From a virus (lineage: Duplodnaviria > Caudoviricetes), in IMG/VR virus record IMGVR_UViG_3300027749_000034: a stretch of DNA of 64,000 nt; one strand, given 5' to 3'. Of the stretch, positions 1 to 64,000 are shown in pieces. The translations under genes were made by a program, and so were the position numbers. Positions within the stretch are counted from its first letter, which is position 1; each line of letters starts with the position of its first letter. The notes below the pieces were generated by a model. It searched no databases. It was not told the origin of the DNA and saw only the letters and a program-made list of their open reading frames with translations.

Positions 1-2
1 GC

Positions 3-584
3 GAACAGGCTTCAGGCATCATTGGCAAAGGTTGGAGTGGCAAAAGTGCAAGAGAATATATACCAAAATTGTACCATGATATCTGGAATAAAAAAGTAGC
101 GCAGACGCTCAGTTTCATTGTTGGATTAACCGGCGACACAAGAGAATCTTTGCTGGACACAGCACACTGGTTTGTTGACAACGATCTTTATAACATAACC
201 TGGTCGTCATTGGGTCTTAGTAATCTAGGGGCTGTGCCCGGTCGACACGCCAGCGAATTTGAAAAAAATGCAACCAAATATGGATATGAATTTGTTGAAT
301 TTATAGCTGATAATCGAAGAAAGACCAAGGGGTATTATTGGAAGACTGATTATTGGACTCTGCGAGATGCTGACAAATATGTGCAAGAAGTATTACGACC
401 GGTGACCAACAAATCAAATGCGCCACATGGCAGTTGGACACTTTTGCAGTTTATGCAATATCCTGGTGTGACCGAAGAAAATTTGACCAAAGAAAATTCT
501 AAAAAAATTGTAGCTGACCTTGATCTACGCCTGCAACAAAAATTATGGATCAATGCGTATGTAGGAAAAATGCTTGCTCTTTAA
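3..584 (+). CDS. 5'-truncated protein, probable C-terminal part of a radical SAM enzyme
   Basis: Frame is open from nt 3 (EQASGIIGKGWSGK...SFIVGLTGDT); the SFIVGL-x-x-[DE]T segment resembles radical SAM beta-5 region; CxxxCxxC is not in the window. Confidence 0.5.
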   Translation, partial: EQASGIIGKGWSGKSAREYIPKLYHDIWNKKVAQTLSFIVGLTGDTRESLLDTAHWFVDNDLYNITWSSLGLSNLGAVPGRHASEFEKNATKYGYEFVEFIADNRRKTKGYYWKTDYWTLRDADKYVQEVLRPVTNKSNAPHGSWTLLQFMQYPGVTEENLTKENSKKIVADLDLRLQQKLWINAYVGKMLAL

Positions 585-602
585 GCGCAAATCACATATA
601 AT
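574..602 (+). promoter_or_regulatory. sigma70-type promoter, probably leaderless transcript
   Basis: TTGCTC-N17-TATAAT, ATG 609 six nt downstream, no SD. Confidence 0.55.
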
Positions 603-608
603 ATACAC

Positions 609-1127
609 ATGCCTTGGATTGAAAACATACCTTTAGAAAATGTAGCCACCGGACGTCATCATGATTGCGGTGACAACAGTATGCTGATCCAAATTTCGGA
701 TCATGACATGGCGTTTCCTACTCCCAAACATCACTTCAAAGAAGTACACAAATTTACATTTTTGGACATTGAAGAAGATGGCATGACCAACACAGGTGAT
801 GGTAGAACCATTGACATGAGCGAGTTTGCCATTACAGATGCACAGGCCGCAGAGCTTGTGCGCTTGTTGCAACATGCCTTTGAAAATCGCATGAATGTTG
901 TGGTTCACTGTCATGCCGGTGTTTGCCGTTCAGGTGCTGTGGCAGAAGTTGGTGTTATGATGGGCTTTGCAGATTGCGAGCGTTTTCGTATTCCAAACCT
1001 GTTGGTCAAGCATAAAATGATGCGGGTGCTTGGATGGACCTACGATGAGCAGGAAAAGTCCTACGATGTAAACGGTACTGTTAACGAATGGGGCTTTATA
1101 CTGCCCAATCATGACGGAGATATTTAA
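609..1127 (+). CDS. protein tyrosine/dual-specificity phosphatase-like protein
   Basis: HCHAGVCRSG = HCxxGxxRS P-loop. Confidence 0.8.
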   Translation: MPWIENIPLENVATGRHHDCGDNSMLIQISDHDMAFPTPKHHFKEVHKFTFLDIEEDGMTNTGDGRTIDMSEFAITDAQAAELVRLLQHAFENRMNVVVHCHAGVCRSGAVAEVGVMMGFADCERFRIPNLLVKHKMMRVLGWTYDEQEKSYDVNGTVNEWGFILPNHDGDI

Positions 1128-1306
1128 TGGATTGGTTACGCTATAGCGGCCTATGGATAACTGTAATTTTCAACCCATTCCATTGGCGCATTTCTTACTG
1201 CATTGATTCAACCCAGGCCGAATGGCCAAGCCCCAGTCGCCGAGAAATTGTAATACAGGTCATCATGCTGTCATTCAGGCTAGTTGTCGACAATGGTGAC
1301 TGGTAA
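1127..1306 (+). CDS. small hypothetical protein (59 aa, MDWLRYSGLW...)
   Basis: TAATG overlap with upstream gene, fills the gap exactly. Confidence 0.65.
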   Translation: MDWLRYSGLWITVIFNPFHWRISYCIDSTQAEWPSPSRREIVIQVIMLSFRLVVDNGDW

Positions 1307-1309
1307 GTA
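1304..1309 (+). promoter_or_regulatory. T4-late-like promoter box
   Basis: TAAGTA-N5-ATG(1315). Confidence 0.55.
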
Positions 1310-1314
1310 TCGTT

Positions 1315-2277
1315 ATGAAATACGGCCTAGACGAAAACGACAAATATTGGATTGAATATACCAGCCTGCCCAGACCCATTGGAAACATGCGGCAAGAATT
1401 GGATTTGGCCTGTCAGCGCATTGCCAACGAAAGGAAAACAATAATCAGTCTAAGCAGTGGTTTAGACAGCCAAGTTGTACTGCATAGCTTTATACAACAA
1501 GGCTTGCCACATGAATGTGCGTTTATGTATCATCCTGGCTTTAATGATTCTGAATTTCAAAATATTAAAATCTTAGAGAAAAAATACAACTTTAAATGCA
1601 ATATCATTGACATTGATCCAATGGCTATAAAAGATGAAATAGAAGCGTTGTCGACTGCAACAAGGATACCACCACAACATCATATCAAAGCAAAATTTCT
1701 AGACCAACTTGATCAAGCTTGTCATGTGCTAGAAGGTCCAGAAAACCCAGACCTATTTGTAAACAACAACAATTTAAAATTGTCAGCCGCCGATGAGGGT
1801 ACTTGGCGCATGATGGAAAGTTACAATGCCATTGACACAACATCAGCTTGGTTCCATGCAAATCGACAAAACCCCACTGTGTATTTAGATAGACGAAGTT
1901 TGCATCAGGAATTTGCCATCAGCATGCTGATTGACGACATTGCAGTGGCCTATAGGCATGCATTTCCATATATTAAAGAAAACGGCATGGTAGATCCAAA
2001 AACTGGAAAAGCACCATTGTGGATCATCTGGGGCTGGGGCCTGTATATCAAGCCTATTCAATTTGGCAAGTATTGGGGCAATGAGCTAGAATATTTTCCA
2101 AAATTTGCTGTGCAAAAAGAAATAGATTATGTAGCAACTCCCAAAGTAATACACGACTATCTGGCACGAGTAATTTTCATCGACCTAGACCGGCACTTGG
2201 AGTTGATGTGCGATTATGGATCAAATCGCACAATAAAGCATACGCAAACATATATACAAAATGCAAAAAACATTTAA
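1315..2277 (+). CDS. PP-loop (adenine nucleotide alpha-hydrolase) ATPase, Asn-synthetase-like
   Basis: ISLSSGLDS motif near N-terminus. Confidence 0.65.
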   Translation: MKYGLDENDKYWIEYTSLPRPIGNMRQELDLACQRIANERKTIISLSSGLDSQVVLHSFIQQGLPHECAFMYHPGFNDSEFQNIKILEKKYNFKCNIIDIDPMAIKDEIEALSTATRIPPQHHIKAKFLDQLDQACHVLEGPENPDLFVNNNNLKLSAADEGTWRMMESYNAIDTTSAWFHANRQNPTVYLDRRSLHQEFAISMLIDDIAVAYRHAFPYIKENGMVDPKTGKAPLWIIWGWGLYIKPIQFGKYWGNELEYFPKFAVQKEIDYVATPKVIHDYLARVIFIDLDRHLELMCDYGSNRTIKHTQTYIQNAKNI

Positions 2278-3469
2278 TAAAAATCTAGGTTATTATGTAT
2301 GTAATGATATTGATTTTCATTCTAAAATTGAAGCATGTATATATGGAACAAAAGTCAACCAGCCAGTACGCTGGATGTTCAACAACGCAGTTTTTAACTC
2401 ACACAATTGGGCAGTGGAACCTAGTGAAACATTAGATCAGTTGTATGATTCCCGTGCAAGACAGCTTCGTGAAAAGTATGACTATGTTATATTAAGCTAC
2501 TCGGGCGGCGCAGACAGCAACAACATCTACGAAAGCTTTCGTAGACAAGGCCTGCACATTGATGAAATTGTAGTTAATACAATGACAAAGGCCAGCGAAA
2601 AGTTTATTACAGTAGATGCAAACAGTAAAAATTCTTACAATGGTCCAGAAAGCGAACATCAATTGCATTTGTTGCCGCGCTTACGCACAATCGAAAATGA
2701 AATGCCTCGAACCAAGATTCGTATCTTTGATCTAAGTGACACATTATTTGAAAGCCTGGCCAACACAGATGAAAGTTGGGTATTGAATCAAAAGGAAGGT
2801 CTTAATCCAATTGGTATTACACGATTTAACTATCTGAGTTTTGATGAAGTCAAGCGTGATTTTGACCGCGGCAAGAGTACTTGTTTAATTACAGGAGTTG
2901 AAAAGCCCAGAGTTATAATTCGAGAAAACAATTTATTAATGCGGTTCAACGATCGTAGTGCCAATATCAACACAGTGGCAGAGCATATCAAAGAATATGA
3001 AAACTGCACAGTGGAATATTTTTATTGGGCTCCAGAAAGTGTGCGTATGTTGATCAAGCAAGGACATGTTATCAAGAAATATCTAGAGGCGTTCCCTGCT
3101 CAACAAGAATTTTGGCTAGAACACAGAGTTACTCCAGCGTTGACACGCCTGATGCACGAGCGTGTGTTAAGAAATCTGCTGTACACAACCTGGCAAGAAG
3201 AGTGGTTTCAGGCAGACAAAGCAGTGAGTGATTGGTACAGTGAGTTTGATCGTTGGTTCATTGATCATTACAAAGACACGTCAGCTTGGCGAAATTGGCA
3301 TGCTGGTATTGACTATGTTAAGAACAATTTAAAACCATTTTTAAAATCAAATGGACGCGGAATTCCAGACGGTTTAAAGCCAGTGGCACACATTTATAAT
3401 CTTGGACCAATCAAATTAGCAACCAACACATGGCTAATTGGAGAAAGCGGACAAAACAGACCACCATGA
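2261..3469 (+). CDS. PP-loop ATPase, Asn-synthetase-like
   Basis: ILSYSGGADS motif. Confidence 0.7.
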   Translation: MQKTFNKNLGYYVCNDIDFHSKIEACIYGTKVNQPVRWMFNNAVFNSHNWAVEPSETLDQLYDSRARQLREKYDYVILSYSGGADSNNIYESFRRQGLHIDEIVVNTMTKASEKFITVDANSKNSYNGPESEHQLHLLPRLRTIENEMPRTKIRIFDLSDTLFESLANTDESWVLNQKEGLNPIGITRFNYLSFDEVKRDFDRGKSTCLITGVEKPRVIIRENNLLMRFNDRSANINTVAEHIKEYENCTVEYFYWAPESVRMLIKQGHVIKKYLEAFPAQQEFWLEHRVTPALTRLMHERVLRNLLYTTWQEEWFQADKAVSDWYSEFDRWFIDHYKDTSAWRNWHAGIDYVKNNLKPFLKSNGRGIPDGLKPVAHIYNLGPIKLATNTWLIGESGQNRPP

Positions 3470-4107
3470 CATATAAAAACTACCATATTCCAATGCCCAA
3501 GTTCAATCCAACAGAGGCCGAACAGAAATGGGCATTGGAGAATATTGCACCCGAGTTGGAGCCAGCATTGAAATTGATCAAAGGTGCATTTGACAGAGTT
3601 GACGTGCCGCAAGAGTTATTTAGACCATGGCCTCAGCGTGATGCAGTACTGGCGCACTTTGATGAATTAAAATTGGAATTTAAAAGATTTGCCGGTTTTA
3701 TTTCACATCCTGGTCAATGCCCCAAGAGTGCTCATATAGATGCACTTGAACGCGGTGTAGCAATGGTAGCCCGTTTTAATATTCCCATACAAGGATTAAG
3801 TCCAGTCACACTGGATTGGTGGAATGACGGAATTGACAGCGATCGAATTGGCGAGCGTGTGTTCACTGAACTTAGAAATGGCGTAGAAAAACCAGCCTAC
3901 AGCTTTAAATCTCTAATAGATGACTGGGGTACCACCCCAGCGTTTACGGTGCTAGATCCAGGAGCATGTTGGAACAGGACTGAAATTGCACACAGAGCAC
4001 AAAGCCCCAACTGTGCTGTCAGCAGGATTCAAATCACAGCAGAAGTTAAACAACAAATTGCCTGGACTGAATTGGTTGCCAGACTAGAACGCCTGGGCTA
4101 CTGTTGA
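3466..4107 (+). CDS. cupin/2OG-Fe(II) oxygenase-like hypothetical
   Basis: AHID (HxD) and distal IAHRA; ATGA overlap with upstream gene. Confidence 0.45.
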   Translation: MTYKNYHIPMPKFNPTEAEQKWALENIAPELEPALKLIKGAFDRVDVPQELFRPWPQRDAVLAHFDELKLEFKRFAGFISHPGQCPKSAHIDALERGVAMVARFNIPIQGLSPVTLDWWNDGIDSDRIGERVFTELRNGVEKPAYSFKSLIDDWGTTPAFTVLDPGACWNRTEIAHRAQSPNCAVSRIQITAEVKQQIAWTELVARLERLGYC

Positions 4108-4111
4108 CCCA

Positions 4112-4140
4112 TTGACAATCTGTGGCGATTGCTGTATAAT
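4112..4140 (+). promoter_or_regulatory. consensus sigma70 promoter
   Basis: TTGACA-N17-TATAAT. Confidence 0.85.
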
Positions 4141-4170
4141 AGCAGTAATCGCTTTTCTTTTGGAGAAATT

Positions 4171-4581
4171 ATGTTAGAATGTTTGATCTTAGGTGACAGT
4201 ATTGCAGTAGGCACACAGCAATTCCGACAGGAATGTGCGCTGATAGGCAAAGGTGGAATCAACACAGCACAATGGAATCGTATGTATCGGAGTCGAGATC
4301 TAACTGCCCGCAATGTTATTATTAGCTTGGGTACAAACGATCACGCCGGTGTCAATACCTTTCGGGAATTGATGGACATGCGTATGCGTGTGGATGCTGA
4401 TCATGTGTTTTGGATCTTGCCGCCTTGCAATGACAAATTCTGCAAACCCGCAGTGAATGAAGTAGTTGAACTTATTGCTCGAAACTTTAATGACACTGTT
4501 ATTGGCACTAAAAAACTACAAACAGATGCCATACACCCCAGCTGGTCAGGGTACCAAGAACTGGGCCAAAAGACAAAATAA
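4171..4581 (+). CDS. SGNH/GDSL hydrolase
   Basis: LGDS, GTND and DAIHP blocks; GGAG SD before ATG 4171. Confidence 0.8.
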   Translation: MLECLILGDSIAVGTQQFRQECALIGKGGINTAQWNRMYRSRDLTARNVIISLGTNDHAGVNTFRELMDMRMRVDADHVFWILPPCNDKFCKPAVNEVVELIARNFNDTVIGTKKLQTDAIHPSWSGYQELGQKTK

Positions 4582-4646
4582 CTGCGGTCCAAAATAAATA
4601 GTCCATACAACTTAGAGTTGAATTTAAGTTAACATGGGTTATTTCA

Positions 4647-5696
4647 ATGACAATCAGATCGTCAGGCGCACTGCCTGCCAGTGAAATCAATGCCGAACTC
4701 GGGCTCGCTTCAACCGCACAAATTGGCATTGGTGGAGCAGTACCTAGAGGCCTAGCTGGCGTTGCGTCAGGTGCTATTGCATTCAGCAACTTTTATGGCA
4801 AGGCCAATCTGACACCGGGCAATGGCGGTCTATTCACAACATCAACCACATTTACAGTACCCAGCTCATCTGGCGGAACACTCAAAATATTAAGCATTGG
4901 TGGTGGTGGTGGCGGTGGCGGTGGAACAAATCGTTGTGCTGTTTATCTGTATGTGGGTGGCGGAGGAGGTGGCTCCGGAGAAATCACATTAAAAACAGTG
5001 ACCGTGACACCTGGTACAGTTTTGACAATCACAGTTGGTGCCGCAGGTTCAGCTGGCGGACAGCGTGATGGACAATATGGCGGCGGTGCCGCAGGTGGCA
5101 CAGGCGGTACTACCACTGTCAAAAACGGTGCCACTATTTTGACCGGTGCAGGTGGCGGAGGAGGTGGCGCACTTTCTCAACAGCCGTCGTCGTCACCTAT
5201 TCTTGACAACTATAGTGCTCACTTTAACCAAAGCGTTATCAATACAGCGGCCAGCACAATTTTAGCGGCCGGAGGCGCAGGTGGTTCAGGTGGCGGAGGT
5301 GGTTCAGGCTACACAAATCCGTTTGCCAGCGTGGCCGGCAATGGCACTTCTTATGCAGGTACCACCTACATGGGCGGCGGCGATGGCGGCCGTGGCTACA
5401 CCATCGATACCACCAGTGGCGTGGCTACACCATACGGCACAGGTTCTGCAGGTCGTGGCGGACGAGGAAATGTTGGCCCACAAATCCAGCTGGACAAGGG
5501 TTACTATTATTTCACGCCACAAAATAGCTGTAAAGGCGGTTCGCCTGCCGCAGGAAACTACATTGCTCAAGCAGGAAGCACCTATGGAGGTGGTGGTGGT
5601 GGTGGTGGTATGGACAACGAATATTGCGGTACCACTGGTAAAGCCACTGGTGTTGCTGGATCGGGCGGCGCTGTATTCATCTGGTGGGGTTATTGA
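4647..5696 (+). CDS. glycine-rich virion/tail-fibre-like protein
   Basis: N-terminal SSGALPASEINAELG...FSNFYGK module followed by GGGG-rich repeats typical of phage structural glycine-rich proteins. Confidence 0.7.
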   Translation: MTIRSSGALPASEINAELGLASTAQIGIGGAVPRGLAGVASGAIAFSNFYGKANLTPGNGGLFTTSTTFTVPSSSGGTLKILSIGGGGGGGGGTNRCAVYLYVGGGGGGSGEITLKTVTVTPGTVLTITVGAAGSAGGQRDGQYGGGAAGGTGGTTTVKNGATILTGAGGGGGGALSQQPSSSPILDNYSAHFNQSVINTAASTILAAGGAGGSGGGGGSGYTNPFASVAGNGTSYAGTTYMGGGDGGRGYTIDTTSGVATPYGTGSAGRGGRGNVGPQIQLDKGYYYFTPQNSCKGGSPAAGNYIAQAGSTYGGGGGGGGMDNEYCGTTGKATGVAGSGGAVFIWWGY

Positions 5697-5697
5697 C

Positions 5698-6090
5698 ATG
5701 AGCGCACCAGCTATCACAATTGGATGTGTGTCCAATCTCTACAGCAGACAAATGCACTTTGTCAATGCAGGCGATGTTGAACTGGGTCATACTCACTTGT
5801 ATGATCATTTCACATTGTTGGCCGCTGGTAGTCTTAGAGTCACTGTAGATGGTGCTGATAATGTGTTTACTGCACCACATATGATTTTCATTAAAAAAGA
5901 CAAAAATCATAGATTAGAAGCACTGGAGAACAACACAGTGGCCTACTGTATACATGCTCTTAGAAACAATGACGGATCAGGTGATATAATGGATCCCAAC
6001 ATGATACCCATGATACCACCTGATGGTGGTACCTATCAACCAGGCTCCGAAGGCCTAGTGACTCCGAGTTTACCCGATTGGATGAAATAA
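5698..6090 (+). CDS. cupin-domain protein
   Basis: GHTHLYDH...NHRLEA; real start is ATG 5698, not 5281. Confidence 0.7.
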   Translation: MSAPAITIGCVSNLYSRQMHFVNAGDVELGHTHLYDHFTLLAAGSLRVTVDGADNVFTAPHMIFIKKDKNHRLEALENNTVAYCIHALRNNDGSGDIMDPNMIPMIPPDGGTYQPGSEGLVTPSLPDWMK

Positions 6091-6093
6091 CAA

Positions 6094-6153
6094 ATGGCAC
6101 TACAATCATCCGGAGCCATGAATGCCAGTGATATCAATGCCGAACTCACATAA
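6094..6153 (+). pseudogene. 19-codon remnant of a paralog of the glycine-rich gene
   Basis: MALQSSGAMNASDINAELT* vs MTIRSSGALPASEINAELG; shared DNA GCCAGTGA-x-ATCAATGCCGAACTC. Confidence 0.75.
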
Positions 6154-6171
6154 TGTTGTAAAAATACAACA
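6154..6171. repeat. 18-bp palindrome TGTTGTA-AAAA-TACAACA (copy 1)
   Basis: Perfect 7-bp inverted repeat just before a -35 box. Confidence 0.85.
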
Positions 6172-6175
6172 CCGG

Positions 6176-6203
6176 TTGACAAACTGATTTTTTGTGCTAT
6201 AAT
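6176..6203 (+). promoter_or_regulatory. sigma70 promoter
   Basis: TTGACA-N16-TATAAT with TGn extended -10. Confidence 0.8.
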
Positions 6204-6223
6204 AGTCTTTTAGAAGGATTTAT

Positions 6224-6445
6224 ATGACCAACAAACAACGAGCTGTATTTGAAACTGTCAAGATGGTTGTAATTTTTATTGTAATGGGTCTGACATTCAG
6301 TACCATCATACAAACTGGCTATGGCGTATACTTGGGTATTGCCATGGTTGCACTTGGCGTGGTGTATGCATTGATCATGATGTATGAAATGAAGCTGGGC
6401 CAAATTGAATCAAAACAAAGACTAGACGAACTATCAAAAAATTAA
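6224..6445 (+). CDS. small two-TM membrane protein
   Basis: Two hydrophobic segments; GAAGGA SD. Confidence 0.7.
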   Translation: MTNKQRAVFETVKMVVIFIVMGLTFSTIIQTGYGVYLGIAMVALGVVYALIMMYEMKLGQIESKQRLDELSKN

Positions 6446-6472
6446 TAATTTTAGCCTTAACGCAACAAGAGG

Positions 6473-6501
6473 TTGACAACAAGGCTAAGTAAGTGTACAA
6501 T
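6473..6501 (+). promoter_or_regulatory. sigma70 promoter (leaderless)
   Basis: TTGACA-N17-TACAAT, ATG 6509 seven nt downstream. Confidence 0.8.
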
Positions 6502-6508
6502 GATTACT

Positions 6509-6628
6509 ATGACGAACACATTCATATCAAGACTATCGCAGTGGTGCTCAAAACAGAGCATGAGCTTCTGTGACTCCTTTAGTATGAGCTATCATGTTCG
6601 CCATATTCTAGGAGCTCATCCAGGATAA
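6509..6628 (+). CDS. putative 39-aa leader peptide (MTNTFISRLSQWCSKQSMSFCDSFSMSYHVRHILGAHPG)
   Basis: Starts at predicted +1 and ends 21 nt before an intrinsic terminator. Confidence 0.6.
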   Translation: MTNTFISRLSQWCSKQSMSFCDSFSMSYHVRHILGAHPG

Positions 6629-6649
6629 AGTAATCAGACCGTTTACTTG

Positions 6650-6684
6650 AACCCTGGACTAACACTCCGGGGTTTTTTCTTTTT
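6650..6684 (+). terminator. intrinsic terminator / attenuator
   Basis: AACCCTGGA-loop7-TCCGGGGTT stem followed by TTTTCTTTTT. Confidence 0.8.
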
Positions 6685-6697
6685 GTGATAAGGAACA

Positions 6698-6853
6698 ATG
6701 ACATTAGATAAAAAGATCAAAGAAGCAGAGTGGACACGCACTCATACATTGAGCAAAGAGCAGTTACAAAAATTGCTCCGTGACAAGATGAAGAGAGCGC
6801 AACACATGCATCAGTTAAACAAGCGAGAGATGTTGACTCAGAGACATCGTTGA
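6698..6853 (+). CDS. 51-aa basic hypothetical protein
   Basis: AAGGA SD; MTLDKKIKEAEW...QRHR. Confidence 0.65.
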   Translation: MTLDKKIKEAEWTRTHTLSKEQLQKLLRDKMKRAQHMHQLNKREMLTQRHR

Positions 6854-6864
6854 TCGCCAAGTGG

Positions 6865-6894
6865 TTGACAGGAAACGAGGTCCTGTGCTACACT
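6865..6894 (+). promoter_or_regulatory. sigma70 promoter for the RNA array
   Basis: TTGACA-N18-TACACT with TGn. Confidence 0.7.
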
Positions 6895-6957
6895 ATAAAC
6901 AAGCACAAACGGGCGGTACTAGGGATGAAGCACCTTGTGTGGTGTGAAAAATCTAGT

Positions 6958-7050
6958 ATATTAAAGCATATACTTGCCTGACTGCAAACGTCGTGGTAAA
7001 CTACTAGAGAAAGGGGTTCAAATCCCCGGGACTGGTATGTGCTTTAATAT
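6958..7050 (+). ncRNA. tRNA-like RNA closed by a 16-bp helix
   Basis: ATATTAAAGCATATAC/GTATGTGCTTTAATAT stem enclosing GGGG-TTCAAAT-CCCC T-arm. Confidence 0.55.
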
Positions 7051-7098
7051 ACACATTGAGCTGGCCAGGACTGTAATGTCGCAGACAGTGTGTTTAAC

Positions 7099-7183
7099 GG
7101 AGAAGAAGCATCAATGGTGATGCAGTGGACTGTAAATCCGCCGCCTTCGGGCACGACTGGTTCGATCCCAGTATTCTCCACCA
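7099..7183 (+). tRNA. tRNA-Tyr(GTA)
   Basis: Cloverleaf, CTGTAAA loop, long variable arm, CCA. Confidence 0.92.
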
Positions 7184-7188
7184 ATTTA

Positions 7189-7280
7189 GGAAGTGTGGCC
7201 GAGTCCGGTTTATGGCACTAGTCTTGAAAACTAGCGGAGGGTTAAACCTCCCGTGAGTTCGAATCTCACCGCTTCCGCCA
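7189..7280 (+). tRNA. tRNA-Ser(TGA)
   Basis: Cloverleaf, CTTGAAA loop, long variable arm, GCCA. Confidence 0.92.
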
Positions 7281-7287
7281 TGTCAAT

Positions 7288-7362
7288 GGGCCAGTAGCTT
7301 AATGGTAAAGCAACCGACTCATAATCGGTCGAGTCTTGGTTCAATTCCAAGCTGGCCCACCA
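7288..7362 (+). tRNA. tRNA-Ile2/Met(CAT)
   Basis: CTCATAA loop, GGGCC acceptor resembling Ile2, ACCA. Confidence 0.85.
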
Positions 7363-7368
7363 GTTTAT

Positions 7369-7443
7369 GCCCTGTTAGTTCAACGGATAGAATTAGAGTC
7401 TTCGAAACTCAGGATGGTGGTTCGATTCCATCACAGGGCGCCA
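7369..7443 (+). tRNA. tRNA-Arg(TCG)
   Basis: CTTCGAA loop, GCCA end. Confidence 0.88.
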
Positions 7444-7446
7444 AGT

Positions 7447-7646
7447 TTTGTTAGAGTGTCAGCAAGAGAAAGACTCGCTAGAAGGCTTCTTCGAAGGGCC
7501 GACTAATGTTAAAGAAGGACGGGTTCAAGTCCCGTAAACGCAGTGGAGCACCTTTGTCCTGTATCCCAAGTGACTTACCGAATCCCGCTCGAGCTTGTTA
7601 ATTCGGGTGAATGGTGCTTATAATGTGGTAGCACTACTTTAACAAA
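7447..7646 (+). ncRNA. unclassified 200-nt multi-branched RNA with T-arm
   Basis: 12-bp end-to-end stem, ACGGG-TTCAAGT-CCCGT T-arm, GAGCACC/GGTGCTT and further helices; sits between two tRNAs. Confidence 0.65.
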
Positions 7647-7654
7647 TTCAACAT

Positions 7655-7732
7655 GTACAGATGCCCGAGAGGCCCAAGGGAACTGATTGCAAACCAGTAA
7701 AGCCGTCGGTTCAAATCCGACTCTGTACTCCA
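7655..7732 (+). tRNA. tRNA-Cys(GCA)
   Basis: TTGCAAA loop, U73 discriminator, CCA. Confidence 0.9.
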
Positions 7733-7733
7733 A

Positions 7734-7808
7734 GGTAATGTAGCATAATGGTAGTGCGCCTGCTTCATACGCAGTCCAGTGCTAGTTCGACTCTAGCCAT
7801 TACCACCA
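7734..7808 (+). tRNA. tRNA-Met(CAT)
   Basis: TTCATAC loop, GGTAATG/CATTACC acceptor, ACCA. Confidence 0.88.
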
Positions 7809-7828
7809 ATTTTATAGGAGAGCCTGTT

Positions 7829-7966
7829 ATGGCCAGTGTCAAGAAAGGAACGATGACTCGTTCACCACAGTGGTGGAAACACCTTAAAGAATGGAAGCGT
7901 GTGTTCTGGAAAGCAGAACGACAAGCTCACAAAAAAGCGGGTATAGCTCAGTTGGTAGAGCAGTAG
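7829..7966 (+). CDS. 45-aa basic hypothetical protein ending inside tRNA-Lys
   Basis: GGAG SD; MASVKKGTMTRSPQWWKHL...; stop TAG lies within the tRNA. Confidence 0.6.
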   Translation: MASVKKGTMTRSPQWWKHLKEWKRVFWKAERQAHKKAGIAQLVEQ

Positions 7967-8012
7967 ACTTTTAATCTATTGGTCGTGGGTTCGAATCCCT
8001 CTGCCCGCACCA
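7937..8012 (+). tRNA. tRNA-Lys(TTT)
   Basis: Canonical cloverleaf, CTTTTAA loop, ACCA. Confidence 0.95.
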
Positions 8013-8025
8013 ATAAATAGTTGTA

Positions 8026-8370
8026 ATGAAAATTCAGCAAGACAGCACCGGACTTTATATTGAAACAGATGAAGTAGTCTGTCGTCCAGTTGAATCAAGT
8101 CAATTCAAATCAGATGAAGAGGTTCGGCTGGCACTTGATGCTGAAATAGCCACGGTCAGTGATGCCAATGATCGCGGTGCAAATGCCTTTGAAGAACAGT
8201 GGCAAGCAGTATACAAATCTCAGCCGGCTAGAGTTACGTCAGCGCCGGTAACTCATCCACCCATGTATTATGTAGAACACACAGGTTGGTATACTGCAAT
8301 CATAATCCTACTGGGCGTCACTGGGTTTGACCTTGGTCTTCTTGTTGGCACCATCTGGGCCAGGCTTTAA
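8026..8370 (+). CDS. hypothetical protein with C-terminal TM
   Basis: ORF; TAAATA-N6-ATG. Confidence 0.65.
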   Translation: MKIQQDSTGLYIETDEVVCRPVESSQFKSDEEVRLALDAEIATVSDANDRGANAFEEQWQAVYKSQPARVTSAPVTHPPMYYVEHTGWYTAIIILLGVTGFDLGLLVGTIWARL

Positions 8371-8501
8371 TTCCAACGGTTGAAACTGCAACTTGGCTTT
8401 GGCCAGAAGAGCATCTGGTTTAAAGTCTGCAGGTAAACACCAGGTGGCGCTGGGCAACAATTTAGATTTAACACTCATACAGTATTTAAGATCATTTAGG
8501 T

Positions 8502-8574
8502 GTGACCTTAGTGTTAGCGGTCAGCACCTCGGATTGTGATTCCGATAGGATGGGTTCAAATCCCATAGGTCACC
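8502..8574 (+). tRNA. tRNA-His(GTG), atypical (no G-1, no CCA, extended helix)
   Basis: TTGTGAT loop, C73, followed by CCT. Confidence 0.8.
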
Positions 8575-8591
8575 CCTAAACGATCTTTATT

Positions 8592-8667
8592 GCCAAGATA
8601 GCTCATCTGGTAGAGCACCTGTTTGAAGCACAGGGTGTGGTTGGTTCGAGTCCAACTCTTGGTACCA
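8592..8667 (+). tRNA. tRNA-Phe(GAA)
   Basis: TTGAAGC loop, ACCA. Confidence 0.9.
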
Positions 8668-8676
8668 AGTTTCTGT

Positions 8677-8750
8677 TCGGGAATGGTGTAATGGTAACAC
8701 AACACACTTTGACTGTGTCGTTCTAGGTTCGAGTCCTAGTTCCCGTGCCA
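8677..8750 (+). tRNA. tRNA-Gln(TTG)
   Basis: CTTTGAC loop, 1:72 mismatch, GCCA. Confidence 0.9.
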
Positions 8751-8769
8751 AATTTATAAGTAAGTTTAT

Positions 8770-8846
8770 AGCCTCATAGCTCAGTTGGTTAGAGCATTGT
8801 CTTGATAAGGCAAGGGTCCCCTGTTCGAGTCAGGGTGAGGCTACCA
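8770..8846 (+). tRNA. tRNA-Ile(GAT)
   Basis: CTGATAA-type loop (TTGATAA), ACCA. Confidence 0.9.
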
Positions 8847-8853
8847 GGATATT

Positions 8854-8994
8854 ATGAAAAAATTATTGTCAATCTGCGTACTTGCAACAGTTGCCGCATG
8901 CGGTTCAATGCCCAAGACTTGCTCTGTGCCTGGTGAGCAAGGTTGTACAAAGATACCGGCAATAATGATTCCAATTTTCAGCAAACAGTTTTAA
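8854..8994 (+). CDS. 46-aa putative lipoprotein
   Basis: MKKLLSICVLATVAA-C-GS lipobox-type signal. Confidence 0.6.
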   Translation: MKKLLSICVLATVAACGSMPKTCSVPGEQGCTKIPAIMIPIFSKQF

Positions 8995-9068
8995 GGGTCA
9001 TTAGTATAATGGCAGTACTGCGGTCTCCAAAACCGTTAGTGGGAGTTCGAGTCTCTCATGGCCCGCCA
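8995..9068 (+). tRNA. tRNA-Trp(CCA)
   Basis: CTCCAAA loop, G73, CCA. Confidence 0.92.
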
Positions 9069-9089
9069 ATTACACCTAATAGGTAAATC

Positions 9090-10061
9090 ATGTCAGTTAT
9101 TTTATTTTCGCATCCACGCAGTGGAAGCAGTCACTATACCGCAATGTTGCATTGGCATAATCAGCACAAGTATAAAAACCAAAGCATATACCTTTTTGAA
9201 TTTTTTACAATACATTGCACAGATACATTTGGGCAAGCCGGCGATATACTTTACAACCTTGAGTTATATGGTAAACCTATTCAAGTCTGTGAGTTAGTTG
9301 ATGCAGTATGGAATCGTCAGTGGTTGTATTGGCAAATTGAATCCAATCAGGACCCTGCTGACTTGTTGCCAATGATGCTAAAAAACAAAACTGTAATTTT
9401 TAAAAATTTTCAAGAAGTCCAGCAGTGGTATACAGCAGAATGTTTAAAGAGGTTGAGCTGGCTTAAATTTTTAACCAACAGCAAAATTCATTATGTTGTG
9501 AAACATTTTTTTCTCAGCCAAGAACTCAACATTGATGCTGAGCTGATAGAGTTTGCCAAGTCAGCTCAGCAGGCCAAACTGTATTATAGGCAGGACTTTT
9601 ATCAAACTTTATTGAGTCATCTTATTAAGACTTGTTATTATGATATACCTGGTGCACAACAGAGTCTAACAAATCGTGGACAGGATGCACACAATATACA
9701 AAATAAAATGTCTCCACTACAACCAATGTCATTGTCATTGGAAAAAGATCAACTGTTGAAGTGGATTGATCCTTTTGTATTATTTTTAAATTTTGTCAAA
9801 AACAACAAATTTGATGCGGTAGACATATTGTTGTATGAAGACTTTTTAGCAAAAAAATCAATTCAAATTGACGGGCAAGAAATAAAGTTAGAAATAATTG
9901 ATGCTAAATTCATGCGGACCAAAGAGTTTCCAATGAATTATGCTGTGAGTAAAGATCAATATTTTATCAACAGTGAATTGATTAAGAGCGTGGTCTATGA
10001 AAAAATTGTTGACCAGCACCTGCTAGAAACAATGCAAATGCTAGGTATTCGATTGTTGTAA
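9090..10061 (+). CDS. sulfotransferase-like P-loop protein
   Basis: SHPRSGSS (5'-PSB-like), YRQDFYQTLLS (R-x7-S), LLYEDF. Confidence 0.55.
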   Translation: MSVILFSHPRSGSSHYTAMLHWHNQHKYKNQSIYLFEFFTIHCTDTFGQAGDILYNLELYGKPIQVCELVDAVWNRQWLYWQIESNQDPADLLPMMLKNKTVIFKNFQEVQQWYTAECLKRLSWLKFLTNSKIHYVVKHFFLSQELNIDAELIEFAKSAQQAKLYYRQDFYQTLLSHLIKTCYYDIPGAQQSLTNRGQDAHNIQNKMSPLQPMSLSLEKDQLLKWIDPFVLFLNFVKNNKFDAVDILLYEDFLAKKSIQIDGQEIKLEIIDAKFMRTKEFPMNYAVSKDQYFINSELIKSVVYEKIVDQHLLETMQMLGIRLL

Positions 10062-10075
10062 TTGATCAAACACAT

Positions 10076-10150
10076 ACCACTATAGTTCAATGGATAGAAT
10101 CGGGTCCTCCTAAGACTTGGATACAGGTTCGATTCCTGTTGGTGGGACCA
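10076..10150 (+). tRNA. tRNA-Arg(CCT)
   Basis: CTCCTAA loop, ACCA. Confidence 0.85.
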
Positions 10151-10158
10151 AAGTCAAT

Positions 10159-10235
10159 ACCCCGGTGGCGCAATTGGTAGACGCACCTCTCTCAAAAGGA
10201 GGGTGTTGAGAGTTCGAATCTCTCCCGGGGTACCA
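10159..10235 (+). tRNA. tRNA-Leu(CAA), short variable loop
   Basis: Leu-type D-arm (GGTAGACGC), CTCAAAA loop, 5-nt variable region, ACCA. Confidence 0.8.
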
Positions 10236-10245
10236 TTATAGTTTG

Positions 10246-10821
10246 TTATATAAAAATCTTAGATGCCAATAATTCATACGGCATCAGTTTATTTGTTGCG
10301 TCAGTCACTGTGAAAGAGACTGTGTATCGAGTTTCTTCCGTGGTTGTTACATTGTGTGGAATTCCAGTTTGTACAATGTTGTATCCAACAAGATGTTTGC
10401 TGTACAGCAAATTTACCTGATCTGCCGTAAAGCTTGCATAATTGTTTGAATAGTTATTTTTACGAGATATCTTTGTTACTTTTGGTGTGTACCAATTAAG
10501 CACTCCGCCACTGGAGTTGGAAATGTAATTGATCTTGGCCATATTTCCTGGCATCATGTAATCTGCATCAGCGCCATCGGTATGAATCATTGAGGTAAAA
10601 TTAGTTGGGTAGTAAAAAAGCTCGCAACCACGAACCAGCAAGCCCCTTCCTGCCAAGAAGCTGATCACATTGTGGTCAATGTACTTGGAAACTGTAGAAT
10701 CTTTTGAATTAAAAATAGTAGACCTATTGTAAACACCTTTGGCACTAATTAATTTCAACAGGCGTAATCCAGATACAGATAACGGACCATAAGATAAGCT
10801 GAAGTTTTTATACAATTCCAT
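10246..10821 (-). CDS. cupin/2OG-Fe(II) oxygenase-like protein
   Basis: IHTDG...IPHNV; start ATG 10821 preceded by TAAATA-N4. Confidence 0.55.
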   Translation of the reverse strand: MELYKNFSLSYGPLSVSGLRLLKLISAKGVYNRSTIFNSKDSTVSKYIDHNVISFLAGRGLLVRGCELFYYPTNFTSMIHTDGADADYMMPGNMAKINYISNSSGGVLNWYTPKVTKISRKNNYSNNYASFTADQVNLLYSKHLVGYNIVQTGIPHNVTTTEETRYTVSFTVTDATNKLMPYELLASKIFI

Positions 10822-10843
10822 GCGATATTTATTCAACAAGTCA

Positions 10844-10873
10844 TTGACAACAGTAGGTTAAATAGTTTATAAT
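10844..10873 (+). promoter_or_regulatory. sigma70 promoter for the second tRNA block
   Basis: TTGACA-N18-TATAAT. Confidence 0.7.
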
Positions 10874-10892
10874 AAATTTTACAGAGTAAATT

Positions 10893-10982
10893 GGAGCGGT
10901 CCTATAATGGTATTAGAGCAGATTGCTAATCTGTCGCTCGGCGTAATCCGGGTTCTGAGTTCGAGTCTCAGTCGCTCCGCCA
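10893..10982 (+). tRNA. tRNA-Ser(GCT)
   Basis: TTGCTAA loop, long variable arm, GCCA. Confidence 0.92.
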
Positions 10983-11001
10983 AACACAACGAAAGCACAG
11001 T

Positions 11002-11166
11002 ATGAAGCCAGGTAAAACATTTCGATTAAGCAAAACAACCAAGCGAATGCTATGTAGCATTGTTGATACAACCAAGCGTAATGCTTGGAAGGCCGCAATG
11101 ATTCAAGCAGAGTTGGCCGCAGGTGTAGTTGTCAAGAGAGAGCCAAAAGAAGGACAGCGTAAGTAA
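11002..11166 (+). CDS. 54-aa basic hypothetical protein
   Basis: MKPGKTFRLSKTTKRM...; fills the gap between tRNAs. Confidence 0.65.
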   Translation: MKPGKTFRLSKTTKRMLCSIVDTTKRNAWKAAMIQAELAAGVVVKREPKEGQRK

Positions 11167-11175
11167 AGTTTTTTT

Positions 11176-11259
11176 GCCCCGGTGGTGTAATGGTAGCCAC
11201 GCTGGTCTTAGAAGCCAGTGCCGAAAGGCGTGTCGGTTCGAGTCCGACCTGGGGCACCA
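11176..11259 (+). tRNA. tRNA-Leu(TAG)
   Basis: CTTAGAA loop, GCC-GAAA-GGC variable arm, ACCA. Confidence 0.93.
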
Positions 11260-11276
11260 TAATTTAAAGGTCAAAT

Positions 11277-11498
11277 ATGCCAACAGTCTATACTGAAGTC
11301 GAAGTCGATGTAAGTCTAAGTGATTTTGATACCGAAGATCTAATTGAAGAATTAGAATCTCGAGGTAACTTGCCAATTGAGGGCAATACCGACGCTAAAG
11401 AGCTAGTCGAGTCAATGTATCTAAAGCGTAGAAATGGCAAAGACTACCAGCAAGAGTTGGACCAACTGATTTATCGAGTCCTTGGTAAGATCGTTTAA
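11277..11498 (+). CDS. hypothetical protein
   Basis: ORF with AAGGT SD. Confidence 0.7.
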   Translation: MPTVYTEVEVDVSLSDFDTEDLIEELESRGNLPIEGNTDAKELVESMYLKRRNGKDYQQELDQLIYRVLGKIV

Positions 11499-11508
11499 AT
11501 TGCATCAT

Positions 11509-11583
11509 CTGGCCATAGTACAATGGATAGTACATAGAGCTTCTACCTCTAGAATGTGGGTTCGATTCCTGCTGGCCGGGCCA
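11509..11583 (+). tRNA. tRNA-Arg(TCT)
   Basis: CTTCTAC loop, GCCA. Confidence 0.88.
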
Positions 11584-12432
11584 CTTATTGTTGTAATGTT
11601 TGCAATGCCTGCACAGGCAAAAAAGAAAACAACTGCACCACCTAGCGAACCAGCTCGTGCAGTTTTAGTTTTTAATGCAACAACAGATACACTGGTGCAT
11701 GGTCTAAACATACACGACATCATGCCAATTGCCAGTGTGACAAAATTAATGACTGCATTTGTAGTCTTAGAAAGTCGAGCAGACTTGGATGAAAGATTGC
11801 CAGTTGTACCACAATCAGTGGAAAGTAGCCGTGTTCTCAAGCTTGGTATGATAATTACTCGACGAGAACTACTACACCTTGCACTTGTCTCCAGTGATAA
11901 CCTAGCGGCAAAATTGCTTGCTGTATACCATCCATACGGTTATGATTCATTTGTTCGAGAAATGAATGCCACGGCACAACGCCTGGGAATGAAGAATACA
12001 TCCTATATTGAACCAACTGGACTCCTGTTAAACACCAGTACCGCATGGGATTTACACCTGCTGAATCGTCATCTATCTAAATATACAATTTTCAAAGAAG
12101 CCGCAATGAGCGCAACAGCCAGTGCAGAAGCCCGGACTCGCCGGGGCATATGGCAAAAGTTAGTGATTCGTAACACCAATGCATTTGCAGGAAAATATGA
12201 TATCAAGATTGCCAAAACTGGATTTACTAATCCAGCTGGCTGGTGCATTGACATGCAAGTGCATCATAAGGACCAGGATGTAGATTTTATAGTACTAGGC
12301 TCACCAAGCAAAAAAATACGCAACGAGCTGGTCAGTAAACGATTAAACAATTACATGACTTTCATGACATCTCGATCTATTGTTATTAAAATTGAAGACA
12401 TTGATGATGCAAGTGGATTTATTAATTGGTAA
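11554..12432 (+). CDS. peptidase S11 D-Ala-D-Ala carboxy/endopeptidase (PBP7/PbpG-like)
   Basis: SVTK (SxxK), SDN (SxN), KTG motifs; signal peptide if start is ATG 11554. Confidence 0.85.
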   Translation: MWVRFLLAGPLIVVMFAMPAQAKKKTTAPPSEPARAVLVFNATTDTLVHGLNIHDIMPIASVTKLMTAFVVLESRADLDERLPVVPQSVESSRVLKLGMIITRRELLHLALVSSDNLAAKLLAVYHPYGYDSFVREMNATAQRLGMKNTSYIEPTGLLLNTSTAWDLHLLNRHLSKYTIFKEAAMSATASAEARTRRGIWQKLVIRNTNAFAGKYDIKIAKTGFTNPAGWCIDMQVHHKDQDVDFIVLGSPSKKIRNELVSKRLNNYMTFMTSRSIVIKIEDIDDASGFINW

Positions 12433-12463
12433 CAACCCTAGAACTACTGCAAATAAGTATCTC

Positions 12464-12988
12464 ATGTCATTGTTCAGTATAAACGGAATTGGTCCAACAG
12501 TTGATTCATCTGCCTATGTACATGAGTCAGCAACCATAATTGGTCACTGCCAAATTGGCAATAATTCCTCAGTCTGGCCCGGCGCAGTGATACGAGCAGA
12601 CAATGACAAGGTATTCATTGGCAACTGTGTCAATGTTCAAGACGGCACAGTAATTCATGTTGATGACAATCATCCGGTGGTGTTAGAAGATGGAGTCAGC
12701 ATTGGACATATGGCCATGATTCATGGTGCAACAGTAAAGGAAAATACATTGATTGGTATGCAAGCAATAATATTAAACAATGCAATCATTGGAAAGAACT
12801 GTATCATTGGCGCCAATACTGTTATTGCCTCCGGAAAAATAATTCCTGACAATTCGTTGGTTGTTGGTACCCCAGGAAAAGTAATAAGACAAGTGACAGA
12901 CGCTGAAGTAGAAAACAACCGTCGCAATGCGGATGTGTATGCATCAAAGGCTGTGCATTACAAAACAAATTTGATTAAGGTAGGATAA
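12464..12988 (+). CDS. gamma-class carbonic anhydrase family (hexapeptide repeat)
   Basis: VIRADND, NVQDGTVIH, IGHMAMIHG; start 12464 after TAAGTA-N4. Confidence 0.88.
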   Translation: MSLFSINGIGPTVDSSAYVHESATIIGHCQIGNNSSVWPGAVIRADNDKVFIGNCVNVQDGTVIHVDDNHPVVLEDGVSIGHMAMIHGATVKENTLIGMQAIILNNAIIGKNCIIGANTVIASGKIIPDNSLVVGTPGKVIRQVTDAEVENNRRNADVYASKAVHYKTNLIKVG

Positions 12989-12989
12989 C

Positions 12990-13766
12990 ATGTGGAATAA
13001 AACATTTGATTCAGGCACAGCATGGATTCATATGAACGGATTTAAAAAAAGAACCAATGCCAATGCATATTATAGTCCAGGGGTTGATAGATTCTTTGCA
13101 GTTGACTCATTTGATCCTTATACTGCATTTGAAGTAGCACAGATTCTAAGCGGGAAGATGCCAGGCATTTCTATTTGTGTACTAAGTGGTGATGATGCTT
13201 GGTTTGAAAATAACAACTGTCACGAATATACATTGCGAGACAAATCTATATTGTCTCCAGGAAACTCTGTGTTGTTCAATAGGCAAATTCCAATGATTAG
13301 AAAATTGCCACCTAAGAGTGTTATACAATCCCTAGCAATGCCAACTGACTACATTGATCCATCTGTAAACTTTGATAATTTTATGAAGTTTAAAGAATAT
13401 GCACAGTTTGTAATTCAAGCATGGCATACTGCAAAAATAGCAGAAATATATTTTAATACTCAACCAATGGATTTGTATCTGCAGGATTACTTTGGTGAAT
13501 CAACCCCGGAAGGATTTATCACAACAGCTGACAGCATCAATGGTAAACTTAAAACAGGTATCACAAAAGAAATCAAGAAAGTGTTATATAATAGCAATTC
13601 ATCTGAAGAGGCATTGGATGCAATTGCAGATATATGGGTTGAGAATTCAACTCATATGGGTTCTTATTGGAGAGATTTCTTTTACAAAATTTTAGAAATT
13701 GAGATTCCAGCCAAGGTGCTGGCCGCCGGTACTAACATTGATGGATATTCAGGATACATTTTATGA
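12990..13766 (+). CDS. hypothetical protein
   Basis: ORF coupled to both neighbours. Confidence 0.7.
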   Translation: MWNKTFDSGTAWIHMNGFKKRTNANAYYSPGVDRFFAVDSFDPYTAFEVAQILSGKMPGISICVLSGDDAWFENNNCHEYTLRDKSILSPGNSVLFNRQIPMIRKLPPKSVIQSLAMPTDYIDPSVNFDNFMKFKEYAQFVIQAWHTAKIAEIYFNTQPMDLYLQDYFGESTPEGFITTADSINGKLKTGITKEIKKVLYNSNSSEEALDAIADIWVENSTHMGSYWRDFFYKILEIEIPAKVLAAGTNIDGYSGYIL

Positions 13767-15058
13767 TACAATTGACAGATAAGCTATACTTCAGTTCAAT
13801 CAATTTCAATGGTTATGCCACTGACTTTTGGAACAACATGTATGCGGAAACAAGTGAAGGCGGTCGATTTGCAATTGATATGGGCAGGAGACTAAACCCA
13901 TATCGACATGTGACTAGGAATGACAGCATCTGGACCAACCCCTGGCCTCAACCAATCATTCCAAAATACGCAATGGTTGATTACGATCCAACTTTTAAAT
14001 TAAACTTTGCAGAAGTGAGTGATCTAAAAGCACAACAGTTTGCAAAACGAATTAGAGAAACAAACGAAAAGTTTGCAATCATGTATTCAGGTGGCATTGA
14101 CAGTTCCACAATCATGATTGCATTAATAAAGAACTTGACCTCTGAAGAATTAAAAAATATTAGTGTTTGTACCAGTGCAGTGGCGCTGGTTGAAAATCCA
14201 ACACTTTGGAAAAACCACATTTACGGAAAATTTGAAATTATTGATTCTGCATCGGTCAAGTACAGCGATCTAATAGCCACTGGTTATACACCAGTAACTG
14301 CTGATGATGGTGATTGCTTGTTTGGTACAGTTTTTGGTTTGAGTATCTATTACAATTGGCAATGCCTCATTGAGAAGTACAATCTAAGTCCACGGGCAAA
14401 AACCTTTATTGCCAACAACATACACAGGTTTAGTGACCCGGATTTACATTACTCATACTTCAAAGATTTGTTAATTGGATACCTTAATCTTCAAGAAGGC
14501 GGCCGATACCCAAACATTATTGTCAACCCCGATCCAAACTTTGGTCGTAGGCTGTACGACAAGTTTGACTTAAACTGTAAAACTGCCGGCCTCCCAATTA
14601 GTAGTTTACATGATTTCTTTTGGTGGCTAATTTTCAATGTCAAGATGTTGAACTGTAGCGTTCGCGGTGCATTGTATTACAATGATGTTGTGGATCCCAA
14701 CACCGCAATTCATGCAATTGAAAATTGGTACAATGATAGCTTATACCAACATTGGTCAATGAACAATAATAATAATGGACAAAAGATATTAGGTGGACCC
14801 GCTACATACAAAAAAGCGGCCAGAGATTACATTTATAGTTTTGATAAAAACGAATGGTATCGTAGTTTTAAATTAAAACTTGAAAGTATGGCAAATCTTG
14901 CATTACCACAAGCGTGGGATTTAAATTTGCCAAATGGTCGACCAACTGCAAGGTTTGGCATTACGACAGATTACAAACTATTGTCAATTGATGATATCAG
15001 TGTGCAAGAGTATATTCGACATCATTTGAACAATTATCAACTGGATTGGACAGAATAA
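13763..15058 (+). CDS. PP-loop ATPase, Asn-synthetase-like
   Basis: IMYSGGIDS and TADDGDCLFG (cf. GEGADELFG). Confidence 0.7.
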   Translation: MIQLTDKLYFSSINFNGYATDFWNNMYAETSEGGRFAIDMGRRLNPYRHVTRNDSIWTNPWPQPIIPKYAMVDYDPTFKLNFAEVSDLKAQQFAKRIRETNEKFAIMYSGGIDSSTIMIALIKNLTSEELKNISVCTSAVALVENPTLWKNHIYGKFEIIDSASVKYSDLIATGYTPVTADDGDCLFGTVFGLSIYYNWQCLIEKYNLSPRAKTFIANNIHRFSDPDLHYSYFKDLLIGYLNLQEGGRYPNIIVNPDPNFGRRLYDKFDLNCKTAGLPISSLHDFFWWLIFNVKMLNCSVRGALYYNDVVDPNTAIHAIENWYNDSLYQHWSMNNNNNGQKILGGPATYKKAARDYIYSFDKNEWYRSFKLKLESMANLALPQAWDLNLPNGRPTARFGITTDYKLLSIDDISVQEYIRHHLNNYQLDWTE

Positions 15059-15636
15059 TGAAATATAAAATAAGTGACACAATTGATGCCAAGGGCGATG
15101 CTGTAATCCTTTGGCACGGAGATTACATTTCACAATTTAAACACATTGGTGCTCTATACTATGAAGCAATTGCATTTTTATTAAAAAAGGGTTGGGCACG
15201 ACTACCTTACCATACAACTATGGCCAACCATAAAATTATTTGGGCAGAAAATGCAGATGGTGTTGCAATGGGCGGGGTCATATATGAATATCATCAAACA
15301 ATCAAACAAGGTTATATTGTAATTATTTTTACATCCGATGAGTTCAGAGGCCGCCACATATATACCCTATTGCAAACTGCACTTGAAAACGAAATTATTC
15401 GATTAGGTGGAACCAGCATTGCCAGTGAAGCACACAAAGATAATGAGCCAAGACTGATAGCAGGTCGTCGAGAAGGCATGCTTCCAGAATATTTACGGTT
15501 ATATAAAGATTTGACTCCTGTACTAGAAGAACGCAAGCAGGAAATGTCAATTCGCTTCAATTGCAAGCCAGAAGAAGTGGTAATTGAACGATGGAATGGT
15601 AATGTAAATCCGTTGTACGACAGACTTACAAAATAA
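15058..15636 (+). CDS. GNAT-family acetyltransferase
   Basis: FTSDEFRGRHIY motif-A-like segment. Confidence 0.6.
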   Translation: MKYKISDTIDAKGDAVILWHGDYISQFKHIGALYYEAIAFLLKKGWARLPYHTTMANHKIIWAENADGVAMGGVIYEYHQTIKQGYIVIIFTSDEFRGRHIYTLLQTALENEIIRLGGTSIASEAHKDNEPRLIAGRREGMLPEYLRLYKDLTPVLEERKQEMSIRFNCKPEEVVIERWNGNVNPLYDRLTK

Positions 15637-16279
15637 TTGAATTCCAAGGCTGGCACGACCTGACACTTAAAATTACCCTAGGTTGTCGGCCAGTCCAGTT
15701 TAACGCATGGAGTCTATCAGTTCTAACAAAGCTGGCATGTTGTTGTATCTTGGTTAAATTATTTGCCTTTGCCACTGGATCGCCAACCGTGCTCCATCTA
15801 TCTTCCAAACTTTTGCCGCGAGCTTGTAATCTTCCAACCAATTCATTGCGTTGGTTTGGAAACTGTATAGTTTCAACTCGATGATCACGCCAGTCTATAT
15901 CCCACCAAACCATTTCAGTGTTATCTTCGCCAGTGATCAGTATATTGAATCGAATTGGTACCTCTATATCAACTCCAGTTTTTCCAGTGGTGTCAATATG
16001 TGGATTTCCTAAAATTACGTCTCTTGGCTTTGGTAACCTTTTGTAAACAAACAATTGCGGCGATGGATCAACAATTCCATAACTACTCATTGCGTTGACA
16101 ATTTCTTTCCATGCTTCGCTTGCTATCAATCTATCTGATTGCACACTATTAAAATGCAATAATCCGTTATTCAGCGGCGCTGTGATTTGATAGTCCAATA
16201 CAATTGGTGCAACAAATTCTCTCAGCCAGGCAAAATTTATAGGACTTAGGGCAAACGGAACAGTTACAAACGGAGTCAT
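15626..16279 (-). CDS. cupin/2OG-Fe(II) oxygenase-like protein
   Basis: PHIDT...LHAL; TAAATA-N5-ATG. Confidence 0.5.
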   Translation of the reverse strand: MTPFVTVPFALSPINFAWLREFVAPIVLDYQITAPLNNGLLHFNSVQSDRLIASEAWKEIVNAMSSYGIVDPSPQLFVYKRLPKPRDVILGNPHIDTTGKTGVDIEVPIRFNILITGEDNTEMVWWDIDWRDHRVETIQFPNQRNELVGRLQARGKSLEDRWSTVGDPVAKANNLTKIQQHASFVRTDRLHALNWTGRQPRVILSVRSCQPWNSIIL

Positions 16280-16303
16280 ACTGATATTTAGTCTATAAAT
16301 AGG

Positions 16304-16332
16304 TTGACATACAAGGCAAAGATAGTTATACT
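16304..16332 (+). promoter_or_regulatory. sigma70 promoter
   Basis: TTGACA-N17-TATACT. Confidence 0.8.
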
Positions 16333-16354
16333 TTGTTATTCACTTGGGAGTTTT

Positions 16355-16588
16355 ATGATAGTTCACATTAATGTTGGTGTTGCCAAAGAAAATGGCAAAT
16401 GGATTGGTCGATGGAAAACTCAGCGATGTGCTGATGTTAGTTTTACATGTGAAGAATGTACTGATTCTCAGCACGAAATTTTAGCCAATCGCAGAGAAGA
16501 ATTAGAACGAAAACTAGATAAAGCTTTACGCCTAGCATTTCCCAAGGCCAGTTATATTGTGCAGTACCGAGACCGAGAAAATGCGTAA
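16355..16588 (+). CDS. hypothetical protein
   Basis: GGGAG SD, ATG 16355. Confidence 0.6.
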   Translation: MIVHINVGVAKENGKWIGRWKTQRCADVSFTCEECTDSQHEILANRREELERKLDKALRLAFPKASYIVQYRDRENA

Positions 16589-16805
16589 TCTAGAAGCAGA
16601 ACGAAAAATAATCGAGCGGGTCTTTATGTTGGCTGGCGCCACCCTGGTCGCAGGTTTAGTAGCACTGGCAATTGGAACAGAAATGTTAGTACTATCCTAT
16701 TACAATATTGACCCAATCATGTTTTGGATCTGGCAAGGCACTTGGGCCGTGGTTGTTTCATTTATAATCAGCGGGCTGGCCCGCATGGTCAAAGGAAACA
16801 GTTGA
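16581..16805 (+). CDS. two-TM membrane protein
   Basis: Hydrophobic segments. Confidence 0.65.
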   Translation: MRNLEAERKIIERVFMLAGATLVAGLVALAIGTEMLVLSYYNIDPIMFWIWQGTWAVVVSFIISGLARMVKGNS

Positions 16806-16830
16806 CCAATCAACTTTAGTGTGTTACACT
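16802..16830 (+). promoter_or_regulatory. sigma70 promoter
   Basis: TTGACC-N17-TACACT. Confidence 0.7.
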
Positions 16831-16862
16831 AACCCTGTTAGTAACTAATTAATAGGTGGATT

Positions 16863-18020
16863 ATGTTTAAAAAATCAGCAATATGCCTGGTTCTTTGCTG
16901 TTCAGCAGTTGCAGTTTATTCAGCACCCAGTGAGATCACCCCCAGTCAAGCCACAGGTGGCATGGCATTCCGGTATCCAAACATTCGTTTGCCGGCGGCA
17001 GATCAACCTAATCTATTACCTAATAAAGTATTGACCGAGTCGGACCGCAATATTATTAATCAAGCAGAATCCATGTTTGATCGTAATGCATCATTGTCTA
17101 TTGTAATGATAGAAAAGGGACAGCTGGTGTTTGAAAAGTATCGACAACCAGCAAGTCCACGCTCGTTGAACTTTTCATGGTCCATGAGTAAGAGTTTAAC
17201 TGCATACACCGTTGGCGCCATGTCATGCGAAGGTAAAATACCAGATCTCAATAAACCAGCGCAGACATATTCTCCGGACCTCAAAGACACAGTATATGGC
17301 GAAGCAACAGTAAAGAATTTGCTAACAATGAGTAGTGGTGTTCGTAGAGCTATATATGCAGGAAATTTAATTAAGAAACAACCAGGTACATGTGATCCTG
17401 CTAGAGATTGTGACGGCTGGCTGATGCAACGAGCCGGTATTATGACTGGTTTAGAAATGATCAAGCACGATGCAGATCGTGACACCTCTTGGGGCAGACC
17501 AGTGGCCAGTGGATCCAGGTTTGCTTACAATGGAACTGATACATTAAGCTTGGCAAATGTTGCAGATCATACAGGTGGATTTGTTGATAATTTTAACAAG
17601 CACATATGGTCGCAGATTGGCAGTCAAGGACCAGGACATTGGCTGGTTGACAAAGACAATAAAGCAGTGGCACAGGCAGGGTTTAGTGCAACCAGCAAAG
17701 ACTGGGGACGTCTGGCCATGTGGTCTATCAAACAGCTAAAGTCTGAAGATAAATGCATCAGTAGTTTTATGAAAGAAGCTACCACAGAACAATTGCCAAA
17801 CTCAACTGGCGAAGCAGGCCGAGCGTTTTCTGGATATGGATATCAGACCTGGATCATGCCCGAACGCTGGGGACAAAAAGCCAGTTATTGGTGGGTGGGT
17901 TTTGGCGGACAACGAGTTGGTGTTGATCCAGTGAGCGAAAAGATTATTGTGGTGACCAGTAGTCGAGAAGATTACATGGATGAAATCTACGGGTTGTTTC
18001 AAAAATGGCAAAGGCAATAA
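16863..18020 (+). CDS. secreted serine hydrolase, beta-lactamase/AmpC (S12) family
   Basis: Signal peptide; SWSMSKS (SxxK), FAYNG (YxN), WWVGFGGQ. Confidence 0.8.
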   Translation: MFKKSAICLVLCCSAVAVYSAPSEITPSQATGGMAFRYPNIRLPAADQPNLLPNKVLTESDRNIINQAESMFDRNASLSIVMIEKGQLVFEKYRQPASPRSLNFSWSMSKSLTAYTVGAMSCEGKIPDLNKPAQTYSPDLKDTVYGEATVKNLLTMSSGVRRAIYAGNLIKKQPGTCDPARDCDGWLMQRAGIMTGLEMIKHDADRDTSWGRPVASGSRFAYNGTDTLSLANVADHTGGFVDNFNKHIWSQIGSQGPGHWLVDKDNKAVAQAGFSATSKDWGRLAMWSIKQLKSEDKCISSFMKEATTEQLPNSTGEAGRAFSGYGYQTWIMPERWGQKASYWWVGFGGQRVGVDPVSEKIIVVTSSREDYMDEIYGLFQKWQRQ

Positions 18021-18328
18021 ACAATTACAATCAGTATTGGTCTGATGAACGATCAAACTATTGGATGGTGTACAAGAAGTTTCACTTCTATGAGGATGTA
18101 ACAGGCAATGAATACATAACCATTCAGAAGGATATCCGAGAGGCTGTCGCCGAGGTTCGACAGCAGTTAGAAGAACATCAAATTGACATTGTCAATGTGG
18201 CACAGCAACAATTTCTAGATCCGATGCGTGGCGGCAATACCATTGGCGTTGCAGTGGCCTTTAAGAATCGAGAAGACTTGGCCATGGCCAAGATGTTGAT
18301 TGAATGCGATAGTGTTTATGGATTGTGA
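18005..18328 (+). CDS. hypothetical protein
   Basis: ORF overlapping upstream stop. Confidence 0.6.
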   Translation: MAKAINNYNQYWSDERSNYWMVYKKFHFYEDVTGNEYITIQKDIREAVAEVRQQLEEHQIDIVNVAQQQFLDPMRGGNTIGVAVAFKNREDLAMAKMLIECDSVYGL

Positions 18329-18522
18329 TCGGGCAGGCCTGTAATTGGATCAACCTTTGAACCCCATTTGCCCAAAGGACAGTAACTGAATTTGAGACCA
18401 GTTTTCCATGGCAGGTAGCACCAGCACTTTTTGCACACATCTGTCACAGGATGACGATGCTCGCAGGTGTTACAAATGCTCAGTCTTCTTTGCTTTTCAG
18501 TTTCTTCTGATTTGATTGACAT
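18316..18522 (-). CDS. small Cys-rich protein (DUF6171-like)
   Basis: RLSICNTC...CKKCWC...CPLGKW; TAAATA-N4-ATG. Confidence 0.7.
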   Translation of the reverse strand: MSIKSEETEKQRRLSICNTCEHRHPVTDVCKKCWCYLPWKTGLKFSYCPLGKWGSKVDPITGLPDHNP

Positions 18523-18534
18523 GGATTATTTATT

Positions 18535-18786
18535 TTGAAACGAGTGTTATTAAAAAATTTAGCATTAGGTGATCCAAGTGATGTAGAGATTTATGCGGCC
18601 GCCGCTGTATATGAGTGGACACAGAAACCTGACGGTCGGCAAGTGGTTGAACAGTTTGGAATTACCACAGACCAAATGTATTGGACCAATGGACCTATGC
18701 TACCACACAGTATTACCGTGGATATCTGGGCCGATGTTGATAGCGAAACAGAAATATTGTTAAAATTATCTGGATTGTGTCGTTAA
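18535..18786 (+). CDS. hypothetical protein
   Basis: ORF, TTG start. Confidence 0.5.
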   Translation: MKRVLLKNLALGDPSDVEIYAAAAVYEWTQKPDGRQVVEQFGITTDQMYWTNGPMLPHSITVDIWADVDSETEILLKLSGLCR

Positions 18787-19052
18787 AAATCAGTCTGGCT
18801 TACTGTTATCACCGATTGTGTGCTACCTCCAGGTCCTGTAGCAGTGAATAAAAAAGTGGCACCTCTACCATATGTTAGACGACTAACAAAGAAGCCGCTG
18901 GTATTAGTTAATGCAAGTGAGCCTGAAATTGAGCTACATGTTAATCTAGTTGCATTCATAGTGCTCCACAGAAGGAAAATTCTTCTTTGGCCAGGAATGT
19001 ATCCTTGAATTATAGCCCGTACAGAAAGTAAAGGTTTTGGTGTAAGCGGCAT
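18783..19052 (-). CDS. hypothetical protein (possible structural/Ig-like)
   Basis: Start ATG 19052 after TAAATA-N5; TATGPGGST motif. Confidence 0.5.
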   Translation of the reverse strand: MPLTPKPLLSVRAIIQGYIPGQRRIFLLWSTMNATRLTCSSISGSLALTNTSGFFVSRLTYGRGATFLFTATGPGGSTQSVITVSQTDF

Positions 19053-19159
19053 AACAATATTTACCGAAATTGTCCGGATTGTGTCAACGGTAGTGTTGAT
19101 CAAGGCGTTATATATGTATACAGACAATAATGTGTGTATAAACAACTTAAGGAAATATC

Positions 19160-19426
19160 ATGAAATTAGTATCCGCACTTATCGCAACCCTGTTTGCCGC
19201 TACTGCATTTGCCGCTGAGCCAGCCAAGGCACCAGCAACTACTGCGCCTGCCGCGACTGCGCCTGCCGCGACTGCTCCTGCCGCGCCAGCCAAGAAAGAC
19301 GAAAAGAAAGCTGAAAAGAAAGCTGAAAAGAAAGCTACCAAGGAGGTAGCCAAGTCTGACGCTACTAAAAGTGCACCAGTTGCACCCAGCGCCAAGGATC
19401 CGAAAGCCGAAGCTACTAAGAAGTAA
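19160..19426 (+). CDS. secreted Ala/Pro/Lys-rich low-complexity protein
   Basis: Signal peptide ending AFA; TAPAA and EKKA tandem repeats. Confidence 0.8.
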   Translation: MKLVSALIATLFAATAFAAEPAKAPATTAPAATAPAATAPAAPAKKDEKKAEKKAEKKATKEVAKSDATKSAPVAPSAKDPKAEATKK

Positions 19427-19634
19427 CCCACTAAGACTAGGACTAATTAGTCAAGGAACTCGACCTAGTGACATTGAGTTTGATGATGAAGACATTATCG
19501 TTAACACTAGGCGTTCCACAAAGGTTGAGCCTGCAACGCTGGGGCCAGACGATGAACTTAGCGACTATGTCTTAGCCAGACTACAATTGGCCAGAGAAAT
19601 GGCCATGTTGAAGTATCGAGAAAAATGGGGCTGA
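19371..19634 (+). CDS. hypothetical protein, start uncertain
   Basis: Open frame ending ARLQLAREMAMLKYREKWG; no ATG near the 5' end. Confidence 0.45.
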   Translation: MHQLHPAPRIRKPKLLRSNPLRLGLISQGTRPSDIEFDDEDIIVNTRRSTKVEPATLGPDDELSDYVLARLQLAREMAMLKYREKWG

Positions 19635-19647
19635 AAGGCCCCATTTT
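19622..19647. terminator. hairpin terminator
   Basis: AAAATGGGGCT-GAAA-GGCCCCATTTT. Confidence 0.7.
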
Positions 19648-19697
19648 CCTTGAAAAAGTAGGTAAATATATGCCTACACCTTTAAGGAGGATATGTT

Positions 19698-19811
19698 ATG
19701 TTAGAAACTTTATTTTGGTTTGCACTAGGTGCGTTCGTTGGTTGGAATTTTCCACAACCTGATTTTGCCAAATCAATTCAGGCAAAAGTACTAGGAATGT
19801 TTAAAAAATGA
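19698..19811 (+). CDS. 37-aa membrane peptide
   Basis: AGGAGG SD; MLETLFWFALGAFVGWNFPQP. Confidence 0.7.
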   Translation: MLETLFWFALGAFVGWNFPQPDFAKSIQAKVLGMFKK

Positions 19812-19999
19812 TTGTAGCATTCGCAAATAAAATTGGCCAGGCGCATGGTAAGTTTTTTACATGGCTTGGTCGTAAAGCAGAGTCCAATCCTTGGTGGGCA
19901 GTAGCCCTAACCTTCTGGGCATTGTATGAGATCGTTGAACATATTGCTGGACCAATTCTAGCCGTGTTAGCCGCAACAGGACATGTGAGTATACACTAA
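19808..19999 (+). CDS. small membrane protein
   Basis: ATGA overlap. Confidence 0.65.
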   Translation: MIVAFANKIGQAHGKFFTWLGRKAESNPWWAVALTFWALYEIVEHIAGPILAVLAATGHVSIH

Positions 20000-20379
20000 T
20001 GGCATATTCAGAAAAAGTAATTGACCATTACGAGAATCCCAGGAATGTTGGCTCATTTGCAAAAGATGATACTGATGTTGGCACTGGCATGGTAGGTGCA
20101 CCAGCCTGCGGTGATGTGATGAAATTACAGATCAAAGTAGAAGATGGAATAATCACTGATGCAAAATTCAAAACATACGGCTGTGGTTCAGCTATTGCAT
20201 CAAGTAGTCTTATAACTGAAATGGTCAAGGGCATGACATTGGATGATGCCTCCAAGATTAAAAATAGTGAGATTGCCGAAGAGCTGGCGCTACCACCAGT
20301 GAAAATTCATTGCAGTATCTTGGCTGAAGATGCCATCAAGGCCGCTGTTGCCGACTATAAGGCCAAACATGCCAACTAG
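19999..20379 (+). CDS. iscU: Fe-S cluster scaffold IscU
   Basis: YSEKVIDHYENPRNVG, GAPACGD, GCGSAIAS, LPPVKIHCS. Confidence 0.97.
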   Translation: MAYSEKVIDHYENPRNVGSFAKDDTDVGTGMVGAPACGDVMKLQIKVEDGIITDAKFKTYGCGSAIASSSLITEMVKGMTLDDASKIKNSEIAEELALPPVKIHCSILAEDAIKAAVADYKAKHAN

Positions 20380-21160
20380 AATTTTAATCATGGGCCTTCC
20401 GGGCTCGGGCAAAACCACATTGGCACAGCATGTATTAGATCACTTGCAAGCTGAAAAGAAAACAGTAATGTGGCTCAATGCCGACGATGTTCGTAAAAAA
20501 TACAACGATTGGGATTTCAGTCATGAAGGCCGTATTCGTCAAAGTCTGCGTATGCGAGAACTTGCAGACAGTTATGATACCGATTTTGTAATTTGTGACT
20601 TTGTTGCACCCTTGGTTGAAATGCGTAACAACTTCAAAGCAGACTGGACCATTTGGGTAGATACCATTCGCGAAGGTCGTTATGCAGATACCAATGCCAT
20701 GTTTGTAGAACCCGAAGTTTATGACTTCCGAGTGACTGTGCAAAAAGCAGAAACATGGGGCGAGTTTATTGCAGGACACATACTGGACAATCGTCGTAGG
20801 CCTGTGTTTGATTGGAAGAAAGAAACAGTACAAATGCTGGGCCGTTGGCAACCATGGCATGATGGTCATCGTGCGTTGTTTGAACGCCTGCTGGCTCGTA
20901 CTGGTCAAGTGATCATTCAAGTGCGTGATGTGCAAGGCTGGCAAGGCAGTAACCCATTTGAAGTGGCCAAAGTCAAAAGCTTTATCAAGCGTGATTTAGA
21001 TCCATTATATCAGGGTCAATATGAAATACAAGTTGTTCCTAACATTGTACACATTGGTTGGGGTCGTGGAGTAGGCTATACTGCCGGTGAAGAAACATTT
21101 GATAACGCAGTAACAGATATCAGTGCCACAAAAATTCGTAAGGAATTAGGCCTTGAGTAG
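20369..21160 (+). CDS. adenylylsulfate kinase-like domain fused to a HIGH-family nucleotidyltransferase
   Basis: GLPGSGKTT + NADDVR N-domain; [11 protein letters not shown]-domain. Confidence 0.75.
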
Positions 21161-21171
21161 CATGGGGAAAA

Positions 21172-21492
21172 ATGATAACATTGACTGAGCCAGCAAAGCA
21201 CAAGGTCCAAAGCATGTTGAGCCGTAGAGGCCACGGACTGGGCATTAGACTTGGAGTGAAAACTACCGGTTGCTCTGGGCTTGCTTATGTGTTAGAATAT
21301 GTAGACAGTCAGGCCACAGGGGATCAATGTTTTGACTGTGAAGGATGTATGATTTTTATGGATCCAAAGAGTAGCGTATATCTAAGCGGGTTGACTGTGG
21401 ACTATGTACGCAAAGGGCTAAATGAAGGATTTGAATTCATTAACCCCAACGAGAAAGACCGCTGTGGATGCGGTGAAAGTTTTAGAGTCTAA
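21172..21492 (+). CDS. iscA: Fe-S carrier IscA
   Basis: [16 protein letters not shown]. Confidence 0.95.
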
Positions 21493-21503
21493 AGGAGACT
21501 ATT

Positions 21504-21821
21504 ATGAAAAAGCTAATTGCAATTTTATTGTTGACATTGACAGCTACTACTGCCATGGCACAACATCATGGTGGCGGCTACTATCGAGGTGGTGGTTATC
21601 GTGGCGGCTGGGTTGCACCTGCCTTGATTGGTGGTGTCATTGGATATGGTCTAAGCCGTCCCTACTACGAACCCTACTACGCACCGCCTCCGGTGTACTA
21701 CGCACCTCAGCCACCGGTGTACTACACACAACCTGCGCCAATGGTACAGTCCAACTGTGTTCGTTACATCATTCAAAATGAACAAGGCCAGACAGTACGG
21801 GAAGAAACTCGTTGCAATTAA
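21504..21821 (+). CDS. secreted Gly/Tyr/Pro-rich protein
   Basis: Signal peptide; GGGYY and YYAPPP repeats. Confidence 0.7.
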   Translation: MKKLIAILLLTLTATTAMAQHHGGGYYRGGGYRGGWVAPALIGGVIGYGLSRPYYEPYYAPPPVYYAPQPPVYYTQPAPMVQSNCVRYIIQNEQGQTVREETRCN

Positions 21822-21840
21822 CTGACAATTCAGCTATACT
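21812..21840 (+). promoter_or_regulatory. sigma70 promoter (leaderless)
   Basis: TTGCAA-N17-TATACT, ATG six nt downstream. Confidence 0.65.
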
Positions 21841-21846
21841 AGTTGA

Positions 21847-22104
21847 ATGCAAAAGTTAAATGAAATTACCGACCGTGAAACCCTTTTAAGTTATCTCGAT
21901 CCTGCGGATTGGGATAACTTTTCTACAGCATGGTACAATGGACTAGATCCATTCAAAGAATATCCCGACTCCTTGATTTTAATGGCCAATGCAGTACTAA
22001 CACATTGGGAAGTTCCATTGTATGCAGTTGATGTCAGCTGGGACGAAGAGCTAGGTTGCTTCATTTGGCACTTTGGCAAAAACACCAGTCCTGACTATCC
22101 ATAA
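21847..22104 (+). CDS. hypothetical protein
   Basis: ORF. Confidence 0.65.
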   Translation: MQKLNEITDRETLLSYLDPADWDNFSTAWYNGLDPFKEYPDSLILMANAVLTHWEVPLYAVDVSWDEELGCFIWHFGKNTSPDYP

Positions 22105-22126
22105 TTAATAGAACAGGAGATCATGC

Positions 22127-22840
22127 ATGTACTTTAATGATGGAAGCTTACTAGTTCCAGCAGAGCCACAGTGGACCAGATATGACGGTGTTAAAATGGC
22201 ACCGTTGATTGTACCCGATGGCGCAGGACCATGGGCCTTACGATATATTTGGTGCAGGCATACCGAAAATAACAAAGACTTTGTTGGCAATTACTTTGCC
22301 GCAAAATCTGATCAAGAAAAAGGAAAGGCCGGATTAAATTTGCGTAAGCGTACAGCCTACATGCAAGAACATTGGGATCCTCACAATGAGTTGATCAACA
22401 CAAGCCGAGACAATGGAAATATGATCTGGCGTGTAAAAGTACATAACCCAATTGCAGACAGCATTGACTATGTTGAATGTTGGCGCAGTCCTGAAGTGCT
22501 ATCGCAGGCATTCAGTGATTTAATGCCTGGCGCAGAATTAAAAATCAAAGACAATGTTGTTCGTACATCAACCAATCAGCAAACACTAAGAAACAATCTG
22601 TACAAGGAAGGTTTTGAAATTAGACGCTGGGTTGATCCTGTAACAAATTGGCCCACTATTAATCCAGGACTGGCCATGTACTTCTACTGGAACTTTGTGC
22701 AGAAGCATTGGCTAAAAGCAAATTGTAGGGTGAATACAATGTGGCGTGTGCATTTGAATCCATGGAGAGGCTTGTACCCAGAGCTTTATCCAATTGACGA
22801 CATGCTCGTTAAGTTAAAAGAAAATACAAGTTATCTATAA
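22127..22840 (+). CDS. hypothetical protein
   Basis: ORF, AGGAG SD. Confidence 0.7.
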   Translation: MYFNDGSLLVPAEPQWTRYDGVKMAPLIVPDGAGPWALRYIWCRHTENNKDFVGNYFAAKSDQEKGKAGLNLRKRTAYMQEHWDPHNELINTSRDNGNMIWRVKVHNPIADSIDYVECWRSPEVLSQAFSDLMPGAELKIKDNVVRTSTNQQTLRNNLYKEGFEIRRWVDPVTNWPTINPGLAMYFYWNFVQKHWLKANCRVNTMWRVHLNPWRGLYPELYPIDDMLVKLKENTSYL

Positions 22841-22849
22841 AGGAAAATT

Positions 22850-23440
22850 ATGAGTTTAGTGCCAATCGTAGTAGAGAAGACCGGAGCAGGTGAGCGCAGT
22901 TACGACATTTACAGTCGTTTACTCAAAGAGCGAATTGTATTGCTTGAAGGCGAAGTACATGACCAAATGGCCAATCTGATTGTTGCCCAGTTGCTGTTCT
23001 TAGAAGCAGACAACCCAGAAAAAGAAATCAATCTTTTTATTAACAGCCCTGGTGGAAGCATTACAGCAGGCATGGCAATCTACGACACAATGCAATATAT
23101 CAAAAGCCCTGTAAGCACCATTGTCATGGGTCAAGCATGTAGCATGGGCAGTTTCTTAGCGCAGTCTGGTCAAGCAGGTCGACGGTTTGTATTGCCCAAT
23201 GCAAGACACATGATCCACCAACCTTCAGGTGGCACTCGTGGCATGGTAAGTGATATTGAAATCAGTTACAATGAAATTGTATTTTGGAAAAAACGACTAA
23301 CAGAGTTATATGTCAAGCATAACTCAGCTGGTAAAACATATCCACAGTTTGAAAAAGACATGGATCGAGATACATTCATGAGCGCCGAAGAAGCTGTTGC
23401 ATACGGCTTGGCCGACGGTATCATGACAAAACGCCCATGA
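22850..23440 (+). CDS. clpP: Clp protease proteolytic subunit
   Basis: [24 protein letters not shown] (Ser), HQP (His). Confidence 0.97.
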
Positions 23441-23592
23441 TACTTGAAGTTATAGTATACGGATTCTTCACTGCATTTGGCTGGTGGGGCGCAAATCACT
23501 ATGTGATCGAACCCTATTTTCCTGAACCTGTTGCCAAGGTAAAGAAAGCAGAAGAAAAGAAAGAAACTACTGTTTCAAAAGAGAATCAGTAA
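23437..23592 (+). CDS. 51-aa membrane-anchored protein
   Basis: ATGA overlap with clpP; N-terminal hydrophobic segment. Confidence 0.6.
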
Positions 23593-24208
23593 ATTCCAGC
23601 AAGAGTTGATGGTGAGTACCCCCGTGGTACTTGCCCGTCATCCAACTGTATCCATCATACCAGAACTGTTCGCTTTCTGGATGACAACCAATTAGACCAA
23701 TACGGTTTTGTATTATCGCCATAGCATCATTATTAGCATATTTGGCAATGGTGTCGTGATATCCTGCACCAACTAAAGCACAGCCATCATACCAGAACAT
23801 GTTCATAGGTTTTCCTAACCAGTCAATTGAAATGTTTTTTGCATGTGGCCTGCGTGTATCAGTTCCAGGACGAGTTATGTATTGTACTGCATCAATGTCT
23901 TTTAAGATATTAAAATAGTGTGAGCCTGCCCAGTAGGCACCCATACAAATTCCCAAATACCGCCCGCCATCCTTAACAAATTGCCGAACTCGTTCACCGT
24001 TGTATTTGAACAAGTTCTCAAAGCTGTCGGCATCACCTATTCCACCAGGCACAGCAATTATATCAACATTGTTGAAAAATACATCTTCTACTGCATTTTT
24101 TCCAAACACTTTAAAATTGTAATATTGCCCAAGTGCATTCATTATACCATTTCCACTTTGCACTGAACATTTTGGATCAGCTAAAAATAGTGCTACAGTG
24201 GGCTTCAT
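23567..24208 (-). CDS. BPL_N / class I glutamine amidotransferase-like protein
   Basis: VPGG, YLGICMGAY, HPE; TATAAATA-N4-ATG. Confidence 0.8.
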   Translation of the reverse strand: MKPTVALFLADPKCSVQSGNGIMNALGQYYNFKVFGKNAVEDVFFNNVDIIAVPGGIGDADSFENLFKYNGERVRQFVKDGGRYLGICMGAYWAGSHYFNILKDIDAVQYITRPGTDTRRPHAKNISIDWLGKPMNMFWYDGCALVGAGYHDTIAKYANNDAMAIIQNRIGLIGCHPESEQFWYDGYSWMTGKYHGGTHHQLLLEFTDSLLKQ

Positions 24209-24251
24209 GATCTATTTATATAGATAAATACTTGTCAAGGAGGACTCAACC

Positions 24252-24410
24252 ATGAAACAGAAAAAGCTACTGGCTAAACTGTACAGGGCTTGCGTCGACC
24301 ATGATACAGAAACCATTGCTGAACTCCGTCAAAAAGAGTTTGCAAAGATACTGAAACACAAGGCCGAAGGTAAGTCATTTACAACAAAATGGACTTTGGT
24401 TAGGATTTAG
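24252..24410 (+). CDS. 52-aa hypothetical protein
   Basis: AAGGAGG SD after TAAATA box. Confidence 0.7.
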
Positions 24411-24460
24411 TGTAACAAAACAGTAACACAAAAATCCACAATTGGGCGATAAGTAATGGT

Positions 24461-25240
24461 ATGACAGCCAAAACTTATCGCTCAATTTTTGTTTCCGATG
24501 TACATTTAGGCACTAGAGATTGTAAAGCTGGACAGCTGAACAATTTCCTTAAACACAACAGTTGTGATACATTATATCTAGTAGGCGATATAATTGATGC
24601 ATGGAAGATTCAACAAAACAAATGGCGTTGGAAACAAAGCCACACCAATGTTGTTCGTAGAGTATTGGGACATGCCAAGCGTGGTACTCGAGTTGTATTC
24701 ATTGCCGGCAATCATGATGAGTTTTTGAGACCCATGATACCATATGGATTTAGTTTTGGCCTGGTGGAAATACACAATCAAATAGAACACATAGGTGCTG
24801 ATGGTCGACACTATCTTGTTACACATGGCGACCTGTTTGACGGTATCACAAGATTGGCACCGTGGATAGCATTTTTAGGAGACAAGGCATATGATATCAT
24901 TTTATCGCTTAATAGCAAATACAATTGGCTACGTCATCGTATGGGTTTTGGGTACTTTAGTCTTAGTCAGTATCTCAAAGCAAGAGTAAAGAAAGCAGTG
25001 GACTTTATATTCCACTTTGAAAAAAATCTAGCCACCTATTGTAAAAAGCGTGGATATGATGGAGTCATATGTGGACACATACACCACGCGGAAATAAAAG
25101 AAATAGATGGCATCATATATATGAACGACGGTGACTGGGTAGAATCGTGTACTGCACTTGTAGAACATCATGACGGTCGTTGGGAAATAATTACATGGAC
25201 CAAAAGCAATGACAAAGACAATACTGATAATAACAGATAA
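24461..25240 (+). CDS. PlcP/LpxH2-like metallophosphoesterase (putative phospholipase C)
   Basis: SDVHLG, GDIID, GNHDE, HGD, GHIH; adjacent GT4. Confidence 0.8.
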   Translation: MTAKTYRSIFVSDVHLGTRDCKAGQLNNFLKHNSCDTLYLVGDIIDAWKIQQNKWRWKQSHTNVVRRVLGHAKRGTRVVFIAGNHDEFLRPMIPYGFSFGLVEIHNQIEHIGADGRHYLVTHGDLFDGITRLAPWIAFLGDKAYDIILSLNSKYNWLRHRMGFGYFSLSQYLKARVKKAVDFIFHFEKNLATYCKKRGYDGVICGHIHHAEIKEIDGIIYMNDGDWVESCTALVEHHDGRWEIITWTKSNDKDNTDNNR

Positions 25241-26216
25241 TTTACCGGAGCAAATAAATGGCGTGGTTACGACCTACACAAATATTGAGGCACATGCGAT
25301 TTTGGATGGTTATAACTTTGTGGTGCTTCATCCCGGGTGGTTCAGCTACATTGATTGCCCTGGCTACAACGAAGTCAAGATTGCCTATCCGCGCAATCTG
25401 GGCAAGAAGATTGAGGAGATCAATCCGGATTATATCCATATCGCCACAGAAGGTCCTCTTGGTCTGTGGGCTAGAGCATATCTTTCACTGGCTAATATTC
25501 GCCACAATACCGCTTATCACACTAAGTTTCCTGAAGGGCTCAGAAAGCTATTTGGAGTTCCTGAATGGATTACTTGGCGCTTTGTTAGATGGTTTCATAA
25601 ACATAGCGGCAAAGTTTTAACAACTACTGATTCAATGGTTGCTGAACTAAAAGCACACGGATTCGGTGGCGAAGTATTGCCCTGGACTCGCGGTGTTGAC
25701 CGTGCGATCTTTACTCCTGATCTGAGAGAAGACTTTCCTAGTAGATACTTGCTGTGCGTAAGTCGTGTCAGCAAGGAAAAGAATCTAGAAGCGTTTTTAG
25801 AATTAGACTATCCTGGTTATCAAAAAATCATGGTAGGAGATGGCCCCATGCTGGAAACATATCGCCGGCAATATCCAGAAGTTGTGTTCACAGGATTTAA
25901 GACAGGAGTTGATCTTGCTCGTTACTATGCCAATGCTGAAGTGTTTGTATTCCCCAGTAAATGGGAAACATTTGGACTGGTAATGATTGAAGCCATGGCC
26001 TGTGGCACTCCTGTAGCGGCGTATAACTGCCAAGGACCTGCTGATGTGATTGATCAAGGTGTTACCGGATTCATGGTTGAAGAAAGCGAAGGTCTGGCGG
26101 CGGCAGTTGACAAGTGTTTGAAAATTAACAGAGCCGATGTGCATAGAGTAAGTCAAAGATGGACATGGAAACGAGCCTGGGAAATATTCAGAGACAACCT
26201 GGTAGAGAAGGTTTAA
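25209..26216 (+). CDS. GT4 glycosyltransferase, Agt-like glycolipid synthase
   Basis: ITD...QINGVV, HIATEGPLG, ETFGLVMIE (Ex7E). Confidence 0.8.
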   Translation: MTKTILIITDNLPEQINGVVTTYTNIEAHAILDGYNFVVLHPGWFSYIDCPGYNEVKIAYPRNLGKKIEEINPDYIHIATEGPLGLWARAYLSLANIRHNTAYHTKFPEGLRKLFGVPEWITWRFVRWFHKHSGKVLTTTDSMVAELKAHGFGGEVLPWTRGVDRAIFTPDLREDFPSRYLLCVSRVSKEKNLEAFLELDYPGYQKIMVGDGPMLETYRRQYPEVVFTGFKTGVDLARYYANAEVFVFPSKWETFGLVMIEAMACGTPVAAYNCQGPADVIDQGVTGFMVEESEGLAAAVDKCLKINRADVHRVSQRWTWKRAWEIFRDNLVEKV

Positions 26217-27295
26217 TGAATTGGTCAGCAGTTAAACATCTGCATTTGGAAATCAGTTCGCAATGCAATGCGGCCTGCCCGTTGTGTGCTAGATATCCAA
26301 CTTCCAGCTTGTACGAACATCCTAGTATTAGTATGGATCAAGTTTGGACCATTGAACAGGTTAGAGCTCGATTACCAACAGCAGACCTGGTCAATATTGA
26401 AAAGTTTCTCATCAACGGCACCGTGGGCGATTTCATTACAAATCGAGATGCACTGGAAATTATACAGCACTTCAGTTCAGCAAGTCCAACAGCACAGATT
26501 GAAATCAACACCAATGGTTCAGCCAGGACTCCAGAGTTTTGGAAAAGTCTGGCCCTGATAAAAAATGTTAGAATATCATTTGCACTGGATGGTCTGGAAG
26601 ATACACATCACTTGTATAGACGACAGACCAATTGGAAGTTTATCATTGACAATGCCAAGACATTTATCAATGCCGGCGGAACAGCTGATTGGATCATGAC
26701 CAGGTTCGCCCACAACGATCATCAAGTTGATGAGTGTGCAAGCCTAGCAAAGCAACTGGGTTTTGCAAAATTCTATGCCAGACACAGTGATAGATATTTT
26801 GCTCCAGCCAGGGACAAGAATGGAAATACCACACATGAGTTGCTACCAGCACCAACTGCTCCATATACTTCAAGCACTAGAACTTTGGCCGAATTGCAAT
26901 CAAAAGAAGTAAGATATCGCAATGGAACATTTCGAGCTGTACAAATGCACAACAGTACGCCATTGCCCAGCTTGGACAATTGTGAAAGCCTGCGAACCAG
27001 GAGCATTTATGTTGGTGCAGATTGGTCTGTTGCGCCATGTTGTTTTATTGGAGTCCTATCTTTTACTCGAGAAACAGATCATCGCTATGCCAGTTTTGCA
27101 ACTGCACTAGCCGAAGCCGGACTGACTCTACAGGATTTGATTGCAAGCACAACAGTGAGTGCCATTGTAGATCGAGGGTTTGATTGGATTTACAATCGTA
27201 TTACCACAGACCGAGCATTAATGAGCTGTTTTCATTCCTGCCATCCAGACAAATCAAATTATAGAATAAGTCAAGCTACCAAATTGGCAAAATAA
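26216..27295 (+). CDS. radical SAM protein with C-terminal SPASM/twitch-like Cys
   Basis: CNAACPLC; C-terminal C...PCC...CFHSC. Confidence 0.88.
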   Translation: MNWSAVKHLHLEISSQCNAACPLCARYPTSSLYEHPSISMDQVWTIEQVRARLPTADLVNIEKFLINGTVGDFITNRDALEIIQHFSSASPTAQIEINTNGSARTPEFWKSLALIKNVRISFALDGLEDTHHLYRRQTNWKFIIDNAKTFINAGGTADWIMTRFAHNDHQVDECASLAKQLGFAKFYARHSDRYFAPARDKNGNTTHELLPAPTAPYTSSTRTLAELQSKEVRYRNGTFRAVQMHNSTPLPSLDNCESLRTRSIYVGADWSVAPCCFIGVLSFTRETDHRYASFATALAEAGLTLQDLIASTTVSAIVDRGFDWIYNRITTDRALMSCFHSCHPDKSNYRISQATKLAK

Positions 27296-27323
27296 AATAA
27301 ATAAAGTACAGGAGGACACTAAC

Positions 27324-27377
27324 ATGTACCTAACACAAGAAGAATGCCCAATCTGCGGCGGCAACCATAAGAAATAA
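27324..27377 (+). CDS. 17-aa CxxC micropeptide (MYLTQEECPICGGNHKK)
   Basis: Strong AGGAGG SD. Confidence 0.5.
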   Translation: MYLTQEECPICGGNHKK

Positions 27378-27386
27378 GGATTAAAA

Positions 27387-27971
27387 ATGGCACTTATTGA
27401 CAGCGTAATGAATTTAATCAATAAAACACCAAAGGACCCAGATGCACCAAAGCCTCCAGTTGGATCAAGATCAGAGCGCGAAGCAAAAATCAAAGACAAA
27501 GCTGGTATGGTTATCAATGTATTTGCATTGTTACTTGCAGTCAATGCATGGTACGGCGGCACCCTTGGTTCAACAGTACTAAACAATACAATTAAAGCAA
27601 ATGACACTTGGGCTTTTTATCAAGCCAAGTCCATGAAACAAACCATGGCTGAATATGCTCGTGATGATGCACTACGAGCAAAGGATGTTAAACGGGCAGA
27701 CGAGCTGAAGGCTAGAATTGATCGTTATGAAAACGAACCCAAAGATGGCAAGCGAGATTTAATGATCAAAGCAAAGGCACTTGAAGCAGAACGAGATGAG
27801 GCCAAAAAGCGTAGTCCGTGGATTGGCTATGCAAGTACTGCATACCAATTATCAATTGTTGTACTGTCAGCAAGTATATTGGCAGTCAGCATTCCGTTGT
27901 TCTGGAGCAGTTTTATTGTTGCAGGCATTGGCATGTTATTGAGTAGTCAGGGCGTTTTACTCTGGTTCTAA
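27387..27971 (+). CDS. DUF4337-like membrane protein
   Basis: ANDTWAFYQAKSMK motif, TM segments. Confidence 0.7.
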   Translation: MALIDSVMNLINKTPKDPDAPKPPVGSRSEREAKIKDKAGMVINVFALLLAVNAWYGGTLGSTVLNNTIKANDTWAFYQAKSMKQTMAEYARDDALRAKDVKRADELKARIDRYENEPKDGKRDLMIKAKALEAERDEAKKRSPWIGYASTAYQLSIVVLSASILAVSIPLFWSSFIVAGIGMLLSSQGVLLWF

Positions 27972-27976
27972 ACCAC

Positions 27977-27994
27977 TGTAGTAAAATTGCAACA
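27977..27994. repeat. degenerate copy of the 18-bp palindrome
   Basis: TGTAGTA-AAAT-TGCAACA. Confidence 0.55.
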
Positions 27995-28017
27995 AAAGGA
28001 CCTTAGGGTCCTTTTTT
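27994..28017. terminator. intrinsic terminator
   Basis: AAAAGGACC-TTAG-GGTCCTTTTTT. Confidence 0.8.
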
Positions 28018-28018
28018 C

Positions 28019-28048
28019 TTGACAAGATGATCAGACCTATGTTATACT
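28019..28048 (+). promoter_or_regulatory. sigma70 promoter
   Basis: TTGACA-N18-TATACT. Confidence 0.7.
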
Positions 28049-28079
28049 AGGAACTTGTTAAACTTTACTCGAGGTAAAG

Positions 28080-28616
28080 ATGAATAAGTGGCTCACCGTA
28101 TTAGGAATTTCAGCTCTGTTACTCTTTATGGTTCGTATAGAATCACGATTGGACATTATTCAAAGTGAAGTTGAGGACCTAAATCGAATCGTAAAAACCT
28201 CAACCACAGTCAAGTACACCCCTAAAGATCTTGAATGCCTGGCCCGCAACATCTATTATGAGGCCGGAGTAGAGGACCAAGTTGGCAAGTATGCAGTGGG
28301 CCATGTCACACTGAACCGGCTCAGCACAGGCTACTGGGGCAAAGATATTTGTTCTGTTGTTTATGCCCGGGGGCAATTTTCTTGGACCTTAAAAAAGAAA
28401 CTACCCAAACCCAATCCAGCACTATATGCTGAAGCGGAAAGCGTTGCATGGGATGTCATACATGGCTATAAAGTTGCCAGTCTTGACAAGAGTTTATTTT
28501 ACCATGCTGACTATATTAAAGATCCGCATTGGGCAGTACAAGAGCACAAAGTGACACAAATTGGGCGTCATATTTTCTACACCAAAGCGCGAAACAGCTG
28601 GCTAGCTATGTTGTAA
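28080..28616 (+). CDS. cell wall hydrolase, SleB/Hydrolase_2 family
   Basis: CLARNIYYEA, VTLNR, GQFSW, FYHADY. Confidence 0.9.
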   Translation: MNKWLTVLGISALLLFMVRIESRLDIIQSEVEDLNRIVKTSTTVKYTPKDLECLARNIYYEAGVEDQVGKYAVGHVTLNRLSTGYWGKDICSVVYARGQFSWTLKKKLPKPNPALYAEAESVAWDVIHGYKVASLDKSLFYHADYIKDPHWAVQEHKVTQIGRHIFYTKARNSWLAML

Positions 28617-28660
28617 AAATGCAACAAAAGTACTAGTTTTTGTGTTGCAAAAATACAACA
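28609..28660. repeat. two tandem copies of the 18-bp palindrome
   Basis: TGTTGTAAAAATGCAACA (28609) and TGTTGCAAAAATACAACA (28643). Confidence 0.85.
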
Positions 28661-28669
28661 AAAAAACGG

Positions 28670-28698
28670 TTGACCACAGGCCCAATCCACAGTATAAT
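28670..28698 (+). promoter_or_regulatory. sigma70 promoter
   Basis: CGG-TTGACC-N17-TATAAT. Confidence 0.85.
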
Positions 28699-28727
28699 AA
28701 ACACTTAAACAGCAAAAAGGAACCGCA

Positions 28728-28985
28728 ATGAAAGCACTTCAAACTTACATCGACAAGAAGAATCAGTGGAACGCTATCTTCAAAGGTCGTCAATTTGAAA
28801 TCCAAACTGCCAAGGGTCGTCAAGAAGTTGCTGACTGTTTGGATGCAGATCTTAGCCCAGAGAATTTAACTTGCGATGGTGAATTGCCTCGTAGCCAAGT
28901 ACAGGCCAAGTATCGTGCATTGACTGCCGCGGCCCGTGACTTGCAGAAGCTGGACTCCTCAGTTAAATTTTACGAATTTGCCTAA
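28728..28985 (+). CDS. hypothetical early protein
   Basis: AAGGA SD. Confidence 0.75.
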   Translation: MKALQTYIDKKNQWNAIFKGRQFEIQTAKGRQEVADCLDADLSPENLTCDGELPRSQVQAKYRALTAAARDLQKLDSSVKFYEFA

Positions 28986-29215
28986 TGAAGTTTAACTTTG
29001 ACGAAGTGCTACAGTGGGCCGGAGCAGTATTAATTATTGCTGGCCACACATTGAATGCCATTGGCCCTTCCATGTATCCTTACAATATTGTGGTCTTTGC
29101 AGTAGGTACAGTGGCATTTTTAGCCTGGGCCATTCGTGCAGGAAATCGGCCGCAAATGGCAGTCAATTTAGTGTCAATAGCCATTGGGATTGTAGGGTTA
29201 CTAAAGTTGTTGTAA
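28985..29215 (+). CDS. small membrane protein
   Basis: Three short hydrophobic segments. Confidence 0.65.
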   Translation: MKFNFDEVLQWAGAVLIIAGHTLNAIGPSMYPYNIVVFAVGTVAFLAWAIRAGNRPQMAVNLVSIAIGIVGLLKLL

Positions 29216-29225
29216 AAATACAACA
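29208..29225. repeat. 18-bp palindrome
   Basis: TGTTGTAAAAATACAACA overlapping a stop codon. Confidence 0.85.
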
Positions 29226-29245
29226 AAAATAGACTCAGAAAACGG

Positions 29246-29274
29246 TTGACAGTTGGGCCTAGATCGCTTATACT
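29246..29274 (+). promoter_or_regulatory. sigma70 promoter
   Basis: CGG-TTGACA-N17-TATACT. Confidence 0.85.
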
Positions 29275-29304
29275 ATGAACATAGTAAGGAACAAGGAGAG
29301 CAAG

Positions 29305-29685
29305 ATGGAAGACTTTAAAAGCTGGGAAGAGATGAGCGATTTGGAGCAAGCCCAATGCACATTTTGGGACATGTACAAGGATGCTTATGGTGTCCGCCCC
29401 CGTGGCATTGACACCAGCACTTGGACGCTGGAGCAGTTCCAGGAGGAGTTTGTGATTCTGGGTCAAGCAATTGACCGTGAAGAAATCGCCCGCAAGGCCT
29501 CCGAAGCCGAAGCTGTCATTAAGTTTGAACAGCATGTGACCAACACCATCTGTATGGGTGCAGGTACCCGCGAAGTTGCACTTCGTTGGATCATGGAAGC
29601 CAGCAATGCCAATGGCGACTGGGAATACTTGTGCTACGATTTGGGCTTGCCCTACCATTACTTTCGAGTCAAGGAGACTGTATGA
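29305..29685 (+). CDS. hypothetical early protein
   Basis: AAGGAG SD; DMYKDAYGVRPRG. Confidence 0.75.
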   Translation: MEDFKSWEEMSDLEQAQCTFWDMYKDAYGVRPRGIDTSTWTLEQFQEEFVILGQAIDREEIARKASEAEAVIKFEQHVTNTICMGAGTREVALRWIMEASNANGDWEYLCYDLGLPYHYFRVKETV

Positions 29686-29900
29686 TGAAGTTTGATACCA
29701 TTTATGATCGCAAGCATGGCAGTCTCTATGACAGAGGTGCCGCAGACAGTTACTATGGTCGCCCAAGAGATCCACATTGGTACCCTAATGGTACCTATAA
29801 TGAGCCTCGCGTTCAGGCCGTGGATCAGCTAGACATCCGTGAGTACAATGAAGGCTATGACTATAACGAAAAGTATGGCGACAAGAAAAACTGGAACTAA
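29682..29900 (+). CDS. hypothetical protein
   Basis: HGSLYDRGAADSYYGRP; ATGA overlap. Confidence 0.7.
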   Translation: MMKFDTIYDRKHGSLYDRGAADSYYGRPRDPHWYPNGTYNEPRVQAVDQLDIREYNEGYDYNEKYGDKKNWN

Positions 29901-29910
29901 GGAAAAGAAT

Positions 29911-30021
29911 ATGTGGAATCAACTTGATCGTGAACAAAAGATTAATGAAATAATTACCTGCGTGGCCTTTGTGGCCTTTGTTGTGCTACTATGTTTCATG
30001 CCTGACTTGACAAGAGGTTAA
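29911..30021 (+). CDS. 36-aa membrane peptide
   Basis: AAGGA SD. Confidence 0.55.
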   Translation: MWNQLDREQKINEIITCVAFVAFVVLLCFMPDLTRG

Positions 30022-30022
30022 T

Positions 30023-30355
30023 ATGAACACCAGAGAACTTGACACACAGGCCGCACCAAACAAATGGTGGGCCGCTCAAGATGCTCGTATGCGTAATTTT
30101 GCAATGAGCACAAAATACACCGACGCACAAAAGGTCCAGGCCGAGCGTATGCGACTGGGACTTGGTATGGTGTACTCCACTGCCAAAGAGATCCACATCA
30201 ATTTTCGCAAGCGGTTCATTGCTATCAAAATTGAACAGCCCACAGTTCGTGATCGCAAGAACTTGGCTCTGCTGGAAGCAGACTACACCCGTGCAGGCAT
30301 TGTGAAGAAAGTTACCGCGCAGGGCATCATTTACGAAATTCCAAACAAAGGTTGA
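30023..30355 (+). CDS. hypothetical protein
   Basis: ORF, GAGG SD. Confidence 0.7.
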   Translation: MNTRELDTQAAPNKWWAAQDARMRNFAMSTKYTDAQKVQAERMRLGLGMVYSTAKEIHINFRKRFIAIKIEQPTVRDRKNLALLEADYTRAGIVKKVTAQGIIYEIPNKG

Positions 30356-30356
30356 T

Positions 30357-30950
30357 ATGAAAAGCCATTATTTTCTATTACCATTGGCTTTTACATTTAA
30401 TGTCCAAGCGGCCAATTTAAAGCCGATTGAGGATTTTGTTAACAGTTTCTACGACTGCGGCAAGATTACAAATACAATGACAACACAATGGACTGAACAT
30501 CAGACTGGTACAATTGTTAAATGCTCTAATACAAAACGCTATTTAATTCTTAAAGCTGGGCCTAATAGGCATTCGGTTAGACCGATATTATCGGACCCAT
30601 TTGACCCCAATGAGCAAGCAGAATACAAAAGAAGAGAAGAGCAGATGCTGAGAATCACAGATTCTCAGGGTGCGTTACCCTCAGCGACTAATGTTAACAG
30701 TCGGGCTTCTACAGACTGTGAAAAACCCGAATATCCAGAAAAAGCCAGACGCTTAAACCAAGAAGGTACTGTTCAGCTTAAATTGCTAATAGATGCCAAT
30801 GGCAAGGTTAATAAGGCACTCATTGAAAATTCGTCTGGATTTCCATTATTAGACGAGGCATCATTGACTAATTTATCTAAATGTCAATTTAAAGCCGGTA
30901 GGTACGCTACCGGCTGGGCTAGCATTCAATATAACTGGAAACTTAATTAA
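30357..30950 (+). CDS. secreted protein with TonB C-terminal domain
   Basis: Signal peptide (VQA|A); PEYPEKARRLNQEGTVQLKLLIDANGKV...SSGFPLLDEA. Confidence 0.8.
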   Translation: MKSHYFLLPLAFTFNVQAANLKPIEDFVNSFYDCGKITNTMTTQWTEHQTGTIVKCSNTKRYLILKAGPNRHSVRPILSDPFDPNEQAEYKRREEQMLRITDSQGALPSATNVNSRASTDCEKPEYPEKARRLNQEGTVQLKLLIDANGKVNKALIENSSGFPLLDEASLTNLSKCQFKAGRYATGWASIQYNWKLN

Positions 30951-30952
30951 TC

Positions 30953-31120
30953 ATGAAATCATTTTGGCTACTATTCCTAACAGGATTAATGCTGGTAGTA
31001 TTTGCAATATTCGGTATTGAACAACGAGTTGCAGGCAATTTGATTGATCAGATGTTGGTCATGCTGTTGGGGTTTGGTCTAATGTATTGCAGTTCATTAA
31101 TGTTGAAGGGTAGGAAATAA
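30953..31120 (+). CDS. 55-aa two-TM protein
   Basis: Hydrophobic ORF filling the gap. Confidence 0.6.
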   Translation: MKSFWLLFLTGLMLVVFAIFGIEQRVAGNLIDQMLVMLLGFGLMYCSSLMLKGRK

Positions 31121-31121
31121 A

Positions 31122-31607
31122 ATGAAATACATTAAATGGTCTCTAATTTGTGTAGTATCATTGGTTGTATTATGTTTAACAGTTTTTTATCTGACGACTT
31201 CTACAGAAGAAAAACTATATGTGTGTACAGGAACTGAAGTAAGATTCTACCCTTATTCAACTTCCATGTCAATGAAAGAAGATAAAGAGACTATTGCATT
31301 TACATATAAAATTACCAAGTCATTGATTGGCGAAAGTAGTGTAATTAATTTTGATGGTTGGGGTTTTTATGGATTCAGGAAAAATGATGGTAACCATGGG
31401 CCAGAGGCAAAAGACATAGTATGGGCCAATGATTCTATTATAGGTGCGTCTAAATTCATAGCATTCAGGGAAAATGTTTCGTTTAACTTTGACAGGATTA
31501 CAAAAAATATTAACTTCCAACACAATGTCCCAGCCCCAAATAACCCAGGCTATGAGACATTTGAAAGGACATTTAACGGTTCTTGTGTTTTAACAACCAA
31601 AGGATAA
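31122..31607 (+). CDS. membrane-anchored exported protein
   Basis: N-terminal TM. Confidence 0.7.
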   Translation: MKYIKWSLICVVSLVVLCLTVFYLTTSTEEKLYVCTGTEVRFYPYSTSMSMKEDKETIAFTYKITKSLIGESSVINFDGWGFYGFRKNDGNHGPEAKDIVWANDSIIGASKFIAFRENVSFNFDRITKNINFQHNVPAPNNPGYETFERTFNGSCVLTTKG

Positions 31608-31611
31608 TAAA

Positions 31612-31980
31612 ATGAAAAACTTTTTAATTGTAGTTGCTATGGCGGCTGTATTGTACTCTTGTGGTAAATCTGAAAAAGTTGCAAGCGACGAATCTGGATG
31701 TAGTTATTATGCATCTAAATTTAGTTGCGAGTATGTTATTAACAAGGCAAGTTATGATGTATACTACTGGAGATATTTAAACAGTGACAATTCTGAAAGA
31801 TATGTTGATACTGTTACAGGGTTGATTAACTGTCATGATGCCGCAATAAGTGCCCATAACGAAGCTAATCATCGGATGAATCAAGACCTTGAATGGTCCG
31901 ATCGTATGTATATTTGTATGCTGAAGAAGGATGGCAGAAACTTGGAAAAGCATCGTTATATTGGATGGCCTAGCAAATAA
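31612..31980 (+). CDS. lipoprotein
   Basis: MKNFLIVVAMAAVLYS-C lipobox. Confidence 0.7.
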   Translation: MKNFLIVVAMAAVLYSCGKSEKVASDESGCSYYASKFSCEYVINKASYDVYYWRYLNSDNSERYVDTVTGLINCHDAAISAHNEANHRMNQDLEWSDRMYICMLKKDGRNLEKHRYIGWPSK

Positions 31981-31983
31981 AAC

Positions 31984-32001
31984 TGTTGTAAAAATACAAC
32001 A
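31984..32001. repeat. 18-bp palindrome
   Basis: TGTTGTAAAAATACAACA. Confidence 0.85.
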
Positions 32002-32031
32002 AAAATAGGCTCAAAATAGTTGAAAAAACGG

Positions 32032-32060
32032 TTGACCAAACAGGCAGAATCCGGTATAAT
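32032..32060 (+). promoter_or_regulatory. sigma70 promoter
   Basis: CGG-TTGACC-N17-TATAAT. Confidence 0.85.
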
Positions 32061-32093
32061 ACATACATAGACAGCAACAAACAGGAGTTTTAA

Positions 32094-32468
32094 ATGGCAT
32101 ACATTGGCGCAAACGAAGTTAAAGCAATCCGCGATGAACTTAAAGCACAATTTCCAAAATTCAAATTTGGTGTTCGCAAAGGCTCTGGCAGTTTGTCAGT
32201 TGATGTTACCATTAAAGCTGGTCCTGCAGACTTCAGTGATGTGTTGCAAAATCACGGTCAGATCAATCACTACCATTTGGGCAATTACGGCGAACACAAA
32301 TCTTTCTTTGAACAGATCATTCGCATTATCAAAATTGCACCCAGCACCATACCTGGTGGACGTCGTTGGTTCGACGAGTCAGACGCACAGACTGATTACT
32401 TTCACACCGCTTACTACATGCACCTTCAAGTTGGTGCATGGGACAAGCCTTACATCCAGACCAAATAA
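32094..32468 (+). CDS. hypothetical protein, LPD29-like N-terminus
   Basis: VKAIRDELKAQFPKFKFGVRK...GP. Confidence 0.55.
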   Translation: MAYIGANEVKAIRDELKAQFPKFKFGVRKGSGSLSVDVTIKAGPADFSDVLQNHGQINHYHLGNYGEHKSFFEQIIRIIKIAPSTIPGGRRWFDESDAQTDYFHTAYYMHLQVGAWDKPYIQTK

Positions 32469-32794
32469 TGCAAGCCTTTAAAGAAACCACTGGCGGGCTA
32501 TTTCCGGCTCACATCTACTTGTTGGACAGCAACAACTTGGTTGCCTATATCAAGACAGGTGATACAGTTCCATTTTACTTTAAGAATCCCATCAAAGGAT
32601 TTGACAAGCGTGGTCGTAAGTTTGTAGAAATTAAGCCCAACCCATTCAATGCTGAAGTTACCTCAACCACCATAAAGGTGCAGGGCAGTAAGGGTGCAGT
32701 TTACGAAGTAGATCCTGAGGCAAACACTTGCACCTGCCCTGGATTCACATTCCGTGGTGCTTGCAAACATGTTAAAGAACTGGAAACAGCATAA
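32468..32794 (+). CDS. SWIM zinc-finger protein
   Basis: CTCPGFTFRGACKH. Confidence 0.8.
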   Translation: MQAFKETTGGLFPAHIYLLDSNNLVAYIKTGDTVPFYFKNPIKGFDKRGRKFVEIKPNPFNAEVTSTTIKVQGSKGAVYEVDPEANTCTCPGFTFRGACKHVKELETA

Positions 32795-32797
32795 TGA

Positions 32798-32826
32798 TTG
32801 ACAAAATTAAAATTTGGTTGTACAAT
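32798..32826 (+). promoter_or_regulatory. sigma70 promoter
   Basis: TTGACA-N17-TACAAT. Confidence 0.8.
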
Positions 32827-32909
32827 AACAGCATATGGTTATGGATGGATACAATTTTTTGGGCGGCACTTGTTGCAGTTGGAATTTTCTTTTTGGTTAA
32901 AAACAACTG

Positions 32910-33113
32910 ATGTCTTATCAACTGGAATTCCCAGCATTGTATGCCGTGACCAAAATGAATCAACAGTTGATTCGTTTGGTAGGATCTAATTTAACACATT
33001 ATTCAGTAGATGTAAGGATTGATTATGAGCGGTGGATATGCTTCGAAACGGAGTATGGCGAGTGGTCGAGGGTTAGTTCAAACAACTTCAAACAAGATCA
33101 GGAAGCCAACTAA
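32910..33113 (+). CDS. hypothetical protein
   Basis: ORF. Confidence 0.55.
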   Translation: MSYQLEFPALYAVTKMNQQLIRLVGSNLTHYSVDVRIDYERWICFETEYGEWSRVSSNNFKQDQEAN

Positions 33114-33114
33114 A

Positions 33115-33387
33115 ATGCGAATTTCATTTAGACAAAGATTTAGAAACTGGCTGTTTGAAGAAAACGACAGCCCTGACATGGTGGTAGACGATGCACCTAA
33201 TTTTGTGCAGGATGAAAATGCCATTCGCTTTGAAGTGGTCAATGCCGCAGGCGGTCGTATTGTGCAAGTTCGTCATTATGATCGCATCAAAGATCGTAAT
33301 TTTACTTCGTTGCATATCATCACACCAGACGAAGACTTGCCAACTGCACTTGCACATATTTTAGCTCTAACCACCTTGGGAAAATAA
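33115..33387 (+). CDS. hypothetical protein
   Basis: ORF from ATG 33115. Confidence 0.7.
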   Translation: MRISFRQRFRNWLFEENDSPDMVVDDAPNFVQDENAIRFEVVNAAGGRIVQVRHYDRIKDRNFTSLHIITPDEDLPTALAHILALTTLGK

Positions 33388-33388
33388 A

Positions 33389-33550
33389 ATGCTGTCATTG
33401 CGTGAACTCATGTCAGAATATATTCTTTTTGCATTTGAAGAAGAAGAACTAATGCAAAAATTTCATGTCAATGAACAGGACCTGGCCAGCATCAGCGATG
33501 TAGACCTGCTTGAAATTTATGATCAAACATTACTGACACCGGTGCAATAA
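33389..33550 (+). CDS. 53-aa acidic hypothetical protein
   Basis: Fills the gap; TAATG overlap downstream. Confidence 0.55.
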   Translation: MLSLRELMSEYILFAFEEEELMQKFHVNEQDLASISDVDLLEIYDQTLLTPVQ

Positions 33551-33822
33551 TGATTTCACTGTACCATTTCAAAGAAGGCACCTCAGATAAGATCTGGGGC
33601 TGGACCAAGACTGATGATGGTGCCATAAGTTTTTGGGGCAGAAGCCGCGGTACCTTGGCATTCAAAGTATACCATTCGGTTTATGAAGTTACCAAAGTCG
33701 AGCGGTCCAAGCGTGACAAGGGGTATCGATACATTGGTGATGGATCTACAGTAGCAGTACTGCCAGATGACTTTCAGGGCCAGTTACTTTTGGCCAAGCT
33801 GGGTCAGGTTAAATTTGCATAA
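33550..33822 (+). CDS. WGR-like domain protein
   Basis: EGTSDKIW...FWGR. Confidence 0.55.
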   Translation: MISLYHFKEGTSDKIWGWTKTDDGAISFWGRSRGTLAFKVYHSVYEVTKVERSKRDKGYRYIGDGSTVAVLPDDFQGQLLLAKLGQVKFA

Positions 33823-33827
33823 AATGG

Positions 33828-33856
33828 TTGACTTCCAAAGCCATTTCGTGCATAAT
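33828..33856 (+). promoter_or_regulatory. sigma70 promoter
   Basis: TTGACT-N17-CATAAT. Confidence 0.7.
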
Positions 33857-33929
33857 AAGAATATGGACACAAAGTTCATATGCGTTGGACAAGCGTTTCT
33901 TGTTCACACACTCACAGACAGGAGTTATT

Positions 33930-34220
33930 ATGAGTGAAAAACTTTTTACAGTAGTCGGTTATTCAACCAAAGATGGCAAAGTCAAAGCTCGCTTTGCAAC
34001 AGACATGACACGAATCAAGACCTTGGTCAAGACCGGTCATACTGACATTCAACTTTACGAGTTGGCCAAGCCAGCAACTAAAATTGAAGCACTGGAATTC
34101 TTGCACAGCAAGAACATCCACGGCACCGCAGGAGTTGCCGTTGCTGAGGAATTGGCCAAGCGTACCAAGCGCAAGGTTTCTGACCTCATCAAGACAGGCC
34201 CTGTTTCCAAAGCCGCCTAA
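33930..34220 (+). CDS. basic hypothetical protein
   Basis: AGGAG SD, ATG 33930. Confidence 0.75.
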   Translation: MSEKLFTVVGYSTKDGKVKARFATDMTRIKTLVKTGHTDIQLYELAKPATKIEALEFLHSKNIHGTAGVAVAEELAKRTKRKVSDLIKTGPVSKAA

Positions 34221-34279
34221 TAGACTTTGGGCCCTTTGGGGGCGGGCCAATGCCCCCTACATATTTTAAAGGATGCCAC

Positions 34280-35599
34280 ATGTCGACTACAGTTAACACT
34301 TTTATTATCCATGCACTAGAAACACATCCTAGCCGCTTGAATAAAGAAGCAATAATTGAAGCCGAGGCAAAAGCAGGGAATGACGAATTCTTTGCCGGTG
34401 TGCGCCTTGCACTGGACCCAATGATCACATTTGGTGTCAAGAAAGTTCCTCGGCATGGTGGCCCAGATGGACAGGGTTTACCATGGGCGGCATTCAAAGC
34501 CCTGGCAGATAGTCTTGCCAGTCGTCAGTTAACAGGTGACGCGGCCCGAGATGCAATTGAACTTTGCCTCAAGACTGCAAAACAAACTGAGTGGAACGAT
34601 TGGTACATGCGTATCCTTACCAAGGACCTACGAGCCGGGTTTGGCGAGAACACAGTCAACAAAGTAGTCAAGAAAATCAAACCTGCCTACATGATACCAG
34701 TGTTTGAATGTCAGCTTGCACATGATAGTGCCAACCATGAAAGTAAAGTATGCGGACAACGCCTAATCGAAGTCAAGTTGGATGGAGTTCGTGTTTTGAC
34801 AATCGTGTACCCGGATGGTCGAGTAAACCAGTACAGCCGCAATGGCAAGGAATTGGTGAACTTTGGTCACATCAAAAACCAATTCGAGCAAATAGCGACT
34901 GGCTTGCTGGAGCCCTGGGTGTTCGACGGCGAGATAATGTCAAGTAGTTTTCAGGACTTGATGAAGCAGGTGCATCGCAAAAGTGATGTGGATGCTGGTG
35001 ATGCAATTTTAAACTTGTTTGATTGTGTTCCGTTGGTACACTTTAAAGCAGGCCAGTGGAACGCCACACAAACATTTCGTAGTAACCATCTAACCACATT
35101 TGTTGAGCACCATAAAGCTGTTCTAACAAGTGTAAGAGCCTTGGGCCAAGAAACGGTTGATCTTGACACTCCGGCAGGACAGAAGCGTTTTAAAGAGATA
35201 AACAAGAATGCAATAGCTGGCGGTTATGAAGGTATTATGATTAAGGATCCGAATGCTCCTTATGAGTGCAAGCGAAGTGTGTCTTGGCTCAAACTCAAAC
35301 CCTTCATTGAAGTAAGCTTGGAGGTAAAAGATGTTGAAGAAGGAACAGGAAAAAACATTGGTCGGCTTGGAGCGGTTGTATGTGAAGGAATCGACGATGG
35401 TAAAACGATCAAGACTAATGTTGGGTCTGGCTTTACTGATGTTGATCGTGATAGCTTTTGGGGTTCACGCAATAACATTCTTGGACAATATATCGAAGTG
35501 CGAGCAGATGCTATCACACAGAACCAAGATGGCACTTTCTCCCTCCGCTTTCCTCGATTCCTACGATTCCGCGGATTCGAAGTTGGCGAGAAAATTTGA
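34280..35599 (+). CDS. lig: ATP-dependent DNA ligase
   Basis: EVKLDGVR (KxDG), FDGE, EGIMIK, WLKLK, SLRFPRF. Confidence 0.95.
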   Translation: MSTTVNTFIIHALETHPSRLNKEAIIEAEAKAGNDEFFAGVRLALDPMITFGVKKVPRHGGPDGQGLPWAAFKALADSLASRQLTGDAARDAIELCLKTAKQTEWNDWYMRILTKDLRAGFGENTVNKVVKKIKPAYMIPVFECQLAHDSANHESKVCGQRLIEVKLDGVRVLTIVYPDGRVNQYSRNGKELVNFGHIKNQFEQIATGLLEPWVFDGEIMSSSFQDLMKQVHRKSDVDAGDAILNLFDCVPLVHFKAGQWNATQTFRSNHLTTFVEHHKAVLTSVRALGQETVDLDTPAGQKRFKEINKNAIAGGYEGIMIKDPNAPYECKRSVSWLKLKPFIEVSLEVKDVEEGTGKNIGRLGAVVCEGIDDGKTIKTNVGSGFTDVDRDSFWGSRNNILGQYIEVRADAITQNQDGTFSLRFPRFLRFRGFEVGEKI

Positions 35600-35655
35600 A
35601 TTTGAATGCAAGTTTCCAGGATATGGATTACCACCATCAAAAGCAGAACTAGAAG

Positions 35656-35859
35656 ATGATTAGAGCTATCAAACCCAAAGATCCACACTTTGTCATCAAT
35701 GATGGATTTATAGTTGCCAATCGTGCAGGCATTGAGATTAGTCAACGATGCCCAGAAAATTACAAGGATCTTATTGTAGAGTGTATTAACCACGGTTGGC
35801 TTAAACCTGTGGCCCATGTCACAGCAGAAGAATATATGGTAATGAAATTGAGCAATTAG
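35656..35859 (+). CDS. hypothetical protein
   Basis: ORF. Confidence 0.65.
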   Translation: MIRAIKPKDPHFVINDGFIVANRAGIEISQRCPENYKDLIVECINHGWLKPVAHVTAEEYMVMKLSN

Positions 35860-35868
35860 GAGAACAAG

Positions 35869-36108
35869 ATGAAAGTAGTAAGCATTGATCCAAAAGAAAA
35901 AGAAAAACAAAAGATTAAGAATGACTTACTAGAAGTGCTAGATGAGATGCGTACTCAAATTGAAGATGGCAACATCGTAGAATTTGTAGCAGTAAGTATA
36001 TGTGATGATGGTGAATGTCAAATACATGCCAAGGTAATAGACTTGCCAACAGGCATAGGTCTGTTTGAAATAGGCAAGCATATGATGATACAACAGGAAG
36101 CCTATTAA
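35869..36108 (+). CDS. hypothetical protein
   Basis: AGGAG SD. Confidence 0.7.
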   Translation: MKVVSIDPKEKEKQKIKNDLLEVLDEMRTQIEDGNIVEFVAVSICDDGECQIHAKVIDLPTGIGLFEIGKHMMIQQEAY

Positions 36109-36422
36109 TGGCCAGGAAGAAAAAAACAGAAGTTACCGATCAGGACTTAATCAACGACCTAGATGCGTTAATGTTAGAATTTGATGAATTGATTAAACAG
36201 GAGAAAAATATGGCAACAGCTAAATCAGTAAATCGACTTGGTGACAAGTTGACAAAGGTAAATGAATCATTTACCGTTAATATGTATGACAACGGCTTCA
36301 TGGTAGAAGCAGGTGGTCGCAACAAGAAAGGCGATTATGTCAACGCTAAGATCTTGTGCAACACCTTAGACGAAGTGCTGGCACTGGTCAAGGAAGCTGG
36401 TGAGATGGACAGAGATGTCTAA
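36108..36422 (+). CDS. hypothetical protein (internal start likely at 36210)
   Basis: Internal AGGAG SD before ATG 36210. Confidence 0.65.
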   Translation: MARKKKTEVTDQDLINDLDALMLEFDELIKQEKNMATAKSVNRLGDKLTKVNESFTVNMYDNGFMVEAGGRNKKGDYVNAKILCNTLDEVLALVKEAGEMDRDV

Positions 36423-36423
36423 T

Positions 36424-37200
36424 ATGGAAAACAATCTTTTTGATATCCAAGTACACGATGGATTAGTACCCAAGGATTTCCAAAAAGAACTATGGGAATA
36501 TCTGCGTGAACAGACTTGGCATGTTTTTTGGTTAGCTCAAAAAGAGACACCTGGACGCTTAGATCGTTTTAAACCCAAAGATGGATATTGGGCACGGGCT
36601 TGGCCAGTGTGGCCTAGAGCAGGTTTTCATCGATGCTGTATTGCAACTGATGAAAATACTTTAAAAGATCGGCATCCAATAATTTCAACTTTATGGGAAA
36701 CTATTAATGCTGGATTAGATAACCAATATGAGATTACTGGAAACCCTGAAGAAATGTATGACCGGGAATACTCTAGTAAATATGGAGTCGACGGCGAAGG
36801 CTGGCGTGTTTATGTTAATGGTACTGTAGGACAAATCAATGCTGGAACTTGGGGGCCGCATAGGGACACACCAAATCTAGAAGATGATACAAGTGTAACA
36901 ATAATTTATTGTCTTAACCTAGAATGGTATCCAAGATTTGGTGGCGAATTTATTTTCTTCCCAGAGGATCCCGACGGTTCAACAGGAGACCACCAACAAT
37001 TTAATGTTGGCGCACAACAACAGCGAGGTTTTAATATTGGCTGGGCTGATAAGGGGCGACTAGTAAGTCCGATCCCAGGTAGGATATTAGTGTATGATGG
37101 CAGATGCTTACATACCACATATTCACCATCAACAACATCACAATCAGATCCATTTTGGAGAGTTGTGTTTAGAGCAAGGAGAAAAACAAATGTTCAATAA
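36424..37200 (+). CDS. 2OG-Fe(II) oxygenase
   Basis: PHRD, WYPRFGGEFIFF, LHTT, R-x-[VS]. Confidence 0.8.
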   Translation: MENNLFDIQVHDGLVPKDFQKELWEYLREQTWHVFWLAQKETPGRLDRFKPKDGYWARAWPVWPRAGFHRCCIATDENTLKDRHPIISTLWETINAGLDNQYEITGNPEEMYDREYSSKYGVDGEGWRVYVNGTVGQINAGTWGPHRDTPNLEDDTSVTIIYCLNLEWYPRFGGEFIFFPEDPDGSTGDHQQFNVGAQQQRGFNIGWADKGRLVSPIPGRILVYDGRCLHTTYSPSTTSQSDPFWRVVFRARRKTNVQ

Positions 37201-37885
37201 TGATGTATTTGCAAGTGAAACGATTTATTATCGTAGTGCCGAGGAAATCAATGACTCAATGATCCGAGTCTACAACTACATGGCTCTGGCAGTAGTCAAT
37301 TCCATGTTGGTCAGTTTCTTAATCAGTTCTAGTCCAGCACTGATGGCAGTTTTGTTTACAGGTGTAATGAAGTGGATTGTAATGCTGGCACCTGTTGCGG
37401 CAATTTTTGCAGTTGGTATGTTTATTGACAAGGTGTCCAAAGGTGGCGCATTGTTAATGCTACATGGATTTGCCGCACTGATGGGACTGAGTTTTGGATT
37501 TATTTTTGCAGTATATTCACTGGGATCTATTGTTGGAGCATTCATGGGAGCCGCAGTATTATTTGGTTCAATGAGTCTGTATGGATACTTTACCAAGCGA
37601 AGTCTTGAGAGTATGGGCCAGTTTATGTTCATTGGATTAATTGCAATCTTGATTGCCAGTGTAGTCAATATCTTTATCGGTAGTACAGTAATGCAGATGG
37701 TGATCAGTGCCCTGGCAATCATTATCTTCTTAGGATTGACTGCATACGACACACAAAATATTCGAGAAGCTGTCAGTGTGATTCATGAAGGCAACGAAGA
37801 AGTAAAAGGTGCGCTGACATTGTACATGGACTTTATCAACATCTTTATTAATCTATTGCAATTGTTTGGAGATAGGAAAGAGTAA
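37190..37885 (+). CDS. Bax inhibitor-1/YccA family membrane protein
   Basis: Seven TM; GLTAYDTQ, ALTLYMDFINIF. Confidence 0.9.
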   Translation: MFNNDVFASETIYYRSAEEINDSMIRVYNYMALAVVNSMLVSFLISSSPALMAVLFTGVMKWIVMLAPVAAIFAVGMFIDKVSKGGALLMLHGFAALMGLSFGFIFAVYSLGSIVGAFMGAAVLFGSMSLYGYFTKRSLESMGQFMFIGLIAILIASVVNIFIGSTVMQMVISALAIIIFLGLTAYDTQNIREAVSVIHEGNEEVKGALTLYMDFINIFINLLQLFGDRKE

Positions 37886-37886
37886 T

Positions 37887-38423
37887 ATGGAAAATACAAA
37901 ATTTATACCTAATGTGACCTTTGCATTCCGCGAAGGCGATGAAGCACCTGCTGACGGCGGATGCCCGATTGGCGGAGAATTTGTGTTTAAAACAGCCAAT
38001 GAGTTGTTTGACAACAAGCGAGTAATTATTTTTAGTTTACCAGGCGCATTTACACCAACTTGCAGTACATTTCAGTTACCCGGCTTTGAACAGCACTACA
38101 TCGACTTCAAAGCACAGGGCATTGATGAAATCTATTGCATCAGTGTCAACGATGCCTTTGTAATGAACGAGTGGGCCCGTAGCCTTGGCATCAAAAATGT
38201 AAAAGTTATTCCAGATGGTGCTGGCAAATTTACCAAACTGATGGACATGTTGGTTGATATGAGTGACATTGGATTTGGTTCTCGCAGTCATCGTTATGCC
38301 GCAATTATAAGTAATGGCAAGGTAGAACGAATGTTCAAAGAACCAGATTCATCCAAAGATGATGCAGATCCGTACGGGGTATCTAGTCCTGAAAATGTAA
38401 TGAAATACCTGCAAGGAGAATAA
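37887..38423 (+). CDS. peroxiredoxin (Prx5/PrxII type)
   Basis: FSLPGAFTPTCS, SVNDAFVM, DGAGKFT. Confidence 0.92.
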   Translation: MENTKFIPNVTFAFREGDEAPADGGCPIGGEFVFKTANELFDNKRVIIFSLPGAFTPTCSTFQLPGFEQHYIDFKAQGIDEIYCISVNDAFVMNEWARSLGIKNVKVIPDGAGKFTKLMDMLVDMSDIGFGSRSHRYAAIISNGKVERMFKEPDSSKDDADPYGVSSPENVMKYLQGE

Positions 38424-38424
38424 C

Positions 38425-38625
38425 ATGGAAGCAGTCAATCGTGCCGCACAAGATGCCAGTAGAATCTATGATCAAATGCAACTTAAAAAATTAGATCAGC
38501 GGCATGAAGAACTCAGGTTAGAAGCTCAGCGTGTCAAAGAAAACCAAGTAGAAAATGAGCGCAAGCGAATTGAAATGAATCGACAGATGAATCGTGCAGG
38601 ACAGAATGTAGACAAGATGGCATAA
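38425..38625 (+). CDS. hypothetical coiled-coil protein
   Basis: AAGGAG SD. Confidence 0.7.
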   Translation: MEAVNRAAQDASRIYDQMQLKKLDQRHEELRLEAQRVKENQVENERKRIEMNRQMNRAGQNVDKMA

Positions 38626-38633
38626 GGAATACA

Positions 38634-38870
38634 ATGGAAACCGCTAAATCAATCTCTGAAAATCTAATTACAAGAGCCAAGAACTTGCAAGAGTTTACAG
38701 TATTTCGTAACTTGGATAGGTTTCCTTTTTCTGCAGGTCGTATTCCATTTGATGTTCGACACAATGTAGGCTACCCAATGGAGTTTGATGTGCCGGCCTT
38801 GACACAACAAGAGGCCGAAGAGCGGGTTGACACCTGGCTCAATGACATTGAGAATAATGATGAATCCTAG
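38634..38870 (+). CDS. hypothetical protein
   Basis: AAGGA SD. Confidence 0.7.
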   Translation: METAKSISENLITRAKNLQEFTVFRNLDRFPFSAGRIPFDVRHNVGYPMEFDVPALTQQEAEERVDTWLNDIENNDES

Positions 38871-39021
38871 AGTTGAAATACAATTTTATAAAGAAACAGC
38901 CGATGGCTTAATAGTATCTAGAACTGAATTGTGTGACAATGAGTTTGAAGCAGACGCAATTATAGAAGCCGAAGAAGGCCACTATGACAAGGTACTAATA
39001 ATCGATCTTAGAGAGAAATAA
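38857..39021 (+). CDS. acidic hypothetical protein
   Basis: ORF. Confidence 0.55.
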   Translation: MMNPRVEIQFYKETADGLIVSRTELCDNEFEADAIIEAEEGHYDKVLIIDLREK

Positions 39022-39022
39022 C

Positions 39023-39382
39023 ATGTTATTATTTGAAGCCGCATTGCTAATGCTTTTTATCAAGCATTGGTTATGCGATTTTGTTTGGCAAACCCAACAG
39101 ATGATGCAAGACAAAGGCACCTATGGAGCCAAGCATGGGCTATTGCATTCTGCATACCACGGCCTTGGTACCTTTGTAGTATTTGCAGTATCGGGTATGG
39201 TGTTTGCATTGTTTTTGGCAATCATTGATTTTGTACTTCATTATCATATTGATTGGGCAAAAATGAATTATGGTATCAAAGACAATACTACCTCACGGTA
39301 CTGGGCCGAGTTTGGCCTTGACCAACTTGCTCATAGTGCAACATACCTAATCATTGTTGCAATATTTGTAAGATCAGTATAA
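39023..39382 (+). CDS. DUF3307 family membrane protein
   Basis: KHWLCDFVWQ, HYHIDWAK, GLDQLAH. Confidence 0.85.
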   Translation: MLLFEAALLMLFIKHWLCDFVWQTQQMMQDKGTYGAKHGLLHSAYHGLGTFVVFAVSGMVFALFLAIIDFVLHYHIDWAKMNYGIKDNTTSRYWAEFGLDQLAHSATYLIIVAIFVRSV

Positions 39383-39397
39383 TCAGTTACATCAATT

Positions 39398-39427
39398 CAA
39401 AAGGCCATTCGTGGCCTTTTGTTTTTT
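39398..39427 (+). terminator. intrinsic terminator
   Basis: CAAAAGGCCA-TTCG-TGGCCTTTTG then T-tract. Confidence 0.85.
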
Positions 39428-39428
39428 A

Positions 39429-39434
39429 TAAGTA
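39429..39434 (+). promoter_or_regulatory. T4-late-like promoter box heading the radical SAM array
   Basis: TAAGTA-N6-ATG(39441). Confidence 0.6.
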
Positions 39435-39440
39435 GTGTTA

Positions 39441-41099
39441 ATGAATTTCTTTGACAAAATTTCCAAGCAAGTAAAAGAGCCGCCTAAGAGAAAAGACTTT
39501 GGTTATACTGAGTATTTTCAAAAGGCAGAGAACATGCGAGACAACCTGGACAAAATTAGTCCAACAATGTGTCTGGCCAAGTGGTTACAAGTCAGTATCA
39601 ATCTGGCCAACGGTACCACACAAAGTTGTTATCATCCGCCTCCGCATGCTATTCCACTACTAGAGCTCAAAGAAAATCCCAGCGCATTGCATAACACCAA
39701 GTTCAAAAAACAAGAACGAGAACTAATGTTGACTGGCAAGCGGCCAGAAGGTTGTAGTTACTGTTGGCGTGTGGAAGATGCACCTGGTGGTGGCCCACAA
39801 GGACACCTTAGTGATAGACATTACAAGTCCAGCGAAGACTGGGCCGCCCCTGACTTTCGCAATGTAGTTCTAAAGGAGGCCGATTTCGATATTGTTCCAC
39901 GATATGTCGAAGTGAATTTTAATCAGGCTTGTAATTTCAAATGCATGTACTGTAGTCCTCATATCAGTACAGCATGGGAAGAAGAAATCAAACAGCATGG
40001 ACCTTACAACTTTGACTTGCCGGGCAAAAACAAGGTTGATCATAACAATCTACGCAATTTAAAAGTTTCAGGATACATGCCGCTAGAAGTTGCTGTCAAA
40101 GATAATCCTTATGTGACAGCATTTTGGAAATGGTGGCCAGACATTTATCGTACACTACGAGTATTTCGTATGACTGGCGGCGAACCATTGATGGATCGGA
40201 ATACCTTTAAGGTGTTGGACTATGTGAATGAGAATCCACATGGACAATTAGAACTAAGCATTACCAGCAACATGTGTCCGCCGGATCAAAAGTTATTTGA
40301 CAAGTTTATTAGCAAAGTACAGGCCATTGAAGTCATACGCACTTATGAAGATACTGAAAACTTCAACAAGTTCAGTGGCAATCATTGGTATGTGGACAAG
40401 GGCTTTAAACATTTCTGGTTATACATCAGCTTGGACGGAGTAGGTCAGCAAGCAGAATATATGCGTACTGGTTTAGACTATGCAAGATTAATGTCCAACA
40501 CTAGAAAGTTCTTAGCTGAAACTAAGTACACCACTGTCAGTTTCATCAACACCTTTAACATACTGTCAATTCCAAGTTTAAAAAGTTGGTTGCAAATGAT
40601 ATTAGATTTGCGAGTAGAATTCGGCGGCCGGAATCAAACTGAGTTTGAAATTGCTCCAGAACCAACAGAGCACGAAAAAGAACATGGCATTGAACACAAG
40701 AAGTATTTCCAAAAGAAGTTCCAAAGAATATTTTTAGACATACCATTGCTAAAATACCCCAACTGGTTTGATCCACAAAATGCAACGCCAACCTTGATTG
40801 CAACCATTGAAGATTGCTTGGAGTTTATGCGTAGCAATGCACAGCAAGAAGATTACAGAGAAACATTTGAAGGTTTCAAGCCACATGAGATATTGAAACT
40901 TGAAAGAAATCTAGCTATAATTAAAGAAGGCAAAGACCCTGCCGCTGTTCAAACGAATAGATTACAATTTTATCAATACATAAATGAGTATGATAGACGC
41001 AGAGATACTGCCTTCTTAGAAGTTTTTCCGGAGATGAACTCCTACTACAATGAATGTAAGTTGTTACAAATGAGAATAGACGATGCCAAAGAAACATAA
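39441..41099 (+). CDS. radical SAM protein, N-terminal twitch-like domain (array 1)
   Basis: CLAKW...SCYH...CSYCW; CNFKCMYC; GGEP. Confidence 0.9.
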   Translation: MNFFDKISKQVKEPPKRKDFGYTEYFQKAENMRDNLDKISPTMCLAKWLQVSINLANGTTQSCYHPPPHAIPLLELKENPSALHNTKFKKQERELMLTGKRPEGCSYCWRVEDAPGGGPQGHLSDRHYKSSEDWAAPDFRNVVLKEADFDIVPRYVEVNFNQACNFKCMYCSPHISTAWEEEIKQHGPYNFDLPGKNKVDHNNLRNLKVSGYMPLEVAVKDNPYVTAFWKWWPDIYRTLRVFRMTGGEPLMDRNTFKVLDYVNENPHGQLELSITSNMCPPDQKLFDKFISKVQAIEVIRTYEDTENFNKFSGNHWYVDKGFKHFWLYISLDGVGQQAEYMRTGLDYARLMSNTRKFLAETKYTTVSFINTFNILSIPSLKSWLQMILDLRVEFGGRNQTEFEIAPEPTEHEKEHGIEHKKYFQKKFQRIFLDIPLLKYPNWFDPQNATPTLIATIEDCLEFMRSNAQQEDYRETFEGFKPHEILKLERNLAIIKEGKDPAAVQTNRLQFYQYINEYDRRRDTAFLEVFPEMNSYYNECKLLQMRIDDAKET

Positions 41100-42621
41100 T
41101 GAATCCTTTGCCGAATACAAAATTCGGATGGTTGACAGCACTAGCGACAGCTTCTGTGCCGCCAAATGGCTCAATGCCACAATTTGGTTGGGCAATGGAC
41201 AAACAACCAGTTGCCACCATCCACTTGGACATCAAATTGATGCAAGTGAACTCGACGCCAATCCCACTGCCATTCACAATACACCGCACAAGAAACTCAT
41301 GCGTAAGATGATGCAGGAAGGTACTCGTCCACAAGAATGTGAGTACTGCTGGAAGATTGAAGACTTGGGTCGCAACAGCATATCGGATCGTGTGTACAAA
41401 ACTGCGGTGTTCTCGGACAAAGACATCATTGCGGCCGCTACCACACATTGGCAACACGATACAATGTTAAAGACATTGGAAATTTCGTTTGACCGTACTT
41501 GCAATTTTTCTTGCAGTTATTGCAACCCCAGCTTTAGTACCAGTTGGGTCAAAGACATTAAAAAGTTTGGCCCATATCGTAACATTGATGGTGATGCCCG
41601 TAGCCACTTTATCAATGCGGCTGACCATGCTATTCCAATTGCAGACGAAACCAATCCTTACATCAAAGCGTTTTGGCGCTGGTGGGATGAAGGGCTAGCC
41701 GACAACTTAGAAGAGATTCGAATCACTGGTGGCGAGCCATTGATGGCTCCGGGCGTTTGGAAACTGATGCAATGGTTCAAAGACAATCAAGAACGAGCAA
41801 CCAAACGAGCCGACGGCGGTGTATTGCGTTATGCCATCAACAGTAACCTGGTGCCCAAAGATGACTTGATGGACAAGTTTATTGAGTTGAGTAAGTTTGT
41901 TCCGCACCTGGAAGTTTATACCAGCAATGAAAGTGTGGGCGCACACAGCGAATACATTCGTGATGGTATGGTCTACAGCAAATGGAAAGACAATTTGCAT
42001 CGCTTGCACACTGAAGGCAATATTAAAAAGACACACATGATGATGACCATCAATAGTTTGTGTCTTGCCAGTATCACCGAATTCATGGATGAGATACTGG
42101 AATTCAAGCGTGAGCATAAAACTGTATATCCCACAATGAGTTTGAATATTCTGCGTTTTCCCAGCTTCCAGAGTTGCGCCATGTTGCCAACCAGCATTAG
42201 ACAAAAGTATCGCGACAAGTTACAAGCATGGTTGGATAATATAATTGCCCAGGATGAACGAGTACAAATGGGAACTGGCCCACATGGTTGGCCTATCATG
42301 ACTCCAATTGAGCGTGAACAAACACAACGACTGATTGACTATCTTGATGTCATCAAGACACCGCACAAGAATGTCAAGGATATGGGTCAACAGCACTTGG
42401 ACTTTAAAAACTTCTACACACAATATGATGTGCGTAGAGGCAAGGACTTCCGTGCAACATTTCCACAGGAGTTTGTTGATTGGTATGACAGCATTGATAC
42501 ACCAACTCCGTCAAGAGAAGAAATCCTAAGCGGAACATACAGCGATGAAACTGGACATATTCCAGACCATCCGCCCGAAGACCCCAGCAAGGAAGAATTT
42601 TTCAATCCGGACTTACAATGA
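41083..42621 (+). CDS. radical SAM protein (array 2)
   Basis: CAAKW...SCHH...CEYCW; CNFSCSYC; GGEP. Confidence 0.9.
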   Translation: MPKKHNESFAEYKIRMVDSTSDSFCAAKWLNATIWLGNGQTTSCHHPLGHQIDASELDANPTAIHNTPHKKLMRKMMQEGTRPQECEYCWKIEDLGRNSISDRVYKTAVFSDKDIIAAATTHWQHDTMLKTLEISFDRTCNFSCSYCNPSFSTSWVKDIKKFGPYRNIDGDARSHFINAADHAIPIADETNPYIKAFWRWWDEGLADNLEEIRITGGEPLMAPGVWKLMQWFKDNQERATKRADGGVLRYAINSNLVPKDDLMDKFIELSKFVPHLEVYTSNESVGAHSEYIRDGMVYSKWKDNLHRLHTEGNIKKTHMMMTINSLCLASITEFMDEILEFKREHKTVYPTMSLNILRFPSFQSCAMLPTSIRQKYRDKLQAWLDNIIAQDERVQMGTGPHGWPIMTPIEREQTQRLIDYLDVIKTPHKNVKDMGQQHLDFKNFYTQYDVRRGKDFRATFPQEFVDWYDSIDTPTPSREEILSGTYSDETGHIPDHPPEDPSKEEFFNPDLQ

Positions 42622-44003
42622 AACGAGTAATACCAATTTGGGAACCAGGTAAGCCAGCCAAGGACAATCCTAACCCTTATTTCTGTATGGCACCTTGGCG
42701 CCACACTTACATCAGTCCGCAAAGTGAGCGCAGACTCTGTTGTGCCAGTAGAGAAGAGCACAGCTTCCAGAAGCAATACATTGACAGTAGCAATGACAAG
42801 GCCTACGGAGCAGTGACTGAAAGCAAGACAGCATTGTCAGATTACCAGCCAGTCAGTTTAAAGGAACACTGGAACAGCGACTACATGAAAGATATTCGGG
42901 TCAAGCTGATGGCTGGTGAAGAAATTCCACAATGTGATGTGTGCAATCATAATTTACTAATGGAAGGCAGTTACAAGGGTTGGTTTACAGGTAATCTATT
43001 TCGCGAACAGATTCAACAGGCGTTTGATGCAACAGATGAAACAGGCCATACCACAATGGAACCTGTCAGCTTTGACTACAGGTTCAGTAACCTATGCAAT
43101 TTCAAATGCCGCATGTGTGGAGAACAATTGAGCAGTAGTTGGGAAGTTGAAAAGAAACAGCATGACCTATGGACACCCAAAGACCAACCCTTTATGGTTC
43201 CTGAAATCAAGTCTGCCATGCAAGACTTCCAAGCTCGTGTGGTAGAACCTGAATTTCGAGATGCAGTACAGCGTGGTATCATTGAAGAAATGTATTGGGT
43301 AGGTGGCGAGCCATTGATGTATGATATACATTGGTGGACGCTTGAAGAAATGCTTCGCAATGGCAGTGCAAAAGATTGTTACATGCGCTACAACAGCAAT
43401 CTAAGTCGTGTGGTGTTTGGTAAAAAGAATCTGTTTGATTACTTGCCGCAATTCAAAGACTGGATGATGTGTGCCAGCATAGATGGCACAGGTGAAATTG
43501 TAGAATATATTCGTACAGGCATCAAGTGGAACGAGTGGCTGGCCAACTTTAAAGAAGGGGTGAGCTTGCCTGGCGGTCGAGAGCGCATGAAACTGGATTT
43601 GACCATCACAGCACCGGGCATGTTCTCTCTCAAAGATCTATTTGAACTAAGCTTGGAATTAGATGTTGAAATCATCACAAAGATTACATTTGCGTTCCAT
43701 GCAGATATCATGTGGACACCAATGAGCTGGCCCAGACATATTTTAAATCGTCACATTGAGGAACTTGTTGCTTACATGCGACCTTTAGCAGGACCAAAGC
43801 AATGGAGTGTAATCTCTACCTTAGAGTCCATGCGTGATAGTAGACAAACACATGAAGAAGCCTTTCCAGAAACTTATAAGTCAGCGGCCCGCAACGGAAT
43901 GAATTGGGTCAAGCGGTTGGAAACAATCCGCAAAGATAAAACAACCATGGCCACAATCTATTCTGCAGATCCAGAACTGCTGGCTTGGTGGGAGAGTCTA
44001 TGA
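42618..44003 (+). CDS. radical SAM protein (array 3)
   Basis: CMAPW...LCC...CDVC; CNFKCRMC; GGEP. Confidence 0.9.
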   Translation: MKRVIPIWEPGKPAKDNPNPYFCMAPWRHTYISPQSERRLCCASREEHSFQKQYIDSSNDKAYGAVTESKTALSDYQPVSLKEHWNSDYMKDIRVKLMAGEEIPQCDVCNHNLLMEGSYKGWFTGNLFREQIQQAFDATDETGHTTMEPVSFDYRFSNLCNFKCRMCGEQLSSSWEVEKKQHDLWTPKDQPFMVPEIKSAMQDFQARVVEPEFRDAVQRGIIEEMYWVGGEPLMYDIHWWTLEEMLRNGSAKDCYMRYNSNLSRVVFGKKNLFDYLPQFKDWMMCASIDGTGEIVEYIRTGIKWNEWLANFKEGVSLPGGRERMKLDLTITAPGMFSLKDLFELSLELDVEIITKITFAFHADIMWTPMSWPRHILNRHIEELVAYMRPLAGPKQWSVISTLESMRDSRQTHEEAFPETYKSAARNGMNWVKRLETIRKDKTTMATIYSADPELLAWWESL

Positions 44004-45193
44004 AAGACACAAGATGCGTGTTACCCTGGATGCATCTGGCCAGCCATCCCAATGGCGGCGTTAGTCTATGCTGTCGTAGCAATCACACTGATGCAGTCAG
44101 TTGGGCAATGAAGCCACGCACAACACAATTACAGACCTTTGACAATACCAACATCTTGACCATTGCCAACAGCGACAACTTTGTTCGTGTACGGCAAGAC
44201 ATGATTGATGGCAAGGAACCTGTTGAATGTGAAGGTTGCTGGCAGGATGAGGCCGCTGGCCTGGTCAGCAAGCGCATGTACGAAAATGAACGCTGGGCAC
44301 ATATTGTACCAGAGCTGGAACAAACAGCACGATTGACCAAGCCAAACTATCGTTATGTTGAGCTGAGACTTGGCAATGTATGCAACAATGCCTGCGTGAC
44401 CTGCAACAGTTTCAGCAGTAGCAAGTGGTACGGAGATGAAGTCAAGATTGCCAAGGATCTGCCTTGGTTTACATTGCGACCAATGGAAAACTTCAAATGG
44501 CATGACCGACCAGAGTTTTATTCTGAGCTGGCCACATTGAGCACAGATGTAGAAGAGATTTACATCAACGGTGGTGAACCAACACTGATAAAAGCACACT
44601 TTGGTTACCTTGAAAAGCTGATAGCCACAGGGCAAGCACAACAGGTACACTTGGTGTACAGTCTTAACATGATGGATATTCCAGACAGACTTGCTGACTT
44701 ATGGAAACACTTTAAACGGGTCACTGTCAACTGTAGTGTCGACGACTACGGTGCTAGAAATTATTACATTCGTTGGCCCAGTGTATGGGTTGACACAGTC
44801 AACAGCATCAAGAAATTGGATGCAATTCACACTGTGGACTGGCATGTGACACAAACTGTCAGCATATTCAATGTGTTTAATCTAGACAAACTGGATGACT
44901 GGATGCGATATTCATTTGATAAAAACACAACTCATAACTATGTGTTGTATCCAGACTATCTCAGTTTACAGGCTGTTCCAACAGCACTTAAAGCACAATT
45001 AAAATCCAAGTATGAATACAAGTTTGATGATGCCAAAAGAAATGAATTGTATGCCAAGCTTGACAGACCTTGGATTCCTGAATTGACTGTCAAGGCCAGG
45101 GAGTTTGTTACAGCGTTGGATAAGAGTCGTGAGTTAAACTATAAAACTTATGTGCCTGAACTAGAAGAAATTATAAATGCAGATACCAATTAA
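44000..45193 (+). CDS. radical SAM protein (array 4)
   Basis: CVLPW...LCC...CEGCW; CNNACVTC; GGEP. Confidence 0.9.
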   Translation: MKDTRCVLPWMHLASHPNGGVSLCCRSNHTDAVSWAMKPRTTQLQTFDNTNILTIANSDNFVRVRQDMIDGKEPVECEGCWQDEAAGLVSKRMYENERWAHIVPELEQTARLTKPNYRYVELRLGNVCNNACVTCNSFSSSKWYGDEVKIAKDLPWFTLRPMENFKWHDRPEFYSELATLSTDVEEIYINGGEPTLIKAHFGYLEKLIATGQAQQVHLVYSLNMMDIPDRLADLWKHFKRVTVNCSVDDYGARNYYIRWPSVWVDTVNSIKKLDAIHTVDWHVTQTVSIFNVFNLDKLDDWMRYSFDKNTTHNYVLYPDYLSLQAVPTALKAQLKSKYEYKFDDAKRNELYAKLDRPWIPELTVKAREFVTALDKSRELNYKTYVPELEEIINADTN

Positions 45194-46454
45194 CATTGAA
45201 CACAGCTTTTGTGCGGCCAAGTGGCTGATGGTCACCATGCACTTTGGCATGGGTGAGAATCACTCCTGCTATCATCCACCGATACACCGTTGGGACTTGG
45301 CGGATGTAAACACGAACCCAGGTGCATTGCACAACAGCAAGCACAAGATCAAACAGCGAGAAATGATGCTGAACGGCATCCGTCCCAAAGAGTGTAGCTA
45401 TTGTTGGGACATGGAAGACATTGATGCCACAGCAGTCAGTGATCGTAAGCGTTTTACCAATGAAACCTGGGCTATTGAACGCAGACAAGAGATATTATCT
45501 GCGCCAGCTGACCAGCCTGTTGGTCCAGCACACTTGGAAATTTCATTTGCCAACACCTGCAACTTTGCCTGTAGCTATTGCAGTCCTGGGCAAAGCTCAA
45601 CATGGGAACACGAAATAAGCAAGTACGGTTCATACCCAATTGAAGATCCAACTGTGCATCGAGACAAGATGCACGATATGATACCCGAGGATAACAATCC
45701 TTACATTGATGCATTTTGGAAGTGGTTACCTGAAATATATTCTGGCCTGCGTTATCTACGCATAACAGGTGGAGAGCCTTTGGCCACCCGTAACTTCATG
45801 AAGCTGTTGGATTATGTGGCAGAGAATCATAATCCTGAGCTGACACTGGTTGTCAACACCAACCTGTGTGTACCTGAAAAGAACTTGGATCTATTCTTTA
45901 CCAAAGCAACAGCATTGCTTGAAGCAAAGACTATTAAAGGACTCGAAGTTTACACCAGCATGGACACATGGGGACCACAAGCAGAATACATTCGTGACGG
46001 ACTTGACATTGTCAAGTGGGAAGCAACAGTACGCAAGGTCAGCACAACATTTGGAGTGCCTATTCGTGTAATGGTCACATTTGGCCTGATGAGTGTGTTT
46101 AACTTCAGTGTGTTTGTACAGAAAGTAATTGACATGCGAGCCGACGGCATTGATATCATGTTCAATTGCTGTCGTCTTGTTGACCCCAAGCAGTTTGACC
46201 TACGCATCTTGCCAGACAGTTGCGATCAATACTTTGATACAGTCAATGACTTTGTGCTGACCAATCCTACTGTGAGTGTTGAAAGAGAAACATGGGAAAT
46301 GGTCTATCAGTTCTGGAAGTCTAGACACACTGCAATGAATGTGATTGAGCGCGATCATCGCCGAGATCAATTTGCTCGATTCACAGCAGAGTATGATAAA
46401 CGCAGAAGCTTAAACTTTGCCGCGACCTTTCCGGAATTGGCAGGATGGATTTAA
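45177..46454 (+). CDS. radical SAM protein (array 5)
   Basis: CAAKW...SCYH...CSYCW; CNFACSYC; GGEP. Confidence 0.9.
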   Translation: MQIPINIEHSFCAAKWLMVTMHFGMGENHSCYHPPIHRWDLADVNTNPGALHNSKHKIKQREMMLNGIRPKECSYCWDMEDIDATAVSDRKRFTNETWAIERRQEILSAPADQPVGPAHLEISFANTCNFACSYCSPGQSSTWEHEISKYGSYPIEDPTVHRDKMHDMIPEDNNPYIDAFWKWLPEIYSGLRYLRITGGEPLATRNFMKLLDYVAENHNPELTLVVNTNLCVPEKNLDLFFTKATALLEAKTIKGLEVYTSMDTWGPQAEYIRDGLDIVKWEATVRKVSTTFGVPIRVMVTFGLMSVFNFSVFVQKVIDMRADGIDIMFNCCRLVDPKQFDLRILPDSCDQYFDTVNDFVLTNPTVSVERETWEMVYQFWKSRHTAMNVIERDHRRDQFARFTAEYDKRRSLNFAATFPELAGWI

Positions 46455-47560
46455 CACCTTTTAAAAACTGTCTGGCGCATCGGCACGGCCTGTACATATC
46501 AAATGAAACCAAGCCATACATGCCTTGCTGTTGGTTCAAGCCCGGAGTCAGTGCCAGTACCTACAGCGAATATCAAAGTAAATTGAGTGAAATTGATATT
46601 GCCGCCGGCTGTCGACATTGTATTGATCAAGAAAGTGCAGGCGCAACATGGAGCCATCGTCAGTTGTTTAAAGATGTAAATGAGTTGGTCATTGGTGTAT
46701 GCTTTGACAATCTTTGCAATATCAAATGTATCACTTGTAATCCCTATTATAGTAGTCAGCACATAAGCGAGTGGGAAAAGTTGGACAAGTTCAATACTCG
46801 TGGGCTTACCAAGAAATACTTTAACACCATGCTGGATCAGGGCAGTAGCAAGCTTGCAATGATTGAAGATACTATATCAAACTCAAGTTTTAATAAGTTA
46901 CGCTTAGAAATTTTTGGTGGTGAACCATTGATCAATCCAGTGGTGTTGAAGTTCATTGCCTGGCTGGCCGCCAGTGACCATGCCGATATAACTGAACTGG
47001 TTATAACAACAAATGGTACTACCTCACTGACAGTGATTGAATCTGAATTAAAAAACTTCAAGCGAGTATTGATTCAATTCAGTGTAGATGGAGTTGACGA
47101 GGCATTTGATTCAATGCGTTACGGCGCTGACTTTGACAAAATGAAAGTCAATGTTGATTACTTCCGGGCGTTGACACAGTTGCACAACAATCTAAATTAC
47201 GGGTTTAATTTTACTTTGTCCTGGCTAAATGCTGATTCATTCCTGCCCTATTACAATTGGTTGCTGTTAAATTATATTGATGCGGACAGTTTACATTTGA
47301 CAAAACTAGATAGGCCAGAATATTATGCAGTTAATTTACTGCCAGAGTCTCGACGAGACAGCTTGTTGTCATTGTTGCCACAGTTGGCACCTAATCAACA
47401 GTTTCAAAGACTGTTGGATCTATATAAAGAATCTTTACAATTTACAACCAATATTGACACAGCTCTGTTGAGTCAAGGCATTAACGAATTGAAAAAGCTA
47501 GTGACTGTTCGCAACCATAATGAACATATACAAAGATTGATTGACGAATACCAGACATAA
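46445..47560 (+). CDS. radical SAM protein (array 6)
   Basis: CLAH...PCC...CRHC; CNIKCITC; GGEP. Confidence 0.9.
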   Translation: MDLTPFKNCLAHRHGLYISNETKPYMPCCWFKPGVSASTYSEYQSKLSEIDIAAGCRHCIDQESAGATWSHRQLFKDVNELVIGVCFDNLCNIKCITCNPYYSSQHISEWEKLDKFNTRGLTKKYFNTMLDQGSSKLAMIEDTISNSSFNKLRLEIFGGEPLINPVVLKFIAWLAASDHADITELVITTNGTTSLTVIESELKNFKRVLIQFSVDGVDEAFDSMRYGADFDKMKVNVDYFRALTQLHNNLNYGFNFTLSWLNADSFLPYYNWLLLNYIDADSLHLTKLDRPEYYAVNLLPESRRDSLLSLLPQLAPNQQFQRLLDLYKESLQFTTNIDTALLSQGINELKKLVTVRNHNEHIQRLIDEYQT

Positions 47561-47569
47561 CCTGTTGAA

Positions 47570-47575
47570 TAAATA
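47570..47575 (+). promoter_or_regulatory. T4-late-like promoter box
   Basis: TAAATA-N5-ATG(47581). Confidence 0.6.
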
Positions 47576-47580
47576 TCGCT

Positions 47581-48900
47581 ATGAACACTGAATTTAACCC
47601 GCTAGAATTGGCCAAGAAAAGTAGAACCTTCTGTATCCTGCCTTGGATCCATCAATATGTAGGACCACCTGGAGATGTCAAGCCCTGCTGTGTATACGAA
47701 CACAAGGAACAAATTGGCAGTCTCAAACAAAATACACTAAAAGAAATTTGGAACAATGACGCTACGCGGACCATGCGCCTGAAATTTCTAAACGGTGAAG
47801 AAGATGCCAACTGTGGTCGTTGCAACAGCAGAGTTGAATTGGAAGCTGAATTTAAAAATAAATTTAACGATGACTTCTTTAAGAACAATCAAGCTGTACA
47901 CTCAATTGTGGCCGCAACCAATCCTGATGGTAGCCTAGACGAACACAAGTTGATCTACATGGATGTGCGTTTTAACAATCTATGTAATCTAGGGTGCCGC
48001 AGTTGTGGTCCACACTTTAGCACCAGTTGGATTGTGGATAGTCGCAAGCTGTACAACAAGAAGACCAAAGAATCAATCAATGATGAATTCCAGTTTCCAG
48101 GGCAAACAGAAGAACAAGCACTAGAAGAAATGATGCCGCATCTGCCCACAATGAAAAGCATTTATTTTGCCGGTGGCGAACCATTGATGCAAAAAGAACA
48201 CTACGAAACACTGAACAAGCTGGTAGAGCTGGGTAATTCGCAATGCGGTATTAGATACAATACAAACTTCAGTAAACTGACCCTGGGCAAACATGATGTG
48301 ATTGAATATTGGAAAAACTTCAAGGATATCAATGTCAATGCCAGTCTGGATGGCAGTTATGCCAAAGCAGAATACTGGCGTCACGGTACTGTATGGAAGG
48401 ATGTTGTGGCCAACAGATTGCGAATGCGCGAACAAGCGCCACATGTTAGATTCAACATTGGCTTTACGCTCAGTTGGCCCAACGCTCACAACCTGATTGA
48501 ATTCCACAGAGAATGGGTAGAGCTGGGTTATATTCACCCAGATAACATCTTATTAAATGTTCTAGATGGACCAAGCTATTACTCGTTAAAGAATATTCCA
48601 GACTGGAAGAAGCATCAAATTGAAAAGCTTTTTAGAGAACAAATGACATGGCTACAGGAACGAGGATGCAACAAACAAACCCTGTTCATGTACGAAACAG
48701 CTATTGGGTTTATGTGGCAAGTACGCTCACTTGAAACTTATAAGATTACAAACCTGCACGACAGTTTGAAGAACTTTAGTCGCATTACCAAGAAGCTGGA
48801 TACAATTCGCGGAGAAGATTTTTGGAAAACATTTCCAGAGCATGCTGATATGCGAGACTACATGACCGAGCATGATCTACACGACGAATTTGATTACTAA
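47581..48900 (+). CDS. radical SAM protein (array 7)
   Basis: CILPW...PCC...CGRC; CNLGCRSC; GGEP. Confidence 0.9.
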   Translation: MNTEFNPLELAKKSRTFCILPWIHQYVGPPGDVKPCCVYEHKEQIGSLKQNTLKEIWNNDATRTMRLKFLNGEEDANCGRCNSRVELEAEFKNKFNDDFFKNNQAVHSIVAATNPDGSLDEHKLIYMDVRFNNLCNLGCRSCGPHFSTSWIVDSRKLYNKKTKESINDEFQFPGQTEEQALEEMMPHLPTMKSIYFAGGEPLMQKEHYETLNKLVELGNSQCGIRYNTNFSKLTLGKHDVIEYWKNFKDINVNASLDGSYAKAEYWRHGTVWKDVVANRLRMREQAPHVRFNIGFTLSWPNAHNLIEFHREWVELGYIHPDNILLNVLDGPSYYSLKNIPDWKKHQIEKLFREQMTWLQERGCNKQTLFMYETAIGFMWQVRSLETYKITNLHDSLKNFSRITKKLDTIRGEDFWKTFPEHADMRDYMTEHDLHDEFDY

Positions 48901-50153
48901 TGAATGAGCAAAAACTATTTAAAATTCGTCAGGCAACAAGTCCAACATTTTGCTTGGCCAAGTTTCACGAAGCAAGTATCTGGGTATACTCAGGCAAGAT
49001 AGCCAGCTGTCATTATACGCCATTCCTACAGGTTGGCACCACAGTTGACACATTCTACAATCCGCCAGAAAAACGCAGTCACCAACAGAGTATGCTGGCC
49101 GGAGAACAGCCGCCTGCATGCAACAGTTGCTGGCATTTTGAGAATCTTGGCTTGACCAGTGATCGTACTCGCAAAAGCCTGGCATTTACGGATCACTTGA
49201 CAGCAGAGGAATACTTTGATCCTGCTTACAACTTTAAACCAAAAGCATTGGAGTTGGCATTTCAAAACACCTGCAACCTGGCCTGTAGCTATTGCAGTCC
49301 ACAGTTCAGCACCAGCTGGATCAATGATATTCGAACTCGAGGTGTATACACTGGAATCATCACAGACGACCGCAAGCACTATCAAAAGGATCTGAGTGAA
49401 CTGGATGAAATGATTGCGCCCCCAGATATGACATTGTTCTGGCAGTGGTTTGAAACAGTTGCTCCAGGACTAGAAAGTATTCGTGTCAGTGGTGGTGAAC
49501 CACTCATGCACGAAGAAGTATTCAAACTGTTTGACCGGATGACCGAAATAAATCCCAATATTGAATGTGTCGTACACACTAACCTTTGTCAAAAGCCCGT
49601 GGTAATTGAACGCTTCTTAGAAAAAGCCAAGCGATTAAACAACCTGCGTGTCAATGTCAGCAATGAAAGTGCAGGTGCTGTGGCAGAGTTTATTCGCGAA
49701 GGCATGGTCTACGATGAATGGTTGCATAATATGGAATTATTATGCAACAGCAATGTCAGCGTGGCCACAGTCAGCACAACCTGTAGCGCAATTAGCCTAC
49801 AAGCCCTGGATCGAATGTATATTGACATCATTAAAATGCGAGAGCGCACTCGTATTAAACCAGCTGTCACTATTAATATGGTAGACAAACCAGACTTCCA
49901 GGGCTTTGGTTGTTTAAGCAGAGCAGACAGAGACTTTTATATCAAAAAATACACTGCCTTCTATGCCACGATTCAAAATGATTTACTTCCATTTGAAGTA
50001 GAGTACGCTGAACGATTGATTAAAATGTTAGATGCGGGGCTTATTAAAGATAACCAAGCGGCATTGCGTAAGGATAGCGATACATTCTTTGAACAGTACA
50101 CACAGCGAAGAAACAAGCCTGTTAACTTTGCACAATTTATAGGCAAAGTATGA
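48900..50153 (+). CDS. radical SAM protein (array 8)
   Basis: CLAKF...SCH...CNSCW; CNLACSYC; GGEP. Confidence 0.9.
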   Translation: MNEQKLFKIRQATSPTFCLAKFHEASIWVYSGKIASCHYTPFLQVGTTVDTFYNPPEKRSHQQSMLAGEQPPACNSCWHFENLGLTSDRTRKSLAFTDHLTAEEYFDPAYNFKPKALELAFQNTCNLACSYCSPQFSTSWINDIRTRGVYTGIITDDRKHYQKDLSELDEMIAPPDMTLFWQWFETVAPGLESIRVSGGEPLMHEEVFKLFDRMTEINPNIECVVHTNLCQKPVVIERFLEKAKRLNNLRVNVSNESAGAVAEFIREGMVYDEWLHNMELLCNSNVSVATVSTTCSAISLQALDRMYIDIIKMRERTRIKPAVTINMVDKPDFQGFGCLSRADRDFYIKKYTAFYATIQNDLLPFEVEYAERLIKMLDAGLIKDNQAALRKDSDTFFEQYTQRRNKPVNFAQFIGKV

Positions 50154-50713
50154 TAACAAAATTAGTTGATCAGTTTCCTAATTTGCTAATCATGGAAGTG
50201 CATGATGTTGCCCTTCCGGAGATTAAGTTTGAAGAGTTAGTATACACAGAACCAGACCATCATACCAATAAAATGTATCCAGGTAAACGATACTATGAGG
50301 ATTACAAGAATCCTGTTGGTTACAAGGTTAGTTGCCTCTTTAGAGATATAGTGTTTAATTTTATCATTCAACCAATGAGAGATGACATGAGATTTAAACC
50401 CTATGAACAGTATCTTGGTAACCTTACATTTGGAACACAAATATGTAGAGATGATCCAGGCTGGCAACAGCAAATGCACATTGACCAGCCTGTAATATTG
50501 TTATCTGGGGTAGTGCATATAACTGATACAATTACACCTACCCATTTTTATGCCAACAGTAATGATACAACGCCAATTTATACAGCACCATCAAAGGCTG
50601 GTTCGGGCGCATTCTGGTTAAACCTGCCAAACAGTTGGCATAATGTACCACCTGTAACAGAACAAAGAAATCACATTATTACATTCGTACAGGTATCAAG
50701 AGAAATATGTTAA
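50150..50713 (+). CDS. 2OG-Fe(II) oxygenase-like protein
   Basis: MHID...SWHNV...R. Confidence 0.7.
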   Translation: MITKLVDQFPNLLIMEVHDVALPEIKFEELVYTEPDHHTNKMYPGKRYYEDYKNPVGYKVSCLFRDIVFNFIIQPMRDDMRFKPYEQYLGNLTFGTQICRDDPGWQQQMHIDQPVILLSGVVHITDTITPTHFYANSNDTTPIYTAPSKAGSGAFWLNLPNSWHNVPPVTEQRNHIITFVQVSREIC

Positions 50714-51633
50714 TTTACAAATACACAGCACCACAGGGCGAAATAAAACAAATTGAAGTTGAATTATTAGATAATAAATTTGTCAATGAATGGCAACAAT
50801 ACCTGACTCGTACTGCCGCTAGATTGCCAAGCATATTGTGGAATTTTAGTAGTCATGGTATGGCCAAACAGTACAAGGCCAATCCAATTCCTTTACTAAC
50901 TGATTTACATAAGTCATTTGTGTTTTTACAAACTCATCTTGGTATTGACTTTGCTAAAGAAATTGCAGATTTGGTACACTTACTAGAAGTACCCAACGAT
51001 TTAACACAGGCACATCTTAATACATGGCATAGACACTTTACCACTGTGGCAACAGAATACTACAGCGGTCGCATGAAAATACCAGCAGAGGTTAGAGTAG
51101 ATGAAATGTTCGAACGATTCCATGCATTAAATCAGAATGTACACGATTTAGAGTTTATGACATACCCGACACTAAGTCGCCGAACAGCCATTGGTGATAA
51201 ACAACAGTATAGCGCATTCTGTGCCGACGCTAGAGCACTTGAAGGCAGTAATGCGTTGTGGGCCAGCGGCCACGCAGAAAGTATCACAGACTCGTTTGAT
51301 CCGGCCACTGAAGAATATCACTATGATGTATGGATCAATGAAGATATACAGGGCAAAGATCATATGAAGGCCTGGCTAGACGAAGATGACCTATTGGAAA
51401 CAGATGTGTGGGGCAACAGTTTTATGACTCCGAATGTCATGTTTGATCCTCACATGATATATGCCAGCATAATTGACAATCCAGCGTTCATGGCCGACTA
51501 TCAAGCCAGTGCCAAGAAACTGAATCGCTGGCCCTTGGGCAAGATAGTTAACACAGTCGATTGGCCAAAATTAACCAAGAGCAGGATTAGCTCTATCGTA
51601 TTAGATAATATTACATTATGGAAAATTCAATGA
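50707..51633 (+). CDS. hypothetical protein
   Basis: Coupled ORF in the array operon. Confidence 0.7.
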   Translation: MLIYKYTAPQGEIKQIEVELLDNKFVNEWQQYLTRTAARLPSILWNFSSHGMAKQYKANPIPLLTDLHKSFVFLQTHLGIDFAKEIADLVHLLEVPNDLTQAHLNTWHRHFTTVATEYYSGRMKIPAEVRVDEMFERFHALNQNVHDLEFMTYPTLSRRTAIGDKQQYSAFCADARALEGSNALWASGHAESITDSFDPATEEYHYDVWINEDIQGKDHMKAWLDEDDLLETDVWGNSFMTPNVMFDPHMIYASIIDNPAFMADYQASAKKLNRWPLGKIVNTVDWPKLTKSRISSIVLDNITLWKIQ

Positions 51634-53069
51634 AAACAGTGGCATTTGCATTGTATGATCAACTTGATCACAAGAATAAAACATACAGAGACCATGTCAG
51701 AGCTATTTCTACCTTTGATATTCGTGTCACAATGAACAGGCGCGGTCTAAACAAGCATTCAATTCTAGAAGGCAACAACATTGATGCATTGATATCACAA
51801 GCGTTTGACGCCGGTTACGATTATATCTACCTAATGAACATTGGTTATATCACCAGCGATCATGACCTGATCGCAAACATATTGAATTTCGCAGAAGAAA
51901 ATGAGTATGGATTAGTTGGACATCTATTAGAAGACCAAAAATATTTTAAAGGCCAATCCGAGGGATTTTTCCATTTACACACACAAAGCTTTCTTTTAAA
52001 TCTGCATATATGGAACAATTTTGGTTGTCCACGCTTTGGTGACAAAGGCACAGTACACGATATTAAAATTGCAGATTACAACAGAAGCGATGAAAACATA
52101 CACGATGATTATACCCCATTGTGGCTGACACCTGTGGGTGGCCCGCGACCACCAAATTTACAATCAAATGCCAAAACATACTCGGGCCCGGTCGGGCCCG
52201 GTTGGAACTTGATTAATACTTTCCTGACAAATCAATGTGCTGTTGGTAATTTTGATGAATATATTAGAAGAAAGAAGTCATATCTATATCCAGAAATTGA
52301 TGACGACAGGTTTGAGCGCATACTGGGTGGCGAGCAAGGAATTACTGTAGAACCCACTGGTCCAACTTATGCTCAATGCCATTATCTTAAAGAAACAGAC
52401 TTTACCAATGTGACAGGCGCAGTATTTGTTTTTAATAACGACAGCATGGAATTAGAAAGAATTAAGTATTCTCCGACGACACGACTGGGCACATTGTATG
52501 CTGTGGCCGCTGGTTTTAAACCTTTACAGTTGCTAAGCCAAGTTGATTGTGATACGGCCCGAGTAGTGTACATTGACTACAGCCAAGACGCATTAAACTA
52601 TCGCCAATGGTTAGTTGATAACTGGGACGGTGTTGATTATATGCAGGCCATAGAACAGTACCGACAAGTAAATCCCAACTTTGATCCAATTTGGCTGCCT
52701 GGTCGTCAACAACAGTATCCACAAGAATGGGCAAATACACTTGATTTATTTGGTGGCCAACAACAATGGTTAAAGTTTTGGAACAAGTACAAGGCACTGG
52801 AGCATGGGTATATTAAAACCAATTTAATAAATGAATATTCGGCCATGCTTGCGGACATGAAACAAAATCCTGGTAATAATATGATTTGGATCAGCAACAG
52901 CTTCCACACTCCTGCGACAATTAGAAACTTTGCACCAGGCTTATTACAGGACAGCTGGGACGACTTTCTAAAATCTGTAGTTGACAACAATGTATGTGTA
53001 CAAATGGTTGGATATGATCACATCGGCGGATATCAAACTCGATTACATGGTAAAATACAATATGAATGA
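51630..53069 (+). CDS. hypothetical protein (possible two-domain transferase)
   Basis: Coupled ORF; VVYIDYS segment weakly methyltransferase-like. Confidence 0.65.
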   Translation: MKTVAFALYDQLDHKNKTYRDHVRAISTFDIRVTMNRRGLNKHSILEGNNIDALISQAFDAGYDYIYLMNIGYITSDHDLIANILNFAEENEYGLVGHLLEDQKYFKGQSEGFFHLHTQSFLLNLHIWNNFGCPRFGDKGTVHDIKIADYNRSDENIHDDYTPLWLTPVGGPRPPNLQSNAKTYSGPVGPGWNLINTFLTNQCAVGNFDEYIRRKKSYLYPEIDDDRFERILGGEQGITVEPTGPTYAQCHYLKETDFTNVTGAVFVFNNDSMELERIKYSPTTRLGTLYAVAAGFKPLQLLSQVDCDTARVVYIDYSQDALNYRQWLVDNWDGVDYMQAIEQYRQVNPNFDPIWLPGRQQQYPQEWANTLDLFGGQQQWLKFWNKYKALEHGYIKTNLINEYSAMLADMKQNPGNNMIWISNSFHTPATIRNFAPGLLQDSWDDFLKSVVDNNVCVQMVGYDHIGGYQTRLHGKIQYE

Positions 53070-53775
53070 ACAGATTGTTGAATTTTTTGCTGACACGCCC
53101 TGGACTTTTAATTTTAAAGAACAGGCAGTTCCTGCATTCGATTCCGACAGGGAACTGGTGCAGTGGCTGATATACAAAAGCGGCTGGCCATACCTGCCAT
53201 TGGAATTGCCCGGCGCACCTTATGCAGATATGCTGGCAGAAGCCGCGGCATTAGAGGACTTGTATATTGCACATAGAAGTTATGGCAGTCCTGGCTGGAG
53301 AAGCATTTGCTTACACGGCGAAGCTTGGGACAAGACTGATTATTATACTGCCTACCCTGAAAATGCAGGCCGTAATGCTAATGAAATTATATATAAATGG
53401 ACAGAAATTGCAGAACGCTGTCCTGTCACTACCAAATACTTTAAAGACGAATTTCCCAACCACAATTATCAGCGATTACGATACATGTGGCTGGATCCGC
53501 AGGGCTACATTGAACCACATCAAGACAGGACAGAACATTTCTTATCCCCAATCAATGTGGCATTAAACAATCCAGACGGGTGTGTTTTTAGAATGAAAGG
53601 TCATGGTGATGTCCCTTTTAAAGATTCGGGCAATGCTTGCCTAGTAGACGTTGGTCGCATACATAGTGTATGGAACAACAGTTCCGAGCCCAGGATACAC
53701 ATGATATCGCATGGTGCACCTTCCGCTACATTTGACAAAATAGTAGCAGACAGCCTGAGAGCCGCACTTAAATGA
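53062..53775 (+). CDS. Asp/Asn beta-hydroxylase-like 2OG-Fe(II) oxygenase
   Basis: GYIEPHQD...HSVWNNSSEPRIHM. Confidence 0.8.
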   Translation: MNEQIVEFFADTPWTFNFKEQAVPAFDSDRELVQWLIYKSGWPYLPLELPGAPYADMLAEAAALEDLYIAHRSYGSPGWRSICLHGEAWDKTDYYTAYPENAGRNANEIIYKWTEIAERCPVTTKYFKDEFPNHNYQRLRYMWLDPQGYIEPHQDRTEHFLSPINVALNNPDGCVFRMKGHGDVPFKDSGNACLVDVGRIHSVWNNSSEPRIHMISHGAPSATFDKIVADSLRAALK

Positions 53776-54938
53776 TATATGACCTGACAAAGATACGCAG
53801 AGTACAGATAGAATTATCCAGCAGGTGCAATGCCAGCTGTCCTGCATGCAGTCGCAACTACAGCGGCGGTCCAGTTGTAGCTGGTTTTGAACAGGTTGAT
53901 CTAAGTACCAACGACATGCGGACATTTTTCTCTCCAGAAATAATTAAAAATATAGAACACATCAACTATTGTGGCAATTTAGGTGATCCGGGCATAGTCA
54001 AAGACTTACCCGACACTTTATTGTATTTTAAAGTGCATGGCAATAAAAATTTAAAGCAGGTGGTGCGGACCAACGGTGGCATGCGTGGCACCGAGCATTG
54101 GGCCAAGATTGCCCAACTGTTGCCCAAGCCCAATATCAAGCCAGAATTTGCATTCACCAACAGCGGAGTGGTGTTTGGAGTCGACGGATTAGAAGACACC
54201 AATCACATTTATCGACGCGGTGTTGTGTGGAACAAGGTCTGGGCCAATATGAAAGCATACAGCGAAGCAGGTGGGTATGGTATTTGGGAGTATTTGATTT
54301 TTGATCACAATAAACATCAAGTTGATGAAGCTCGAGCATTGGCCGACACACTGGGCTTTACTTTTATTCTTAAAACTCCACTGGGGTTCGGCGAAAATGA
54401 GGGAATTCAACGAGCACTGAATGTGCATGACAAAAATGGAGATTACGAATATTCTATTTGGCCGCATGACTTTGCAGGCGAAAAAATAATACCCAAAGCG
54501 CATAAGACATTTAAGATCAGTTCTATTGTTGGAACAGTTCCGATACTAAGCGAATACAGTAGACAATTGGGCAAGGAATCTATAATCAAATGTAAATCAT
54601 TTGAATATCCAGAACATCAGGAAATTTTTATATCGGCCAGCGGGCATTTGTTGCCCTGCTGTTACCTTGGCGGCGCATTTGGTCAAAAAAATACCAGTTA
54701 TGCAAGATATCAATTCAATGAAAAAATTGATAAAACAGGATTAGATGAATTTGACCTTAGAAAACACAGCCTGGTTGACATATTGTCCGGCCCCAAATTC
54801 AACAACTTCTTCGACGAAGCTTGGAACAAAGATACTGTGGAAAATGGTAAAATGTTATTTTGTGCTGAAGTATGTGGTCAAAAGAGTTCGCATGATAAAA
54901 TATACACAAAAGGAACAACTAATGGTCCAACAGTATAA
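53772..54938 (+). CDS. radical SAM protein with C-terminal SPASM/twitch-like Cys
   Basis: CNASCPAC; GNLGDP; C...PCC...CAEVC. Confidence 0.9.
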   Translation: MIYDLTKIRRVQIELSSRCNASCPACSRNYSGGPVVAGFEQVDLSTNDMRTFFSPEIIKNIEHINYCGNLGDPGIVKDLPDTLLYFKVHGNKNLKQVVRTNGGMRGTEHWAKIAQLLPKPNIKPEFAFTNSGVVFGVDGLEDTNHIYRRGVVWNKVWANMKAYSEAGGYGIWEYLIFDHNKHQVDEARALADTLGFTFILKTPLGFGENEGIQRALNVHDKNGDYEYSIWPHDFAGEKIIPKAHKTFKISSIVGTVPILSEYSRQLGKESIIKCKSFEYPEHQEIFISASGHLLPCCYLGGAFGQKNTSYARYQFNEKIDKTGLDEFDLRKHSLVDILSGPKFNNFFDEAWNKDTVENGKMLFCAEVCGQKSSHDKIYTKGTTNGPTV

Positions 54939-54962
54939 ATATAGCTTTAAAGAACCTTATAA

Positions 54963-55778
54963 ATGAAAAAAATTATTATATCAGCATTGTTTCTTTGCTC
55001 CACATTGAGTCACGCTTGGGAACAAAGACCACCACTACCACCACAGGCATGTGCAGTACATGCACCCTATGGATTCCCACAAACAGCAGGTGTACAACCC
55101 ATTTGCCGCCAGGCTTACCTGGTAGGTTATGATGCCGCTGCCAAACTACCAAAATATGTCACATATGAACTGTTGCCGCAGAATGCACTAGGTTGCGTTG
55201 CCCGCACAAATGCATTTGTGCAAGATCAAAGCATACAAAATGGACCACGCCCAGATGACTATGCGGCCACCGGTTACGACAAAGGACACATGAGTCCTGA
55301 CGGTGATTTGTCGTGGGATGTGCAAGTTGAGTTTGAGTCATTCCTAATGACCAACATGAGTCCACAAGCAGGAAGTTTAAATCGCGGAATTTGGAAACTA
55401 TTAGAAACTAGTGTGCGTGGATGGGCAGTTCAACTTAATCAACCCTTTACAATTTATGTTGGCGGCGTTTACAATGCTCAAGACAAGAAGATTGGTAATG
55501 GTGTAGTTGTTCCGCACGGCTTCTACAAAATTGTCATCAACAATGCCACAAAACAAACAGCAGGATGGGCATTTCCCCATGTTGCACCTTACCCAAATTT
55601 AGGAAATGATTTGACTAAATATCGTATGCCTGTAGCACAGATAATGCAAACGGCAGGGGTAAATTTTGCTTTCCCACCAGGGGCAGTCGAACTTGCACCC
55701 GGACAGGAATGGCCAGTTGATTTTGGTATGTTAACCAATGCGAAACGGGCAAAATGTGGTGCTAGCGCATCACCTTAA
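54963..55778 (+). CDS. secreted DNA/RNA non-specific endonuclease
   Basis: Signal peptide; YDKGH, NMSPQ, LNRGIWKLLE. Confidence 0.9.
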   Translation: MKKIIISALFLCSTLSHAWEQRPPLPPQACAVHAPYGFPQTAGVQPICRQAYLVGYDAAAKLPKYVTYELLPQNALGCVARTNAFVQDQSIQNGPRPDDYAATGYDKGHMSPDGDLSWDVQVEFESFLMTNMSPQAGSLNRGIWKLLETSVRGWAVQLNQPFTIYVGGVYNAQDKKIGNGVVVPHGFYKIVINNATKQTAGWAFPHVAPYPNLGNDLTKYRMPVAQIMQTAGVNFAFPPGAVELAPGQEWPVDFGMLTNAKRAKCGASASP

Positions 55779-55794
55779 CTTAAGGATTAATAAA

Positions 55795-56034
55795 ATGTCA
55801 AATTGGACCAAAAACGGTGAACCAACAACTTACGAAGCATTGCTTTCTGTATTCTTAGTATACGAAGAAAACATGCCCGAAGATGATAGAGAAAAATGCA
55901 GAGCCGCCAAAGATGCTGTGATGGCAGTTGAAGGCGATGGCAAGGCAATTATGCCACAAGATGACCCGGCCAAACAAGTTTGGCAAATGTACTTTGGCAG
56001 TTGGATGGACGCCAATGGCGTTAAATTTGAATAA
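55795..56034 (+). CDS. hypothetical protein
   Basis: AAGGA SD, ATG 55795. Confidence 0.7.
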   Translation: MSNWTKNGEPTTYEALLSVFLVYEENMPEDDREKCRAAKDAVMAVEGDGKAIMPQDDPAKQVWQMYFGSWMDANGVKFE

Positions 56035-56048
56035 GATTTAATTTAATA

Positions 56049-56078
56049 AAAAGAAATGGGCTTCGGCCCATTTCTTTT
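56049..56078. terminator. bidirectional intrinsic terminator
   Basis: AAAAGAAATGGGC-TTCG-GCCCATTTCTTTT. Confidence 0.9.
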
Positions 56079-56095
56079 GACCTATAAGTAGTTGC

Positions 56096-56821
56096 ATGGA
56101 TGCATACATTTTACTACATGGCAAACACAGCGGCAATAGAGAAAATCATACACTTTTTCAGCTGAGCAATGAGTTATTAGAACATGGGCTGGTTGATTAT
56201 CAGGCCTACGCCTGGAGTGAATTGGATAACAAATGCTATCATAATAGATTTGAAACTTGTAAAGATCAAATTGATTCGGCCATTGTTGATTTAAAATCTC
56301 AAGGTGCTACCAGAATATTTTTAATTGGGCACAGCATGGGAGCCAATGCGGCTCTGTATTATATTTCTCAACAGGTCAATTCAGTTGACGGTGTTGTGCT
56401 ATTATCGCCTGCACACAATGTGCATTTGCCCATGTTTGCCAAAATACACAGTTGGAGTGTAGCACATGCCAAAAACATGATTGACGCCGAGTCGGGCGAT
56501 GTTGAATCACATTTTGCAGACTACGACAGCAACGGATCCATTGTGGTATTAAAATGCACAGCGGCAAATTATTATTCGATGCTGAATCCTGAAGGTCCTG
56601 CCAACATGCGAACCAGTGTGGAAAATCTAAATTGGCCTGCCAATGTGTTGGTCATCAGTGGCGAAAGAGATATCACACAAAAACTTTTCTTTGAATCAAT
56701 TTATTTGAATTTAAAAATCAAATCAAACAAAAACAAATATGTGCTGATTCCCGACGGCACACATGTTGGTGTGGCCAGAACCAAACTCACAAAAATTCTA
56801 AATTGGATCGACACTTTGTAA
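56096..56821 (+). CDS. alpha/beta hydrolase
   Basis: GHSMG nucleophile elbow, distal GERD and THV; TAAGTA-N5-ATG. Confidence 0.8.
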   Translation: MDAYILLHGKHSGNRENHTLFQLSNELLEHGLVDYQAYAWSELDNKCYHNRFETCKDQIDSAIVDLKSQGATRIFLIGHSMGANAALYYISQQVNSVDGVVLLSPAHNVHLPMFAKIHSWSVAHAKNMIDAESGDVESHFADYDSNGSIVVLKCTAANYYSMLNPEGPANMRTSVENLNWPANVLVISGERDITQKLFFESIYLNLKIKSNKNKYVLIPDGTHVGVARTKLTKILNWIDTL

Positions 56822-56923
56822 TCCTTTAAATTGGGTTATTTCTCTATCAAAAGTCATTTAAAGTACCACTTAACTGGTAGTTTAGAAGTATAAAAATCAG
56901 AATCGCCGCATACGGTATCGCTA

Positions 56924-56950
56924 GACAGGGCACATTGGTTGCCCTGTTTT
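56924..56950 (+). terminator. intrinsic terminator
   Basis: GACAGGGCA...TGCCCTGTT-TT. Confidence 0.7.
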
Positions 56951-56951
56951 C

Positions 56952-56980
56952 TTGACTTGTTATAAGTATTTTGCTACAAT
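56952..56980 (+). promoter_or_regulatory. sigma70 promoter (leaderless)
   Basis: TTGACT-N17-TACAAT with TGn, ATG six nt downstream. Confidence 0.75.
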
Positions 56981-56986
56981 AACATA

Positions 56987-57502
56987 ATGAAAGTAATTAA
57001 TGTCATTGCAGGCCCAGGTGCAGGTAAAAGCACTCTAGCGTCAGGACTTTATCATGAAGCCAAACGCCGAGGGTGGAATGTAGAATTGGTCACGGAAGTG
57101 GCCAAAGACCTAGTCTGGGAAGGCCGCACAGTTGCGCTTAGTAATCAAGCGTATGTGTTTGGTAGGCAGATTCAACGCCTACATAGACTTAATGGACATG
57201 TCGATTATGTAATAACCGACAGTCCAGTGTTATTGAGTGCTATCTATGCTCCGGAGGATTACCCTGTAGAGTGGGAGCAGGTAGTAGTAGAACTCTGGAA
57301 GCGTTACAACAATGTTGTAGCATTTCTAGGGCGCGGCCCGTGGTTCGATGATCATGGCCGTGTGCATAATCTCAATGCAAGCATTGAGATCGATCGGCGG
57401 ATTGCGGTGCTCTTGGCCAAGCATGATATAACCTACACCCAGGTTGATCATGGATACCAGAGCCCAGGTGAAGTCTTAGACACTTTGTTGTCAAAGGCCT
57501 GA
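56987..57502 (+). CDS. P-loop NTPase, AAA_28/NadR-like kinase
   Basis: GPGAGKST, ELVTEVAK, ITDSP. Confidence 0.8.
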   Translation: MKVINVIAGPGAGKSTLASGLYHEAKRRGWNVELVTEVAKDLVWEGRTVALSNQAYVFGRQIQRLHRLNGHVDYVITDSPVLLSAIYAPEDYPVEWEQVVVELWKRYNNVVAFLGRGPWFDDHGRVHNLNASIEIDRRIAVLLAKHDITYTQVDHGYQSPGEVLDTLLSKA

Positions 57503-57534
57503 CTGGAGGTAATCCAAATGAAAGGAGGTGTAAA

Positions 57535-58221
57535 ATGCACATGAACCATAAATTTTTATTGGGCATGTCTAAGCAAAGAGTAGAATCTTTGCTAGTTAAA
57601 GTGACGCTGTCACTTTTAACTGTATTTGTAATTTTTGCGACAGCAATAGCACAGCCATCGCAAGCGCAGAGTCGTGCATACACAAACAGTATGACGTCAG
57701 TTACTGACTGGGTATCTGGTCAGCTTCACAGTTATGAAAATGAAACCTGGGAACACCGGGTTCGCAGACTAATGAACTCACAACTTGAAGAGATAGGTGG
57801 TATTCGCAAAGCAGTCAGTGACAAGCAAGTTCGTTGCCTTGCGGAAAATATCTATTATGAAAGCAGAGGTGAGTCATTGGAAGGACAGATTGCAGTTGCC
57901 AAGGTAACGCTCACCCGTCTAGAAGAAGGCTATGCTCGCACAGTATGTGGAGTAGTCAAACAGCGCAATCCCAACGGCTGTCAATTTGAGTGGGTATGCG
58001 CTGGCGCTGGAAATCCAGTGGGCTTTCATTGGAACCAAGCAGTTGGACTAGCAGTTGTTTTGATCAATGAACCCAGCGCCATTGAGGATCCGACTAACGG
58101 TGCTACCCACTTCCATGCTACATATATAAACTGGCAACCAGGTTGGCAACGAGTCAAAGATTCGGTTCAACGCATTGGCAACCATGTTTTTTATAGAACT
58201 AAACCAAAAGAGGAAAAATGA
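57535..58221 (+). CDS. cell wall hydrolase, SleB/Hydrolase_2 family, N-terminal TM
   Basis: CLAENIYYESRGE, CQFEW, GATHFHA, IGNHVFY. Confidence 0.9.
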   Translation: MHMNHKFLLGMSKQRVESLLVKVTLSLLTVFVIFATAIAQPSQAQSRAYTNSMTSVTDWVSGQLHSYENETWEHRVRRLMNSQLEEIGGIRKAVSDKQVRCLAENIYYESRGESLEGQIAVAKVTLTRLEEGYARTVCGVVKQRNPNGCQFEWVCAGAGNPVGFHWNQAVGLAVVLINEPSAIEDPTNGATHFHATYINWQPGWQRVKDSVQRIGNHVFYRTKPKEEK

Positions 58222-58562
58222 GAAAATTATACTCGGCTAGATTATTAGAAGTACGGGGAACTGATACCCTAGAAGTAGAACTAGATCTAGGTTTCAATGT
58301 GTACACACGTCAAAAGATTAGACTGTTTGGCGTATCGTCATGCGGTAAAGATGGCGATGTACGCATTGTGCTCACAGAGCTTTGCAAGGATGGACTAATA
58401 GTAGAACCCATCATTACCAAACGAGCCAAATTAGGCCGTGTGCTTGGTTGGGCCTACATTGCAAATGAAACCGGTGAACCTACATTAAATATCAACGAGG
58501 CACTAGTGGAACAAAACTTGGCTACAAGTTTCCAAGCCCCGGAAGAAGAGGAAGATGATTAA
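58218..58562 (+). CDS. degenerate thermonuclease (SNase)-fold protein
   Basis: GTDTLEVELDLGF...IRLFGV, KLGRVLG, INEALV. Confidence 0.6.
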   Translation: MRKLYSARLLEVRGTDTLEVELDLGFNVYTRQKIRLFGVSSCGKDGDVRIVLTELCKDGLIVEPIITKRAKLGRVLGWAYIANETGEPTLNINEALVEQNLATSFQAPEEEEDD

Positions 58563-59314
58563 TGTACGAACCAGGACTAACTGCTAGAAAAATAGCAGAG
58601 TTTGATACAGCCATATTTGACAAGTACCGTGAATGGGAACGGGCATTTGACTGGGAGCCAGCGGTTGACCCAAAAAGATATCTGCGGGCCGACGGCACTC
58701 ATCTAATATATTTGCCCATCAATGATCTTCGTAATAAAATATCTGGATCTAATAACTTTGGACTTTTGACTAGAAACTATCAACCTAGTGTTCAAATACT
58801 TTGGAATAAGATTCTAAAGCCCATATGCGAGTATCTGGCAAGCCTTACTGGTATTGCAGATCCTGTAATTGTGCAAGCAGACCTTGCACGAATGCGACCT
58901 GTAACAGGTGACACAGTACTGCACACTGACACCAGATACAATCAACGATACGCAAGAAGATATAATGTTGCAATCAGTACCAATGACGATTGTTGGCTGT
59001 ACTACCAATCATATGATTTAACAACTGGTGGCACACGAAATCACATCAGCGAAGGTGAAGTTTGGGAACTGAATAACAAAATAATTCATACTGCTGTAAA
59101 CTATGGCAACACCTGGAGAACACATTTGATCATTGATATTATGCCGCAAAACTATTACGACCGTATGCTAGAGCTTTACAATCCCTATGCAACTGTTCCA
59201 AACCCACAAAATAAAAATACAACCTATGATTATGACATCAATGGTAATTTAGTACACGAGCCTTTATTTGAAGACTTGCCACATTGCTTTTTAGCAAGGA
59301 CACACTCACTATGA
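58562..59314 (+). CDS. Asp/Asn beta-hydroxylase-like oxygenase
   Basis: LHTD...GEVWELNN...HTAVNYG..R.HL. Confidence 0.75.
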   Translation: MYEPGLTARKIAEFDTAIFDKYREWERAFDWEPAVDPKRYLRADGTHLIYLPINDLRNKISGSNNFGLLTRNYQPSVQILWNKILKPICEYLASLTGIADPVIVQADLARMRPVTGDTVLHTDTRYNQRYARRYNVAISTNDDCWLYYQSYDLTTGGTRNHISEGEVWELNNKIIHTAVNYGNTWRTHLIIDIMPQNYYDRMLELYNPYATVPNPQNKNTTYDYDINGNLVHEPLFEDLPHCFLARTHSL

Positions 59315-60639
59315 ACAAGACAATCACATTTGCAGACAAACTAACTGCATGGTTTGCACTATTAAGCGGATTAAGTATTTCCGCAGTTGCAGTATGGTAT
59401 TCAGTTGCAGGACTGGTTGCAATCTTTGCGGCCAGTGTTATTCCTATTATTGTTATGGGTGTAGTACTTGAACTAGGCAAGCTGGTGGCAACAGTTTGGT
59501 TAAAACAGAATTGGAGTATTGCCCCCAAGTTGATTCGACTGTATCTGTTTATTGCAGTGATCATCCTCATGATGATCACCAGCATGGGCATCTTTGGATA
59601 CCTCAGCAAAGCACACTTGGACCAAGCAGTACCAACAGGCAATGTTGTTGCACAGGTTGCAATTTTTGATGAGAAAATTAAAACTGCAAAAGAAAACATT
59701 GAATCTGGCCGCAGGGCACTCAAGCAAATGGATGCTACCATTGACGAAACAATTGCCCGTAGCAAAGGCGAACAAGGTGCAATGAATGCAAATGCCATGC
59801 GTACTCGTCAGGCCAAAGAAAGAACACAGATCCAAGCAGACATTGCCAGGTCACAGGTTGAAATTGCCAAGCTCAATGAACAACGGGCTCCTATTGCGGC
59901 AGAGTTGCGTAAGGTTGAAGCTGAAGTAGGACCTATCAAATACATTGCCGCTTTGTTGTACAATGACGACCCAGACACAAATACATTAGAAAAGGCAGTT
60001 CGCTTTGTTATTATTTTAATAGTTGTAATCTTTGATCCTTTGGCAGTCGTGCTATTGTTGGCAAGTCAGTATAGTTTTGCTTGGTTCCGCAAACAAGACG
60101 AAGAACAGCCTGCAGTCGTTGCAGTACCTGCGGCGGAATCTGTTGAGGCAAAAAAGAAGGAACCAACCATAACAATGGTAGACTCAGATGAGACAGCAAA
60201 CCTACCACAAGAGGTTGCCAACCCATATCCTGCCAACGAACAAGACATTGCTGAATTTGCAACAGCCATAGAGCAAGCCAAGGAAAAAGTTTGGGCTCAG
60301 CCTATAGAAGTTGTACAAGCACCAGTGGTAGAAACAACTGACAGCTGGCCACCGTTTGAAGGCATTAAAAATCCTGACAGTGGCAGTTGGGAACAAACAG
60401 GACCAGCGTTTGAAGAAACCAAAACAGCTACGGCTGTGGCAGAAGTCAAGGTGCCACCAATGGAAGCACCTCCAGGCACTCCTGGTGAAGTATGGGATAC
60501 TCCTATTAAAGAAGGTTCCGAGCAACAGTCGGAAGATAACTTGGATAAAATATATAAGGCCAGTACTGAAAAGCTGGCCAAAGAGCATCGCACCAAGGGT
60601 TGGTTTCAAGCAACATTCCCCAAGCGCGATGACAAATAA
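59311..60639 (+). CDS. multi-TM coiled-coil protein with acidic tail
   Basis: Three N-terminal TM, coiled coil, further TM (VGPIKY...FDPLAV). Confidence 0.75.
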   Translation: MNKTITFADKLTAWFALLSGLSISAVAVWYSVAGLVAIFAASVIPIIVMGVVLELGKLVATVWLKQNWSIAPKLIRLYLFIAVIILMMITSMGIFGYLSKAHLDQAVPTGNVVAQVAIFDEKIKTAKENIESGRRALKQMDATIDETIARSKGEQGAMNANAMRTRQAKERTQIQADIARSQVEIAKLNEQRAPIAAELRKVEAEVGPIKYIAALLYNDDPDTNTLEKAVRFVIILIVVIFDPLAVVLLLASQYSFAWFRKQDEEQPAVVAVPAAESVEAKKKEPTITMVDSDETANLPQEVANPYPANEQDIAEFATAIEQAKEKVWAQPIEVVQAPVVETTDSWPPFEGIKNPDSGSWEQTGPAFEETKTATAVAEVKVPPMEAPPGTPGEVWDTPIKEGSEQQSEDNLDKIYKASTEKLAKEHRTKGWFQATFPKRDDK

Positions 60640-60651
60640 CAAAGGTTTATC

Positions 60652-61077
60652 TTGAACGATTCAAATGTGTATGTGGTCAGTCCTCCAACATTGTACATGC
60701 CCGGTGGTGGACTTGCCTTTTGTCTTATTGGCAATGATAAGACATGGCAAGACTCTATTATAGAGTTATTAGAAAAAGGAATTCAAGATAATCAATTGAC
60801 TTTTTATGTCAATGATTCGACCAATGTAGATCCTAAGACTTGGGTTTGGTATTGGCACATTGCAACTAACTGTAGCATGATCATATGCGAACTGGCACAT
60901 GCCAGCGAACAAGAAGTCAGGATGGCATTGGCCATGTGTAAAGAAAACATGCCAGTTATATTTTATGTCAAGCCAGGCAATGATGAATTTATTGCACTAC
61001 TCAATGCCATTGATATTCCCTGGGTTGAAGACCATGATGAACTAATAAAAATCATGGAGTCAGCTTTTGGCGGATAA
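60652..61077 (+). CDS. hypothetical protein
   Basis: ORF, TTG start. Confidence 0.65.
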
Positions 61078-62296
61078 ATCACCAACATTAAACTGTAGTT
61101 TCTGTAACAAACACAGAGATGCTGTAAAAGCATTGATTGCAGGAGATAAGGCATACATTTGCAATGAATGTATTCACCTGTGCCTAGAAGCAATGAATGA
61201 AGAAGTCAATGAAGAAAAATCTGAATTTGACGATGCTACTACTCCCAGAGACATCAAAGAGTACTTGGATAGATATGTGATTGGACAACATGAAGCCAAG
61301 CGCCAACTCAGTGTGGCAGTACGCAATCATTACAAACGACTCGGCCAAGTTGATACTGATCTTATTAAGAAAAGCAATGTATTGCTAATAGGTCCCACTG
61401 GCAGTGGCAAAACTTTGTTGGCCAAGAAACTGGCAGAACGGATCAATGTACCATTTGCAATTGCAGATGCCACTACACTAACTGAAAGTGGATATGTTGG
61501 CGATGATGTTGAAAATGTCATCCATCGACTTTTGCAAAATGCAGGTGGCGACATTAAACGAGCTGAACAAGGCATTATCTACATTGACGAAATAGACAAG
61601 AAAGGTCGCAAGAGTGAAAGCGCAAGCATCACCCGCGATGTATCAGGTGAAGGCGTACAACAAGCCTTGCTCAAGTTAATTGAAGGAACTGAATGTCGTG
61701 TACCAGTAGGCGGTGGCCGTAAGCATCCTGGACATGATGCAAATGTAATCAACACAAAAAATATTCTGTTCATCCTAGGTGGATCCTTTGTTGGTCTAGA
61801 CGAGCAAGTGAAGAAAAGAATAACTGGTGGTACACGGATTGGCTTTGGTGCCAGCATAGACAAAGCAGAAGCTGATACTGGTCACTGGTTGCATTCGGTG
61901 GAGCCCGAAGACTTTGTCAAGTTTGGAATGATTCCAGAATTTATGGGCAGAGTACCAATCGTTGCCAGCTTGGATCCATTGGGCATCGACGAGTTGGTAA
62001 AAATTATGTCCGAACCCGAGGACAGTATTGAACGAGAATACAAGTCCATTTTTATGATGGATCAAGTGGAATTGGAATTTACTCCAGAATCCAAAAGTGC
62101 CATTGCTAATTTATGTGTTACTAAGAAAACTGGTGCCCGTGGATTACGCAGTATAATCGAGCAAATTTTGCTGGATATACAGTTTAATCTACCTGAATTG
62201 GCTCTAGAAGGATTAAGTAAAGTTATAATTACTGAACAAAGTGTGGTAGACCACACGCCTGTTACTGTATACAAAAATTTAGAAATAGTGGCATAA
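61067..62296 (+). CDS. clpX: ClpX ATPase
   Basis: CSFC..CNEC zinc finger, [32 protein letters not shown] loop. Confidence 0.96.
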
Positions 62297-62305
62297 AAGG
62301 ACACA

Positions 62306-62584
62306 ATGAGTAGAGACACACCAAAAAGAGAATCGCAATTTAATGGATCAATAGTTTACATCAACGACGGCAATGTTGAAAAAGCTCTTCGTAAATTTAA
62401 AAAGAAAATCCAAGACAGCGGCAAGCTGGAAGAAGTAAAAGCCCGCATGGAATATGTCAAGCCAAACATTGTCAAAACACAGACAAAAAATAAAGCTCGA
62501 CGCAGACACCTAAAACAAGTTGAAGCAGATGAATTAGCAGGACGCAGGCCAGCCAAAGACGGTGGCAGAAAACGGCTATATTAA
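62306..62584 (+). CDS. rpsU: ribosomal protein bS21
   Basis: NVEKALRKFKKK..SG.L.E...R..Y.KP; C-terminal RKRLY. Confidence 0.8.
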   Translation: MSRDTPKRESQFNGSIVYINDGNVEKALRKFKKKIQDSGKLEEVKARMEYVKPNIVKTQTKNKARRRHLKQVEADELAGRRPAKDGGRKRLY

Positions 62585-62586
62585 AT

Positions 62587-62615
62587 TTGACTTTGGTTTA
62601 GAAGATAAGTATAAT
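62587..62615 (+). promoter_or_regulatory. sigma70 promoter (overlapping TAAGTA late box)
   Basis: TTGACT-N17-TATAAT. Confidence 0.75.
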
Positions 62616-62622
62616 TGTGTTA

Positions 62623-62704
62623 TGCCAGTGCCAAGAGGGCTGGCAACGCACAGTGAGGCTCATGAAGAGCTCACAATGTTTAGACTCGCTATAAGGAGAC
62701 TATT
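62623..62704 (+). promoter_or_regulatory. ROSE-like RNA thermometer 5' UTR
   Basis: Three hairpins; last has TCGCT pairing with the AAGGAG SD with a bulged G. Confidence 0.6.
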
Positions 62705-63133
62705 ATGACTAATCTAACACTTCATCACCCTTACCAACGCTTCGGCTTAGGTTTCGATCGTATGTTCAACGAACTGGATCGTTTGCTACAAGCCAGCAAT
62801 GGTAACAATACAGGGTATCCCCCTTTCAATATTGAAAAACTACAAGACCATGCATATCGTATTACGATGGCAGTTGCTGGCTTTGCAGAAAAAGATATTG
62901 AAGTAACCCTGCAAGAAAATACCCTGACTGTAAACGGCAACAAGCAAGAAGATGATACCAAAGAGTATCTGCATCGTGGCATTGCCAATCGCAGTTTTAA
63001 GCGTGAGTTCGTTATTGGTGACCGAGTTGAAATCAATACTGCAAGCCTCAAAGACGGCATGTTGGTAATTGATCTAACCGAGGTAGTACCAGAAGAAATC
63101 AAGCCTAAGAAAATTCCTTTAATTACGGAATAA
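62705..63133 (+). CDS. small heat-shock protein Hsp20 (IbpA-like)
   Basis: YPPFNIE, AVAGF, YLHRGIANRSF, DGML.I.L. Confidence 0.95.
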   Translation: MTNLTLHHPYQRFGLGFDRMFNELDRLLQASNGNNTGYPPFNIEKLQDHAYRITMAVAGFAEKDIEVTLQENTLTVNGNKQEDDTKEYLHRGIANRSFKREFVIGDRVEINTASLKDGMLVIDLTEVVPEEIKPKKIPLITE

Positions 63134-63202
63134 TAAAAATGTGTGGGCAAGTGCAAAAGCTTGCTCACACTAAATATAGTGACTTAAACGGAACATAAAA
63201 AA

Positions 63203-63514
63203 ATGTCAGATACTGCTACCGAAACTATTAACAAGACAGATAACATCATTGGTGTCAAAGAACCAGAAAAATTTCGCGTGGTTATTTTAAACGACAACAG
63301 CACACCAATGGAATTTGTTATAGAACTACTCAAAGTTATATTTCATCATTCACAAGAAGGTGCAGTTGCAATCATGTTGCAGGTGCATCAGCTGGGCAAG
63401 GGCACAGCCGGAATTTATTCGTTTGAAGTAGCTGAACAAAAGGCCATGGAATCTACGCAAATAGCCCGTACCAATGGTCACCCGCTTGGGGTCAGTGTTG
63501 AACTTGCAGGATGA
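63203..63514 (+). CDS. clpS: Clp adaptor ClpS
   Basis: VVILNDNSTPMEFV, MLQVHQLGKG, E.AEQK. Confidence 0.9.
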   Translation: MSDTATETINKTDNIIGVKEPEKFRVVILNDNSTPMEFVIELLKVIFHHSQEGAVAIMLQVHQLGKGTAGIYSFEVAEQKAMESTQIARTNGHPLGVSVELAG

Positions 63515-64000
63515 AGAATTACCTCGCAAACTGATCATCGACATTGATGATACTTGCCTTGACACATTAACAGCATTTGTCCGCTGGCTTGCTGTACTAG
63601 GTCGACTCAAAGGCGTCGAAGGCAATCGAATTACAAATAGAGAAACACTGGGTCACTGGTTAAACATTCCAGATGATTTGGCAGATCTTTGGATGGGCGA
63701 ATTTTGCGAACAAACTTGGCAATGGGGCGCACTATATCCAATGCTGGGTTCAGAACAAATACTACCAAAATTGGCCACAGCAGGTTGGGTCATCATTGGG
63801 TATACAAAGTCTAGCAATGAAATGAATCGCGCAATATTGCGTAGAGCAAACTTGGAATTGATCATGCCGGGTGTGTTCAAAGAACTGTATGTGGTTGGTA
63901 GAACTGCTAACCTGTATCCCCTGTTCAAAGAACACGAATATGCAGTCTGCGTTACCAGTACAGAATCCACAGCCCGTATCAGTGCTCAAGCTGGGCATGC
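63495..64000 (+). CDS. HAD-superfamily (5'-nucleotidase-like) protein, 3'-truncated
   Basis: LIIDIDDTCLD (DxDxT); frame open to the window end; start GTG/TTG 63495-63504. Confidence 0.6.
   Translation, partial: MLNLQDEELPRKLIIDIDDTCLDTLTAFVRWLAVLGRLKGVEGNRITNRETLGHWLNIPDDLADLWMGEFCEQTWQWGALYPMLGSEQILPKLATAGWVIIGYTKSSNEMNRAILRRANLELIMPGVFKELYVVGRTANLYPLFKEHEYAVCVTSTESTARISAQAGH

What the first reader, a model, noticed from the sequence alone, without database searches (positions are those of the whole stretch)
24450..26216. Phage-borne PlcP-Agt membrane lipid remodelling module
An overlapping pair of a metallophosphoesterase with GNHD (PlcP/LpxH2 type; E. coli LpxH has GNRD) and a GT4 with the TD...Q.NGV N-terminus, behind a late-type box (seen). 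In Sinorhizobium, Agrobacterium and SAR11, PlcP releases diacylglycerol from phospholipids and Agt makes glucosyl/glucuronosyl-DAG under P starvation (established). Inference: the phage strips phosphate from host membranes for its DNA while back-filling with P-free glycolipids, or alters the membrane to dodge lipid-dependent defences or prepare lysis. To my knowledge this is not a commonly described phage auxiliary pathway.
Basis: partly seen in the sequence, partly recalled or inferred. Interest (0 to 1): 0.78.

Follow-up and report, generated by a model that had tools for sequence, protein, structure and literature searches.

The report
Phage genes for phosphorus-free membrane lipids
A large uncultured lake phage carries the bacterial enzyme pair that cuts the phosphate head off membrane lipids and rebuilds them as sugar lipids, so it can probably mine its host's membrane for phosphorus; virus surveys have so far listed this gene as the lipid A gene lpxH.

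Summary
The gene pair is real. A 259-aa metallophosphoesterase (24461-25240) overlaps a 335-aa GT4 glycosyltransferase (25209-26216) by 32 nt.

- **Phosphoesterase:** It is not LpxH. It scores far below both LpxH model cut-offs, has His where LpxH has Arg (GNHD against GNRD), and sits in the PlcP-like clade, split from true LpxH with full support.
- **Glycosyltransferase:** In five bacterial genomes checked, its best match is always the GT4 next to the plcP-like gene. It keeps the DAG- and UDP-binding residues mapped in SAR11 GTcp. All 30 phage copies compared have Trp-Glu where the family has Thr-Asp at the catalytic acid.
- **Spread:** At least 589 IMG/VR contigs carry the phosphoesterase. 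It is always followed by a GT4 or a GT2/GT21-like enzyme, and these were swapped at least three times.
- **Phosphate link:** A PhoB-box-like tandem repeat lies upstream. It recurs before pstS genes in three relatives.
- **Not supported:** The "late-type box" does not exceed chance.

No enzyme activity has been shown. I found no paper on a phage PlcP-Agt module. This scan had already flagged the same module on related phage DNA.

The parts
24223..24230 (+). GATAAATA, the only + strand 'late-type box' candidate. It lies 22 nt before the small ORF, not before the phosphoesterase.
   Evidence: it occurs no more often than in shuffles, so it is not supported as a signal.
24252..24410 (+). Small conserved ORF (52 aa) of unknown role. 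It precedes the phosphoesterase in many relatives but not in all.
   Evidence: tblastn gives 62-90% identity in relatives, and it is absent in L047. No Pfam or NCBIfam hit.
24411..24427 (+). PhoB-box-like tandem repeat, TGTAAC-N5-AGTAAC, with 11-bp phasing. It starts right after the small ORF's stop, 50 nt before the phosphoesterase ATG. A candidate -10 (CACAAT, 24437-24442) follows 9 nt later; that part is inference.
   Evidence: It scores 11 of 12. Of 61 distinct upstream regions in relatives, 40 score 11 or more at 38-50 nt from the ATG (one at 23, one at 33), against 0.45% of shuffles. The same motif stands before pstS genes in L058, L092 and L117. Within the window alone it is not above chance (6 hits against 5.45 expected).
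24461..25240 (+). PlcP-like (LpxH-fold) metallophosphoesterase, 259 aa, the short form without the hydrophilic C-terminal tail. Predicted to be a phospholipase C that releases diacylglycerol.
25209..26216 (+). Agt/GTcp-like GT4 glycosyltransferase, 335 aa, with a His104-Glu253 catalytic pair. Predicted to be a diacylglycerol glycosyltransferase.
26216..27295 (+). Radical SAM protein of unknown role. The frame opens at 26159, but homologues start at the ATG at 26216, which shares its A with the GT4 stop (TAATG). It is linked to the pair only in this sublineage.
   Evidence: Relatives L044-L047 have a spacer with a perfect copy of the motif before this gene.

Best explanation
This is a phage-borne copy of the bacterial PlcP-Agt 'lipid renovation' module.

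Proposed mechanism:
1. The first enzyme is a PlcP-type metallophosphoesterase. It cuts the phospho-head group off host glycerophospholipids, leaving diacylglycerol and a soluble phosphoalcohol.
2. The second enzyme is an Agt/GTcp-like GT4, translationally coupled to the first by a 32-nt overlap. It transfers a sugar from a nucleotide sugar to that diacylglycerol. The membrane is thereby refilled with phosphorus-free glycolipid.
3. Transcription is probably driven by the host's phosphate-starvation regulator PhoB, through a tandem repeat just upstream.
4. The likely benefit is phosphorus for replicating a very large DNA genome in phosphorus-poor lakes.

Shown here: family placement, conserved catalytic residues, gene linkage, conservation of the motif, and the motif's presence before pstS in relatives.

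Inferred: the substrates, the sugar added, PhoB binding, and the benefit to the phage.
For: Not LpxH:
- The phosphoesterase scores 44 and 32 bits against the LpxH models NF003743 and TIGR01854, whose cut-offs are 134 and 190.
- It is 26% identical to E. coli LpxH over 121 aa.
- All seven metal ligands are kept, but His85 replaces the LpxH Arg. H85 is invariant in 45 PlcP-like sequences.
- In the tree, three true LpxH proteins split from the PlcP-like clade with 100% support. The phage family forms one clade (93%) nested among cellular members.
- One Photobacterium genome holds both a true LpxH (344 bits) and the PlcP-like paralogue (37 bits).
- 144 of 401 sampled alphaproteobacterial genomes have a homologue, mostly one per genome; most are 44-57% identical. 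Characterised PlcPs are 46-47% identical to each other (PMC8528852).

Fold:
- The 25 best PDB matches to the model are all LpxH, a lipid-binding phosphoesterase with a helical cap.

Linkage and GT4 identity:
- In most of the cellular loci fetched (all but about a dozen), the homologue is followed directly by a GT4.
- In 5 of 5 genomes, the best match to the phage GT4 (199-254 bits) is that neighbour. The next GT4 scores 85 bits or less.
- The phage GT4 keeps H104, T160-R161, R186, K191, E261 and W320. These match the GTcp residues shown by mutagenesis to be needed (PMC8231724).

Conservation in phages:
- Of 64 distinct phage loci, 37 have a GT2 and 23 a GT4 right after the phosphoesterase. The other 4 have no downstream sequence to judge. 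None with room lacks a GT.

Phosphate link:
- The tandem motif is conserved in 40 of 61 upstream regions.
- There are 61 perfect copies in 924 kb of related loci, against about 3 expected. Three pstS genes directly upstream of the phosphoesterase carry it, one with an overlapping double copy.
- In the cultured pelagiphage Mosig, the homologue (48% identity) also neighbours pstS.

Possible expression:
- Contigs from four freshwater RNA libraries cover relatives of both genes.
Against: - No activity was measured.
Placement therefore rests on unnamed orthologues.
- The GT4 has Glu253 where 44 of 44 cellular neighbours, and 139 of 142 nearest cluster representatives, have Asp. In GTcp the Asp-to-Glu change cost over 90% of activity (PMC8231724).
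- The window's own motif is one of the weaker copies (11 of 12; about 8 of 14 against CTGTCATNNNNCTGTCAT, 10 if C is accepted at the last place of each half-site). Within the window it is not above chance.
- The host, and hence its PhoB site, is unknown.
- PlcP releases a phosphoalcohol, not free phosphate, and no phosphatase is linked to the pair.
- The window holds no pstS.
- RNA-library contigs cannot exclude carried-over DNA.
Confidence: 0.62

Rival explanations
1. Envelope re-decoration, for superinfection exclusion or escape from host defences and not tied to phosphorus. The pair changes membrane or surface glycolipids so that other phages, or lipid-sensing defences, no longer act.
For: The GT partner is a swapped cassette. 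GT4 and GT2 alternate, with at least 3 and at best estimate 10 changes on the phosphoesterase tree. That pattern is typical of surface-diversifying genes. The GT4 also gives a minor overlapping hit to Pfam GT4-conflict (32 bits).
Against: There are no meaningful PADLOC matches. The phosphoesterase is held at 83-95% identity while the GTs vary. The conserved motif is shared with pstS, a phosphate-uptake gene. Bacterial relatives are phosphate-starvation genes (PMC4796936, PMC8528852).
Confidence: 0.14
2. A different lipid or nucleotide-sugar pathway. The phosphoesterase cleaves another pyrophosphate- or phosphodiester-linked substrate, and the GT4, together with the neighbouring radical SAM enzyme, builds a glycoconjugate that is not glycosyl-diacylglycerol.
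For: The GT4's catalytic acid differs from the family's (Trp-Glu for Thr-Asp in 30 of 30 phage copies). In the window, the radical SAM gene is coupled to the GT4 stop (TAATG). In L044-L047 it carries its own copy of the motif. The window also holds a large radical SAM array.
Against: The radical SAM neighbour is found only in the window's sublineage, whereas phosphoesterase plus GT is universal. The residues that bind diacylglycerol in GTcp are all kept. Glu is the usual catalytic residue of GT4 enzymes such as MshA (PMC8231724).
Confidence: 0.17
3. A true LpxH that supports lipid A (LPS) synthesis during infection, as automatic annotation and virus surveys state.
For: Sources name relatives 'UDP-2,3-diacylglucosamine pyrophosphatase LpxH'. 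GenBank gives similar UDP-2,3-diacylglucosamine hydrolase or diphosphatase names to the Mosig and S-SRM01 genes. LpxH structures are the best fold matches.
Against: The protein scores far below both LpxH cut-offs. A long, fully supported branch separates it from LpxH. The paralogue coexists with true LpxH in one genome. Two Sandarakinorhabdus (alphaproteobacterial) genomes have only this paralogue and no LpxH-grade match. GNHD replaces GNRD.
Confidence: 0.03

Closest known systems
PlcP-Agt lipid renovation operon of Proteobacteria (S. meliloti SMc00171; Phaeobacter sp. MED193 MED193_17359 with its Agt; P. aeruginosa PA3219/PA3218; SAR11 HTCC7211 with GTcp)
   Same: Same two families in the same order, phosphoesterase then GT4. 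The phosphoesterase is 44-59% identical and the GT4 37-47% identical to bacterial copies. There is a PhoB-box-like site upstream. The DAG- and UDP-binding residues of GTcp are kept.
   Different: It is carried by a phage. The GT4 has a His-Glu catalytic pair, with Trp before the Glu, where the family has His-Asp. In most relatives the GT4 is replaced by a small GT2/GT21-like enzyme. The two genes overlap by 32 nt. In this sublineage a radical SAM gene is coupled downstream.
LpxH (UDP-2,3-diacylglucosamine diphosphatase; PDB 5K8K, 5B49, 6PH9)
   Same: Same fold class: a metallophosphoesterase core with an inserted helical cap. The same seven metal ligands. Both act on lipid substrates.
   Different: About 20-26% identity. 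Below the family cut-offs. His in place of the LpxH Arg. A separate, fully supported clade.
Phosphate-stress auxiliary genes of cyanophages (pstS, phoA) under host PhoB control (Zeng and Chisholm 2012; recalled from my own knowledge, not read here)
   Same: A phage gene with a Pho-box-like site that is likely switched on when the host is phosphate-starved. Relatives of this phage place pstS with the same motif next to the module.
   Different: Those genes import or scavenge external phosphate. This module would free phosphorus from the cell's own membrane.
Pelagibacter phage Mosig EXVC030M gene Mosig_00120 (annotated 'putative UDP-2,3-diacylglucosamine hydrolase')
   Same: A PlcP-like gene in a cultured phage, 48% identical, next to a phosphate-binding transporter gene.
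   Different: No glycosyltransferase partner is nearby. It is a marine SAR11 host system and a different phage lineage.

Membership tests
PlcP (LpxH-like phospholipase C of lipid renovation) | Calcineurin-like metallophosphoesterase with all metal ligands and an LpxH-like helical cap | tested here: met
   Pfam PF00149. D13, H15, D43, N84, H122, H206 and H208 are invariant in 45 sequences. The 25 best fold matches are all LpxH. The cap region is modelled with low confidence.
PlcP (LpxH-like phospholipase C of lipid renovation) | Close similarity to characterised PlcP (Sebastian et al. used BLASTP E < 1e-40 against MED193 PlcP) | tested here: inconclusive
As a proxy, homologues (mostly one per genome) in 144 of 401 alphaproteobacterial genomes give mostly E 1e-66 to 1e-94 (weaker for partial matches) and, for most, 44-57% identity. 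Characterised PlcPs share 46-47% identity.
PlcP (LpxH-like phospholipase C of lipid renovation) | A paralogue distinct from LpxH | tested here: met
   Tree split with 100% support. Below the LpxH cut-offs. Both paralogues occur in one Photobacterium genome.
PlcP (LpxH-like phospholipase C of lipid renovation) | Gene neighbourhood with a glycosyltransferase for phosphorus-free lipids | tested here: met
   A GT4 overlaps it in the window. A GT4 or GT2 follows in 60 of 60 phage loci that have room. Most of the cellular loci fetched show the same order.
PlcP (LpxH-like phospholipase C of lipid renovation) | Pho box upstream (PhoB control) | tested here: inconclusive
   A conserved tandem repeat of the right form, shared with pstS in relatives. 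The window's own copy is imperfect. PhoB binding was not tested and the host is unknown.
PlcP (LpxH-like phospholipase C of lipid renovation) | Hydrolyses PE, PG or PC to diacylglycerol | not testable with these tools
   This needs an enzyme assay or lipidomics.
Agt/GTcp group of GT4 diacylglycerol glycosyltransferases | GT-B fold GT4 whose nearest relatives are the plcP-linked GT4s | tested here: met
   Model pLDDT 92.6, with BshA and MshA as best folds. Best genome matches are the plcP neighbours. Nearly all of the nearest 150 cluster representatives carry the family motif.
Agt/GTcp group of GT4 diacylglycerol glycosyltransferases | DAG-binding residues His104, Thr162, Arg163, Trp320, and UDP-binding Arg190, Lys195, Glu264 (GTcp numbering) | tested here: met
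   H104, T160, R161, W320, R186, K191 and E261 are present and conserved in 30 of 30 phage copies (PMC8231724).
Agt/GTcp group of GT4 diacylglycerol glycosyltransferases | Catalytic pair His104-Asp256 within FPSxTDTFG | tested here: not met
   The window has FPSKWETFG, so Glu253 stands for the Asp and Trp252 for the Thr. This holds in 30 of 30 phage copies, against Asp in 44 of 44 cellular neighbours and in 139 of 142 representatives. I therefore file it as Agt-like, not as a plain member.
Agt/GTcp group of GT4 diacylglycerol glycosyltransferases | Makes glucosyl- or glucuronosyl-diacylglycerol | not testable with these tools
   This needs expression and lipid analysis.
LpxH | Reaches the NCBIfam equivalog cut-offs and has the GNRD motif | tested here: not met
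   44 bits against 134, and 32 bits against 190. GNHD in the window.

The most novel reading that the evidence does not exclude
A whole family of very large freshwater phages keeps a small host-PhoB-controlled 'phosphate-starvation island'. It comprises pstS in some members, a PlcP-type phospholipase in all, an exchangeable diacylglycerol glycosyltransferase (GT4 or GT2/GT21-like), and further genes carrying the same motif (a radical SAM enzyme, and a 214-232-aa protein of no known family). If so, infected cells dismantle their own phospholipids to feed phage DNA synthesis. Viral infection would then shift both the lipid make-up and the phosphorus flow of lake bacterioplankton. The many 'viral lpxH' entries in auxiliary-gene surveys would in fact be this pathway.
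Probability: 0.45. Interest if true: 0.8.

Novelty: new variant of a known kind. Interest (0 to 1): 0.66.

Why it matters
Phage genes known to ease phosphorus stress mostly act on uptake or external scavenging (pstS, phoA, phoH). A virus-encoded route that frees phosphorus from the host's own membrane would be a new class of auxiliary metabolism.

A rough estimate from my own knowledge, not a tool result: an E. coli-sized cell has about 2e7 phospholipids, and a 350-kb genome needs about 7e5 phosphorus atoms. The membrane pool is therefore worth tens of phage genomes.

The gene is common, with at least 589 IMG/VR contigs, mostly from lakes. Surveys currently count it as an LPS gene, so re-reading it changes how viral gene catalogues are interpreted.

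The phage-specific Trp-Glu change in the GT4, and the repeated GT4/GT2 swaps, give a natural experiment on donor and acceptor specificity of lipid glycosyltransferases.

Tried and rejected
- **Late promoter:** TATAAATA and GATAAATA are not enriched in the window.
- **DNA similarity to GenBank phages:** no match.
- **Defence-system models:** nothing meaningful.
- **PHROGs:** only generic phosphoesterase and glycosyltransferase families.
- **Motif in cellular loci:** scoring the same strict motif before cellular plcP-like genes gave only 2 of 59 at 11 or more. This positive control is weak.
- **A third half-site in the window:** checked by eye and absent.
- **GT2 homologues next to cellular plcP-like genes:** none found in the loci fetched.
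- **Partners in other phage records:** no GT partner beside the Mosig, S-SRM01 or MT836169 homologues.
- **pstS in the window:** not found.
- **RNA evidence:** only assembled contigs of RNA libraries were available. They show presence of relatives, not transcription, starts or levels.
- **A deletion in the phosphoesterase:** I first read its short C-terminus as a deletion that fused it to a 204-aa ORF seen in L044. The shared ending NTDNNR is simply the frame that runs into the GT4 start, so any upstream ORF in that frame ends alike. Both tailed (287-315 aa, mostly 294-298) and tail-less (253-265 aa) forms are common.
Full report
**What is there**

The window is phage DNA.
- It carries 16 tRNA genes and a ClpP gene.
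- It gives strong PHROG hits for DNA ligase, a nuclease and an endolysin.
- Its closest relatives are IMG/VR viral contigs with the same gene order. These range up to about 345-360 kb, with one of 524 kb.

At the finding's coordinates lie two ORFs.
- A 259-aa ORF (24461-25240) matches Pfam Metallophos.
- A 335-aa ORF (25209-26216) matches the GT4 domains Glyco_transf_4 and Glycos_transf_1.
- They overlap by 32 nt.
- The frame of the next gene, a radical SAM protein, opens at 26159. Its homologues start at the ATG at 26216, which shares one base with the GT4 stop (TAATG).

So in this phage three genes are translationally coupled.

**The phosphoesterase is PlcP-like, not LpxH**

- It scores 44 and 32 bits against the two LpxH equivalog models, whose cut-offs are 134 and 190.
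- It is 26% identical to E. coli LpxH over 121 residues.
- Against solved LpxH chains it gives E values of only about 1e-5.
- All seven metal ligands are present, and His85 (GNHD) replaces the Arg of LpxH (GNRD). His85 is invariant in an alignment of 45 relatives.
- A maximum-likelihood tree separates three true LpxH proteins from all relatives of the window's protein with 100% support.
- The phage family is one clade (93%) inside the cellular PlcP-like group. Its nearest neighbours are a Competibacteraceae contig, a Robiginitomaculum MAG, a Holophagaceae MAG, two gammaproteobacterial genomes and pelagiphage Mosig.
- A Photobacterium genome holds both a genuine LpxH (344 bits) and this paralogue (37 bits).
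- Two Sandarakinorhabdus genomes have only the paralogue.
- 144 of 401 sampled alphaproteobacterial genomes have a homologue, mostly one per genome; most are 44-57% identical. Characterised PlcPs differ from each other by about as much (46-47%; PMC8528852).
- The AlphaFold model has a mean pLDDT of 81, lower in the inserted helical region at 128-196. Its 25 best PDB matches are all LpxH. This fits a lipid-handling enzyme with an LpxH-type cap.

**The glycosyltransferase is Agt/GTcp-like, with one clear departure**

- In most of the cellular loci fetched, the PlcP-like gene is followed directly by a GT4 that is 37-44% identical to the window's.
- In five whole genomes, the best match to the phage GT4 (199-254 bits) is always that neighbour. 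Other GT4s score 85 bits or less.
- An exhaustive search of 1.84 billion cluster representatives gives the same family as nearest relatives.
- The study of the SAR11 enzyme GTcp (PMC8231724) names the residues needed for activity. The window's protein keeps His104, Thr160-Arg161, Arg186, Lys191, Glu261 and Trp320.
- GTcp's catalytic Asp256, in the motif FPSxTDTFG, is Glu253 here, with Trp before it (FPSKWETFG). This holds in all 30 phage GT4s compared.
- By contrast, 44 of 44 cellular neighbours have Asp, as do 139 of the 142 (of the 150 nearest representatives) in which the motif could be read.
- In GTcp the Asp-to-Glu change removed over 90% of activity. Glu is nonetheless the normal residue in other GT4 enzymes such as MshA.

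I therefore read the enzyme as active but possibly changed in donor sugar. I file it as Agt-like and not as a plain member. The model is confident (pLDDT 92.6) and shows a standard GT-B GT4 fold.

**The module across the phage family**

- Relatives of the phosphoesterase at 83-95% identity fill the protein database.
- Among 64 distinct loci, 37 have a GT2 and 23 a GT4 directly after the phosphoesterase. Four end too soon to tell, and none with room lacks a GT.
- The GT2 also matches Pfam GT21, the family of processive diacylglycerol glycosyltransferases (PMC8231724).
- On a DNA tree of the phosphoesterase, the partner type changes at least 3 times, and 10 times on the best tree.
- The phosphoesterase is thus the fixed part and the GT an exchangeable cassette.
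- Tailed (mostly 294-298 aa) and tail-less (253-265 aa) forms of the phosphoesterase both occur. The window has the tail-less form, and all cellular alignments end by about residue 250.

**Regulation and the link to phosphate**

- Right after the stop of a small conserved ORF (24252-24410) lies TGTAAC-N5-AGTAAC (24411-24427).
- Within the window such a site is not above chance (6 against 5.45 expected).
- In relatives, however, 40 of 61 distinct upstream regions carry TGTMAY-N5-TGTMAY at 11 or 12 of 12 positions, nearly all 38-50 nt before the start. Only 0.45% of shuffled regions do so.
- Some copies (L090, L124, L126) are close to the canonical Pho box CTGTCATNNNNCTGTCAT quoted in PMC8528852.
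- There are 61 perfect copies in 924 kb of related loci, against about 3 expected. Nearly all are on the coding strand.
- They cluster in three places: before the phosphoesterase; just after the GT, where they precede either a radical SAM gene or a 214-232-aa protein of no known family; and before pstS-type phosphate-binding proteins.
- Those pstS-type genes lie directly upstream of the phosphoesterase in three relatives (PF12849, E 1e-31 to 1e-38). One of them has an overlapping double copy of the motif.
- Pelagiphage Mosig also places its PlcP-like gene beside pstS.
- Direct repeats with 11-bp phasing are the binding form of PhoB/OmpR-type regulators. That statement is from my own knowledge.

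Together this makes phosphate-starvation control likely, though it is not shown.

**Expression**

- Contigs assembled from four freshwater metatranscriptome libraries cover relatives (90-99% alike) of both genes.
- One contig in each of three of these runs (X1, X2, X4) bridges the two genes, with a longer junction than the window has.
- Such contigs can come from carried-over DNA and show no transcript ends. This is only a hint.

**Literature and earlier notes**

- In the held library, no paper combines PlcP with a phage-encoded copy.
- Virus surveys list 'lpxH' (K03269) among LPS-biosynthesis auxiliary genes in Lake Baikal and in oligotrophic sea water.
- Sources name relatives 'LpxH'. GenBank gives similar UDP-2,3-diacylglucosamine hydrolase or diphosphatase names to the Mosig and S-SRM01 genes.
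- Among GenBank phages, only Mosig, S-SRM01, one unverified 12-kb contig from a fecal sample (MT836169) and one very distant metagenomic hit carry a homologue. The three checked (Mosig, S-SRM01, MT836169) have no GT partner nearby.
- Earlier agents of this scan reached a like reading on related phage contigs. I took from them two leads: to test a Pho box, and to check the 'lpxH' labelling. I tested both here.

**Verdict**

The interpretation as a phage-borne PlcP-Agt-type lipid-renovation module is well supported at the sequence level. Its function, product and benefit remain inference.

I put about 0.9 on the family assignment of the phosphoesterase. I put about 0.8 on the GT4 acting on diacylglycerol. 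I put about 0.6 on the full phosphorus-mining mechanism.

Noticed in passing
window 39435-54938 (+): A run of large ORFs that hit radical SAM PHROG families (39435, 41083, 45177, 47581, 48900, 53772). It is a tandem array of radical SAM enzymes of unknown role. Earlier notes of this scan cover it.
   Followed up: no
window 26216-27295 (+); L044:8487, L047:7913: The radical SAM gene after the GT4 is fused to the operon in the window (TAATG). In the closest relatives it is separated by a spacer that carries a perfect copy of the Pho-box-like motif. It may belong to the same regulon, and its role is unexplained.
   Followed up: partly
L092:4870-4897 and 4929-5924; L058:4821 and 4945-5889; L117:175 and 243-1250: Related phages carry pstS-type phosphate-binding genes directly upstream of the phosphoesterase. 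Each is preceded by the same tandem motif, which in L092 is an overlapping double copy.
   Followed up: yes
L066:4880-5524, L068, L088, L091, L093, L094, L126: A conserved 148-232-aa protein with an N-terminus that looks helical by eye and no Pfam hit (two copies tested). It follows the GT in six relatives, and in L126 lies upstream of the phosphoesterase. It is preceded by a perfect copy of the same motif. Not found in the window.
   Followed up: partly
L044:6910-7524 (also L074, L083): A 204-aa ORF of no known family sits between the phosphoesterase and the GT in some relatives. It is absent from the window.
   Followed up: partly
L040:7652-12885: In the 359-kb relative, the module is followed by a superoxide dismutase, a LysM-GH19 protein, NifU and two Fe-S assembly genes.
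   Followed up: no
window 11482-12432 (+) and 16863-18020 (+): A D-Ala-D-Ala carboxypeptidase (Peptidase_S11, E 1e-38) and a beta-lactamase-family protein (E 2e-20) are encoded by the phage.
   Followed up: no
window 7189-11583 (+): Sixteen tRNA genes lie in loose arrays.
   Followed up: no
window 22850-23440 (+), 23567-24208 (-), 27387-27971 (+), 28080-28616 (+): Neighbours of the module are ClpP, a BPL_N/class I glutamine-amidotransferase-like protein, a DUF4337 protein and a SleB-type cell wall hydrolase. Several of them move around the module in relatives.
   Followed up: partly
L025:1327-2998, L026:5847-7518: In two gammaproteobacterial genomes, the PlcP-like gene is followed not by a GT but by two ORFs of 275-301 aa. 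By eye they resemble acyltransferases. I did not run them against Pfam.
   Followed up: no
window 609-1127 (+): A weak dual-specificity or tyrosine phosphatase-like ORF (E 5e-6).
   Followed up: no
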